Source of the DNA: Lytechinus pictus
Taxonomy: Eukaryota
Length of the DNA stretch: 60,000 nt
Assembly: GCF_037042905.1 (NCBI RefSeq)
Contig: NC_087245.1
Coordinates: 36,706,001 to 36,766,000, forward strand
Direction: 5' to 3'
Within the stretch, counting starts at the first letter, position 1. Every line of letters starts with the position of its first letter. The notes under the pieces are model-generated. The model did not search any database. It saw nothing but the letters and a program-made list of their open reading frames with translations, and was not told the DNA's origin. This document shows positions 1-60,000 of this stretch, one piece after another. Made by a program: the position numbers and the translations under genes.

Positions 1-47
1 ATTTTGTGTAAATGTGCCACAACAGCAACTTTAGCAGTAACTCAAAA

Positions 48-745
48 AACAGGTGGAACACCTCTGGCAGTCTTGTCTGCATTACACGATTCGATATAGC
101 AGCAGTGCTGACATTGAAAACAGCTATTAAATAATTAATCAAAAAAGAAAATAAAATACTATGTCCATTTACCCAACATGACCTTTGATCTGATCATGTG
201 ATCTATATAAGACATGTGCTAAACAAATCATTCATACTTGATTATCCTATGTCTATGTGTTATAATTATATACTACATGTGTAGATCCATGAACTTTCTA
301 AGTTATGATGCAATTTAACAAATACCCCAACATGGCCAAAGTTCATTGACCCTAACTGACCTTTGATTATGGTCATGTGACCTGAAACATGCAAAAGATG
401 CTCAAGAATACATGATTACTCTTATGTCCCAAGTTTCATGAACTAGATCTATAAACTTTTAAAGTTATGATGACAATTCCACAAATACCCCCAACATGGT
501 AAAAATTCATTGACCCTAAGTGACCTTTGACATTGGTCATGCAACCTGAAACTCAGGCAGGATGTTCAGTAATACTTGATTACCCTAAGGCTTATGTCCA
601 AGTTTCATGAACTAGGTCCATATATTTTAAAAGTTATGATGACATTTAAAAAAATTAAACCTTGGTTAAGATTTCAATATTGACGACGCCGCCGCCGTTG
701 GAAAAGCGGCGCCTATAGTCTCGCTCTGCTATGCAGGTGAGACAA
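48..745 (+). mobile_element. Helentron-associated/HINE-like non-autonomous element, family A, copy 1
   Basis: Starts AACAGGTGGAA with subterminal GTCTTGTCTGCA; internal ~155-bp tandem units (GTTCATTGACC...CATGTGACCTGAAAC); (GCC)n; 3' hairpin GTCTCGCTCTGCTATGCAGGTGAGAC then an A-run. Sister copies at 33587, 37871, 44911. Confidence 0.8.
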
Positions 746-916
746 CAAAAGGGAAAGAAGAAGTGATGGAATTGAATTACTCTTAACTTATGATGTTGAG
801 AGTGGATTAATCATTAAGTGTAATGATACTGATTTGACAGTTTAGTCTTTTCTAGTTAGAAGAAAAATTCTATGAACATCAAAGCTATCATGAGTGAGAA
901 ATACAGTACTATGGGT

Positions 917-1520
917 CATTCCCACCATCAACATCATCTTCACCGTCACCATCACCACCACCACCATCATAATCATCTTTATTATCATCACCACCACCAC
1001 CACTATCATCATCATCATCATAATCATCATCATCAATATTACCATCATCCTTATCACCACGACCATCATCATCATCATCGTCATCATAATCATCATCATC
1101 AATATTACCATCATCCTTATCACCACCACCATCATCATCATCATCGTCATCATCATAATCATCATCATCAATATTACCATCATCCTTATCACCACCACCA
1201 TCATCATCATCATGATCATCGTCATCATCATCATCATAATCATCATCATCAATATTACCATCATCCTTATCACCACCACTATCATCATTGTCATAATTAT
1301 AATCATCATCATCATCATCATAATCATCATCATCAATATTACCATCATCCTTATCACCACCACCATCATCATCATTATCATCTACCTTCATCATCATCAT
1401 CATCATCATAATCACCACCACCATGTATCATCTTCCTCTCCTTCTTGGTACTCCTTCTCTTCAACAACATCACCCTCCTCCTCATCATCATCACCAACAC
1501 CAATGTCATCATCAACATTA
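917..1520. repeat. (CAT/CAC)n microsatellite with a higher-order unit
   Basis: Trinucleotide tract; CAATATTACCATCATCCTTATCACCAC recurs five times at ~65-85 bp spacing. Confidence 0.95.
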
Positions 1521-2000
1521 TCATCACAATATATATCAATGATTGTTATTTCATGCATGTACAAACAGAAATAGAACCTAAACTGGCAGGGGTTATATAA
1601 TTTCATATTTTCAGAAATCGGTTATTTCTTTTCAGATCACATAACATCCCAAGACTCTGCAATCTCATCCAGAACCATAAATTTGCTATTACTCAAAGTC
1701 TAAATCTAAACACACAAATAAAGAAAATTTTTTTTAAAAACTAATCTTAAATGATTTATATGACTTTCAACATTACATTGGCACAATCACAGATTCTTCC
1801 CTTCTCAAAACGACAGTTTTGAATTCCCCAATTTCCCCCAAATTCTGCAGAAACCCAGCATGCATATTTAAAATGCATTCATGCAACATCAAAATGACAA
1901 AATCATCTACCATATCAGTTTACTCCTATGATTACCCATCATTCTAATCATATCACACCAAAGCATACGAGATCATGCAAAACAAGAGATCTGATATAAA

Positions 2001-2311
2001 CAGGGTTCCAACAGAAATTTGAAAACAGAATTCCATGACTTTTCCATGGCTAAATTGCTGCTTTCCATGACTCCCTGTGACGTAATTTGAGATGTCACAA
2101 AACTGGGAAAAATGGAAATCATGAACACCATTCATAGGCCTAATAGCAGAGTATGATCACAGAGTATGAGAGTTGCAAAACACGACAAACTGAAAAGCTG
2201 CCATAGCCAAGAGGTAAATGGAATTCCATGACTTTTCACAAATTTTCCAAATTCCCTGACTTTCCCTGACCACAAATTTTTCCAGGATTCTGCATGACTG
2301 TGGGAAACCTG
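2001..2311. mobile_element. hAT-like MITE (CAGGGTTCC termini), copy 1
   Basis: CAGGGTTCCAACAG...CTGTGGGAAACCTG; 5-bp flanking duplication ATAAA; near-identical copy at 31609-31940. Confidence 0.8.
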
Positions 2312-2972
2312 ATAAAATATCTTAAAAGGCAGCTCATTTTGCCTACCCGCACGTATGCAAAAAATCACTTGCACTTCATAAAACTGTTTGAAAAGTCAAG
2401 TTTTATTTCACTGAAGAATATGTAGCTAACAAGGACTCGAGATAAATTATTTGCAAAGGTATATCTGTTTATAAACTGATTTATGAGAAACATTTTTAAT
2501 CATCCAAAAGAAGGTAAAAAATCATTCTATTTAATGATTTCTATGAATGCAGTTATTTGTTAAACAAAGTTTAATGAACACAATATGTGAAATATGTTTG
2601 TTGAATGATCATTTTCTCCATTTGTTCAATCAACAGAACTTGTGCCACATACCTATCATTTTACTCAAATGTTTAAAAAAAAAATTTCTTCACACGTTAA
2701 TTTGTCAAATGAGGATAAAATTTGTCAAACTTTAAATTGTCATGCGACATGTTGTGAAGAAAAAAGTAGTTCCAAATAACTTTTTCTTGCAATGGAACAT
2801 ATCATTTGATCATCTTGTAAGACACAAAAACATTTCATGTACATTCTGCTAGTATAAGTCCATGCATAAATCATTCAACAAGACTCATTAAAATCATGGG
2901 GAAATTAGAAAACAGCACATTCAAAGATGAAACAAAGTTCCACCACTCAACATGTTTATTCAATTAAATATA

Positions 2973-4667
2973 GGGGAGATTGGGGTTAGTTGGAACATTT
3001 TTGACAAAAATGGCTGTAAAATCCAAATGGATTTTATTCGAGAAACAATCAATATATCAGCTTAAAGCACATATCTAAGGGCTTCAAATGTACCCCATAA
3101 AATTTTTAACTCTATTGGGCCGTCTGCACCATCCCGAGTTTTCAAATTAGCGCGCTATTTCTGATCCGGCAAATTATCCCGATCTGAAAAATCTCGAGAT
3201 AGTTTGCAGTGGAGACGCAATTATCGCGCTAGTTCGTAGGATTAATCTCGAGATTGCAATCCCAAGTCAACTCGGGTTTATTTGCAAAATAGCGCGCTAT
3301 TTTACTAATTATCCCGCTAATTCGTAGGTGCAGACGCACTCGAGATTGGACTCGGGGTAATTTATTCATGACGTCAGTCCATAATGCTATTCGCTATTCC
3401 ACTTCCGCCTTGGTCAAAACATAAACACGAGCGAAAGTCAACTTTATACATGCGAATAGATATTATCGCGAATAGCGTTCATCAATTGCCCAACCAGCAA
3501 CAATGGTGTCCCACCAGTGAATGGATTTTGGGAGAGACCAGACCAAAGGGGGAGGCGCTCATAGTCAATAACAACACTGACAGCAGTGTCGTCTTATTCC
3601 TTCGCAAAATGTGAGCAAATAGCATTTCTTTCCTCCCTCTCTCTCTCTCTGTCGTTGCCTCCTTCTCCGCCATCATATTTAACGAAGAATACATCACTTC
3701 TTCACTCGCTGAGCTGAGAGGATTGTTGCATAACACCGGTCGAATTCGGCGAAAGTGCTAGTGAAAGGAGTATATTGCTTGCATATCGCGGGAAGTTATT
3801 CAAAAGCGCGGGCCGTTGAAACTCCAAGATCCGAAAGTGCGCATGCTCGGAATATCGGGCTTGTTGCCTCGCTCGAGCAGGAATCGCTCTTCTTGCGATG
3901 GTGCAGACGGGTTTCTTGAATCTCGAGATTAATCGCGAAGTGGGCCGATCGGGCTAAAATCTCGAGATTGAGCAAACTCGGGATGGTGCAGCACCGCCTT
4001 ATGATGGTTGCTGAAAAAAATCCACCTTGAGCAAGACCATCGCAAGCGTTCCAACTTACCCCATATACAGGGTCTTCAATTTTGTTCCAACTAACCCAAG
4101 AGGCCCATTTGACATTTATGAGCTTATAGTGCAAATAAGGGACTTCACCTTATTTTGTAGCTTGGTACAAGTGTCTATTATACCCCCACACTTGCCAACT
4201 TGACCTCTAAACTTCTCTGAGATAATAAAACATTTTTGAAAGAGAAAAAATTACTCAGAAGGTGAAAAAACAAAACTTCATTTCTAACTTCACCAGGCTT
4301 GTTGCACATGTGTTGTCTGTAATATGGTGGATGGCTGTTGATTATGGCAATAAAATGAGGGCAGTATTGCATAAGTTTATTTAAAGGCGTTAAAGAAAAT
4401 TACAATTTTTCATTGTACAAACCTTTTTAATTTACGATTTGAATTTCATTGATCAAAGATATACTTTAATTAACTATTTATTGCAGGGAACCCATACTAA
4501 CAAGCTTTGCTTTCCAGTGGGTTCCCTTTTTTCATTTCTGTATATTATATTTTTGTGTTTTGCTATACATTGTAACTTTTGTTAAATTTTGGAATGAAAA
4601 AGAATAAATGCAATCAATCAATCAATGTTTCAACTTACCCCGCGTTCTAACTAACCCCAATCTCCCC
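2973..4667. mobile_element. TA-flanked TIR element (Tc1/mariner-pogo type, non-autonomous)
   Basis: TA|GGGGAGATTGGGGTTAGTT...AACTAACCCCAATCTCCCC|TA; internal CCAACTWACCCC repeats; interrupted by the 3117-3998 element. Confidence 0.8.
3117..3998. mobile_element. Harbinger-like internally deleted element nested in the TA element
   Basis: Inverted termini sharing CTGCACCATCCCGAGTTT; CpG-rich with repeated ATCTCGAGAT and TGCAGACG subterminal motifs. Confidence 0.65.
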
Positions 4668-6801
4668 TACTTTAAAAAGATATTTCCTCAAGTAATCAAT
4701 TGACAAGAAAGTAATATGTAACTAAAAAAAGTACTTAGCAGATCCATTAAGGTCCTAAATGGTTTTAATAATGCAAAGGTCTTAATGTGCACATAATGCT
4801 TGGCCAACAGTTTAAATGATTTAATTCTTTAAAAAAAATGGATAAATTGCATACTGAATACAACAAAAAACACTGTCCGGGGAACTTTTTAATGATTGTG
4901 TTGCACTTAACTTGAATGATATCATAAATGAAGTCAAATACACTGAATCTTTGAAACTATATTGATAAATATACTTCAAATTAATTGCAGTCTATTTTAT
5001 TAGCACACATATATACCACTCAAACTGTCGCATATTTGAAAGAGTTATATACCATATATCTCTTTCAAATATGGATACGCAATGATATTTGATTAGAAAT
5101 AGATTGACATGTCAATACAAGACAAGGGCTCTAGAATATAAACAGGAAATGGGGGTGACTGCCTGGAGGATACAAAGAAATACACTGAAATCAACCCTTC
5201 ATTGCTGACGAAAATGAATTACATTGAGGGTCTTGCAAGAAATTTATTTGCAAACAATTGCAAATAATGTAACCTTAACTGCAAAAAAAAATCAATTGAT
5301 ATTTTACTGTGCAAATAAGCAGTCAGGGGTGGTGGTGGGTTTAACAAAAACTAAAGTGTGACTCATGATTAAATAATAGTCTTTTTTTATCAAAAACCTA
5401 GTTCGCTCTGCTTCATTCATGGTCACGACAGCCACACTCTTTTAACCAATGACTTAAATACTCCAAGTCATATCTAATGATACAGTAACATTTCCCCTAC
5501 GGCCACCGTGTGGTGAGTCGAAAACAGCGACTTGATCAATTTTTATTCAAAACCACCTGTATGTAGCAGGTACAAATGTGACTGAGGTATGAGAGGGGCC
5601 TACGAATACAAGCTTTGCTTTTTAATAAATCCCTCACACTCATACGTTAATTGTAATCTGTGACGTTGTCGGCATTCATCCAAGCCGTCGCAGCTGTCAA
5701 TTTTAGTCAAAATTATAATTTTGAGATTTTTGCAGAAAATTAAAGTTAAAGTATAAACTCTATACATAGTTAAATTTCTGGGCAGCAATTCACTTTAATT
5801 TCTGAGATATTTGGGGATTTTCAAGGTGATGCCCATACAAATTGTTGATAAAATACACAAAACCCATTGGAAACAGGTACTGAAGCAAAGCAAACAACAG
5901 CTGCGCGCACTTATATGCAAATGAACAGTCAGTAAATCGTCATATCTGCAATGCATCAACTTTGCGCATGAAAGAGTGACATGACGTTTTGCCGATTGCG
6001 CGTATTGAAAATCCGGTCAGTGTTCTTGTACTCCAAAAAGAGTTATTGCACAGGGATAATCTAACCACTAAAACCGAAATTACAAGCTTGTACCTCTTTT
6101 GCAATACTTTCTCTGATTCTTGGTTCTGTGTAAATGTCAAGCAATATATATAGTCATGGTCTTTCTTATGTATTTTTCTAGCAATGAAAATCTTGTAAGA
6201 CGGGGACAAGATGTAGAAATTATAGTGAACTTTGAAGTTGATTTTCTCTGAAACAGGTTTGCACAGTCAAGTTCGATTGTGAAAGGGGCTTAAAACAAGC
6301 CTTTTCACCAGTATGTTCATGCAAGTAAATGCTTTAAGCAATAGATCCTCTCATGAAAAAAAAAATAATAAGTGAGAATATTTCTTTCTTTTTATGAAAT
6401 GAGTTGTTAAACCTGTCAATATACCGTAATCTATTCCTTTTTTCACATGAGTGCCATTTGCAAAAGAATTCATAATCAGGAATAAGTAAATCATATCTGG
6501 TTTATATTGCATTAGACAAAAATAAAATGATAACAATCACACTGCTATTAGAAAAATAAGACACCCAAGACTCTTTGCTTTCAGTTTCTTGGACAATTGA
6601 TGCAGCCTGTCAGAGTTTTAATTTGTTGGTGTTAAACTCAATGATCAATCCATGAATGAATTAAACAAAGCTTAATATGATAAAAGAAATTACCCTGCGT
6701 TACACACCACAGTTTGAACTGAATTGCAAATAGTTAAAGGCTAGCGTACCACAACATGGTGTTACTTGCAAACAAATTTTAAACTTGAAGATAAACATCA
6801 T

Positions 6802-7853
6802 TCATGAATTTGCATTTGTCGGATTTAAATGAATGGTGTTAACAGCGGTGGAGTTGTTATCAAGCCCCACAACCCTATTATTTTTAAAACAGACACTCAA
6901 TATGCTCTGGTAAGCCGATCTGTAATGTCTATTCATCCAAGCATACAGGAATGGATTAATGGTAGAATTCGCAAACAGAAGAAGCTGCAGAGGGCGGTAT
7001 GCATAAACCGCAGATGGGACGACGATCTGAAGGATGTGACTGATACAGACGGGTAACCACGTTACCATGACAGCGATCGTCACCAGCAAAGATATTTTGG
7101 TGATGCGTAGCTCATTTTTACTCAGGGCCGGGTCGCTGTTGTTGTTCGCAGGAAGCGATCCATCTTGACCCCAATGCTGCATCTGCTTTCGAGAGTCTCT
7201 CACCTTCTTGAAGATCAGATAATATGCTGCTGGGACAGGTACAACCCTGCAACACTCATGAGGACAGCCATGTAAAGCCACGAATGGAAATCCTCTGGGT
7301 CCCAGGAACATAGCGAGAAGATGGGAATGTAGGATATCCGTCCGAATCCAAACTCTGGCATGATCGTCAAAATGATGCCGATGACCCACACTTGGATGAA
7401 ATAAAAGTACACCTTGTAACCACCAAATACCTTTTCGTACAAAGCCGCAGATTTTGTTATCTTTACGAACCGCTGCAAGGTCAAGAATGTAACGGTGGTT
7501 AGGGAGTTTCCAGAAAACAAGACAAGGATGTAGTTGAATGCTTTACAGGAAGCATGATTGAAAGGCCAGGTTTCATAGTAGGTCTGGACCATGATCAAAG
7601 GTTCAACCAAGCCTGTGACTAAGATGTCCATACAGGTCATGCTGATCAGGAATACATTGTTGTGTCTTCGAAGGACTGGAGATTTGGCTACCGCGATGAG
7701 GGAGCAGACATTGCCAAACATTCCTGATACACTCATAATGAAGAAGATTGCAAAGTAAGCTTCTCCTGCAGTACTCTGGAACATGGCTGCATCTACAAAG
7801 GTCAAATCTTCAAATGTATTCACTTCGATTTCACCTTTAAGAATAAAGATCAT
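6802..7853 (-). pseudogene. Intronless class A (rhodopsin-family) GPCR with one frameshift near 7245 (pseudogene, null allele or sequence error)
   Basis: ORF 7853-7215 gives TM1-TM5 start (GN, SMTCMD, WPF...C, LQRF); overlapping ORF ending 6802 gives TM5 end-TM7 (VPAAYYLIF, TWLP, NSTINPFLY). No other disablement seen. Confidence 0.85.
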
Positions 7854-10800
7854 TTACTGGTGTTTTGTAACAGGAGCACAATAATGTCCTTGTGTTTCTG
7901 AAGTACATCTCAAGAGTCAGTGAGAACCCTAATAGGAACAGCCTTTAGGAAACCAAGGCATGAAATAGGAGTAACAAAAATAAATACCCATCGTCTCAGT
8001 CTGTATCATTTAAAAACATGTAAATTGTCAAGAAGTTCAAGGCTGATAAATTTCAGACAGAAAGGAAATCCTAAAATAGACACAGACAGATAAAACACAA
8101 TAACTTAATTTAAATTTCCATGATCCACACAATTATACAAGAAAAGGCGTGCAATTTCTTTAACAGGTAAACTTCATTTGCTCCACTTTAAGACCAAATT
8201 CAAATATTCAGTACTTTCATATCTACTGTAGAAAGCTGATGGACATTATGTTTATTAAGGAACGTCATGCAGCTTCTTCATGATTTGTCAAGCTATTAGC
8301 TGAGCAAGATTATTGAAAGAGCAAATCTCTACAGCTACAGCCTCTCAAAATCTGTTGGTCCTTTATCCACATATGTATTCACCTACAAGTAGTTTATATT
8401 GATCCGTCATAAAAATACGAAAAGTGCTTATCTCGCTCTCTTGGAGGAGAAAACCCTGAATAAATTTACACATCCATCATCTACAAGAGAAAGTCAACCT
8501 CTTGCAGAAAGTGAACAAATACATGTGATAAGCATGTGACCATCTAAATCACAAATATTTACTCGTTGAGGACTTGACCTGGAGATAGAAATTATAAGTA
8601 TGTAGCCCTCCGACGGTTTCCAATAAATTTATCATCTTTTCTCTCAATGCCAACAGAGTTCTGACAGGAGCATATACTTTCAGATTTGCTGACCTTGAAC
8701 ACTTTCCATATTGCTTTTAAGAACACTAAACAAGAACGTTAACCAAGGACGTGCACCATGAAGTCGCTTGAAATGTAAACACAATCCCCTTGGAGATATG
8801 AAGGACAGGACTAGATTTAAAAGATGTTCAAGTTTTGTCAATAATATGATTAGTCTACTTCTTAAAATAATGTCTTCCACAGCTCGAAATCAATTATTGT
8901 TACGTTTTCCACTCTAACTGTTGCAAAGAAGAACATTTCCTCATGGTGAAAAAAAATTACACTTGGCAAGTCTGCAGTAGATATCATATTAGGAAAATTC
9001 ACTGCATTGGTTGCTAAAGTGTGGGTCTAGTCCTCATAAAACTTCAGACAAGTCTGAGCAGCATCTGTGTCTTTGAATATAACAAACTTCTGTTTTATTC
9101 ATCAAAGTTACGGTAAACTTCAAGAAGTATTGATAAAAGGGATACCTTGAAATGCTACAAGAAGTGAAGAACAGAACAGTTTTCTCTCGTAAGCTTTATC
9201 ACTTATTATCCAAAGAGTAGTTCAAGATGAAAATACATGGATAGCAAAGAAATAAATCACATGTACATGTCCATGGTGAATTAGTCAATACATCCAAACA
9301 AATATTTTCTGTCCATTTCATCGATGACTGCATCCATAGATCCAACCATCTTTGCTCCCCGGGGAGTGGAGAAAGCTCATATATGGTGCGCAGGCAAGCC
9401 AGATTCCGATAACCACGGCTAAGTCAGTTTTGGCTGCTACATGTATTATTTGTCATTTACATTTCCCTTAATTGAAAGTAGAACCGAAAAGCAGATAAAA
9501 GTCTTTCATCAAAGTGTTGGCATCAGACAGAACCAATAAAGTAAACCACGGTGTAAAAGTTGGGCAAGCAGTAGATATCTTTAATTATCAAGTGCAGGGT
9601 TAATCCATTGTCTTTAAAACAAGGTTCACATTCAGCCTGGCTATTATCAAAAAGAATGTCACCTGATTCGAGGTCACCACTTTGCTTGGCTGCTAATCCC
9701 TTGACCAGTACTTAGGGGGAAAAAAGCAACCTTATTTAGTTAAAATCTTTTGTTCGGATGTTCACAAAAGCAGCCACGGTCCATCCAAATTTAATAAGTT
9801 CTAAATTAGAGTATGAAATAACATACAATGGCCATCTATAAACATGAAAGATGAATCCAAATATAAAATGTATTATACAGATGCAAAAACACTTCATGAA
9901 AATTAAATACAGTTGAAACTGAGTGTAGTGAGAGTAATGAGATCTTATCTAAAAAGCGGTAGGCACTATATTAAATTTCAGAAATCCAATTAATTTTCAC
10001 TCCGGTGTTTGGCCATCAGTAAGCTATTCAAAATTTAATTCCATGCACGCTGCGAATCACCCAACTCAAGAGATAATTTGAGCAAAACGAGTCCCCTTGA
10101 CACAAAAAGGAGGCATAAGATGTTGAATGGGATGCTCTCCAACTCCAATGTTATTCTTTCTCTCACATCAAATATTTTCTGGATGAATGCAAGTAATGGT
10201 GCCTTTTCACATCTCAGGCAAATTTCTTTTAACTAAACTGTCACACATATCGATGCATTAAGTGGTCGCTCATGTCAAATGCCAATTATCTCAGCTCCAA
10301 ATCAGACCAATTCACATGCAATAAAAGATCGGTCTACACTGAACCCAGATAATCTTGAACATTTTCTCTGAACAGGTAAAAGAAATTCAGTGGCTGGGGC
10401 AATTTAGCCCATAAAAATGTTATGAAAAATGCCCATAAACTTGGGGTTTCTATAAAAGTTCATCTGAATAACCCCCATCCTTGATTGACTGTGTTCATAC
10501 CCTCTTGATTACAGAAAATCCCTTGTACTTACTGATCGGAAATTCTACCCAGAATTAATTTTCTGAAAAAAAACTTATTTTGCAAGTGTGACAGCAAACT
10601 GTTTATACATGTATTCCATTGAGAGAAAGCTTGAAAATCAGTACGGAAATTCTGCTGGAATTTCCCCCGAGGTAGCAGGGATTTTTGCAATGTAAATGCA
10701 AAAGAACCTTAGACACTGGGCACAATGGATGCACATCCTTTGTAAAGGAAAGCTAGAGGCTTGTTTGCTCACATATACATAACCCCCCATACATGTTACT

Positions 10801-11419
10801 ACTGAAAATTTAGAGTGTGAACACAAAAAAGCAATTTTTTTTAAAGGCTTCGATCATTTCTTGTGATCAAGTGCATATGGAAGCGCATTTATACAGAGAA
10901 CATTTTTTTTCACCTGCTCTGAAGAGAGCGTCATGACAACTGCTAACATTAACAAATGGCCAGTGCTTCTCAGACAATTAACAATATGCAGAATAGAAGA
11001 AAAATGTTACTTACTTCAAACATTAATTGCAAGTAAATCAGAGCAAATACTTAATCATTGAAGATGGTTCATAAAGAACTACCCGGTTTTTTTTTTAATG
11101 AAGAAAATCTAGTGAAAATTAGTAAAAGTGTAACTGTGTAAGCATTCATTTATTGCCCATAAATAGAAATTCATCTTGTTTACATGTATGCCGGGCAAAA
11201 ACATAATAAAAACAACAAATAGAATAAAATTGTAAGCATGTAACAGGAGAAATACAATCTACATTTGGACAATGACAATAAATATATTTTTATTTACTTA
11301 ATCATTATCTTAATAATATTCTAAAATAACAAATTCATTAGTTAATTATATTACAGTGATTAGAGATTTCCAAAATATTAAAAAAATGTGTTAATAGATT
11401 GATTTTTATTATAATGAAA

Positions 11420-12732
11420 AACTAGCACATCAATGATGTGGAGCTCATCCGGCATCTTGCAAACGAAATTTAACACAATTTTAATTTCAGCCAAGTTGAC
11501 ACTGTAGTGAATTATAGTGGTGACATTAATTGAGGATATACATGTAGAATTGAAATTGATGAAGAAATGACATAGAAGCATTTTTTGTGATCTATGAATA
11601 AATTTCATATAAATTAAGCATAAATAATTTTTTAGTCAAAATTTCTAAGCTCTGTGTAGAACCTTGGTGAACCTCATGTAGCTCTCAGATGGAACAAAAC
11701 TAATAAAACTCAATCAACAAATAAATAAGTATTTTTGTGAGTTTTGAAAATATATGAATAAATTAGCATATTTAATGAGTTTCAAAATTCTGTGTTGAAA
11801 TTTTGTATCACCACCTAGAGCTATCATATAAAGCAAACAAAATTGAAATTGATCAATAAATGAAGGAGAAAAAAAACATTTTTTGTGATTTATGAATAAA
11901 TTTTGCATAAATTAGCATAAATAATTTTCTAGACAGAATTTCAAAATTCTGTGTACAAGTTTGGTTAACCTCATGCAGCTATAGCAGATGGAAGAAAAAA
12001 AAATCAAAATCGGTCAACAAATAGAGAAGGAGAGGCATTTTCTGCGATTTATGAATAAATTTTGCATAAATTAGCATAAATAATTTTCTACTGAAAATTT
12101 CAAAATTCTGTGTAGAAGTTTGGTGAACCAGATGGAAGAAAAAAAATCTAAATCAGTCAACAATTAAAGAAGGAGCATTTTTGTGAATTTTGAAAAATAC
12201 ACATAAATTAGCATATTTAATGAGTTTCAAAATTCTGTGGAGAAATTTTGAATCCCCACCTAATGCTTTCATATAAAGCAAACAGAATTGAAATCAGACT
12301 TGAAATGATAAAGAAGAAGCATTTTGAAATTCAGTCAACAAATAAAGAAGAGGCATTTTCTGTGATTTATGAATTTTGCATAAATTAGCATAAATAATTT
12401 TCTACTCCAAATTTAAAAATTCTGTGTAGAAGTTTGGTGAACCTTATGAAGCCCTACCAGATGGAAGCAAAAAATTCAAAATCGGTCAACAAATAAAGAA
12501 GAAGCATTTTTGTGTGAATTTTGAAAAATGCGCATAAATTAGCATATTTAATGAGTTTCAAAATTCTGTGTAGAAGTTTTGAATCCCCCACCTAGTGCTA
12601 TCATATAAAGCACACAGAATTGAAATCGGACTTGAAATTGCGAAGAAGAAGCATTTTGAAATTGTGGACGGACGACAGACGCCACACTACGGCATAAGCT
12701 CATCTGGCCCTTCGGGCCGGATGAGCTAAAAA
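11420..12732 (+). mobile_element. Helentron-associated/HINE-like element, family B
   Basis: Starts AACTAG; subterminal AGCTCATCCGGC is the inverse of 3' GCCGGATGAGCT; internal tandem units with ATAAATTAGCATA; GGACGGACG tract; 3' hairpin AGCTCATCTGGCCC-TTC-GGGCCGGATGAGCT then AAAAA. Confidence 0.8.
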
Positions 12733-13489
12733 ACCTGTCCAAACATACAAAGACATTTCACGGAGCTCCTATCACATAGGGTTTAGATAATTTATTTCAT
12801 TTTCATTTTGATTTGCAAACTCCTTTTAATTTCTCAAATTTCAGCAAGATTACCACACTCAGAATAGAATATTTTACATTTCAGGCGTACTTTGAGTAAA
12901 CATATTCAGGAGGAGAGAGGGGGGAAATCTACTCCAGATATTGAGTTCCAGAGACAGACAAAAGTGGGCATGCACTTTTAGATAATTGCATGGTATTTGC
13001 CTAGTAACATTTTTTAAAAGAAGATTTTAAATTGAATAAAAAAATATGTCAGAATTTAATAAATTTGGTCAGGTTGAAGCAAATAAAGATATATTTTTTT
13101 GCCTTACTTCTCCATTATGATATCATCCAATATGAACAGGGCTCGGCAGCCGATCAGCATCAAGGTTACAAAGCAATTATATTGATGGAGAAAATTAATT
13201 GCAAGTCTTCATGAATTGATCAGGTGCCCATCTCAAAAACCAAATTTTCAATAACAGCTTAAAGCTACTGATATCCTTCAATCTGATATGCTGATGAGAA
13301 ACTTGTTATAGAAATGGTGCATTTGTTATTGTAAATAAAGATTTGCAAAACAGTATCCAGATCTGCATTCAGAATAAGTATGTCAACCTTAGTCAAAACC
13401 ATGTGAAAAAAAAAAGAAAATTAAAAAAATATTTTTAAAATAAGATGTATCACGTTGGAGAAAAATCATAAATTGTATGAACAGGTTTG

Positions 13490-13660
13490 ATGTCTTTGTT
13501 GTTTAATGTTATACCGAGGTTGTTTTACCTGACTGCTAAGAAAGCACGAATGCCTGTGAGCAAGCAACCAGGGGACCAACGGCTCAAGGTCCTCTCCGAG
13601 GGATCCTGGTAATGAGGATAAATGCCTTACCAAAGGGCACTAGCGCACCACTTGGGAAAC
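13490..13660 (-). mobile_element. SINE fragment (central domain)
   Basis: GGACCAACGGCTCAAGGTCCTCTCCGAGGG...ATGCCTTACCAAAGGGCAC resembles reverse-strand tRNA-SINE core sequence. Confidence 0.5.
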
Positions 13661-14489
13661 TTCACAGTATACAATATCATAGCACATAAGAACCCCCACA
13701 AGTCGATACACAAAGATCCGTTGGTGCATGACCTAATTCTCACTCGATAGAATAGAGCAAAGTCAAAGGACGATCTAAATTGCAAATTCATAATTTATCA
13801 TATCTGGAGTGAGCATACAGTTGTGAACACTGAACAGGCACCAGAGTCATCTGATTAAGGATGTTCAATAGTTAAAATGAAATCCATGTCCTTTTCACCC
13901 AATCTTGCACAGAGTTTCTTTGTCACCTAAATACATCAAATATGCAAAAATTAACATGGGTTCATGTGCTTGATTTTTTGCTATCGAGCTTTGAAGTTCA
14001 CCCGTTTGAAAGGTCTCAAGAAATACGCACTGAAAATAATCTTCCATTTTTAGACCCGAGATCACAACGTCGAGTTTAAACCTCTATTACTCAATCAAAA
14101 TCCATCTAAATTTCACAAAATTTTACATTATAGTTCGGAATTATATGTACTTAATATAAAGAATTCACTCATATTGCTATATGTTTGCTGTTTAAAGAGT
14201 AACAGCACCTTTCATTTTTTTCAATCTAAAAAATCTAAATTTGAAATTCATATAAAAAAATTAAGAAGTATAAAAAATGCTGCACTTTATTCAAAACCCA
14301 TGTCATTTTCACCAAATTTTGCATGAGTGGAGAGAAAGGTATACTAGGCCTAGTACTAAAGAGGTGCAAACACAAAAAATTGGGGGTGAATGTGCTTGTT
14401 TTCAAACTATCAGCACTTATGTTGGAGCAAATGTGCTTTTTTTTTTAATGCATCAAAAGGTTTGTATCTACATAAAGAAAAATTCTTTC

Positions 14490-14612
14490 GAAGTTATGAT
14501 GGCATTTCAAAAACTTAACTTTGGTTAAGACTTCAATGTTGATGACGCTGCCGCTGTCGGAATAGCAGCGCCTATAATAGTCTCGCTCTTCTATGTAGGC
14601 GAGCCCCAAAAA
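14490..14612 (+). mobile_element. Isolated 3' end of HINE family A
   Basis: AAGTTATGATGGCATTTCAAAAACTTAAC...GCGCCTATA...GTCTCGCT...AGGCGAG matches the 3' ends of the full copies. Confidence 0.75.
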
Positions 14613-15153
14613 TGGGTGCTCATCATTCAGAGCAGAGAGGGGTAATCATAACATTTAATGCTGGTCATGCAGGTAAGGCAGTGTCACTACAGAGGATACT
14701 CTTGATTAATAAAAAAAAAAAAACAATTGGGTATCCCCTTCCCCCCCCCCTAAAAAGGGAAATCATGTTTATCATCATTTTCATTTATTGAGTATTCTGT
14801 CTCAAATTGATAATTAGATTAAAGTATCACTATTGGTGTCGAATTTGTAGTCATACAAAATGTTATCTCTTGGAAAGGTTTCTTTGGATGCAGTTTAATT
14901 CACAATTGATATAATGGGGATTTTATTTCTGCTATTTAAAAGATAATTTAACATTAATAAAGACTGAAATATCTATACTAATTAAACCAGATTCTTTTTT
15001 GTAAAGACTGGAAGCCCCCAAAACAGTGACCTATACATTTTGCTTCATGGAATGATATGTTCCAATTTCATTATGCATTTCAGCTCCCTCCTCTCATATT
15101 GATAGTGTAGGTTAGTGTTCAATTTACACATATAGCTTGTAATTGCTCCTTAA

Positions 15154-15747
15154 AGGGGAATCCAGCCTTGGCGATACAATGTTGTGTTGGGAAGGAGAAA
15201 AATAAATTAAACAGAATGGTGACAGTTTGAAAGAAATCAGACAAGCAATAGGAAAGTTATAGCTGCTTTAAAATTGAGATCTTTAATACTATGTAGATTT
15301 TAAATTGGCAACTGGGTAAGTAAATTATGACAAGGGGCAAGGACAACTTTCCCATAGGCCATGTACTTTATTATCAGGGATTTGTGGTTTTCTCCTAAGT
15401 ACCCATTCCCCTGGGGACTGATCTAAATATAACCCAGGTAGTGTATTGTTTAATGTCCTCATGAAAGAAAAATATTATTTGAAATAAAACTTTTGGGAAA
15501 AATTACATTTTAGCCAAAATATGTATTGGAGTACATGGAAGAGTAGTCCTTGCCTTACATCACTATGACATCCCATATGCGGCCAATTTGAAGTCTCCAT
15601 GGGTATAGTGATTACCAATATTTACAACTTTAAAAAATTCATAACTTTCTTGTTGTTTGTCCAATATTGTTCAAACTTTCACCTATCAACTTGTCTGATT
15701 TTTCTTTTCCTTATAAAAACAAGTTTTTATTTGGGTTGGATTCCCCT
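15154..15747. mobile_element. Kolobok-like MITE
   Basis: TTAA|AGGGGAATCCAGCC...GGTTGGATTCCCCT|TTAA. Confidence 0.8.
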
Positions 15748-18221
15748 TTAATGACATTGACAAGAGGTGGGGGAGAGAATGTTCAACATACTTTGTATGA
15801 GCTCATGCACACTACAAGCCATGTGCACGCTTAGAATAGAGAATTCTTTTAATATTCTTTAAAGAATCATAAAGGCTGTAACACAAAACAGTCCATGGCA
15901 ACAGGGGATGCTATATATGGGACTATTGTTGACAGAGAGACACCATTAACCACCCCAAGTCCTTATCTTTGAAGAATAAACTGTTCATTTATAGGTGTTC
16001 ACCTGTATAACCATTGTAAAAACACATCACACCAGGTAAAACCTGATAAGTGTTTGCCTATTAACACGCTAACATGTCTGTACAAAGATTAAATTCTTCC
16101 ATCATCATGAAATAGAATGCAAGGCACTTGTGGTTATGAACTTGAAAAAGTAAATTGACCAAAAAAAACCTGATAAGAATTAAGTAATTCATAATATGTG
16201 GTGAAGAGAGCAGGTTAGAAATAAGAGTTATTGATAATGTGTACTGACTGTAATACATTTCCACTGGCCCCCTTTACCAGTGATTTTAGAAAGGGAGAAA
16301 ACAGTGTTTCTATGACCAAATGTCCTAATCCTCCAATGCAATATTCTTCATCAATACTAAAGATACAAACCCAATATTGCTCTTCATTACTTGATGTCCA
16401 CAATCAGTATTGACAGAATGAATCTATTTGGAACTAGCTTTTATAGTTTTCACACATTTTTATTTCCAATCATCACTTTTTTTCAATATTCAAAATCAAA
16501 CAAATGAATATAGGTGTCTACGTAATAAAAAGGAAATAACATGTAATTTGAAATAAAAACAATGATCTTTTCAAGTCATGCCCCCTAAAACCTGAAAACC
16601 TAAAACATATATTCATATATTTCAAATACTAAATTGACGAGTTGACCACTAAACTATTCTATCAATTCGACATAATTACCAATCAAAACATGTATACCAG
16701 GAAATTTATGCAACTGACATTCCAGTTAATTATTGGGTAAATACAATGCATAATCAAATCAAGAGGGTCTTCATGCTTGAAAACCAAACAAAAATACCAT
16801 CAACATTGTTTCTTGTGACCGAGCGCTCCAGTTGCTGGGCAATATATAGAAGTGTGAGAAGGAATCAATTAAAGAGACATCATGTTGACAGGACAAGAGC
16901 TGGTCAAACATCCCTTCTTTAATCAAAGACCACTCGAGATATATCAAGAGAAGGAAATTAGGAAACAAACTATTTGCTGGACCTCTTGGGAGGGGAAAAT
17001 GGCAGTTTATTTCTGGCTAATCATTCAACTTTGCCATCTTGCTTTGCACGTGTAGCTCTGCAAAGTCCAATGAAGATCGCATGGATAGATATTGGATGGA
17101 AATCATTGCACTTCGCTGCTCTTTGAGACCGTGTACTAGCAGACAAGATGAATACTTTTGTCTCAATAAGAAAATGACATTATTAATGGAGCACTTGATA
17201 GATGAGTTATGGATAGAGGATTGATCAGAAGAACTCACACCATGAAGGAGGGAAATGGAGCAACATCAACCGGCATTTAATCAAACTATGGATGAAAAAG
17301 AGTCTTTTTATGATACCCCTCAGCTCAATTTTTTTTATTTTATGACTTTGTGTCTACCAAAAGACGCTTTGCAACAGACATTCCCATAAAGTATTTACTA
17401 ACTGGTGAATTATTAAATCTTTGAGTTCTTCCAGTCAAAAGAGCGTTTTCAGTAACAACCGATATGAGCTCAAATAAAAGGAGGTGCATCGGAAGTAATA
17501 ATGGATGATACTTATTATAGGATGGAACCGAAAAGTCTACGGTGGATGCAGCATGGGTTCGTAATAACCTTGAATATATTAAAGGAGCAGGTTCTTCAGC
17601 ATTAATGATCATAAAGAGGTGACACCTACTGACAGATTTATTCATCAAGGAAGACAAATGAGGCATTTGGATTGGACTATCAATAATAACTCTCAGCAGA
17701 ATACAGGTAACTTTCGGTTTCTAATGAAAATGAAGCAGGACAATTGCTGTGATTAATCATAAGAGGAAGATAGAGAGAGCTGATTAAGAGTAGAAAGCAG
17801 AACGATAAAAGCCTCCACCCTAAAATGATTATGTTTATGGGTTGATGTCCCATAAAGTGACATACGTTCATGCTTCCAAACTAGGAGAGAGATTATGATC
17901 CAAAGAGGGAAGGTCTCTATCGCAAGACTACATCATTTTTGGTAGACTTTGTGAGGTTAGAATATCAACAAAATAATAATCTCCTGCCTGGACTCACGGT
18001 TTAATAAGATTATGAAACACTATCTTTCATGGGGATCAACATCCGTACTGCTGTTAAATCAATGACTTGATTGAAAAATGCACTTGGATGGATAACTCTA
18101 CATGTATATATTTGGAAAAAGAACAAATGCAAGTACTTTTATCTTTGTGTGGATGTGGATGTGTCGATGAGGATTAGATAGATATCTTGGAGATCATTGT
18201 AAGGAGTCATTTGAAGAAATT

Positions 18222-19385
18222 ATGTCTTTCACCTCGGTAGCAACAGATGGCTTTGTAATGGAAGCCGGGACCACTCCAACTGTTTTTGTGGATAACCCAT
18301 CACCACAACAACCCAACATCGCTCTCTTAAATTTTCAACTCGTATACCTGGGATTTATTTGTTTTGCAGGAGCTTTTGGTAACATCATGGTGCTTGCTGC
18401 ATCGTTTGTGCAAAAGGAACTGAGGACACCTGCTAATCTGTTCCTCATCAATCTGGGTTTCGTTGATTTGGTGACCAACATCATGTCCATCCCGGTCCTT
18501 ATGATATCTTTGAAGTACAACGACTGGATCTTTAGCGATGGCCTGTGCCATGCTACAGCGTACATCTCCATCGTATGCCTTGGACAGTCTGTCCAGACCT
18601 TGGCGCACATAGCTGGCGCCAGATATCTTCTCATCACCAAGCCTCAGAAAGTCTATCAACGCTTCTGCTCCTGGAAAGCAGTCTCAGTCAACATAATTTT
18701 CATTTGGTGCGCCACTATCCTTATCGTCATTATGCCGGAGTACGGTTTGGGAGATATCATCTACAACCCAGCATTTGGTCTATGTAGCATTGATCAGCAG
18801 AGCGACTACTCCTGGATCTATACAACAGTACTTGTCTGTCACTCTATTGTCAGCACGTTCTTCCTCATCCCTTGTTTCTACTTCCTAACTTGCTACAAGG
18901 TCATGTCAAGCCGTAAGCGCATCCACCAGCGCACTGCGTTCCAGCGCAACCGGAGTCGCATCGAAGAGAACTTTGACTTCTGGAAGCGTGAAATTGGCCT
19001 TTCAAAGGTCCTCATTGTGACTCTTCTGGCTTACATCATATGCTGGGTACCTTTCGCTGTTATCCACTTCTTCAACTTCAACAACGAAATATCTTTTGCG
19101 GCTCATAGAGTCTCTGTTCTGTTGCTTGTAACAAACTCCTGCATCAATCCCTACATCTATGCGGTTCTCAATCGCAAATTCCGCAAGGTCTATGTGACCA
19201 TCTTCTCTGGATTGTGGTACAAAGTCAGACCTCCAAGCACTTCAGAGAGGAACGCAAGCCCCGTAGCAAAAGAAGATGAGCAAAGTAACATCAATGTTGG
19301 TATTCTGATCCTCCAACAGCATACAGACTCGGCAAGCTCATCACATGATAATCAAGTCTTTCAGGTTATGGGTTCAGATGCCTGA
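18222..19385 (+). CDS. Intronless class A (rhodopsin-family) GPCR, 387 aa, orphan/melatonin-receptor-like
   Basis: Seven hydrophobic segments with GN (TM1), NLGFVD (TM2), W..S..LC, GARY (TM3 end), W (TM4), CWVPF (TM6), NSCINPYIY (TM7), helix 8 NRKFRK. Confidence 0.93.
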   Translation: MSFTSVATDGFVMEAGTTPTVFVDNPSPQQPNIALLNFQLVYLGFICFAGAFGNIMVLAASFVQKELRTPANLFLINLGFVDLVTNIMSIPVLMISLKYNDWIFSDGLCHATAYISIVCLGQSVQTLAHIAGARYLLITKPQKVYQRFCSWKAVSVNIIFIWCATILIVIMPEYGLGDIIYNPAFGLCSIDQQSDYSWIYTTVLVCHSIVSTFFLIPCFYFLTCYKVMSSRKRIHQRTAFQRNRSRIEENFDFWKREIGLSKVLIVTLLAYIICWVPFAVIHFFNFNNEISFAAHRVSVLLLVTNSCINPYIYAVLNRKFRKVYVTIFSGLWYKVRPPSTSERNASPVAKEDEQSNINVGILILQQHTDSASSSHDNQVFQVMGSDA

Positions 19386-20268
19386 CTAATACATTCTGTG
19401 CATAATATTCATGTTTGTTCTGCTGACTCGAATTGCAGAACAAGATCATTCTTTCTACATGATAGCATTAAATGTATATGTACATTTTCATAAACACATC
19501 TATTACTACCTGTAAATATCTAAAAGTATAAGGGGGAAAGTGGCTCAATTCTGGGGCCAAAATAATCTGACATAAAATTATTTCAAGTGGCAATCCTTTA
19601 CTGTGCCAATTTGTTTCAGCAGACAAAAAATTATAATTTTGATTCATGAGAAATGAATCAATCTCATATACAGAATAAATAACTTTAGATCATAAAATAA
19701 TTTTATTCTTCTTGACTAAGAAATTAATGGACAAAATAACAGATAAATAAAAAAGTGAAAAAAACTTAAAGGTCTATATGTGATTTCTTTTGTTTTTTAT
19801 GTTAGATTGGGTGGGGACAGGAGGCCCCCACATGACATAGTTAAATAAAATAGTTGTCAGTTAAATTATCTTTAAATCTTTTTTTACTAAGTAGTAAAAT
19901 TCATGTAGAATTGTGAAGTGGTGAAGACAATGACTGTAAGAGAAAGGGATAGGCAGAATAGACGGACAGGAGGGGAAGAATCAAATCATACAAAGAAGAT
20001 AGAGAGAGAGGGGGCAGAGAGAGAAAGAGAGTGAGAGATAAAAATATAAAGAACAAGGGAAAGAAGATAGATCGATAGAAAGATTTAGAGGGGGAGAAAG
20101 AGAACAGGAAATAAAATATAATAAAATAAGCTTTGGATGGGAGGTCTACTAGTTTAGTGGAAACCAGTTAAACGTGCAATGGGAACGCTTGATGTGGTCT
20201 TGGGTGCAATCTTAAGGAGTCTTACAAATGTCGCAATGTGGTTTTCAAGACTGCTTTGGCCTTGTTAA

Positions 20269-20868
20269 AGGCCAAGTCCACCCCCAACAAAAAGTTGATT
20301 TGAATAAAAAGAAAAAAAATCGAACAAGCATAACACTGAAAACTTCATCAAATCGGATGTGAAATAAGAAAGATATGACATTTTAAAGTTTCGCTTAATT
20401 TCACAAAACAGTTATATTCACATCCTGGTCGGTATGCAAATGAGGGAACTGATGAGATCACTCACTCACTATTTCTTTTGTATAATATCATATGAAATAT
20501 GAAAAATTTTCATTTTCACCACATTTTCATGTGAAACAAAGTTTTATTTCTCCCTAAACATGTGGAATTACCATTGTTTAACATTTTATGGTTCAGTCAA
20601 GTTGGTCCTTGTTGTCAAATCTGAAAAAATTGAAATAATGTCTAATGCAAACAATAAAAAACAAAAGAAATAGTGAGTGAGGGACATCATCGAGTCTGTC
20701 ATTTGCATGTGACTAAATTGTACACATAACTTTTTTGTGAAAATTAAGCGAAACTTTAAAATGTCATAACTTTCTTAATTTGCATCCAATTTTGATAAAA
20801 CTTTTAGCATTATGCTTGTCTGATTTTTCTCTTTTGATTAGAATCTACATTTGAGGGGGATTTGACGT
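20269..20868. mobile_element. Kolobok-like MITE (AGGTCAAGTCCACCCC family)
   Basis: TTAA flanks, inverted termini with long internal inverted similarity; relatives at 22687 and 23301. Confidence 0.8.
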
Positions 20869-21639
20869 TTAAACTAGTTGACGCGTAGATAAGGACACAT
20901 TCATACAAACTTTGTGTGCATGTTGGGTGCAGTACACACTACGGTATATGTAGGATGCCTATGCTGCAGTTTGAAATTTCACACAAAACATATACATGTA
21001 CTGAATAACCCAACTGAGACTGTTCCCATTGCAACAAGACCAATTCACACAAAGTGGTTCTAGAAACCAGTTTCGGAGATGGTGATGAGAATGCAAGGAA
21101 GCGATCTTCTAAACTAGATTTCTAAACTGGTTTAAGGGAAACCAGTTCAAGAAAGCTGATGAGAATGGGATCTTACGCTGTCATTATAAACCCTGACATC
21201 TCGTCATTAGTGTCGCCCCTTGTTAAACTGAGTTATCTATTAACTTCAATGATAGGGACATTCAATCAAATGGGAATTGCTTCTAGAGGCTTAATCACAA
21301 GGTGCTTTCCCACTACCTAGCCATCCTAATATGACCTTTAGGTAAACATTTGGATGGGTGGCTCTAACAAGGAAATACAGTCATGTAAATTGAATTACTG
21401 CAGCTAAGCAAATCGCCTCTACATGCTTTTAAAAAGCAAATATCAGTTTACCCGTCTGAATGAATTTTAGGTTGATGTATTTTTCATGAAATATGAAACA
21501 GTATATTTCAGGATTGAAATGATCCATTGCAATAACAAAAGGATAGTATGTTTCCTACTTAATTACAATAATATTATCTGTGTGTTTGCTGCTGTAATGA
21601 TGAAAACAGATATTATGTCAAGAATGCTAAAACTTTCAC

Positions 21640-21929
21640 CATAATTATCACCATCATCATCCTCATCTCCATTATTTTAAAAACCATCATCATCATCCCA
21701 ATAATAATTATCATCAGCAGCATCATAATCTTCATCATTCTTTTCATCACCCTCGTCATCATCATCACTAACATCCTAATCATCAAAATCTTCATCATCA
21801 TTATCTTGAGTTCATCATCACCACCCTCGTCATCATAATCATCATCACCCTCATCATCATCATCATCATCACTAACATCCTAATCATCAAAATAATCATC
21901 ATCATCGTTATCTTGTGTTCATCATCATC

Positions 21930-21961
<32 letters not shown>

Positions 21962-21985
21962 CATCACCATCATCAACATCGACAA
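21640..21985. repeat. (CAT)n microsatellite
   Basis: Degenerate to perfect CAT triplets. Confidence 0.95.
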
Positions 21986-22082
21986 CACCACATAGTCAAC
22001 AGCCACTTTGACACAATACTTCAATTTACTGAAAAACACATCCACAGTACAAGTACACGTATATTTTGTATAAAACACTTAC

Positions 22083-22181
22083 CTGTAAGGGAATCTGTGG
22101 TGTGAGGAACGGACATCTCTTGATTGGTCACTTCCCAATGACCATTGGCCAAACCTTCCTTCTGTCCACCATCATGAGTAC
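22083..22181 (-). CDS. PIKFYVE: PIKfyve coding exon 12 (99 nt, phase 1-1)
   Basis: ttttttatcatgaacag|GTACTC...TTACAG|gtaagt; open frame GTHDGGQKEGLANGHWEVTNQEMSVPHTTDSLT; phase matches upstream exons. Confidence 0.7.
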
Positions 22182-22686
22182 CTGTTCATGATAAAAAATG
22201 AGAACTTAATACCAATACACATTTCTGTAAAAGTCTATAATTGCCATAATAACATATTCTTTTTAGTAGACATCTGCTGACATGTATACTACTATGTCAC
22301 ACTACATCCTAGAAATTAAGAAAGTTAGGATTCTCAGGGGTTTGGTCCAGCAGAGCTAAATGGTCTATAATGACAACTGAATTATGACATCTTATTTTGA
22401 ATCATGTAAAAGTTCAGTTTTCTTTCTTTATTTTGATACCTAATACGAAACAAAGGGGCCATGGACCAAGTAAAGTTTGAATCTTTTAAGGTCAATTTCA
22501 AGTTGCCCAGAATAATTGATCAAGAATTTCACTTTTTGTATACAACAACCTTCTGAAAGAGAGGTGTGGCTCATTAGCATTTTTTTTATTATTGATTATT
22601 TATATTTGTTATGAAAAAGGTGTAAACAATGAATTGAATAATTTGAGGCTTATAAGAGGGTAAATTCTTGCGAGGAAATAATTCAA

Positions 22687-23296
22687 AGGTCAAGTCCACC
22701 CCAGAAAAACATCGAAATGAAAAAATAGAGAAAAATCAAACAAGCATAACGCTGAAAGTTTCATAAAAAATCGGATGTAGAATAAGAAACTTATGACATT
22801 TTAAAGTTTTGCTTAATTTTCACATAACAGTTATATATGTACAACTCAGTGACATGCAAATGAGAAAGTCGATAATGTCCCTCACTCACTATATCTTTTG
22901 TTATTTATTGCTTGAATCATACAATATTTCATTTTTTACATATTTGACAATAAGGACCAACTTGATTGAACCATGTAGTATTAAACAATGCTAATTCCAC
23001 ATGTTCAGGGAGGAATTAATCTTTGTTTCACTTAACAATGAGGATAAAATTAGAATATTTCATATTTCACATAATGAAATACAAAAGAAATAGTGAGTGG
23101 ATGACGTACGTCATCAGTCTCCTCATTTGCATACTGAACAGGATGTAAATATAACTGTTTTGTGAAATTAAGCGAAACTTTAAAATGTCATAACTTTTTT
23201 ATTATACATCTGATTTTGATGAAATTTTCAGTGTTATGCTTGTTGGATTTTTCTCTTTTTATTGAAATCAACTTTTTGTTGAGGTGGACTTGTCCT
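22687..23296. mobile_element. Kolobok-like MITE
   Basis: AGGTCAAGTCCACCCC...GAGGTGGACTTGTCCT|TTAA. Confidence 0.8.
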
Positions 23297-23300
23297 TTAA

Positions 23301-23826
23301 AGGTCAAGTCCATTCCTCAAAAAACAAGCTAAAGTCTTGACAATTTCATCAAAACCAGATGTAAAATTAGGAAGTTTAGACATTTTAAAGTAAATCCTAT
23401 TTTCAGAAGGCAGTGATGTTCACATCATGGGCAGGTATGCAAATAAGGGAAATTATATTATCACACACTAGCTTTTCCTTCTGTAATATGAACAATTCTT
23501 TTTTATTTTCTCCCTTCAAAAATGTTAAACCTTGTATGAGTCTTCATAATTACTGTAAATATCATCTTTTGTCATAAGTTATTGAAATTTTATGGAGATC
23601 CTCTTCTTCATCAAAAATATAAAATTTGAAATATTTCATACAATAAAACATGAAAAATACAATGAGTATGTGATATCATTGGCTCCCATATTTTCATACT
23701 GACCAGGATGTGCATACAACTGTTTTGCCAAAATAAACAAAACTGCTACGTTCTTAATTTATATCCACTTTAGATGAAATTTTCACACTTTGCTTGTTTG
23801 ATTTTTCTCTATATATTCAAATCAAA
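23301..23826. mobile_element. Second, more degenerate Kolobok-like MITE in tandem, sharing the TTAA
   Basis: TTAA|AGGTCAAGTCCA begins directly after the previous copy; similarity runs to ~23826; right TIR missing. Confidence 0.7.
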
Positions 23827-25168
23827 CTAGGCTCAAGAAGATCTTTGTAAAACTACACTGGAGACCCTGCTAAAAATGAAATGTCAGGCAGGTGTTTCAT
23901 ATGCCCATGAAAAGATATGCACAAGTTTATGAATGAAAGGGATATGAGAGGCAAAAATGTGAGATGCCCAAAAAAATTCAGAATAAATTTTGAGTCAGTA
24001 TTAATCAAAAGGAAATCTTAATTTTGCAAAACCACACTGTGCATCTTTGTAATCATTAAGATCTCAGTGACTGATGCTGTTCACCTATAGCTAATGCTAT
24101 TAAAAATGACAAACTACTTTTTAGCCTGCCATACTCAAGCTAATTATAAATTAATTCACAACTTTAAGAACAGATTTATGCAACACTTGTTTAAAACCAT
24201 TCAGAATACAGCTAATAAATTCTACAAAATGGTTAGTGCACTACCACACGACATGCTGGATCTATGAAGAAAAGAAGAATTGGTAAAAAAGCATAATAGA
24301 TGGTATATATCATTTTTTATAAAAGATTAATCTCTGAAAAACTGCTATCCATATCTAAAGAGAGAAATGCATGAAAGAGGATTTGATGAACAAATGATGC
24401 TAACATCAAAAGAGATGTGGGTGGGGTAGAGTGCATATAAGACAATGAGAAGAACAAGGCCATTGCAAATACAAGAGCAGAGAAAACAATTAGATAGAAA
24501 TCATGCTCGGTCAAAATTCACATCCCCGATCTAGAAAAGACAGAGACTAATGTAAAGATAAGTGAACAAGGAAAAACAAGACAACATAACATAATGCACA
24601 TTCATGCTCTACTTGAACATGCAAATTAACACTGCTACACAAATGCATTCTATGGGTCTGCAAATGATCTTAATACAGAAAAATTGAAAATTACAATAGA
24701 AACTAGACAATACATGAATTGAAATACGTTTCTGATCATTGATGACAGTAACAGCTGCCAAATTTTCCTCCAATGATGGCAACACACGAAGCAGTGATTT
24801 GTTTTTTTTTCTTTTCAATAATTAATTCTTCGACCTGTTTCATAAAACTTGTCTGTCAGAATCCAAGCTGCATTTTTATGAAAAATTCACTACTGTCAGC
24901 CAATTACATTGAACCATTTCAGTAGCTTGTTACTTGCCATTGATAACATATTTCAAGAAACTTGGCCCGAGTTTACAAAAGGGATAGAGTTCAAAGAACA
25001 CTATTAGACCATGACAGAAAACAGAAATAGAACCAAGCAAAGGCAATAGGAACAGAATCAAGAAACAAAGAAAAATTATTTATTTTTTCAGTCTCAAAAG
25101 TGCCCAGCACAAAGAAGTTTTGTTAAACCACAAACATGCCACAAAGAAAAACAAGACAGCATTAGGAC

Positions 25169-25321
25169 CTGTATCTAACTCCAATTTGAAGGTCGGTATG
25201 GGGGAAGAATTGTATTTTTGGCGAGACTGAACGCTCCCGTCCTGCTCCTCCGTTGGAAGGTCTATCGAAGGCGACGAATCGGGAAGGCTGACGACGACTG
25301 CTTCATTCATTGATTTGCGGT
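25169..25321 (-). CDS. PIKFYVE: PIKfyve probable coding exon 11 (153 nt, phase 1-1)
   Basis: cacaccccag|ACCGC; frame DRKSMNEAVVVSLPDSSPSIDLPTEEQDGSVQSRQKYNSSPIPTFKLELDT; weak donor CAG|gtccta. Confidence 0.55.
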
Positions 25322-25370
25322 CTGGGGTGTGAGATGGATGGAGGCATGATATCAGGTCAATTACCATCTG

Positions 25371-25861
25371 GGCACTGTCTTACAAAGAGTTACGATTGAT
25401 CCAATCAATCGCAACTATGGACAGCCAGCAATGTCAACATCTATTACGCATGTTTGTTCAAAATATTTTCTAACTATGATGTATATATATTCGTGCATTC
25501 ATTGTTATCTTGAAAATTCAGTGTGCTTCTCTTTGTTTGCAAAGGACATTTGTGCAAATCTCCTGTAGAAAGAATTATGACACTGATGGATTTCCATAGA
25601 ATTACAGTTACGATTGATCATATCAATCTCAAGTATATGGAAATCCATCAATGTCATAAGTTTTTTTTCAGGAAATTTGCTCAATTTCTTTTGAAAACAA
25701 AGAGAAACATATTGAATTTTAAAGAAAAAACAGTGAATGTGTGAACATACGTCATTTCTATAAAATATTTTGAACAAACATGTATTTTTAAATGTTGACG
25801 TTGCTGGCTTTCCATATTTACGATTGATCGGATCAATTGCAACTTTTTGAAAGACAGGCCC
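25371..25861. mobile_element. Harbinger-like MITE
   Basis: CTG on both flanks; imperfect TIRs GGCACTGTCTTACAAAGAGTTACGATTGATCC / GGATCAATTGCAACTTTTTGAAAGACAGGCCC. Confidence 0.7.
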
Positions 25862-26136
25862 CTGGTCTACACCCGTTTGGTACACTTGCCTTTCTTTCTC
25901 ATATGGTCTAATCCTTGTTCGTCTACAACCTGACCGTCTACTAACCACTTGGTCTAACTGCCATATAGCCTACATACTCTTATTGCCTAATTTCCAGTTA
26001 GGCTTTAGCATTTTCCTCTCTTATCATCTTGGTCTATCACCACTTTATGTACATGCAATTGGATGAACTGTTTATGAATCAAATTTCCACTTGACAAAGT
26101 GCAAAATTAGTAATAGACACAAATTTGACTAGTCTG

Positions 26137-26259
26137 GGGCCCGTTTCATAAAGGACTTGCAACTGTTGTAACTTTGCCATAATGGCAACTACGACGGTAA
26201 CAGGGCTCAGCAGCCAATCAGAATCAAGGTCACCATGGCAGTTGCCATGAAACGGGCCC
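26137..26259. mobile_element. Short Harbinger-like MITE
   Basis: CTG|GGGCCCGTTTCAT...ATGAAACGGGCCC|CTG; relative at ~33025-33190. Confidence 0.75.
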
Positions 26260-26262
26260 CTG

Positions 26263-26931
26263 ATCTCTCTTATCCGGACACATTGGGACCAGCACCAATC
26301 CGGATAACGGATTTATCCGGATCTGGGAGACCCAATATCAAATACACGCAGCTGCCTCCAAATGGTAGCTACATGTAATCTATTGTAGTGGGCATACACA
26401 GACAGTATTTCACTGCTGTTAGTGCAAATTATAGGCGTTTACGGAAATGAAATTGATTGGTTGCCAAATACCTGCTGAAATGATTGATGAATACATCAAG
26501 CATACCACGAAAGAAAGAGAATGACTCGATGAAACTAAATTTGAAAACTTGGATCATCAAAGTCAGCTATTGTTTTACTGACAGTACGCTCAATCATGAT
26601 AGATGGCGCTGTCTGTATAGACAACAAGGCCTGAGCAAGACGTGTTAATTTTTTCTCGAAAATAAAAGGAAAACATGATAAAATGGTTGCGCTGTGCCCT
26701 GGTTTACTGGAAAATAATCCTGTCAAAGTTCTTTTGGGGATTTAAGAAAGATATTTTCATAAAAAATAATAAGGTTGTAGGTAGACTATATTGGAAAATG
26801 TATGTAATTAAAGTGAGTTTGCGTAGGAATTTTGATTATAGATTGAGATCTCATTTCCCCACGTACTATATTGACAAAAATATAATATAAAGATCCGGAT
26901 AATGGGAGGCCGGATAAGAGAGGTTGGACTG
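26263..26931. mobile_element. pogo/Tigger-like MITE, left end truncated
   Basis: CTCTCTTATCCGG...CCGGATAAGAGAGGTTGGACTG; repeated TCCGGATAA motifs. Confidence 0.65.
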
Positions 26932-27182
26932 TGTGTGGATATCAGACCAGTTGGAGTGTAGACCAAACAGAAATTAGCCAAAATTTATTGTAGACCAAAT
27001 GGGTTTAGCCCAAGAAAACCTCAGAAATAGGTCAACTGTTTGTGGACCAAGTGAATATCACCCATGGACATCATTCACAAGCATTTTACCAGTTAAATGA
27101 AATATGAATATATACATAAAGCACAAGCTGCTTATATATAAAGGCTTAATAATACTAAATAGGGTCATTATTGCGGATTGAA

Positions 27183-27491
27183 ATAATCGCTAGAGGGTAT
27201 TCATTTGTCTCGCAATCTACTATGGTCAACAAGGAAATTCGTGATCACTCTCGCAAAAAGTGTTCACTGGCTTTCTAGGAAATTCGTGATCACTCTCGCA
27301 AAGAGTGTTCACTTGATAAAGAGTTGCAGCGGCACTCGAAAGCTCGTGAACTTGTAAGCTAGTGAACACTTTTTGCGAGAGTGATCACAAATTTCCTAGA
27401 AAGCCAGTGAACACTTTTTGCGAGAGTGATCACGAATTTCCTTGTTGACCATAGTAGATTGCGAGACAAATGAATACCCTCTAGCGATTAT
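27183..27491. repeat. Near-perfect palindrome (~130-bp arms) with an internal ~44-bp tandem duplication in each arm
   Basis: ATAATCGCTAGAGGGTATTC...GAATACCCTCTAGCGATTAT; spacer ~47 bp. Confidence 0.9.
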
Positions 27492-27689
27492 ATAAAGGCT
27501 TGTTCAGGCTGGCCTGCTGCAACCAAAAAAAAAGACACAAGATACATCATATACTTAATCAATGGCATATGAAAAGGCCTATTGATATTGGAATTCGAAC
27601 CTTTAAAAACATATACCTCTATGTGTCACAGACTTCATTTACATTAGTTTATGACAGTTTGTTGCACTTTGGCTGAACAAGCCTTTATA
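27491..27689. mobile_element. Small MITE
   Basis: TATAAAGGCTTGTTCAG...CTGAACAAGCCTTTATA inverted termini. Confidence 0.6.
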
Positions 27690-27806
27690 AAGCATAGCAA
27701 AGCTTAGGTCGTTATTACCAGTCATGAAATTGATGGGGCTGTATGTTATGATCTTATAAAAAATAAAGCAATTTATGTTGTAATATGCACTATCAGACAT
27801 CATTAC

Positions 27807-27842
27807 CTTGAACCGATGCAGAAGGGGTAGGCCCCAGAATAC
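27807..27842 (-). CDS. PIKFYVE: PIKfyve candidate 36-nt mini-exon 10 (phase 1-1)
   Basis: tctttttgtgaaaccag|GTATTCTGGGGCCTACCCCTTCTGCATCGGTTCAAG|gtaatg; encodes GILGPTPSASVQ in frame. Confidence 0.5.
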
Positions 27843-28560
27843 CTGGTTTCACAAAAAGACAGTTTATAATGAACATATCTCCACCAAGTCACTCTTCACT
27901 GCTGAACTTTCACTCTCTGACAATGCTCAATTTCAAATCCCATACTCTTTCTAAATCTAAGGAGTGTTTCACACGGCTTATTCAAGGTTAGTCTTAAATC
28001 ACACTTCATTTTCCAGTCACGTTGGCATCGGGGATGTTGCCCCTCGCCAGTCCATTTTCGGTACCAACAAAATTTTGCCCGGCGCCTATCCGGTCCCTGA
28101 CAGCGCTATCGTCCTGGATGGATTTACCATTGGTGCAAAATATGCCCATTTATGATTTTTGTACATAAATATGTATTTAAATGTCAAAATTGTGCATTTT
28201 CGTTAATAATAATCGGCTTAATTGTCATTAGTCTACCACAATGGTCATATCAAGCTCAGAAGAGGCATACTATCATATATTCAATGAATATTATTAATCA
28301 TTCATGTTAAACATCATGTATGCATTGGAATTAAGCAGTAACTTAAAGTCAGACTTAAATTTTTCTAAAACTTCCCCCGAGCTGATCATCGTTTCTTTTT
28401 CTCACATGAGCCGTCCATCTTAATTTTCAGTTTTTGGCTATGTCTATAGCCACTCTTCTTCCACAAGCATTCCAACAGTTTGGATTAGGACTAGTGTAGG
28501 ATAAGGTTTCAAGATTGGGGTTTATGTTTGGCTTTCGATAATTTGCAGATGTTCCATCAG

Positions 28561-28683
28561 CGGCCCGTTGCAGAAAGAGTTGCGTTTAAACGCAAGCCAA
28601 AAAATCAATCGCATTGGTTGAAAATCAAGTTGCGCATGATTTTTAGAGTTGCGATTGATTGCAACTCTTTCCGCAACGGGCCC
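28561..28683. mobile_element. Short Harbinger-like MITE
   Basis: CAG flanks; GGCCCGTTGCAGAAAGAGTTGC / GCAACTCTTTCCGCAACGGGCC. Confidence 0.75.
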
Positions 28684-28753
28684 CAGGATTATTAACCCTC
28701 AAGCAGATATTAAACAGAATACTTGGTAAATAGAGGTTAAAGTTTGGGCATAC

Positions 28754-28889
28754 CTAACAGATCGTCCTCTGAGTTGATGTCATCATCTTGATGAATATCT
28801 CTGAACCATACAGGTTCCATGAACTCTCCAAACACGGGATTCTCCGACTCATTGCCCTGGGGGGCGAGTAAGTCCTGACTCTCCGCTAA
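28754..28889 (-). CDS. PIKFYVE: PIKfyve coding exon 9
   Basis: ttttcccttcag|TTAGCG...CTGTTAG|gtatgc; LAESQDLLAPQ...EPVWFRDIHQDD; phase 0-1. Confidence 0.85.
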
Positions 28890-29679
28890 CTGAAGGGAAA
28901 AGGGAGAAAGGGGAAATGTGAAATACCTTGGACTCATTAGCCTAAATTTAAAAAAGGTGGCGTTGTACAGAGGTACAAAGCCATCGACTATGGAGATTTC
29001 TTGTATTATTACACTTCATTCATGCATGAATTTAGCACCCTTTGCTAAAGGCACGCATTTATAATTGGACTCTTCGCAGTGAACGCGGTAAAATAAGCGT
29101 GATTATGTACACAAAATATACACAGTCCTTGGTTATGTACCAGGGTACAATTGAAACCACCATTGTGAATTTGGTTCATTATTACTATGCCCCATCTGCA
29201 CGAGTTAAAAAAGACGGGCACAGATTTCAGCTCATGGCACAATGCCTTTTAAACATTACAGTAGTACCTACAGGCAATTTCTAATCATCTATCAACTCAT
29301 CTAATAAGAATGGTAAGTAATGTTGGCATATTTTGGAATGGGTGGAATTGTAGTCTCATTTATTTCATTTTATCAACTAAAATGTTAAAGTCTGTCTCTT
29401 TCCCGATACAATGACACCCACTTTTTATGATTATGTAAATATGGGATGCAGAGTACACCCTAACAGTAACGTGAGGTAAAGTCAAAGGATATTTGTTAAA
29501 AATGAAATCTTTATTCCATTGAAAAACACTACATCTTTAATAAAAGCAATGAAAAATTCCTCACTAGTAAGTACGATGGTTGAGAACCCAATCAGAATTT
29601 TTGTATGAAAGATGAATTTTTGTATGAAAGATGAATTCACATTGAGGTAATTTTGAAACATTTGAGCAGCCATGATTAC

Positions 29680-29794
29680 CTCTCCTTGACAATAGAGGGC
29701 GTATCCATCAACGAAACCTTCCTGGTAGGATGACGTGACACACTTGATCCATTTAGCGTCTAGCAAGGCTTTACCAATGGCCACAGCTTGTACT
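29680..29794 (-). CDS. PIKFYVE: PIKfyve coding exon 8 (DEP domain, C-terminal part)
   Basis: RVQAVAIGKALLDAKWIKCV...FVDGYALY; AG/GT borders, phase 2-0. Confidence 0.92.
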
Positions 29795-29854
29795 CTGGTG
29801 GAATTTAATATCATTTAAAACATGCAAAATTAGAAAAAATAAAGCTATATCTCT

Positions 29855-30073
29855 ATAATAATAGGCATTTATATAGTGCCATCTATCTAGAAACACTCTA
29901 TTCCGAGGTGCGTTGTTGTTATTACTATTACCCCGGCTTTAGCTCGAGCTGCCTTTCAGCGCTCATGCATTCAAGGAATTAATCCTGCCGGGTACCCATT
30001 CACCTCACCTGGGTTGAGTGCAGCACGATGTGGATAAATTTCTTGCTGAAGGAAATTACGCCATGGCTGGGAT
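29855..30073 (-). mobile_element. tRNA-derived SINE, head truncated
   Basis: Shares core GGGTACCCATTCACCTCACCTGGGTTGAGTGCAGCAC...CCATGGCTGGGAT with 34742-35037. Confidence 0.75.
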
Positions 30074-30889
30074 ATAACAGCCTCTATAACAGCTGACAGC
30101 CAAGTTTAGCATACTGGCGTGAAAGTTACGCACTAGGAATGCTTGCTCATCATCCTAAGTCTCCCAAATACTTTACCAATAGCAATAGATTGTACTCTGA
30201 TGGAAAACAACATTAAGCAGTCAGTAAATCTAAAGTGATCATCTCTCAAGGAAATCAGACAAGGAAAGAACTGGTATTCTGATAATTAAACCTAGTCTAA
30301 ACTAGAATTTTAAACCACACTTCTATGGAGTGCTTGATTTATTATATTTCTTCCCTATTCGTGGCAATAATAATGAATCAATTACTTTATTACAATTCAT
30401 AACATCTTTCTTTAGTTTCCTGTTCTATGTATTTCACGACTCAGTTTAAATACCATCTGACAACTTTTTGAAACAGAATCAGAATAATTTTTAATAAGTG
30501 AATGATTTGACAACTGGCACTCCATAAAAGTGTGGTCTAAGTAAACCAAGGTTAAACTGAACCATGGCTTCCAGAATACCACATATCAAATTTATCATGT
30601 AATTAAAAGGTGTGAAACCCCATTTGGAGCTCTCTTGATCATCCCCAAAGCTCTCTTTCTCATATATATGTATCACAGCCTTTCCCCCTTATTAAACATA
30701 ACCCTTAAGCCCTGTATCACAAACCATGGTGGTTGATCGTAGGGCTGATTTTACAATTGATTACATTGATCATCGTGTGCAATCAAGTGTATTAATCTCT
30801 TTGATCTCTTTTCTAGAACGATTCATCATTACGGTTACAATTTCTTTCATTATGTTCATTCTAGATGCCTTGATATCTAGTCTTACCGG

Positions 30890-31030
30890 TACCGGTAGGA
30901 AGGAATTCCTTAAAAAGCTGTGTGCGCTTTGAACGCCTAGCTTAGCCGGGTAATATAGGAGCGCCTTGAGCACCTAACAAGGTGGATATGTGCGCAATAT
31001 GAATACCCTATATTATTATTATTATTATGA
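30890..31030 (+). mobile_element. SINE 3' fragment ending in (ATT)n
   Basis: CCGGTAGGAAGGAATTCCTT matches the SINE at 34742 in reverse; different tail; ATT repeats. Confidence 0.6.
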
Positions 31031-31034
31031 TTAC

Positions 31035-31192
31035 CTTTGGGCAGCTTTGTCGTTTTGAATGAGCCAATCAACAAGCTCGCTACCGATGATGCAATCAGGA
31101 TAGGTCCGTAGACGGTAACGATGATTCTGAAACATTATTCCATTGTTAGGATTCTTTATCAGGACCCAGAGATCTCGAAGTTGTGCCGAATT
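31035..31192 (-). CDS. PIKFYVE: PIKfyve coding exon 7 (DEP domain, N-terminal part)
   Basis: NSAQLRDLWVLIKNPNNGIMFQNHRYRLRTYPDCIIGSELVDWLIQNDKAAQR; AG/GT borders, phase 0-2. Confidence 0.95.
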
Positions 31193-31608
31193 CTAATCAA
31201 AGGAAAAAAAAGTGCAAGGTCACAAAATTTCTATATAGTTTAAGAACAAAATAACCTTTTTTATTTGTATCATTATTCAAGAAAGCCATTAAATCCAATC
31301 TATTTTGCTAAAAAGGACAATGAATTGCGTGGACTAAGCTGACCATTCTGAGGTGTTTGATTATTGTTTTAGTAGCCCATACATGGAGTAGTGTGTGCGC
31401 AGTGCTTTCTAACCGAAAGGAAAATGCGCTAAATCAAATGACCTTTGGATTGGATATCATACATAAGAACTCAGTTTGATAGCTACTTAAGTTATCTATA
31501 GCTTTGATATTAAAAAAAATATTCCTGATTGTTGATCTGACAAATAATTCACAAAATTATTCAGGTTAAGAGGAAAAAATAATTATTGAAATGCTATTCA
31601 TATTTATA

Positions 31609-31940
31609 CAGGGTTCCCACAGAAATTTGAAAACAGAATTCCATGACTTTTCCATGACAAAATTGCTGCTTTCCATGACTTTCCGTGACGTCCCGGGAGT
31701 TATGTAGAATTTGGGATATCACAAAACTGGGAAAAATGGAAATCATGAACACCAATTATAATAGCAGAGTATGATCACAGAGTATGAGAGTTGCGAGACA
31801 TGACAAACTGGAAAGCTATTGTAGCCAAGAGGTAAATGCAATTACAAGACTTTTCACAAATTTTCCAAATTTCCAGACCTTTCCCTGACTTTCCATGACC
31901 ACAAATTTTTCCAGGATTTTCCATGACTGTGGGAACCCTG
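31609..31940. mobile_element. hAT-like MITE (CAGGGTTCC termini), copy 2
   Basis: Perfect 14-bp TIR CAGGGTTCCCACAG; 6-bp flanking duplication TTTATA. Confidence 0.85.
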
Positions 31941-31974
31941 TTTATAACTGTTACTGATGTTAACTTATACTTAC

Positions 31975-32095
31975 CAAAAGCTTTTGATTTTCAACAATGG
32001 ATACTTGTGAATCAGTTGAATTGGTAAGTCCAGGAAAGACTTCAAAGAGATTAGAGGATGATGGAGCGTCCACACTCCCAACACTCATTGCTCGA
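31975..32095 (-). CDS. PIKFYVE: PIKfyve coding exon 6
   Basis: attcag|TCGAGCA...CTTTTG|gtaagt; RAMSVGSVDAPSSSNLFEVFPGLTNSTDSQVSIVENQKLL; phase 2-0. Confidence 0.85.
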
Positions 32096-32402
32096 CTGAA
32101 TGTCATACAAACAAAAATAAACACGATTAGAAACATCATCACCATAATGCATGGCTGAATGGCAATACAAATTGAAAGAAGAAACAGCTTACAGGAGAAT
32201 GAAACCTGTGGAACAAGTTAGCATTTAAGAGGACGATGATGACTGCTTTCTTGTTGTCAACTGCTCTCAATATGTCATCAAATATCCAAGATATATAATA
32301 ACAATTACTAATTATAATTACATGTCCTCTCACAAAAAAACTCTGAATCTTGCAATAGAATTGCTAAAAGAGAACATTTAAGTAAAGTGTGTACTAGAGT
32401 AA

Positions 32403-32682
32403 TGGGGAAGTTGTACATGTGTGATATCACAGATCTTGGTCGCATTGCCAAGGAGAGGATCAACGTAGCATTAGTGATCTCAATAATCAAATGATCATAA
32501 CTTTCTTCTTATTCATTCAATCTTCCTTAACTTTATTGATATTTTTCTTTTTGATTTTTCTCTTTTACATGTATTCAACTTTCATCAAAGGGTTTCATTA
32601 ATAATAATAATAATAATAGTCAGTTCTCGTATAGCGCATAACACATTATGAATAAAAGGACTTGGATATCATTCTCCTTTAA
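32403..32682. mobile_element. Right half of a Kolobok-like MITE (family of 36450-37032), TIR interrupted by a short retroposed tail
   Basis: ATCACAGATCTTGGTCGCATTGCC shared with 36850; GGGTTTCATT[~75 nt]CTCCT|TTAA. Confidence 0.7.
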
Positions 32683-33204
32683 ATAAAAAGCTTCACTTTG
32701 TAATTCAAATATTTTGAATTTCAGCAGGATGGCACTTCAGTACCCTGCAGACTTGAAAATATCAGGTGATCAAAGTTCAGCATACTGTCTATTTTTATCA
32801 TTTTTATGAACTGTAAACCTGAGTGCATTTGATGCTCGAAGTTCAGCATACTTTCTATTTCAATTGATTCTCATATAATGAAAGTTTCATCATAGCAGCT
32901 GATATGATTTTCATCTTTAAAGAATAAACCCTAAAAATGCCAAATTCATATTCTAGGGCTAGAACTGCGTAGAATTAAGCGAAAATCAGACAATTCAGAC
33001 AAAGAAACATGAAGGATAGAAGATCTGGTGCCTGTTTCTTTAAGAGATACGATTGTAACTTTGCAATTATAGCAGCAACCATGGTAACAGGGCTCAGCAG
33101 CCAATCACGATCAAGGTTTCTATGGAAGTTACTAATTATAGGAAATGTGCAATACATGTACTTGCAAGTCTTTGTGAAAACAGGTCCCTGTGACCGATAC
33201 TTAC

Positions 33205-33400
33205 CTTGTTCTTCTCATATCTTCATCCATGAATCCTAAGAACTTCTTTCTTGGTGTCAGCACAGCATCCTCCGAACTTGGTGTGTTTGCCTCGGCAACG
33301 GTCATCAGGTCCTCCTGTAATGCTTTGAGGTCACCGGTGTAAGCCGACTGAGCATAGCTGAGCACAACCTTACAACAATAGGTACAGACCCGAAGGTTTC
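33205..33400 (-). CDS. PIKFYVE: PIKfyve coding exon 5 (end of FYVE domain)
   Basis: GNLRVCTYCCKVVLSYAQS...; atttccag|GA and AG|gtaagt; phase 1-2. Confidence 0.95.
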
Positions 33401-33586
33401 CTGGAAATTGCAGAAAAATAGAGAATATAGCAATATTGCTTTTAAGACAGCAAAAACATATCCATACTACATGTAGGTTTGTTTGGCCTTGCAGTCACCT
33501 GTGTAATCTGACTGAGTGTAGCTGAGCACGAATTTACAACAGTAGGTACAGACCCGAAGGTTTCCAGGATATTGCAGGTAAATAGA

Positions 33587-34694
33587 AACAAGTGGAATGC
33601 CTCTGGCCGTCTCACCTGCATCACGCGATTCAATATAGCAGCAGTGCTGATTTTGAAAACTACTATAACTCGCACAAGATGTTCAGTGATACTTGATTAC
33701 TCTTATTTCCACGTTTTATGAACTAGACCCATACACTTATAGAGATATGATGGTAATTCAACAAATACCCCCAACGTGGCCAAAGTTCATTGACCTTACA
33801 TGACCTTTGACCTTGATCATGTGACCTGAAACTCGCACAGGATGTTCAGTGATACTTGATTACTCTTATGTCCAAGTTTCAAGAGAAAGATCCATCAACT
33901 TTCCAAGTTATGATGGTAATTCAACAGATACCCCCATTATGGCCAAAGTTCATTGACCTTTGACCTTGGTCATGTGACCTAAAATGCGCAAAGGATGTTC
34001 AGTGATACTTCATTACTCTTATGTCCAAGTTTTATGAACTAGACCAACACACTTTCAAAGTTATGGCGGTAATTCAACAAATACCCCAATTTGACCAAAG
34101 TTCATTGACCCTAAATGACCTTTGACCTTGATCATGTGACCTGAAACTTGCACAGGATGTTCAGTAATACTTGATTACTATTATGTCTAAGTTTCATGAA
34201 TCAGATCCATAAACTTTTAAAGTTATGATGGTAAATCTACAGATACCCCCAATTCGGCCAAAGTTCATTGACCCTAAATGACCATTGACCTTGGTCATGT
34301 GACGTGAAACTCATGCAGGATGTTCAGTGATACTTGATTAACCTTATGTATAAGTTTCATGAACTAGGTCCATATATTTTCTAAGTTATGATGACATTTC
34401 AAAAACTTAACCTTAGGTTAAGATTTTGATGTTGATTCCCCCAACATGGTCTAAGTTCATTGACCCTAAATGACCATTGACCATGGTCATGTGACATGAA
34501 ACTCAGGCAGGATGTTCAGTAATACTTGATTAATCTTATGGCCAAGTTTCATGAACTAGGTCCATATACTTTCTAAGTTATGCTGTCATTTCAAAAACTT
34601 AACCTCAGGTTAAGATTTGGTGTTGACGCCGCCGCCGCCGCCGTCGGAAAAGCGGCGCCTATAGTCTCACTCTGCTATGCAGGTGAGACAAAAA
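33587..34694 (+). mobile_element. HINE-like family A, copy 2 (longest internal array)
   Basis: AACAAGTGGAATGCCTCTGG start, GTCTCACCTGCA / TGCAGGTGAGAC subterminal inverted repeats, ~6 tandem units, (GCC)n, 3' hairpin. Confidence 0.85.
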
Positions 34695-34741
34695 CAGTAA
34701 AACATTTTTAAAGATGAAGTTCAAGTCTAGTCACGATTTTG

Positions 34742-35037
34742 AATAATAATAGTAATAATAACATAGGTATATTTACCCAGGGAAGCCACTTTAGTTCTGA
34801 AAACTGTTCTCCCAGCGGGCCCTGCTATTATCATAACCCCGACTTTAGCTTGGCTGCATAGGCGCTCAAGCTTTCAAGGAATTTCTTCCTACCGGGTACC
34901 CATTCACCTCACCTGGGTTGAGTGCAGCACAATGTGGATAAATATCTTGCTGAAGGAAATTACGCCATGGCTGGGATTCGAACCCACGGCCCTCTGTTTC
35001 AAAGTCAGAAGACTAATCCACTGGGCCACAATGCTCC
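34742..35037 (-). mobile_element. Full-length tRNA-derived SINE
   Basis: Minus strand: A box TGGCCCAGTGG, B box GGTTCGAATCC, core, (ATT)n tail. Confidence 0.85.
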
Positions 35038-35631
35038 ACTTTGAATGGAGGTAGAAACTATCTTAAAGTGATTGTGATAGGTCAGTGTGAAAGTTGAAGA
35101 GTGAAATATTTAAAACTTTTTATTCAAATATGGATGAATAGAGACGACAAGTACTCTGAGAGAGGGGTCCAGGAAGCGACCAGACTTGAACCATGACAGA
35201 AGCCCCCACACCCATTCCTTTGCTGCTATGCATCTTCTTGTAGAGGTCTGAAGGGTTATTTTCCCTGGCAAAGATGGAAGCCTCCAGTCTGAATTCAGGA
35301 TTCAGAGGAAAATGTGGTGGTAAAAATTTATCCGCAAATTTCTAGGATTTGGATCAAATGTTAAACTTTTTGTAATTATGAAAAGTTGTTTACAAAGTAC
35401 CTCATAAGAACTGCAGTTTCTGAAAGGCCTTGGTAACCCCAACATGATATTCAATTAAAAACTATTGAAAGTCACATGCACATCACACAGGAAAGCATGT
35501 ATAGGACTACACAGGAGGAGGTGGGATAAAAAGAAAAGAAAGAGAAAGATGAGAACAAAAAGGGGAGAAGGAAGAAAAGACAAATAAGAAAGGAAAACAA
35601 GAAGACAACGAGAAAAGCATGTTCCACTCAC

Positions 35632-35821
35632 CAATGAATCCTATGAATTTGCCCGAAACTTCCTGATTGCAGCATCGGCTGCAGAAGATCTGTCCGCACA
35701 CCCGACAATGGTGGCGCCGTCTAAACGTAGTGAACTTTTCCCCGCAGTCATAGCACTCTTTACACTGACTGTCTGGCATCCAATACTGTCGCAGACTGCT
35801 GTCTGAATAGGTTGTAGGATC
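35632..35821 (-). CDS. PIKFYVE: PIKfyve coding exon 4 (FYVE zinc finger)
   Basis: LRQYWMPDSQCKECYDCGEKFTTFRRRHHCRVCGQIFCSRCCNQE: WxxD and RRHHCR motifs, closely matching the PIKfyve FYVE; ctacag| and |gtgagt. Confidence 0.97.
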
Positions 35822-36344
35822 CTGTAGAAAGCAAAATATATTTTCATATAATTTATTTTGGACTAGGACTAGACTTTTAATTAGGGCTCCATGAAATTGC
35901 ACTTTTGGGCATTTGATTTATCCCTTGCTGAATCATCATCACTTGGGAAACATCGTCCATTGTTAAAAAATTTCAAACAAAGTTCTGTGTTGGGTGCAGG
36001 CAAGTTGACAGCGGATAGTGTGGGGGCCCATTCACTAGACACAACACCCAAATAGAAATGCAACTGTTAATGGGATTGTCTCATTGTCGATACTTGGTGT
36101 GGTGCTAACTATAACGTGATTGATGTTATTTTCAAAGCTCAGAGTTAGTGTTGGAGCTCAGTTCAGCACATGATTCTTGAGATAAATCCCAAAACACCAA
36201 TGCCTACACAACAATCAACACCAACACCATTTATAACATCATCACCAATATCATTCATTGGAACACAAACATCAGGAAGAACAGCAGAAGTACATCATTA
36301 ATGTCATCACATATTAAATACCAACAATAATACCAATATATAAA

Positions 36345-37314
36345 AGGTAAAAGACAGTAGTTGCAGCAAACAACTATTTCATTAGAAAGTCTTTTAAATA
36401 AAGGTTAAATTGTCAAAATATTATCATACATCTAGATCTGGTACATTAAAGGAGAATGAAACCCTTGAAACTAGCTGAATCCATATCAAAGAGAAAAATC
36501 AAAGAAACATATTGTTGAAAGTTTGAGGAAGATTGAATGAATAATAAGAAAGTTATGAGCATTTGAATATTGAGATCACTAGTGCCATGTAGATCCTCCC
36601 ATCGGCAATGCGACCAAGATCTGTGATATCACACACGTACAACTCCCTCATTACTTTAGTACTTATTTCACTTATATTCTTACTTTTATAGAGTCTATCA
36701 CAAGGTTAGGTGTTTTCTTTATGAGAGGACAAGTACAGAGGTTTCACAACATTATATCATTGATGAATCGTTTGTCATATGATTAGAATGAGCAAAAAGA
36801 GATGTTTTGGGGTATATTTTCAGTGTCCGAATGGGAGAGTTGTACGTGTGTGACATCACAGATCTTGGTCGCATTGCCAATGGGAGGATCTCCATAGCAT
36901 TAGTGATCTCGACATTCAAATGCTCATAACTCTTTTATTGCTAGTCCTATTTTACTCAAAGTTTTGTTGATCTTATTCTTTGATTTTTCTGCTTTCACAA
37001 AAGCTAACTTGCTCCAAGAGTTTCATTCTCCTTTAATGTAAACTTATCTTTGTAAAATCATGAAATCTTAGCTGGAAATCAATAATTCTGATGATCACTA
37101 ATATGTGGAACAGTGTATTAATATTGCTTCGAAAAATAACTGACATTTGATGGAATTCCACGCTTATTTTGCTCATTTCTCAGAAATTACACATTTTCTT
37201 CCAGAGCTATTTGGCACATATTTTCATTTATACACAAACACTTTGGTCGTAATTTCATTGGATTCTGTTCAAACTCATTATGAGATCGTTACCACAAAGT
37301 CTGGTATGTATATT
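36345..37314. mobile_element. Older Kolobok-like element interrupted by the 36450-37032 element
   Basis: Degenerate termini AGGTAAAAGACAGTAGTTGCAGC / GTTACCACAAAGTCTGGTATGTATAT|TTAA. Confidence 0.45.
36450..37032. mobile_element. Kolobok-like MITE with long inverted arms
   Basis: TTAA|AGGAGAATGAAAC...GTTTCATTCTCCT|TTAA; arms inverted over ~200 bp. Confidence 0.85.
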
Positions 37315-37404
37315 TAATAGAACACCACAAACACTTACACCAAAAACACCTTTTACCTTATAAATCAACACCAACACTAAACTTAGAATAACACTATTCC
37401 TTAC

Positions 37405-37583
37405 CTGTCCTTTCCTCTCAATCAAACTACTAAGGTGCTTAAGGACAGTGGTCAAGCTCCGAGTGTAATTGACAACCGGTGCTGACACACTGGACTCATA
37501 TCCTCTGGACTTGGACAAAGACTGGTCCAGATCCTTCTTTGACCCACCACCGACCAAAGGAGACAGGCTTCGAGGAAGTAAAC
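37405..37583 (-). CDS. PIKFYVE: PIKfyve coding exon 3
   Basis: atttcag|GTTTAC...GGACAG|gtaagg; ...NYTRSLTTVLKHLSSLIERKGQ; phase 1-0. Confidence 0.9.
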
Positions 37584-37870
37584 CTGAAATTGTGTTTGAA
37601 AAAAAAATTAAACTTCTAATTATAATGCAGGGATGTCATCATATACATGACAACAACAGTGCAATGGAGGGGGGGGGAGGAGGACCAGACCTGCCTCCTC
37701 ATTATTTTCTGAATAGTGACCAAAAAAAGAAAGAAGCCTTCCAAATGTTTAACCCTATATTACCCCTATTATTCAACTGAGAAAAAGAAAAACATGCCCT
37801 AATCACTTTATATCATCTTGATATCACCCCCCCCCCCCCGTGCGAAAGCTTCCAGTGACATATAAGATTA

Positions 37871-38205
37871 AACAAGTGGAATACCTCTGGCAGTCTCGCC
37901 TGCATTACGTGATTCAATAAAGCTGCAGTGCTGACTTTGAAAACAACTAAGACGAATAATTATTCACAAAAAACAAGTCATATGATAATGAAATACTAAC
38001 TTTAGTGACCCTAAATGACCTATGACCTTGATCATGTGACCTCAAACCTGTGCAAGACAATCTGTGATACTATGTCCAAGTTTCATGAACTTGATCCATA
38101 TACTTTTAAAGTTATGATGTCATTTCAAGAACTTTATCTTGGTTAGACAGCGCCACTGGTGATGCCACCGTCACCTATAGTCTTGCTCTGCAACGCATTC
38201 GAGAT
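37871..38205 (+). mobile_element. HINE-like family A, copy 3 (short, degenerate)
   Basis: Same 5' block, one internal unit, decayed 3' block. Confidence 0.75.
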
Positions 38206-38514
38206 GTAAATGATTAAAAATCCCCAAAACTTTCCCTAAACTTAGATCAATTAAGTGAATACAACAGAATCGTTACATTATAGAAGTAAATATCCATAGC
38301 CCTATCAATATTTATCACATTGATATAAAATATATTATGTAACCAACTCCATCAATTAACTATCCTAGGTTATAAACATGTACAGCATCAAACTGAAAAT
38401 TTTTGAATTTATATGATGTTGATTTTCATCATAACAATGTCAGAACAGTTCTTTATCAAGTTCAATTGTAGCAAGCCTCCAAAAGGGCCTAGTCACATAT
38501 AGTTCTAAAGGGAC

Positions 38515-39188
38515 AATTCTCGCTACCCCAAATAGCGATTTCGCCGAGATCCGGGAAAATCCCTGTAACGCGCATTGCATTATGGGATAGCTTTTCGGTA
38601 TTACAACTTCCTGTTCGGAAGTCCAATGCACTGTTTTGCCATTCAGAACAATAGTGCTGTCACGCACAACAACACAACGTCTCTTTCGCTCGGAAAGTTC
38701 GTGATCACAACCCTCTCTTTCACGATACAGTTTAACGGCCTTTTCTGCTAAAGTCATTAATTCTGCCCGACGCTTTCCATTGCACGGTATTCCTCTGTCA
38801 GTTAAGATTTTTTTCAGTTCCGAAACTGTTTTTTTATCCATTTTGTGGTCGACGAAAAATTGAACGGAATGAATGCTGTATATATTTAGCGTCTAGTCGA
38901 ATACGATCGTGAGGTCAGGCTGGTCTTTACTTTTTTATAACCAAATAAAAACATTTATAAAAATATAATTCAAATGGAAACAAAACTGACCTAATTAAAT
39001 AAAAAGTATTATAATTTGTACATGTTACGCTGATTGGCATCGATTCCAGCGTGGTGGAAAACTCAGTATCACGAACCTCGCGCGAGCATGACTCTGAACC
39101 GGAAGTGGTGATGACGACCCGACGGAGTGAAAATTATCTCGTATCGCACATTATGAGATTTTTGTTCCTATTTGGGGTAGCGAGAATT
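38515..39188 (-). mobile_element. TIR element carrying a truncated SAP-domain-like ORF (starts 38841)
   Basis: Perfect 21-bp TIR AATTCTCGCTACCCCAAATAG; ORF begins MDKKTVSELKKILTDRGIPCNGKRRAELMTLAEKA. Confidence 0.75.
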
Positions 39189-39230
39189 AAAGAAAATATT
39201 GACAATTGAAAGTTTGTCCAAAACTCTAAC

Positions 39231-39413
39231 CTCTTAATTGACCTTCGGGTTTCAATCTACCATCAGACGATCTCCTTTCAGTGTTTGTTGGAACTTCTCT
39301 CTCAGCCTCTAGATCTTCTTCTTCTTGTTTATGTTCTAGTATGGACTTCCTGATTGGTAGATCCTTTGGTCGGCTACCAGGGTTTTTGTCACTGGACTTG
39401 GAACCTTGGGAAT
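39231..39413 (-). CDS. PIKFYVE: PIKfyve coding exon 2
   Basis: gattgcag|ATTCCC...TAAGAG|gttaga; DSQGSKSSDKNPGSRPKD...; phase 1-1; an alternative in-phase donor lies 12 nt inside. Confidence 0.75.
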
Positions 39414-39510
39414 CTGCAATCAAATGACATTCTATAGATCACTCTGATGTTCTCTTGATTTAAATTCAATTCAATTTAACAATTCTGTTGATTACAAATG
39501 TCTATAAATA

Positions 39511-39730
39511 ACTGGGCATTGTGGCATGCATTTGTAATCCAAGCTATACTTAGAAGTTACACATTGGTGCAGAGGTTCCAGCACGAGTCACGTCTTTCGG
39601 ATAGTAATGTTAACTGTCGATCCCAGACGTAAATAACCATATCTGACTGATACATGTTTGACAAAATTAATTAAACAAATATATACATTAAAAAATACAT
39701 TGAAAATATGGCTCTACTGGTAAATAATAG
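39511..39730 (+). mobile_element. Candidate 7SL-headed SINE
   Basis: CTGGGCATTGTGGCATGCATTTGTAATCCAAGCTA resembles the 7SL Alu-domain 5' end; followed by GTCTTTCGGAT...GTTAA...GACGTAAA. Confidence 0.5.
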
Positions 39731-39769
39731 TATGTTCTTAATATTAAGAATTTAATTCTTGATACCATG

Positions 39770-40090
39770 TCTGCAACTGAATTCTCTCACCAGTACAAAG
39801 GGTCATGCGCACAAGCTTTTCAAGATCAGAGCTATTAAGAATACAAGTAGGAACTTTTTTACATTGAGAATCTGCAACTTATGAAATAGTCTTCCTGAGC
39901 TTGTAGTAGAATCTAAGGATGTATTACAATTTGAAATGAGGATTGATTTTTGGTGGCGCAATGCAGAATTTAAATCTGATTATAAGGTTCCTCCCCCGGA
40001 CCGCGTCAATTCTTCAGACGTCACTGTATATTGCCAGTAGCTGGACATAGAGGAACAGAAGATCCTGCGTCCAGGACTGAACCATATGTA
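39770..40090 (+). mobile_element. CR1-clade LINE 3' fragment
   Basis: Translates TKGHAHKLFKIRAIKNTSRNFFTLRICNL*NSLPELVVES, the CR1 ORF2 C-terminal signature (TRGH..KL...FF..R....WN.LP..VV); 3' stem CTGGAC...GTCCAG. Confidence 0.8.
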
Positions 40091-40283
40091 TATATGAACT
40101 GCGATCTGTTAACACAAAATGGCTTCCTTGACATAAGTTATTTACTTCTGGACATCAAGAATTCAATCATTTGATAGTTAGAACTATTATTGATCAATAG
40201 GATTAAATTTCAGAACAGCTTGCCATTGGACATTGGCCAATACGTTCAGGTGCCACATCCCCTTCAGGAGCAAATTTCCTTAC

Positions 40284-40410
40284 CTTTTCCCTTGCGGAAC
40301 CAGCCAGTAATCGAGAACCTTGATGTCTGGGTAGGATCATCACCTGGAGGCCTTGGAAACAAAGTGAGATTGCTCTCTTCCAGTTCTCTTCCTGATGATG
40401 ATGCAGCCAT
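40284..40410 (-). CDS. PIKFYVE: PIKfyve first coding exon (exon extends as 5' UTR to 40473)
   Basis: AACATGG start; MAASSSGRELEESNLTLFPRPPGDDPTQTSRFSITGWFRKGK; donor AAG|gtaagg; acceptor tttcttttattctacag at 40474. Confidence 0.8.
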
Positions 40411-41528
40411 GTTCTTGATTCTAATGCTACATCGGCATTCTCATAAGCAGGTATATATGTTCTGTGAATCAATCTGTAGAATAAAAGAAATCGATATAAG
40501 CTGCTAAAGTCTTCCGTGCTAAATTCCTCCATGAACTGCAGGCCTCAAGTAGCAGTAAGAGTACAGTTAACTTGATAAACTGACTGTAAGTGACGGACGG
40601 AGTGCAGCAGTTTGGTAAAAAACGTGATGTCTTGGAAGATTTATTGTATCATAAACAAACGGATGAGGAGCTGGGTGAAAGTTGGGGGAATGGTAAAAAA
40701 GACATTATCAATGACAACAAAGGGGATAAGTCTGGTTCAAAAGTAAAGATAAGAGTCTGCATTCGTGATAGTTTAGATTGGCTATAGCACTGTTACCTGG
40801 ACTGGTATTGACAAAGTAACCGTAATGGCAAAATTACCACAAAGGTAAGTTCTTTATGATATGTATGAAATGTTCCAGAGCCGTAAAGAATAATTCATTT
40901 TTATTGTAGACCAACTGGTAGTAAACCAAGTGAATCTATATGTATTACATTTCTAAGCACGGGGTGATTACCTTGGACGGAGTGTAGGTCAGAGTCACGA
41001 GATGAGGCCTGGGGAAAACCTCCTAGTCTCAGACCACATGACTCAGACTGAGGCCAAGGAAAGGCTGTGAAAATGAGGCCTCGTGGCTGGCCTCAACTCC
41101 GTCCCTGGTTATTACATCAGAAACTGGATTCATGAGCACAAGTTGAGGGAAAAACTCAATGTTTAAAGGTATTAATATATAGATTTCGTTTGCATTCATA
41201 TATTTTCCCATTATACATGTATATAGTGGGTTCTTCTTATTTTTTTTAAATCTGTCTCTGCATCTTCATTTTCTTCTTCCTCCTCTTCCCTCCTTCCTTT
41301 TTCTCCTCTTCTCCTTCTTTATTTTCCATTTTTCTTTCTTACCCTCTTCCTCCTCCTCCTTCTTTTCCTTCTTTCTCTCCTTCTGTTGTGTGCTGCAAAC
41401 AAAGACACTACAATGGAAAGACAGGACACTTCAGCGAATACATCAGTGTGCACAAATTCACTGAAGTGTCTAGTCTTCAGCTTGTAGTGTCTTCCATTGT
41501 CATCAAGTGTCCAAAACAAAATATGCCA

Positions 41529-44527
41529 CATAGAGATGTATACTAATTACGCTAGAGTGCGGAGTCGCCATAGGCGCGCGTACTTAACGTCTGTGATAGC
41601 GCGGAGCGTGGTCGGCCATTGCTCGATAGGTCTAGATTTGCAGAAGTACCCGGATGTACACATAGCTCGTGCGTTGTAACACTGTGAAAAAGGGATGCCG
41701 TCTCCGGCCTTTTTTCTTTAATAAAAGAATCCAACCTCATTACAATCGAAAATGTAAATGACAAATTGCATCTCAATAAACTATTAGTGTGATTACATGG
41801 GTATTCTGCTATTAATTAATTTGGCATATTTACCTGTGACTTCTCGAGATGAAATTCTCTTAAATAATTTGCATTTACCTGTTGGTTTATCATATTTATA
41901 GGCCTATAAAAATATTGATAATGTCACGTAAATGAATACATAAAAATAAAACATACAACCTACATTAATAGAAATATTGACAATTAATTAAAAAGGCAGT
42001 GAAATTAGCCCATCTTCTCCGCTGGATTTCCCTACCTTTAACTGCATCGCCCTTTTCCACATTTCCTTCATTCACGTCACTTGATGTTCTCATGACCAAT
42101 TTGTTTATGTTGGATATAATATTTTAATTTCTATATAGGCCTACTATATGTAACTTGCTTTAATTTGTATGAAATATATCATTTTTCTAAAGTACAATAA
42201 TTTGTATTTGAAAGTAAGTGTTTTGATCTTTGATTATGCGCTATTATAGTAGTATAAAGGGTAGATCATTATTGTTCTTGGCGTTACACCAGTGTACATT
42301 CTGAATTCCGAGGTTTTACAATAAATCCAGATCGGCTGTGAATAGTGACCAGCCGAATATTAGATTAAGATTTAAACCATATAGGATTTATACATATAAA
42401 GCTAAAAGATTTGAATTCAAATCATTTGAGATTTAAAAGTTAATCCTACAGATTAAAATAATATCAAAAATTTGGCTGGTTACCATTCACAGCCGATCTG
42501 GATTTTTTTTAAATCCTTGGAATTCAAAGTTTACGTGTTGATTTTTTTCTCATAGAAACATAATAAATTCCCAAAATCTGCAGGCCTATATGGCACCGAA
42601 AATGAAATATTGATTAAAAATGTAGAGAATGACTTTTTCCAACTATTTGCTTTTTAATTCCCTTCACTTTAAGTTAGAATTGTTTTTTTATTCGCTTTTT
42701 AGGGGGTGGGTGTAATTAAAGTGTCATATACGCACCCAATCAAAATTACTTTGACACACTGATCAAAATAAAATACAAGGGGCGCGACTGGATCCCTCCC
42801 TAAAGTGAATGAACATGACATAATAAATGAATGTGATTTTATGCACCCCCTGCTTCAAAATCATTCTGTGGATGTGCTAGCCAATGAAATTAAAAGAAGA
42901 AAAATAGAAGATCAAATTCAGTTATACTTTTAAAATGACAAAACTGAATATGCAAAACGCGTGTTTACCGGTTTATGACATATATAGTGTTTGGAAATCA
43001 TTGCCATAAAGTTAACACAGACACAATTAATTAACACAATTTCAAGACAAGGATGATCACTCAACAGCTGACAATTTGTAACATCTTATTCCAAGTATTT
43101 TCAGTTTTGCCATATTCAAACAATGATTATGTTTGGTTTTAGTACTCACAATTTTGCAACCGTTTCTATAATGATAAGTTTATTAAGTTTGCATTTATGA
43201 ATCTCTTTCATGATATTGTTATCAATTGGTTTTATACACTCAGTTTTAGTAATAATCCTCAGTCTTCCCGCCCTTTTTCTTCTCTTCTCCTCCTTATTCC
43301 TCTATACTTCTTATTATTCTATCCTTGATTTGTTCACATAATATTGGTCCAATCATTATAGGAAACAAACGCCGGCCATAATTATATCAACATAATATTT
43401 CAGCCGGTTTGCCGATCTGCATAGTATTCAGCCAGAGTGAATCAAGTTTAGACTTTCCAGAAAATCAAAGTCAAATTGTTTTATGTTGCATAAAACACGC
43501 ATTGTAATTTGTTTACTCTCCGAAATATTGAAATGTTTGCAAGTCAATAATACACTGTAAACATCCAACACAAGTTTACCCCATTGCTAGGCCTCCTGTA
43601 CATTGCAAAATTGTACGACTGCATGCGCACATTTGATATATATGCAAATTTTGCTGTCAACAAACTTTTCTACATTGCTCGCAAGTATAAAGTAATCAAT
43701 ATGATCGGATGGTTGACAGCATTGGAAATTTAAATCATAAACTTATCAATTAATTGGACCAATGCATAAATCATTTTCAAATATTATCAATAAAAGTCAT
43801 TTTATGACTCACGAGTTATTGTGATGTTGGTTATATCGACGTTTAAAACCATGGGGAAAGGAGTTAGGCCCTTTTCGATATATGATTTTTATGTGTAGAT
43901 CTATATGGAAAATACATTATAAAAATTGTCAAAAGTAAAGAAATACTGAAATTATCAGCAATCAGCATCATATTAAATAGGAAACTATACTTGAAAAAAT
44001 GCAGTCGTGTTTTTTTTTTGATACCTTGTGTCTCGGATGCATCAGACACTGTGAATTTCTGAGGTCAACTTGAACACCATGTTAAATTTGCAAGACCTAG
44101 AACGATATGCCTAGGCCTGCATGTTATTTTTAATATTCATCCCTTCCAAATCATTAGAAAATAGAAGTCATATAATAATACATCGAAATGTTATGACCAA
44201 AGCAAAAACAATTGGGGATGCATTGGACTGTATTATTTGTAGGATATATCATGCCCTATATAGGCAGTTTTATCCTCAGTTTTGATGGATTCTTTGTTAA
44301 TTTGAACTTTAATCCAGTGCGATTTACAATTTTGCTTTTCCATTTGCTTTCACGCTCATATGTCATCTTTTTTGTCCTGTTCTGTGCTCATCTGTATACA
44401 TGCCCCATAGGTACAGTACGCGTATTGCAGGCTGCAAAGACCTATCGAGTAATGGCGGCCGGTCTCCGCGTAATCACAGCGATTTGATGAAGTACGCCCT
44501 CTAGCGTTATTAGTATATATCTCTATG
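41529..44527. mobile_element. P-element-like non-autonomous transposon, 3.0 kb
   Basis: TIR CATAGAGATRTATACTAATWACGCTAGAG with weaker inverted similarity for ~110 bp; perfect 8-bp TSD ATATGCCA (41521-41528, 44528-44535). Confidence 0.85.
42294..42534. mobile_element. MITE nested in the P-like element
   Basis: ~60-bp inverted arms including AAATCCAGATCGGCTGTGAAT. Confidence 0.7.
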
Positions 44528-44910
44528 ATATGCCATCAGTATATTTACGATCAAGACCAATTTAAAATAAGCTGGTTTGGTTAGTCGTCTCAGCTCACTA
44601 TGAAAATCTTTTTTTTTTCAATTTGTTTTTAATAAAAATGTATTCAGCTAATCAAAGTACCTTGATCTCTATGAGTGGATATTTACAAAGCCAATTTTAA
44701 TAGAACATTGGCTAGTGAAACTCTACAGAAGAAACACTGGTCTAAAAATGATATCTGTCCCTATTTACAAGGATTTTCTTCATTTATAATGATTTCTCCA
44801 CACAATAAATCTGGGAGAGCTCATTTACCTGTCAAGTGCTAAGTGCACTAGTCGATGTAAATATATTGGGTTTCGCAACTAACATGACTATAGGAAGCTG
44901 GCAAATCATA

Positions 44911-45917
44911 AACAAGTGGAACGCCTCTGGCAGTCTAGCCTGCATTACACAATTCGATATTGCAGCAGTGCTGCCTTTGAAAACAATTAATGAATATCTA
45001 TTCACAGAAGAAAACACTAATATGATTATAAAATATTATGTCCATTGACCTTTGACCATGACATGTGTAAAACAATCATTCATACTTGATTACCCTTATT
45101 GGGATGTTTCATGAGCTAGATCCATAAACTTTCTAAGCTATGATGCCAAATCAACACGGCCAGAGTTCATTGACCTTTAAATGATTTCTTATCTTGGCCA
45201 TGGCGCACAGGGTATTAAGGGATACATTGCTGCTCTTAAGTTCAAGTTTCATGAACTAGAGTCATAAACTTTTAAAGTTACATGTATGAAGACAATTCCA
45301 CAAATACCCTCAACATTACCAAAGTTTGTTGACTCTAAATGACTTTTGACCTTGGTCATGTGACCTGAAACTCGCACAGGATGTTCAAGGATACATGTAC
45401 TTGATTGCTCTTAATGTCCACGTTTCATGAACTAGATCCATAAACTTTCAAAAGTTATGATGACACTTCCGCAAATAACCCCAACATGGCCAAAGTTTGT
45501 TGACAGCAAGTGACCTTTGACTTCAATCATGTGACCTGAAACGCAGGATCTTCAGTGATTATTACCCTTATATGTTATTTTTATGAACTACATGTAGGTT
45601 CATATACTTTCTAAGTTATGATGACATTTCAAAAATTTAACCTTGGTTAACATTTTGATATTGAGTCCCCCAAAATGGTTGAAGTTCATTGACCCAAAAT
45701 GACCTTTAACCTTGGTCATGTGACCTGAAACTCCAGCAGGATCTTCACTCTTGAGTAATACTTGATTACCCTTATGTCCAAGTTTCATGAACTAGGTCCA
45801 TATACTTTCTAAGTTATGATGACATTTCAAAAACTTAACCTTGGTTAAGATTTCACCACCACCATCGGAAAAGCGGCGCCTATATAGTCTCGCTCTGCTA
45901 TGCAGGCGACATAAAAA
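44911..45917 (+). mobile_element. HINE-like family A, copy 4
   Basis: Same termini and tandem units as copies 1-3; carries three CATGTA insertions. Confidence 0.85.
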
Positions 45918-46739
45918 TAGACAATAAACTTGGGGGAATTCAGGTCACAAAATCTATGTTCAGCATTCTCAGTTCCTGTAATCGTTATCTATATATGTCC
46001 CGCAGTGGGAAGTGAAGAACAAAAAAACTGTCATCATAAACCAAGACAATCTCAATTTATCAAGACCGCGCCTCTACTGATGAAAGCAGCATTTGGAGGG
46101 GGAAACTGAGGGGGAAAAAATATAGCTCTACAAGTGCCTAGGCTTTAACCTTGCATTAGCAAATTATCTTACTCTTCAAAAGCCTCTAGAAAAGTATGGT
46201 AAACGCATATATCATATATCATAACCTTGTTCAAGTGGGTAAACGTAGCAATACACAGTTCAAGATTTGAAGAAATTTGGAGAATGCACCAGTACAATGA
46301 AATTTAAAATTGCAATTAAATGAAAAATAGACGAATTGGTCGATCTTTAGATCTAGAGCTAAGTTGGTTAGACATTTTTAGGAAAATTCATTTCATGAAA
46401 AGAAAATTTAGAAGTAACAAATAGAACTAAAGCGGGCACTTTAGTCTTTATTCATGATTTCACAAACTCAGTCACTCTCAACTTGTCTCATGTCATATCA
46501 TGACTTGGCTCACTCAATCTCACCTCTCGTTCAGGTGCAGGCCTCAGCATCTTCACTAAATCATAATTTTTGCATGATCCAGAATCAGATTTCAATGGAG
46601 TTTTGCATTGACATACAACAACAATACTTTGAAAACAATAGCCAAATTTGTACGCCCAGGCCAAGCTTGAAGAACCGGAAACGCAAGGTTCGCATCCACG
46701 GTCACGCCGAGGCCACGGCTCCGCATGCCAGCACACCTG

Positions 46740-47041
46740 GGGCCGATTGCTCGATAGGGTCTTTCCAAGGACCGTCTTTTATGATGCGCTATAAGCGGGG
46801 TGTTTCTGAAATTTATGTTTAAAAAATAAAATTTGTTAGCTTGCTTTTAAATCAAATTTTATACAATTTCATGAGATATCACATCATTTTATAAACAAAT
46901 ACCGGTATTTTGTTTATTTTTAACGGATGAATAAAATATGTTTGCAGATAATTTATTTGAAATGTGTTTCACATGGCGCATCATACAAAATGGGCGACAC
47001 GAAAGACGGTCCTTGCAAAGACCCTTTCGTGCAATCGGCCC
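46740..47041. mobile_element. Harbinger-like MITE
   Basis: CTG|GGGCCGATTGC...GCAATCGGCCC|CTG; ~40-bp imperfect TIRs. Confidence 0.8.
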
Positions 47042-47605
47042 CTGCCCTGGCCGCGGCAGGTCAATTATGCCGAAACGCTCGGCACTTGTCCCACCACCGT
47101 ACGCACGGTACCGGTACGGTACACCCTAACCCAGAGAGCTCCCGCCAGAAGCTTACCATGTATTTGACCATATTCACCGGACTAGGGTGATTTATGGTCT
47201 AAATATTTCTCCAAATGAATTGTGAAAACAGAAAGTATACAATTACCACGATTATATGGATGAAGGTCTAACGAGTGGCAGTTTCCTGACATCTGGGCAC
47301 AGACTGGAACCTCAAAAAAACGAAAAGTTCTCTCCTCTACCCCAGTCTCGATCGGCCATTTTGTTACGATTTTTAACAAAAATGGCCGATCGAAACGGGG
47401 GTAGAACTAGTAGAAGGAGAGAACTTTTCGTTTTTTTGAGGTTCCAGTCTGTGCCCAGATGTCAGGAAACTGCCACTCGTTAGACCTTCATCCATATAAT
47501 CGTGGTAATTGTATACTTTCTGTTTTCACAATTCATTTGGATAAATATTTAGACCATAAATCACCCTAGTCCGGTGAATATGGTCAAATACACGGTAAGC
47601 TTCAG

Positions 47606-50600
47606 GGCCCGTATTCCATAAACGAGATAAGCTTTTTGCTTAAGTCTTAGCAATTTGTCTTAGCATTTTGCTTGTCTAAGAAATCTTCCCTAACGATATT
47701 CTATAAACTTTAAGACATTTGTCTCAAGTCAGACGATATGGCTAAGCCAAAGTCTCAAAGTCAAATTCTATGACCTTCTAAACTGCTGCAGGGGTAACTG
47801 CAACAAAATAGCAAAAATGTCATTGAAGTTGTTTTTTCTTAACAAGTTTGATTTTATTGAAACTAATTACAACTATTGTAGTAAAAGAAGAGCATTCATC
47901 ACCCATATATGGTAAGAATTCTTTATTCAGATTATTCTATATTTTGTTAATTATACCAAAACATTTCAATCCCAAACCGAGTGACTTGCACAGTTTTTTA
48001 TGTATCAGTCCCATTCATTACTTTTCATGTATTGTTTGTCAAAATCTAAATGGAATAGGGTAGATTCCTCTCGACATCTTTATTCTACTTCAGTTGAAGT
48101 AGACCTAGGGTCTAAGGGAAAACATTTGTAACTTTTGAGACTAGTCTTGGGTCTAACATTAGGCCTAGATCTAGCCTAGGCCCAAGATCTACAACTAATA
48201 ATAATATCCGTCTGTTTGGAGGAGAATTGAACATTGTTTTTACTTTTTACTTTCCTGAAGGCTGAAGCAAAACGTAACTTTGTTAGTCTAGTGCCGTAGT
48301 GGAGCAACTGAGACTGAAGCTACATATAGGCCTAGATCTAACGATAGACCTATATTAGTATTGGTCTAGGCCTAGAACATGCAGGACTTAGCCTGGCTTA
48401 GCCTTAAGACAGGGATAGATCTAGGCTATCTAGATCTACATGTAGGTCTAGAATAGATCTGACTTAGACCAAAAGCTTCAGTCTCCGACTGTATTTTGGT
48501 TGTTCCGCTATTTTAGTATTACGAGTACGACACTAAACAGTCTAACGTTACGTTGGCCTAGTCTCACCAATGTGATATGACAGTAAATGTCAGAAACTTT
48601 TAAATAAATCCCCAGAAACGACGGTTATTCCTGTCAACAGTGCTAGATATATCGCTATGCATTGCTTGCCAACTATGCCTAAAGTTAGATCTAGTCCTAG
48701 TAGTAGTCTAGACATCTATCTAGATCTACTCCTGCTTTAGGTCCATCTGTTTGTTTGGAGTTTTTATTTTATACATTTTGAGGACTTGTTTAGATCTAGG
48801 TTTCCAGGACTAGAAAACAGGCCTAAACCTAGACCAACACTGGCAACAGCTCAGTCTAGACTAGGGCCTAGATTTATATAAGAATTTAGATCTAAGGCCT
48901 AGGCGGCCTAGCCTGTGCTTTCTTCTATTCATTCTAGATTTTATTTCTAGCCTATCCGGTAGCCCTAACGTTAGGACTTGCTGATCTAGTCTACTGTTTG
49001 ATCTAGAAATCTCTAACCTAGGCCTAGATCTAGACTAAATGACTTACTCACTTAGACTAAAAGTTAGACCCTATCTAGATCTAGAACTATACCAATCTAG
49101 GTGTACATAGGGTCATAGTAATAGGTCTAGATCTAGAGACTTGTAGACTCTATCTCAATGTAGATTCTAGATCTAAAAATAGTAAATGTAGGCGCTAGAT
49201 CTAGTCTAGTTCTACTCATCTAACGTTAGGCCTGAGAAAGGAAGTAGGCTAGGGATCTAGCATTGGATTATTTCTAGGACTAAAGAATCTTGATCTAGGC
49301 TTAGATATAAACTAGGGGCTGTAGTTCGAAATCTTGAGGTCTAGCCCCCCCCCCCCCCCAAAAAAAAAAAAAAAAAAAAAAACTAGAACTAAGCCCTCAG
49401 CTACATGTAGTTCTCTATGTAGCCAAACAAAAGTTAGCATTGACCATTGTCTTAATCTTTTTTGGCGTATACATGTAGTTATCATACAAACACATATTTT
49501 GATGAATGAGAAAATGTGTCTTGCAGATTATTTTAGCTCAAAACCTACATTTCATGGACATATAGGCCAATGTCATAAAATGAAGAAGTAGTTCAATACA
49601 CATCATGCTGTTTACACATTTATTGATCTGATATGCTGTTACCATGGCAACAAATTTTCAAATATATGACTTGCAGATCTACACCTCAAAATCAATGTGT
49701 GAGCCAACTTTTATAAGAATTGGTAAAACTAATAAAGGGATTCAAACCACAAGATTTTCACCTAATTTCTTTATAAATATAATATGTTGTTACCATAGCA
49801 ACACGAATTCTGATACAGGCAAAAGTATATCTTAGACATCTTCAACTCAAGACTATTGTGTGCGCCAACATTTTAGGAGAATTGACCAGTTGAAAACTGA
49901 TAAAGTAATTCAAATTACAAGATTTTCATCTAGTTTTTGTTATTTTATTTGTTGCCATGGCAACGCAATTTTTTATAAAGGCATAAAATATACTTTCCAC
50001 ATCTTCACATCAAGACTAACGTTTGTGCCACATTTCATGAGAATTGATTAAAAACTGAAGAAGTCGTTGGAACTGCAAGATTTTTACATAATTTTTGCCC
50101 TAATATACCGTTACCATGGCAACACAATTTCCGACACATGCGAAAATGTGTCTTGCACATCTTTACCTCAAGACTTATGTCTGTGGCAAACATCATGAGA
50201 AGTGGTTGAAATATTGTAAACTTGTGAAAACCACAAATTTTTCACCTAATTTTCGTTATTTAATATGCTGTTACCATGCCAACGTAATTTTTGTATATAG
50301 CCATAAAATATGTTTTGCACATCTTCACATCAAGACTAATGTTTGTGCCACATTTCATGAGAATTGGTTAAAAACTGAGGAAGTAGTTGGAATAGCAAGA
50401 TTTATACATAATTTTTGCCATAATATACTGTTACCATGGCAACACAATTTCCGACACATGCAAAATTGTGTCTTGCACATCTTTTCCTCAAATCCAATGT
50501 GTGAGCCAACTTTCATGAGAATTGGTAGAAAACCGATGAAGTAATTTAAATTTTAAATTTTGGCCATAATATACTGTTACCATGGCAACACAATTTCTGA

Positions 50601-51051
50601 AAAAGCAAAAAAAAAATTCTTACACCTCCTTACCTTAAGACCAATGTGTGTTCCAAATTTCATGAAAATCGGTTAAAAACTGAGGAAGTAGCTCGAAATG
50701 CAATATAGGTATAAATTCTTTAAAAAAAATTGGCCATGATTTGTTGGATTTAAACGTTGTCTTAAAGCAATTAAGACAACTCACAACTGTCTTAAAGTTA
50801 GGGCAAAATTCTTAGCCATGTAGAATTTATGAAATACAGACTCTGCATATTTAAGAAAAGTTACTTAGCCATTCATCCTAAATCTGTCTTAGTCGCGCAA
50901 AAATTCTTAGCCAAATTCTTAGACAAAATTCTTAGCCAATTCTTTATGGAATACGCGTTTTGGCTAAGAATTTTGTCTTGGACAGAAAACTAAGACAAAA
51001 TGCTTAGATTTTTGACTTAAGCATGCTTATCTCGTTTATGGAATACGGGCC
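47606..51051. mobile_element. Harbinger-like element, 3.4 kb, inserted in the foldback arm
   Basis: Perfect TIR GGCCCGTATTCCATAAACGAGATAAGC; flanked by CAG and CTG at a site that reads CTG in the uninterrupted arm. Confidence 0.85.
49381..50740 (+). mobile_element. HINE-like family C tandem array, 3' end not recognised
   Basis: Begins AACTAGAA after an A-run; ~160-bp units with GTTACCATGGCAAC and TTTCATGAGAATTGG. Confidence 0.7.
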
Positions 51052-52231
51052 CTGGGCTCCCGCCCGCTGCGCGGGCGGGAGCTCTCTGGGTTAGGTACAC
51101 CCGTGCAAAACACCGGGCCAGCGCCAGTGCCCAGTCGATCGCAACTTCGCGAGCCAAGGCCCGGCCCAGTCAAAGGCCGAGAATCACGCATGGAAAAATC
51201 ACACATTTTGGGCCTATCCGTCCTAAGAAAAAACTGAATTATATTAACAGGTATTAAATGAATCACATAAATTATGATATTAACCGGAGTCTAACTTACA
51301 TTCCTCGAAGGAGGTCGGAGGAGTGGTCGTGCACGGTCAGCTGATTAAAATAAAGGTAAACACGAACTGAAATTACCGGTATAAATAAAAACTGTTCTTA
51401 TTAAGGTGGTCTCAAAACATTTTTTATCTGACGATATGTACATATACCTCCAAAAGTGGGTCAATCATTTGTTTATCAATATGGAACATTTCAGGGTTTT
51501 TTCCTCGGAATAAACACATATACCGTACTTTAATTTGATTGATAGTCAATTTCAAAAGATATCATATCGAAATAAGCGTTTATCATATTCTAATCAGTTT
51601 TTAAATCATGAAAAATATTAGTTTCTATGATATCGATGCAAGCGTGAAAACCGAGCTGAGCACACTTTTGAATAAGGCCATGCGTTTTATGTTGGGCCCG
51701 CAAATAGGAGGGCATCGTTACATTTGCACGACAAGCACAGAAATGATTAATGGTATAAAACTTGAAATACATGTGCTACATGGGTATATTTAATTGGTAT
51801 CACATTAAAGGGAATCTTTATACCAATTACTTTAAAGAAAAAGAAATACATGAGATTACTTCATTTACCAGTAATTAGCAATTATGTAACATCAATTGGC
51901 CATTTTGGCATGGTGGTAGACGAGGGGGGCATGACGAGGGGAGCATGAATTTTTCTTTCATTAAGATACTAAATATATAACATCACAATACCTAAATATG
52001 TTATAGTTTGTGGGCTCACTCGCTTATTCTTTAGTCATAAGTGGGTCAAAATTGATCTTTTAAGTTTAAAGGATACCTAATTAAGCTAATTAGTATAACT
52101 AATTGATGTATATCATGAAATTAATACGATTGAAATTGCGGCTGTTTGATGTAAAGAAAATGAGGACAGATAAAATATAGTTGTGGGTTTACAACTACAA
52201 TAAAATTTACTGCTGTAAAAATTTCAAAAGG

Positions 52232-52328
52232 AAAAGCACAAACTAATTAAAGACTTCAGAGAGAAATCAATCTATTGTTAAAAGCACAAACTAATTAAAG
52301 ACTTCAGAGAGAAATAAAAATATTGTTA
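52232..52328. repeat. 48-bp tandem duplication
   Basis: AAAAGCACAAACTAATTAAAGACTTCAGAGAGAAAT...TATTGTTA twice. Confidence 0.9.
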
Positions 52329-52649
52329 ACTTGACCTCATGGTTTCAATTTTGACAGTGTAGACTGACAGTGATGACTTTGATGTGTCCGAATCTTCAGA
52401 TTATTCTGGTAACATAACAGATAGCCAGTACACCTTTTATGTAATTTTGATTGCTAAAAACTTTTTTGTAGAAAAAAAGCCCTCATCTGATGCTATTTAC
52501 TCTTTTTTCTTAATGTTACATCACATTGCGTCTATGAATCAGTAGATGACACATCTTTGGCTGGCACAAACGTTTTCAGAGAATATTTTTCACAATTATC
52601 GAAAAACTACTTGAGAACGACACTGGTACAAAGATTACACTAAACAAAG

Positions 52650-54147
52650 CACTGGCGTAAATCCGTGTTGATGGGTGGGGGGATGACTGAAATATTTTAG
52701 CATTTTTTTTGCAATCATGTTTTTAGATATGCAAGGAATTGTCATTGATATGTCCACAGTGGCGTATCGTGGGTCACGGCATTGGGGGGGGGCACCAGCA
52801 AAATTTTTGAATCACCGAGTGAGTGCGCTAATGAGCGCGCGAAGTGCGCTCAGTTGCCAGTTATACTGACCTAATAGAGACATTATTTTTAAGGACAATG
52901 TCATTAAACGGGTATGTATCTCACTGATCAAATAATACGAGCGCGAAGCGCGAGCTGAATTTTTTATATTCACACCTAAAAAGGGACATTATAATCATGA
53001 TATGTACCTGTCTCGCTAAACAATGCGAGCGCAAAGCGCGTGCTGAAAATTTAGATAATTCAGACCTGAAGTGGGGCATTCTAAGGTTTCTTTGTAGAAA
53101 TTAACTAGGACCATACGTATTTCATTAACCAAATGATGCGAGCGCGAAGCGCGAGCTGAAAATTTTTGATATTCAGTTCAGAAGAAGGGACATTTTAAGG
53201 AGTGATTTTAGGAATTCATGAAGAGCAGACATATCTCACCAATCCACTAATGCGAACGTAATCACGGACAGGAAATGTTTCATATATACGAAGACCTTAA
53301 CATGGAGCAATCACATTTTGAGTCATGAAAAAGAAGCATATGTCACTACATAAAACAATGATAACTCAAGTGCTAGGAAATATACTGTATTTGGTTTATA
53401 TTGACTTGAAAACGGGATGTTTTACTACAACAGGATTATATATCTCGTTAAACAGACAATGCGAGCACCAGGAACAATGAAGACGTAGGCCCTGGGCAAA
53501 TTATGTTTCATAAAGTTATGATAAAATGTTTCTTATGTAAAATGTAACATAACATAATTATAATATAACATTATAATGAATAATATTTTCTTCTTTCCCA
53601 CTACGTTTCTCTTCCTTTCTCCCTCTTTTCTCCTTTTCCCCCTTTCCCCGTTTTTTTGTCAGCCGATGGGGGGGGGGGGGGATGTGCCCCCATGCCCCCC
53701 GTAGTTACGCCACTGTATGTCCATATGGCAAATACCCCTCCAATATTATTATCTGTTTTACCCCATGATGGTTTAATGGTTTTATTAGAGATTACATTAA
53801 AAAAAATTTGACATTCCATCTTATTCCCTTCCCAAAGAACCCAACATTGATGAATTGGAAGAAACGGGGGTTTCTCTTCAATGTCATAATAAGGACATAA
53901 GTATTTCGTTTGGAAATGGTGAACAGGCTCTTTTTTTGCATTTTATGATTCTATAATATTGTTTTATTTGTTAAGCGGTATTTCAGGAAGAATTTTCACC
54001 AATAAAACAATTATCTCTTGTGATTTTTTTTCTTCATTTCTTTCGTAAAAAGTGGGGGGGGGGGGATGTTTGTACAGGCCATCCCCCCCCTCCTCGAAAA
54101 GTGGGGGGATATATCCCCCCATCCCCCCCCCGGGATTTACGCCAGTG
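52650..54147. mobile_element. hAT-like non-autonomous element (outer)
   Basis: TIR CACTGGCGTAAATCC; 8-bp TSD AAACAAAG. Confidence 0.85.
52757..53715. mobile_element. hAT-like non-autonomous element (nested)
   Basis: TIR CAGTGGCGTA; 8-bp TSD TATGTCCA; internal GCGAGCGCGAAGCGCGAGCTG repeats. Confidence 0.85.
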
Positions 54148-55144
54148 AAACAAAGGCAATTGTACCCATAGAATGTGTTTTGTATTGGCATTGACATTCA
54201 ACCCAGTACCAAGAGACCATGTCCTGCACAATGTTGAGCAAAAGGATTTAAAATATAACACTATAAAATAAAATAATCGAAGTATTTTTGCCAGGTTTAA
54301 GATAAATGGATTTATTCATAACATGTTAGTTGCTTTTCCTCACATTAAGTTAAAGCTAAAGCAGTTATGAGAAGTTTTCATTGTGCATTCATATTTTCCC
54401 TATATTTATGTTAAACCTGACTCTCAGTTGTCAACCTTTGGTCCACCGGTCTTTGAGCCAAGACATGACAAATCCCACGATTTAAGTCAAATGAAATCTT
54501 TTTTTATTCATAATAACCACAGTAAATATATTATAATATACTGGTTAGTGTTTGCAAGTGTATTTATGCAACTAAAGGCAAGACTTAATAATATTTTGGA
54601 GGTAAATCAAGTATTGTTACATATTACCCGAAAAATTGTGATGTGAAATTTTGTCTTAAACTGAGATGATCGCGCAAGATTATTTTGGTAAAAGTTATTC
54701 CTAACAAGTTATATATCATTGGAAAGGCCTCACTCTAAAGAGTTGAAATATGCATGTTATTTTCCTATAGGGTGTAAAGTTTTTCTGATTCTAATATTTA
54801 TTGGGAAGTATATTTTTTCACAGTTTTCCACATATTTTGACCTTTAACTTTTCGTGACATTACCCTATGCCTGTTCTGATTGCAATTTTGAATTCCTCAG
54901 ACAATTTCCTTTCAGAATATATATACTTTTATGGGTATAGGATGTCAAACATAAGAAAAAACTGCAATTGTATGAAACGGTGCGATTTTGGAGGAAAATT
55001 TGAGTTGTAACGAAAATGGGCCCAACTCAAAATGCATGGCCATAAACAAATAAATGCGAGCATGAAGATCGAATTGATCATTAAGCACTGTTTAATGTGT
55101 AGGACCGTTTATGAAGAGGGCATTTTTTTATACTATAAATGAAG

Positions 55145-55310
55145 CTGGGGCCGCGGAAGCGGGGGGGGGGTGCGGGGGAGGCTTCAGCCCCCCCCCCTTT
55201 TTTTTTTCAAAACCGTGTACAAAAACGTAAAAATGACCATATGACTGTGATTTTTGCATGATCAGCCGCCCCTCCCCCTCTCCCACTTTGAAAACTTTTC
55301 CCGGCCCCTG
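55145..55310. mobile_element. Short hAT-like MITE with 5-bp duplication
   Basis: TGAAG|CTGGGGCCGCGGAA...TTCCCGGCCCCTG|TGAAG. Confidence 0.6.
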
Positions 55311-55316
55311 TGAAGC

Positions 55317-58300
55317 CAAGAGAGGTGGAACGTATTTTCTTTTAGGGGGTGGGGCAAAGTTAAAAGGTCACTTATATGTCAAAATGGGCATTTTGGTGCA
55401 ATTAACGGATATTTTACCCTGAGATTACCTTCTGCGTGAAGTGGTTTGTGTTTTGAACAAAGTCATTTTGAAGTGATTTCTGATTGATAAGAGATTGATA
55501 AGATTAGGTTTATATATGTAAGAGAAAAAAAAATCAAATTTGAAGTTGTAAAACTCGCTTTTGGTCAATTATGGCGCTAATTTCTGTCAAAAGGGTATAT
55601 ATCTTTTCGAGATGTTGCAAGCGCGAATCGTGTGCTCAAATTATTAGACATTCCATGTAATAAGACATTAACTAAAACATTCTGAGCAGTTTTTGTAATC
55701 GTGAAAAAGATGTGTTGGCCTAACTACAGGGAATTTTTTAGGGGCAAGTGTCCCCTAGCAGTCCCCGGTTCCGCCACAACTGAGTGAAGCGAGCAAAATT
55801 TTGGTGGAGGATTTAGCTACAGCAACTCGACATTCTAAACTCTAATCAAAATGCAAGCGCGTAGCGTGAGCTGAACATTTTGTCTAAATTCAGCAGTTTT
55901 TGTAACAAGATGCGTAATCCCGTCTCTCGCTGAAACAAAGCTACAAAAATCAAATCATGAGCATGATAATCTCTTTAAATTAACTAAAAAACGAGATATA
56001 CTTTTTTAAATCTTTTTATACCTTTCCTCCGCTCCTTTACTTTTTTCTCCTAATTTCTTTGCTCCTTTTTTTTTTTTGGGGGGGGGGGCTGTTTGCAATT
56101 GGCGGAGTTCCGCGGAACCCAGGGACCCACCCCCCCCCCGGCTTCGGCCGTAAATTGGGTATCCTACATTAATAATGTGAGCGCGAAGCGCGAGCTGAAA
56201 TTTTTTTGATATTCTAATCTGAAACTGAATAATTTATTATAAGCATGTTTTAAATAAAGAACAAGCTGCGTAACTCAATAAACATGCGTGTGTTTAAGAT
56301 TTATACCTAGTATCTGGGCATTCTAAATTTATTTTTTATCATGAATATCATTAAAGCGAGCGCAAAGCGCGAGCTGAAAATATTTGATATTCCGATCTGA
56401 AAAGGGGCCAATTTAAGCTTTAATTCAAGCACTGTGTAGGAAAATTGATAAATGGATATTTGGATCTTAATAAAATAATGATAAAACGAAGCGCAAGCTG
56501 ATACTTTTATCAACATTATTTTGAAGTAGGACCGGGACATTGTAAAGATGTTTTGTCATCATTTAAAAATGATGACTATCTTCCCATTTCCCTTCCTAAG
56601 CGCGAGATATTCCATTCTGAAAAAAAAGAAGACATTTTAGTTATTAAGAATTAATGAAAATGTAATTACTTTATTCATTAATCTAATAAACCTAATGACA
56701 GCTCGAAATTTGTTGATATTAAGGCCTGAAAACTCGACGATTAAAGCACTTTTGTGATTATGAACAGGATGCATGGGTTGATAAAATATGCTAGCGCAAA
56801 TCGCGGTGTCATAAAAAGGGGATTTTAAGTAGAATTACCGTTATTAGAGGTAAATATAGAGGTATACATTACTCAGCAATCAAAATGCGAGTGCACAGCG
56901 CTGGCTGATAGTAATAGATTTCGACAATCAAACCTAGCTGAAAAGGGATATTTGGAGAACTTTATGGAATACATGAAAAGAATAGGTATTGACAAATCAA
57001 ACAATGCGAGCGCGCAGCGCGAGCTGAAAATGTTGATACTGAGACAATAAAACGGACATTTTACAGAGCACTGTTTGAAAATTAATTTGTAAATCAAACA
57101 AAATAATGAAAGCTCGATGTCAGAGGTGAAATGCGTTTTTATAATGACTTCAAAACTTGGAATTTTAAGCTCCATTTCAGCCTATTGAGCAAGAATTTTA
57201 CGTATCTCATTAAACATGGAATGCGAGCGCGAAGCATGAGCGAAAATCTAATAAAGTGACATAAAATATTTTTTTCACTTTATTTTCCAAGTCTTCCCCT
57301 CACCTTATTTCATTCACTCGTCTTCCTCCCTTTTTTCCTCCCTTTTTTTTCTTCTTTCCCCCTTTTTTCTATATTGCTCCTCCAATAGGGGGCGGGGGCG
57401 GGCCGCTCGCCCCCCCGGATGCGCCTTTGTAAATTTGACAATAAAAAAATATGGTTTCACTCCATATAAATGAAGGTCGTATTTTGGTGCCAAAAAAATG
57501 ACAAAGCCCCCCCCCCCCCCCAGAAAAAAAAAGGTTTCAACACAAGATGTTGGTAATTTCCCATATATTTCTCCAAAGTGACACACCTACCAGAATTCAA
57601 GGGGGTGCTGCCGATGAAAATAATACACACAGCACCCCCTGGGAAAATCTTGGGGGTGCTTCAGAGCACCCCCGCTTCCCAGGTCCATGACAAGATGTGT
57701 ATCTCAATAAACCGTTAGAAAATGTGCGCGCAAAGAGCGAACTAAATTCTTGTTATGAGTCAGGAGTTAGTTAGGACTGAAAACAAGATTTTAAAGAGCC
57801 TTTTCGAAATTTTGACTGTAATGTATATGATCTTGCAAAAAATAATAAAAATGCGAAGCGCAAATGAGATGTGTCTCCATTATAATGTAATAAGTTGCAG
57901 CAATAAATAATTGATGCACTTAATCAGCTGTCAATCCCAATGTTTTAGTTCTTGGTAGAAAATTTTTGAATAAACCTAATTTCATATAATAAAATACAAA
58001 AGAACAAGTGAGGGTATGACATCATCAGCCCATCACCTAATGAATATTCATAATAATAATGATAATAATATATGTGATTTGTAATGCGCCAAATCCACTC
58101 GGCAGAGTGCCCAAGGCATAAAGACATGCCTAGAACTGTTTCACCGAAATAATGCAAATCTTTACAATTCATAACTTTGTTATTTGTTATCCGATTTTGA
58201 TCAAATTTTCAGCATTTTGCTTTGTAAATTTAACTCTATTTATTTAGATATAAATATTTTCAGCCTGGACCATCCCTTATTTTGTCACTAAAGTCTATTT

Positions 58301-58790
58301 AGGCTATATAGCTTCATCGTTTAGTTCAAGTTTTATTTTCATTTCCATCATTAACATTATATAAACAAATACAAATCAAACATACATCATATATGTATAA
58401 ACAAATACAATATTCAAATTAAATATAATTTCGATGATTAAAAATCAACTTCAATTTCGAAAACATTTGTAAAACAGTTTTAACAAAATACTGTTTAGAA
58501 AAGGATATGTATTTCTATCTCATTAAACAAGCAATGCGAGCGCGAATCGCGAGCGGATGTTTGTTTACAGTGACCCAAAGGTTTGATGTCTATACCGAGT
58601 CCCCACTCATTTTCTTCACATTTCCTCCATTGTTTCTTCTTCTTTATCACTCCACTTTTCCTTTGTTCTTTTCTTTTTCTCTTCTGACAGCTGCTGCGCG
58701 ATCAGGGTTCGCGCCTATATCTTTCACCCCCCCTCCTAATCTATTTAGTATGCCAGAGGCCGCAAGCAACAACCCTAAGTAGATTTACAA
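55317..58790. repeat. Cluster of decayed G/C-run elements with dispersed GCGAGCGCGAAGCGCGAGCTG units and a partial Kolobok-like MITE (~57870-58280)
   Basis: Motif recurs at ~55850, 56180, 56355, 57005, 57220, 58535; boundaries not resolved. Confidence 0.6.
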
Positions 58791-60000
58791 TTTCACAGTG
58801 TGACAAAAATTAAAAACTGATAGTTCATTTTTCAGTCCCGTACTCATTTTTTTTATTTTTCATCTTCGTTATTTTGTTATTTTGTCACGGGATGTGCATG
58901 GGCACTTAGAGCCATTCCGATATCTTTCTCTTTCCCCTTTCCTCCTTATTCTCTCGTCTCTTCCTCTCTCCCTCCCCTCTAGCTTCTATCCCCTTTCCCT
59001 ATTTATCTTCTTTCTCCCCCGGCTTTCCCCTTCTTTTCTTTCCCCTCTCCCTTTTCCTTCCTTCCTTCTCTTTTTCATCCTTCGGCTTCCCCCTCCCTTC
59101 GCTCCCCCTCTTTTTTTGACAAAAAAGTTTTCAAAAGGGGCGGGCACGAGACGGAAAATGCCTCTCTTGGTCCGGCAACTGCATTAGTATAATAAGGTAA
59201 ACTATGTGTTTTCATTTCTTCTTGGCAGGGACTTTTCTTTTTGGTGTCTTTTTCCCCTCTTTCTTGGAGGAATAGGCCTATTATTAAATCCTCTCCCATC
59301 CCAATAAAAAATAGCAATAAAACACTAAAAAACACACACAAAAGCAAGAACATATACTAAACCAGAAAAAAGTTGGATATTATCGTAATTCTGTTTTGAT
59401 TATACGTATTTATCTCAATTAAAAAATTATTAACATCATCAAACAACTAAAAATCCCCCACCCTTTCACCTATTCCTTATCTCATTCCCTCTATCTTTCT
59501 CTTCACAGCTACCAGAGTTTCGGAATTGTATTAGTTCGAAATTTCAGTTTCAATGATTAGTCAAAATTGATGTTTTGATTACGCAACCGAATTGAAAGAT
59601 TCGAATGCCGAACTAGAGTTAGTTACACTGTCACTGACACTGTCTGACCGGCTTTTGTGAGCTGCCTGAGGCTGATTTCTAATATAGGTAAGTTTAATAC
59701 TTAATAGTTCTTGATTTTAGTGAAGCACTGTGTCATTTTTCCTAAAAAAAGACTATACCGGTAGGCGGTAGTTCGAGCTTTAGTTTAACTTTAACTAAGT
59801 TTTAAAAAAGGAAACAGAATGAGAGATTGAGAATGAGAGCTTAGACTCGGCCCGGTCATGATCATGCCGGTCAAGAGAAAAGACGATAAAAGTTGAGACA
59901 AGTCTGAAAGTGAAAAATGAATGTGCATGATGAGTGATGGGTGATAATTTCTGAATCTGATTGATTGAGTGATGACTGTCTACAATGGTCGATAGTCTAT

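Follow-up and report, generated by a model that had tools for sequence, protein, structure and literature searches.

The repeat and its setting

Why does one palindromic word, TACATGTA, occur three times in a single copy of a tandem repeat whose sister units have a plain TA at the same positions? This question was addressed in a window of 60,000 nucleotides of Lytechinus pictus DNA, the whole stretch that was analyzed. The window has a base composition of 36% G+C and contains two rhodopsin-type receptor genes, many repeats, and, on the minus strand, the 5' portion of a PIKfyve gene with exon matches between about 28.7 and 37.5 kb. One receptor gene (6805-7853, minus strand) is spread across two reading frames, and the other (18171-19385, plus strand) forms a single frame.

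The host repeat, labeled HINE in the first-pass annotation, is built of tandem units of about 160 bp. Copy 4 was placed at 44897-45920 by self-BLAST and a tandem finder, and self-BLAST located its sisters at about 47-751, 33574-34697, and 37869-38145. Beside copy 2, a PIKfyve intron end and exon start are present in tandem duplicate (33486-33586 versus 33322-33422, period 164), and a TACATGTA at 33468 lies between both copies, near the junction. The duplicate could act as a decoy acceptor. A CpG-rich stretch of PIKfyve intron also holds a SAP-domain reading frame of 150 amino acids (38443-38892, minus strand), which is probably a transposon remnant and has no relatives among viral contigs.

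Exact six-nucleotide insertions at TA

All insertion tests were based on paralogues. When 13 repeat units (2,098 bp, 151 TA sites) of copies 1, 2, and 4 were aligned, TACATG proved to be added at three separate places, with a single unit of the 13 carrying it in each case; this gives TACATGTA at 45279-45286, 45392-45399, and 45589-45596. At each of these sites, the other 12 units lack the extra CATGTA. The three words are thus exact 6-nt insertions relative to a plain TA, as the first-pass annotation had proposed, and the 8-mer is not the ancestral state there. All three polarized sites belong to one repeat copy, copy 4.

Nine minority insertions were found in the 13 units, namely, four of 1 nt, three of TACATG, one other 6-mer, and one 7-mer. 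TACATG therefore makes up three of the five insertions longer than 1 nt. The simulated probability that a random 6-nt insertion yields TACATGTA is 8e-5, and at this value per event, chance and an ancestral state are excluded for the three copy-4 sites. The two other multi-base insertions (6 and 7 nt, at 584-590 and 45747-45753) each make a small palindrome together with the sequence beside them. They look like inverted flank copies, which suggests that insertion also occurs by a second process, a templated one.

Every palindromic TA-N4-TA word of the window, 67 in total, was compared with its paralogues by aligning full and collapsed contexts. A spanning paralogue hit was obtained for 12 words, 9 of which are CATG, GGCC, or GATC words; two of these nine (43896 and 48333) were dropped as AT-rich or short self-like hits. 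Among the seven interpretable words, five are +6 insertions and two are same-length substitutions, a number about equal to the background-count prediction. The latter two, TAGATCTA at 444 and TACATGTA at 32566, were rejected as scars because their sisters have equal length.

Beyond copy 4, TAGGCCTA at 2135-2142 carries the added letters GGCCTA relative to a plain TA at 31759 in a sister MITE. This agrees with the earlier claim, and since the comparison covers two copies only, the +6 is relative and can be read in either direction. A further TACATGTA, at 33153-33160, had also been described as 6 nt longer than its relative. It is probably a +6 insertion: the collapsed context aligns gap-free to 26183-26136, at a modest 71% identity across 48 nt, and CA takes the place of TA in the relative. 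At the four clear sites and at this weaker one, the added bases stand between duplicate TAs. Four dispersed TACATGTA words, at 9438, 10606, 11181, and 11539 (9438-11546), have no paralogue. The proposal that several TA-targeting families were active here is partly supported: of the five cores named, only CATG (four sites) and GGCC (one site) are shown to be insertions.

That these words arose by chance, reflect an ancestral state, or come from an assembly or library artefact, the cores being restriction-site words, is scarcely credible. Such an origin would suit the two interpretable words without a length change, the two-way reading at 2135, and two TACCGGTA words at 30884 and 30890. The last pair is ambiguous: both words coincide in part with the truncated terminus of an interspersed repeat, which reads TRCCGGGTACC in its intact copies. 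Against it stand the 12 of 13 units without each insertion, the probability of 8e-5 per event, and a similar word excess in independent assemblies of other organisms, described below.

A process without transposons would be an alternative source of real insertions. A nuclease or repair polymerase could make a staggered cut at TA and insert or copy a short palindrome, through template switch, snap-back synthesis, or copying of a nearby CATG. Copying has some footing, as CATG or ACATG is present within 60 nt of 45279 and 45392. The first-pass statement that the core is not locally templated does not strictly hold at those two sites and does hold at 45589, 2135, and 33153, where no local template for the core was found. 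The flank-related palindromes of the two other multi-base unit insertions also point toward such a process, as do the lack of a donor element in the window for most cores and products more uniform than the footprint spectra given for the ZB (0-3 bp; PMC7913693) and Passer (0-4 bp; PMC9976928) transposons. However, an identical core stands in unrelated flanks, the three sites named have no template, and the word excess is limited to few cores and requires TA on both sides. We therefore regard a transposon-free origin as unlikely.

Word excess, clustering, and flank bias

Word counts across the window were compared with an order-2 Markov model. In the whole window, observed and expected counts were 17 versus 1.6 for TACATGTA, 16 versus 1.0 for TAGATCTA, 9 versus 0.4 for TAGGCCTA, 6 versus 0.2 for TACCGGTA, and 3 versus 0.35 for TAACGTTA. 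Without the patch at 48-49.5 kb and the CAT tracts, TACATGTA remained about 9-fold enriched (14 versus 1.5), and the counts were 3 versus 0.7 for TAGATCTA, 5 versus 0.3 for TAGGCCTA, and 6 versus 0.2 for TACCGGTA. The tracts left out are long degenerate (CAT)n stretches at 926-1414 and 21685-21980. The excess is limited to a few cores and requires TA at both sides. Of the 15 other symmetric pairs that can flank CATG, TTCATGAA, which lies within the repeat unit, and GCCATGGC are the sole prominent ones; none of the 15 is prominent around GGCC.

TACATGTA words are clustered, with a median gap of 1,067 bp versus a simulated mean of 2,405 bp (P = 0.005), and are missing from positions 1-9,000 and 49,501-60,000. 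The density of CATG scars is about one per 4 kb. The base beside TA is biased to G and T (A 4, C 3, G 11, and T 14 in 32 half-sites of 16 sites; P = 0.007). The expected numbers for 32 half-sites are T 11, G 5, and A 11, so that the bias is not purely one toward A and T. Clustering and a biased base beside TA would both be expected if an enzyme selected its targets. One-mismatch variants of the words are barely raised (46 versus 36.5 expected), which implies that most words are fairly young.

Self-complementary overhangs would be expected to make some cores missing, and the cores were compared for this reason. Of the four cores with such overhangs (GCGC, CGCG, ATAT, and TATA), none is clearly enriched, against 5 of the 12 others, a difference that is not significant (P about 0.18).

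Over-represented palindromic words may also be read as transcription-factor sites kept by selection. This was proposed for the same non-coding word, TACATGTA, as motif 1 of Phytophthora, where it lies upstream of 12,070 genes and is taken for a binding site, Irx-like or Myb (PMC3520976). In that report, the footprint idea is set aside, whereas here the paralogues reveal an insertion origin. The patch at 48100-49340 might likewise be regulatory. Yet selection cannot create exact TA-duplicating insertions three times in 320 bp of a decaying repeat and would affect retention only, which makes it a very improbable source of the words.

Probable excision footprints of TA-targeting elements

With moderate confidence, we interpret the +6 words as two-ended excision footprints of TA-targeting elements of the Tc1/mariner type, in which both 2-nt overhangs were kept by Pol X fill-in. 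The analysis itself supplies TA duplication, a constant core, polarity at three sites, a word excess, clustering, and a flank bias. Duplication of TA around a constant palindromic core that is independent of its flanks is a prediction of two-ended excision of a TA element and thus supports this interpretation. It is best for CATG and less good for GGCC; GATC, ACGT, and CCGG enter as candidate footprints by word counts only.

Insertion at TA with duplication of the TA is established for the IS630-Tc1-mariner group. On excision, the non-transferred strand would be cut 2 nt inside each end, presumably leaving two non-complementary 2-nt 3' overhangs, CA/CA or GG/GG. A Pol mu-type polymerase of the X family would then fill in across the gap, and end joining would keep both overhangs, with TA+CA+TG+TA or TA+GG+CC+TA as the predicted outcome. 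A footprint mechanism of this type is already known. In Tc1/mariner excision, the transposase cleaves the non-transferred strand a few bases inward from the element end, and the footprints consist of the terminal 2 to 4 nt between TAs after end joining, in a form that varies by host cell (PMC6943129). With non-complementary 2-nt 3' overhangs, fill-in by Pol mu was accurate at 13 of 14 junctions; bases were lost when the overhangs were longer (PMC2396419).

In Sleeping Beauty (SB), ZB, and Passer, too, terminal bases stand between two TAs after end joining of 3' overhangs, and the form depends on the host cell (PMC6943129, PMC7913693, PMC9976928). They differ from the present case in their cores, 3 nt from one end for SB and of the lengths given above for ZB and Passer, in contrast to a 4-nt palindromic core here. 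ZB prefers AT-repeat flanks as targets, ATATATAT (PMC7913693); the base beside TA is biased here too, but not purely toward A and T. Natural fixed footprints that hold fragments of both element ends were also recognized from alignments for Stowaway elements in a Triticeae beta-amylase intron (PMC1925063). There, variable scars were described at one locus and the elements persist in other lineages, whereas the scars here are uniform and dense.

A separate comparison is with the worm element Tc1. Excision footprints of Tc1 were reportedly described by Eide and Anderson in 1988. In Caenorhabditis elegans, TA is doubled around bases of the element ends, and the same 8-mer, taCATGta, is among the reported products (PMC3520976). 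The first-pass annotation had taken TA+CA+TG+TA to be what Tc1 excision leaves. This holds in that the footprint exists, but it is described as rare (PMC3520976), and 78% of somatic Tc1 scars in C. elegans are of the +4 type (PMC12632400). The window presents the reverse, with the 8-mer about 9-fold enriched and no enrichment of the one-ended +4 scar, TACATA/TATGTA (54 versus 49.8 expected in the window, P = 0.29); a share of 78% would require an excess of about 40 or more. A difference between hosts would explain this reversal. X-family polymerases number three in sea urchins and zero in nematodes (PMC12828229).

Among the matches listed from the open literature, no account of an animal genome densely marked with uniform TA-N4-TA scars was found. 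The window adds clear polarity at three sites, a GGCC case for which a matching element exists, a lack of +4 excess, and the chained multi-core patch described below. A transposon that excises usually leaves behind nothing that can be counted. Were one scar per 4 kb the rule, the genome would preserve a map, open to dating, of where elements once inserted, which targets they preferred, and how germ-line ends were joined, and the scars would be a real source of small indels. Where motif finders label an over-represented palindromic word as a binding site, footprints also offer an alternative that can be tested.

Candidate donor elements

The first-pass annotation had reported a TA-flanked GG...CC element in the window and had inferred several TA-targeting families with different ends. 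The element is present at 2973-4667. It is a non-coding inverted-repeat element of the form GGGG...CCCC, with 23 of 25 terminal bases inverted, and TA is the sole flanking direct repeat at these ends; no empty site was seen. TA reads the same on both strands, so that an inverted repeat starting with TA will always appear TA-flanked, and this holds for 2973-4667 as well. It is the sole element of the window with ends that clearly match an enriched core, and its termini fit GGCC under a model of two bases from each end. For the other cores, no unambiguous TA-flanked element with CA..TG, GA..TC, CC..GG, or AC..GT ends was found in the window.

Several look-alikes were rejected. The non-coding 3-kb element CATAGAG...CTCTATG at 41529-44527, a candidate for TA-flanked GA..TC ends, has an 8-bp duplication. 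The AC..GT look-alike and the pair at 47127-51093 each have a 9-bp duplication, locus L060 from another organism has a 6-bp duplication, and the element at 15154-15747 has TTAA flanks. For 36444-37038, TA and TTAA flanks are equally readable, and CA..TG ends appear under only one of these readings. MITEs with TTAA flanks and AGG ends occur at 15154-15747 and 36450-37032, with related ends near 20268 and at 22685-23297; we take them to be Kolobok-like. A Pfam scan of 10 window ORFs (from 40 ORFs) identified no transposase family.

The donor search bears on a further alternative, in which the terminal four bases of the elements are themselves palindromic (CATG, GGCC, GATC, ACGT, or CCGG), and a 4-nt stagger leaves cohesive overhangs that are ligated directly. 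The element Minos leaves a scar of 4 nt plus TA. The available parts of PMC7386202 and PMC6980720 contain no information on element ends or Minos scars. Cohesive ends would explain the uniform +6 product and the missing +4 scars without fill-in. Nevertheless, in the window and the fetched loci, a small sample, no TA-flanked element starts with one of these 4-mers, no sequence recurs after TA plus core, and the sole matching element begins with GGGG. Direct ligation of 4-nt ends is therefore quite improbable.

A patch of chained words

A CTAG-rich patch at 48100-49340 contains 21 TA-N4-TA palindromes (13 GATC, 4 GGCC, 3 ACGT, and 1 CATG), versus a mean of 3.2 and a maximum of 9 in 300 trinucleotide-preserving shuffles. 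Some words are chained on a common TA, TAGGCCTAGATCTA three times and TAGATCTACATGTA once, and 4-nt TA-to-TA spacers amount to 30% in the patch versus 7% elsewhere. CTAG reaches 29 and 21 per kb in the patch bins versus 0 to 7 in other bins. After removal of the 21 words, CTAG still makes up 27% of TA contexts in the patch (31% before, 2% elsewhere), so the intact words account for little of the CTAG excess.

The patch has no paralogue, its collapsed form, with the 21 words removed, matched nothing else, and we infer the insertion origin of its words. The chains are as expected if the TA of an earlier scar was hit again and again; for Stowaway, an element that inserted anew at such a TA has been described (PMC1925063). 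Around the patch stands an inverted-repeat pair (47127-51093) whose 9-bp duplication is perfect, and in which an inner, GGGCCC-ended inverted pair is nested at about 47603-51054. Given its position inside inverted-repeat pairs, the patch may be mobile-element cargo. Also nested in 47127-51093 are a palindromic MITE of 460 bp, which has a CAG duplication, and a 158-bp tandem array.

Excision with fill-in, as favored above, can be extended to a broader proposal, which taken as a whole is possible but doubtful. Host Pol X end joining, rather than the transposase, would fix a uniform two-ended scar for several TA-targeting families and so build chained CTAG-rich islands. Each scar would provide two new TA targets, and scars starting with G (GATC and GGCC) would set these TAs in a TAG/CTA context. 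Repeated hits in accessible germ-line chromatin could then give rise to chained CTAG-rich islands such as 48100-49340. If this were true, the local base composition would in part be a fossil trace of traffic by transposons and of access to germ-line chromatin, and that trace would include words read as promoter motifs in other taxa. A resemblance to fish promoters rich in TAACGTTA/TAGCTA found no support among the literature matches listed (the best 7 of 9).

Contigs of other organisms

A loose pattern was used to fetch 120 metagenome loci (287,570 bp) from other organisms that carry a related repeat. The specific repeat pattern had no copies in metagenomes, and the pattern scans found none in viral contigs. 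Six occurrences in prokaryote genomes were used only in the element scan and not in the counts. In the 120 loci, TAGGCCTA is 17-fold enriched (39 versus 2.3 expected), and TACATGTA (20 versus 6.7 expected) and TACCGGTA (10 versus 2.7 expected) are also in excess.

None of four polarized 6-bp insertions in the 120 loci has the TA-palindrome form. Paralogues were available for 4 of 38 TAGGCCTA words, all of the same length and none an insertion. They were also available for 4 of 20 TACATGTA words, three of them of the same length and one an insertion inside a microsatellite. These tests were mostly negative, so that it is only through word counts that the finding extends to other taxa.

Inverted-repeat pairs that are TA-flanked and have CA and CC ends are present in loci L021, L026, L048, and L009. 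The shorter word TAGCCTA is found 52 times in the other organisms' contigs versus 19.9 expected. Among the testable TA+GCC/GGC+TA words of the loci, 2 of 7 are insertions; for TAGCTA, the figure is 1 of 13. Insertions relative to sister repeats, TA+GCC/GGC+TA (+5) and TA+GC+TA (+4), were seen at L033:525, L008:1956, and L094:448.

What the first reader, a model, noticed from the sequence alone, without database searches (positions are those of the whole stretch)
48100..49390. 1.3-kb tract built from chained TA-linked palindromes (TAGATCTA, TAGGCCTA, TAACGTTA, TACATGTA)
Seen: not a tandem repeat, yet saturated with CTAG and overlapping 8-mers. Examples: TA-GGCC-TA-GATC-TA (48160-48173), TA-GATC-TA-CATG-TA-GGTC-TA (48431-48450), TA-GGCC-TA-GATC-TA again near 48327 and 49019, TA-ACGT-TA-GGCC near 49221. 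Inference: serial insertion/excision at TAs that each event regenerates would produce exactly these chains. The tract may record a transposition hotspot, possibly germline-open chromatin near the PIKfyve 5' end.
Basis: partly seen in the sequence, partly recalled or inferred. Interest (0 to 1): 0.7.

Follow-up and report, generated by a model that had tools for sequence, protein, structure and literature searches.

The report
Stacked transposon scars riding a transposon
A 1.3-kb stretch of sea-urchin DNA is packed with chained six-letter units that look like scars left when several kinds of jumping gene repeatedly landed on and left the same spots, but the stretch is older than its present place and was most likely carried next to the PIKfyve gene inside another jumping element.

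Summary
The tract is real: TAGATCTA 13, TAGGCCTA 4, TAACGTTA 3, TACATGTA 1, against 0.14, 0.09, 0.01 and 0.02 expected. TAs sit on a 6-base lattice. A simulation of serial +6 insertion at TA reproduces most chain statistics; random motif gain and slippage do not. Centre-trimmed +5 variants are also enriched. Three between-copy differences of about six letters, aligned by eye, end at TA. Candidate donors exist: a TA|GG..CC|TA element (2973-4667) and a high-copy TA|GAC..GTC|TA element inside the tract. The tract is the interior of a 3.45-kb non-coding, CWG-flanked element. Its words have decayed about 16% while its insertion ends are perfect. A related species holds 84-93% identical copies, apparently multi-copy. 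The same vocabulary chains in unrelated eukaryote-like contigs. Best reading: Tc1/mariner-type excision scars of several families, stacked at an old hotspot and then carried here. No excision was shown and no transposase identified.

The parts
48100..49390 (.). Chain tract: 21 exact TA-XXXX-TA palindromic words (GATC 13, GGCC 4, ACGT 3, CATG 1), 19 one-mismatch words, lattice chains of up to five units (48321, 48674). CpG o/e 0.38.
49391..49480 (.). Short extension of the tract with two more TACATGTA (49402, 49470)
48467..48635 (.). Degenerate copy of a very high-copy short element with ends TA|GAC...GTC|TA (right TA reads AA here). Unclassified, no long inverted ends. Candidate donor of the GA..TC word.
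   Evidence: family reads stop aligning at 48465 and 48635, loose letters after 48635 begin with TA in 3 runs, 48636 A>T, summed depth up to 347,000 in run X10
47606..51051 (.). Host element, 3.45 kb, non-coding. Ends GGCCCG.../...CGGGCC between CAG (47603-05) and CTG (51052-54). 30 of 30 complementary including those triplets, about 81% over 60 nt. NuwaI/PHIS-like.
   Evidence: CWG target from PMC4482050 passages
47606..48099 (.). Left arm of the host element; 44 TA, no vocabulary word
49345..49382 (.). C15/A23 homopolymer run
49481..50700 (.). 158-bp tandem array (5.8 copies, 71%) inside the host element; 94 TA, no vocabulary word
50701..51051 (.). Right arm of the host element; 32 TA, no vocabulary word
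47149..47602 (.). 454-bp palindromic MITE, 192-nt arms 98% complementary, CAG on both sides
47125..51095 (.). Outer small hairpin element split by the inserts; 22 of 22 complementary ends and a perfect 5-bp duplication TACAC (47120-24, 51096-100)
46740..47041 (.). MITE with GGGCC ends and CTG on both sides (NuwaI-type target)
51300..51400 (-). Putative non-coding exon 1 of the PIKfyve-like gene. Donor GTAAGT at 51299-51294; native flanks CpG o/e 1.16-1.29 against 0.55 in the gene body. Inferred from sequence only.
40284..40473 (-). Putative first coding exon of the PIKfyve-like gene (ATG at 40410). FYVE (35507-35914) and a partial DEP match (29485-29814) lie downstream. The gene name rests on the FYVE+DEP order and recall.
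2973..4667 (.). 1.7-kb element with TA|GGGGAG...CTCCCC|TA ends; candidate donor of the GG..CC word. No transposase shown.

Best explanation
The chains are stacked excision scars of TA-targeting cut-and-paste transposons of the Tc1/mariner type, from at least three or four families with different terminal dinucleotides (GA, GG, AC, CA). An element inserts at TA, duplicates it, excises with a 2-base stagger, and repair keeps two bases of each end, giving TA-XY-Y'X'-TA (+6). The new TA is a target again, so mixed chains grow. Point mutation then blurs them. About 45-55 such events with 20-25% later mutation give this tract. The scars built up mostly before the segment reached this locus. The segment became the interior of a non-autonomous CWG-target (NuwaI-like) element before organisms A and C diverged, and a copy landed recently about 200 bases inside the putative first intron of the PIKfyve-like gene. 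Shown: word counts, lattice, simulation fit, homologous interiors elsewhere, perfect ends. Inferred: excision as the cause, donor identity, capture from a host hotspot, and the position of exon 1.
For: (1) P(TA at +6 | TA) is 0.355 in the tract against 0.10 elsewhere, and +12 is 0.20. TA-N4-TA is 55 against 18.9 expected, while spacers of 0-3, 5 and 6 are not in excess. (2) Observed: 21 words, 4 adjacent pairs, longest chain 5. Serial TA insertion gave 22.6-24.0 words, 4.8-4.9 pairs, longest 4.0-4.4. Motif gain gave 0.3 pairs (0 of 300 runs reached 4). Slippage gave 11 pairs, 10 of them identical-word. (3) Centre-trimmed words TAGACTA/TAGTCTA number 7 against 1.1 (0 of 3000 shuffles), and TAGCCTA/TAGGCTA 4 against 0.8 (P=0.008). 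Three of the four other one-base deletions of TAGATCTA are absent. (4) By-eye alignment of letters printed shows three differences of about 6 letters bounded by TA: an X5 second copy has an extra GATCTA-type unit near 49281; most X10 depth lacks 6 letters at 48804; X10 contigs have about 6 extra letters with TA-GAC-TA near 48390. (5) TA-flanked elements with GG..CC and GA..TC ends exist in this window. (6) Next to a query that did not contain them, TACATGTA (35 against 0.9) and TACCGGTA (14 against 0.2) are enriched in 54 metagenome loci; 61 of 87 adjacent pairs there are mixed. (7) PMC3520976 calls taCATGta a rare Tc1 footprint; bioRxiv 659086 gives 2-base staggers for Tc1/Tc3. (8) Age: word decay about 0.16 per base against 0 mismatches in 57 paired end positions. 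(9) Organism C holds pieces about 84-93% identical across arm and tract, two spanning the arm-tract junction, three versions at 48933-49298, and variant depths of 2,500-6,400 against 40-105 for long contigs.
Against: No excision or filled/empty site pair was shown directly, and no transposase is tied to any word. The common Tc3 scars are +4 (TACATA/TATGTA), yet +4 words are not enriched here (TAGATA/TATCTA 5 against 2.9; TAGGTA/TACCTA 0). PMC3520976 calls the +6 form rare. Identical-word neighbours are 0 of 4 where the model expects about 2 (joint P=0.04). Simulation parameters were chosen by me to match the word count. Only 12 of 152 indel rows were printed; of the 10 printed in the tract one is 6 letters and the rest are 1-4. 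The by-eye alignments rest on short anchors. The GAC..GTC element has no long inverted ends, so it is not a typical Tc1/mariner MITE. The different left flank in X5 is one contig and 37 letters, and could be another insertion at the same CAG. Summed contig depth is not a copy number.
Confidence: 0.62

Rival explanations
1. Repair palindromes without a transposon donor: breaks at TA are sealed as hairpins or repaired by a short template switch, leaving a small inverted duplication.
For: It also predicts TA-bounded short palindromes and centre-variable junctions. No donor excision was shown, and +4 scars are missing.
Against: It predicts words set by the local flank, so many of the 16 octamers and various lengths. 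Only 4 of 16 occur in the tract, and only four are strongly enriched in the 54 other loci. Flanks of the 13 TAGATCTA are varied.
Confidence: 0.14
2. In-place hotspot at the PIKfyve 5' end: the scars built up here because germline chromatin is open, and other copies descend from this one.
For: The element sits in a CpG-rich region about 200 bases from a putative exon 1, with four stacked elements and 3 of the window's 6 TACCGGTA. The X5 flank could be another insertion at this same site.
Against: The ends of the element and of the older element around it are perfect (0 of 57 mismatches; P=0.002 at 10% divergence) while the words are about 16% decayed. The arms carry 0 words in 170 TAs, and the native flanks carry no TAGATCTA. 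Homologous interiors exist in organism C.
Confidence: 0.07
3. A selected cluster of protein-binding sites (regulatory element or transposase sub-terminal sites).
For: TACATGTA is bound by PsMyb37 in Phytophthora (PMC11134190). TCTAGA is a testis promoter element in Oikopleura (PMC6389100). Raw RNA reads show one-strand bias at 48711-48946.
Against: Independent motif gain gave 0 of 300 runs with 4 adjacent pairs. Four different words share TAs on one lattice, and they decay freely. Copies appear to differ in which words they carry (by eye).
Confidence: 0.08
4. A decayed (TAGATC)n microsatellite expanded by slippage.
For: Long (TAGATC)n-like arrays exist in other organisms (L067, L070/L071). GATC is the main word. 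The TAACGTTA at 48543 can also be read as a 5-base tandem duplication.
Against: The longest perfect run is two units. None of 4 adjacent exact pairs is identical-word, against 10 of 11 in the slippage model. TRF finds nothing.
Confidence: 0.06

Closest known systems
Tc1/Tc3 excision footprints (TACATGTA, TACATA/TATGTA) and Sleeping Beauty footprints (TACAGTA/TACTGTA)
   Same: TA on both sides, core equal to element-end bases, variation at the centre. PMC3520976 (passages) cites Eide and Anderson 1988 for taCATGta, which I did not see. bioRxiv 10.1101/659086 (passages) gives the staggers and the common scars.
   Different: Those are single experimental scars, mostly +4 or +5. Here +6 dominates, several words are stacked in chains at about 16 exact words per kb, and the main words (GATC, GGCC, ACGT) are not the Tc1 word.
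NuwaI group of PHIS transposons (PMC4482050, passages)
   Same: Short inverted ends starting with G, CWG on both sides, animal host. A neighbouring MITE has CTG on both sides.
   Different: No transposase or Myb frame. The two flanking triplets differ (CAG, CTG). The interior is a composite of tract and satellite.
Promoter words TACATGTA (Phytophthora; PMC3520976, PMC11134190) and TCTAGA (Oikopleura testis; PMC6389100)
   Same: Same or overlapping palindromes, abundant in non-coding DNA near genes (passages).
   Different: They are read as single binding sites, one of them position-fixed. In the passages seen there are no mixed chains, and PMC3520976 rejects a footprint origin for its motif.
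Pack-type elements that carry captured host DNA (recalled: Pack-MULEs)
   Same: Non-autonomous element with an interior unlike its arms and a sharp boundary near 48060-48100.
   Different: No host donor locus or gene fragment was identified, and no genome was available.

Membership tests
Tc1/mariner excision footprints | Flanked by TA on both sides | tested here: met
   21 of 31 palindromic octamers in the tract have TA outside; lattice at +6
Tc1/mariner excision footprints | Core equals the terminal bases of a TA-targeting element of the same genome | tested here: inconclusive
   GG..CC element at 2973-4667 and GA..TC element at 48467-48635; no AC..GT donor found in the window; neither element shown to excise
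Tc1/mariner excision footprints | Net insertion against an empty TA in a related copy | tested here: inconclusive
   Three TA-bounded differences of about 6 letters, aligned by eye; only 12 of 152 indel rows printed
Tc1/mariner excision footprints | Canonical short (+4 or +5) scars of the same ends accompany the long form | tested here: inconclusive
   +5 forms enriched (7 against 1.1; 4 against 0.8); +4 forms not enriched
Tc1/mariner excision footprints | A cognate DD[D/E] transposase | not testable with these tools
   No genome held; no such frame in the host element
NuwaI (PHIS) element, for the 3.45-kb host | Terminal inverted repeats | tested here: met
   30 of 30 complementary including the flanking triplets
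NuwaI (PHIS) element, for the 3.45-kb host | CWG target-site duplication | tested here: inconclusive
   CAG left and CTG right: both CWG but not identical; no empty site seen
NuwaI (PHIS) element, for the 3.45-kb host | Transposase and Myb/SANT frames (autonomous members) | tested here: not met
   Only short frames; the longest (146 aa, in the satellite) has no Pfam hit. At most a non-autonomous derivative.
Tandem repeat or microsatellite | Head-to-tail copies of one unit | tested here: not met
   No TRF array in the tract; longest perfect hexamer run is two units

The most novel reading that the evidence does not exclude
The tract is a portable, self-reinforcing landing pad. Each scar adds a TA in a palindromic context that TA-targeting transposases prefer, so the segment keeps collecting scars wherever its host element carries it. 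The hints are copies that appear to differ in TA-bounded units although the arm-tract junction predates the species split, and arms with no scars. Such chains, seen in several eukaryote-like lineages and almost never in prokaryote genomes (106 metagenome hits, many of them fungal-type repeats, against 5), would be a readable record of which transposon families were active in the germline and where. They might also be the raw source of promoter words such as TACATGTA.
Probability: 0.2. Interest if true: 0.78.

Novelty: new variant of a known kind. Interest (0 to 1): 0.48.

Why it matters
If the reading holds, cut-and-paste transposons that leave again can rewrite a quarter of a non-coding segment, six bases at a time, with no element left to annotate. 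The mix of words would count past visits family by family. It would give a mutational origin to abundant palindromic words that are now read only as binding sites. The tract also shows that such a record can be moved by another element, so its position next to a gene start says nothing about that gene's chromatin. The base phenomenon (scattered TACATGTA scars) was already noted several times in this scan. What this case adds is the multi-family chain, a candidate donor inside the tract, and the age mismatch between scars and site.

Tried and rejected
No genome is held, so genome-wide density against gene starts or open chromatin, and alignment of all element copies, could not be done. Run search: no RNA holder listed; shares under 0.2 that I did not lay are not used. 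RNA lay (X23): 90% of laid reads run on into unlike sequence, mostly the short high-copy element. First-mate + excess at 48711-48946 (11-22 against 0.6-1.9) fits minus-strand RNA, but depth is near zero at 47885-48002, so expression is left open. The library type of X1 is not on record, so its depth of 114-146 over the tract is not used as evidence of open chromatin. A 6-letter gap in 48180-48238 in X1 and X5 follows from depth arithmetic (9.46 against 10.5; 102.5 against 114.1) but was not printed, and the bin holds a (TAA)n run: not diagnostic. Removing hexamers does not restore the short element's family sequence: the copy has a 39-letter replacement and a deletion besides TAACGT (by eye). 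Rfam: 4 matches, all far below gathering score. Searches for the element ends: 0 in metagenomes, 0 in viral contigs, 0 in prokaryote genomes. Four viral hits are a chance 24-base match inside a phage gene. Chain pattern: 0 in viral contigs. None of the 106 metagenome loci is homologous to the tract. Promoter-side test: of 9 Pfam-confirmed frames within about 400 bases of a chain, 8 have it on their 3' side and 1 on its 5' side (I scanned 50 of 97 candidate frames and 15 had hits). That gives no support for a 5' rule, but introns and the other neighbour were not resolved. A DDE_1 frame 1.3 kb from a chain in L026 showed no visible link to it. Reading the short element's ends as TAG..CTA (Academ-like, recalled) was dropped because the flanks show no 3-4 base duplication. 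RIP-like TA gain explains the AT-rich fungal-type clusters that I dropped but is not known in animals (recalled). Literature searches (listings only unless cited) found no paper on chains of mixed TA-flanked words. The library lacks most subscription papers, and I opened no supplements.

Full report
Verdict. The tract is real and most likely a stack of transposon excision scars. It did not form where it now lies. It is the interior of a 3.45-kb non-coding element that arrived recently near the 5' end of a PIKfyve-like gene. Earlier notes of this scan call the genome a sea urchin.

1. Observation. All quoted strings are in place. Counts in 48100-49390 against 2000 dinucleotide shuffles: TAGATCTA 13 against 0.14, TAGGCCTA 4 against 0.09, TAACGTTA 3 against 0.01, TACATGTA 1 against 0.02, CTAG 49 against 16. 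Only 4 of 16 TA-flanked palindromic octamers occur. It is not a tandem repeat. Exact words cover 12% of the tract, and 27% with one mismatch allowed.

2. Internal structure. TAs lie on a 6-base lattice: P(TA at +6) is 0.355 against 0.10 elsewhere, and +12 is 0.20. Only the 4-base spacer is in excess (55 against 18.9). Chains mix words, for example CATA-GGCC-GATC-ACGA-GACC at 48321. I simulated three processes, 300 runs each. Serial insertion at a random TA matched word number, adjacency (4.8 against 4 seen), +6 and +12 rates and chain length, but expected about two identical-word pairs where none is seen (joint P=0.04). Independent motif gain never reached 4 adjacent pairs. Slippage gave 11 pairs, nearly all identical-word. 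I set the parameters to fit the word count, so this is a consistency test. Words lacking one central base are enriched (TAGACTA/TAGTCTA 7 against 1.1; TAGCCTA/TAGGCTA 4 against 0.8), as expected if the centre is a repair junction. The +4 scars that dominate for Tc3 are not enriched (bioRxiv 659086, passages).

3. Surroundings. The tract lies in an element with 30 of 30 complementary ends (47603-47632, 51025-51054), CAG on the left and CTG on the right. CWG is the NuwaI target (PMC4482050, passages). The element consists of left arm, tract, a C/A run, a 158-bp array and right arm; arms and array hold 170 TAs and no word. A 454-bp palindromic MITE adjoins it. Both split a small hairpin element with 22 of 22 ends and a perfect TACAC duplication. 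The native flanks are CpG-rich (o/e 1.29 and 1.16, against 0.55 in the gene body), and a minus-strand donor at 51299 is the best exon-1 candidate among five GTRAGT sites (inference). The gene has FYVE and a partial DEP match below Pfam's cut-off; the name PIKfyve rests on that order and on recall.

4. Other copies. I laid 4 of the 24 listed runs on 47590-49344. X5 has a contig over 47603-48632 with 3 substitutions and 15 gap letters, whose 37 letters left of the element are not the window's flank. That means another site, or another insertion at the same CAG. X5 and X1 also hold pieces of a second version, about 88-93% identical. Organism C (X10) has pieces about 84-93% identical over arm and tract, two across the arm-tract junction, three versions at 48933-49298, and variants at depths of thousands against 40-105 for long contigs. 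That suggests tens of copies, though depth is not a copy number. So the CTAG-rich interior is shared and older than the species split. Word decay is about 0.16 per base, while 57 paired end positions show no mismatch (P=0.002 at 10% divergence). The scars therefore predate this insertion.

5. Do the words come and go? Only 12 of 152 indel rows were printed; of 10 in the tract one is 6 letters (48804, absent from most X10 depth) and the others 1-4. By eye, loose ends add an extra GATCTA-type unit near 49281 in the X5 second copy, about six extra letters with TA-GAC-TA near 48390 in X10, and ACGT in place of GGCGGCC after the TA near 48899 in X5. These rest on short anchors: suggestive, not proof.

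6. Candidate donors. Inside the tract, 48467-48635 is a decayed copy of a very abundant short element. Family reads start at the TA at 48465, end at 48635 and continue with TA, so the ends are TA|GAC..GTC|TA. Two bases from each end give TAGATCTA. It lacks long inverted ends and is unclassified. A 1.7-kb TA|GG..CC|TA element lies at 2973-4667. No AC..GT donor was seen. Neither link is demonstrated.

7. Elsewhere. A three-word pattern hit 106 metagenome loci, 0 viral contigs and 5 loci in prokaryote genomes. The 106 collapse to 69 clusters. I dropped 15 (AT-rich RIP-like repeats and tandem arrays) and kept 54. In their flanks, with the match excluded, two words not in the query are enriched: TACATGTA 35 against 0.9 and TACCGGTA 14 against 0.2. 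TAACGTTA is absent there. Of 87 adjacent pairs, 61 are mixed. Neighbouring frames include Pol epsilon, KRR1, eIF2D and a gamma-tubulin complex protein, so several loci look eukaryotic; chains lie between frames, mostly on the 3' side. In the window outside the element, TACATGTA is 14 against 1.2 and TACCGGTA 6 against 0.3, three of the latter in the native 5' region.

8. Comparison with what is known. It works like Tc1/Tc3 footprints (PMC3520976 passages citing Eide and Anderson). Membership is not proven: donor, empty-site pairs and transposase remain open, and +4 scars are missing. The same words are published as binding sites (PMC11134190 and PMC6389100, passages). Nine searches found no paper on mixed chains; the library is partial and I opened no supplements. 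Earlier agents of this scan reached the scar reading for TACATGTA in this and other genomes. Those are leads, not support.

9. Scores. Best explanation 0.62. Novelty: new variant of a known kind. Interest 0.48. Boldest reading not excluded: a portable, self-reinforcing landing pad (probability 0.2, interest 0.78).

Noticed in passing
window 46650-47124 and 51096-51420: The CpG-rich putative promoter/first intron of the PIKfyve-like gene is split by a 3.97-kb nest of three elements, with a fourth beside it. It holds 3 of the window's 6 TACCGGTA. If the insert is polymorphic it may affect expression.
   Followed up: partly
window 48467-48635: Very high-copy short element, abundant in RNA reads, with TA|GAC..GTC|TA ends and no long inverted repeats; X10 contigs show head-to-tail neighbours. 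Class unknown.
   Followed up: partly
window 49481-50700: 158-bp array with GTTGCCATGGCAAC-like palindromes (X-box-like, recalled), resembling the arms in earlier finding e1-7880699.
   Followed up: no
window 2973-4667: 1.7-kb TA-flanked element with a CpG-rich interior carrying several TCTCGAGA words; no coding frame identified.
   Followed up: partly
window 38443-38892 (-): 150-aa frame with a SAP domain inside a PIKfyve intron, probably a transposon piece.
   Followed up: no
window 6802-7853 (-) and 18171-19385 (+): Intronless frames that look like seven-transmembrane receptors; the first is split between two frames. Judged by eye, not scanned.
   Followed up: no
window 15150-15751, 20265-23300: TTAA-flanked elements with AGG..CCT ends (Kolobok-like, recalled); further inverted-end elements at 32409-36644 and 41529-44527.
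   Followed up: no
L008, L030, L033, L048, L049, L053, L061, L069, L077: GC-rich, intron-poor eukaryote-like contigs whose short intergenic spaces are dense chains of TAGATCTA, TACATGTA, TACCGGTA and TAGGCCTA; possibly a compact genome well suited to test the scar model.
   Followed up: partly
L067, L070/L071: Kilobase arrays of degenerate TAGATC-type hexamers; possibly chains expanded by slippage, or coding repeats.
   Followed up: no
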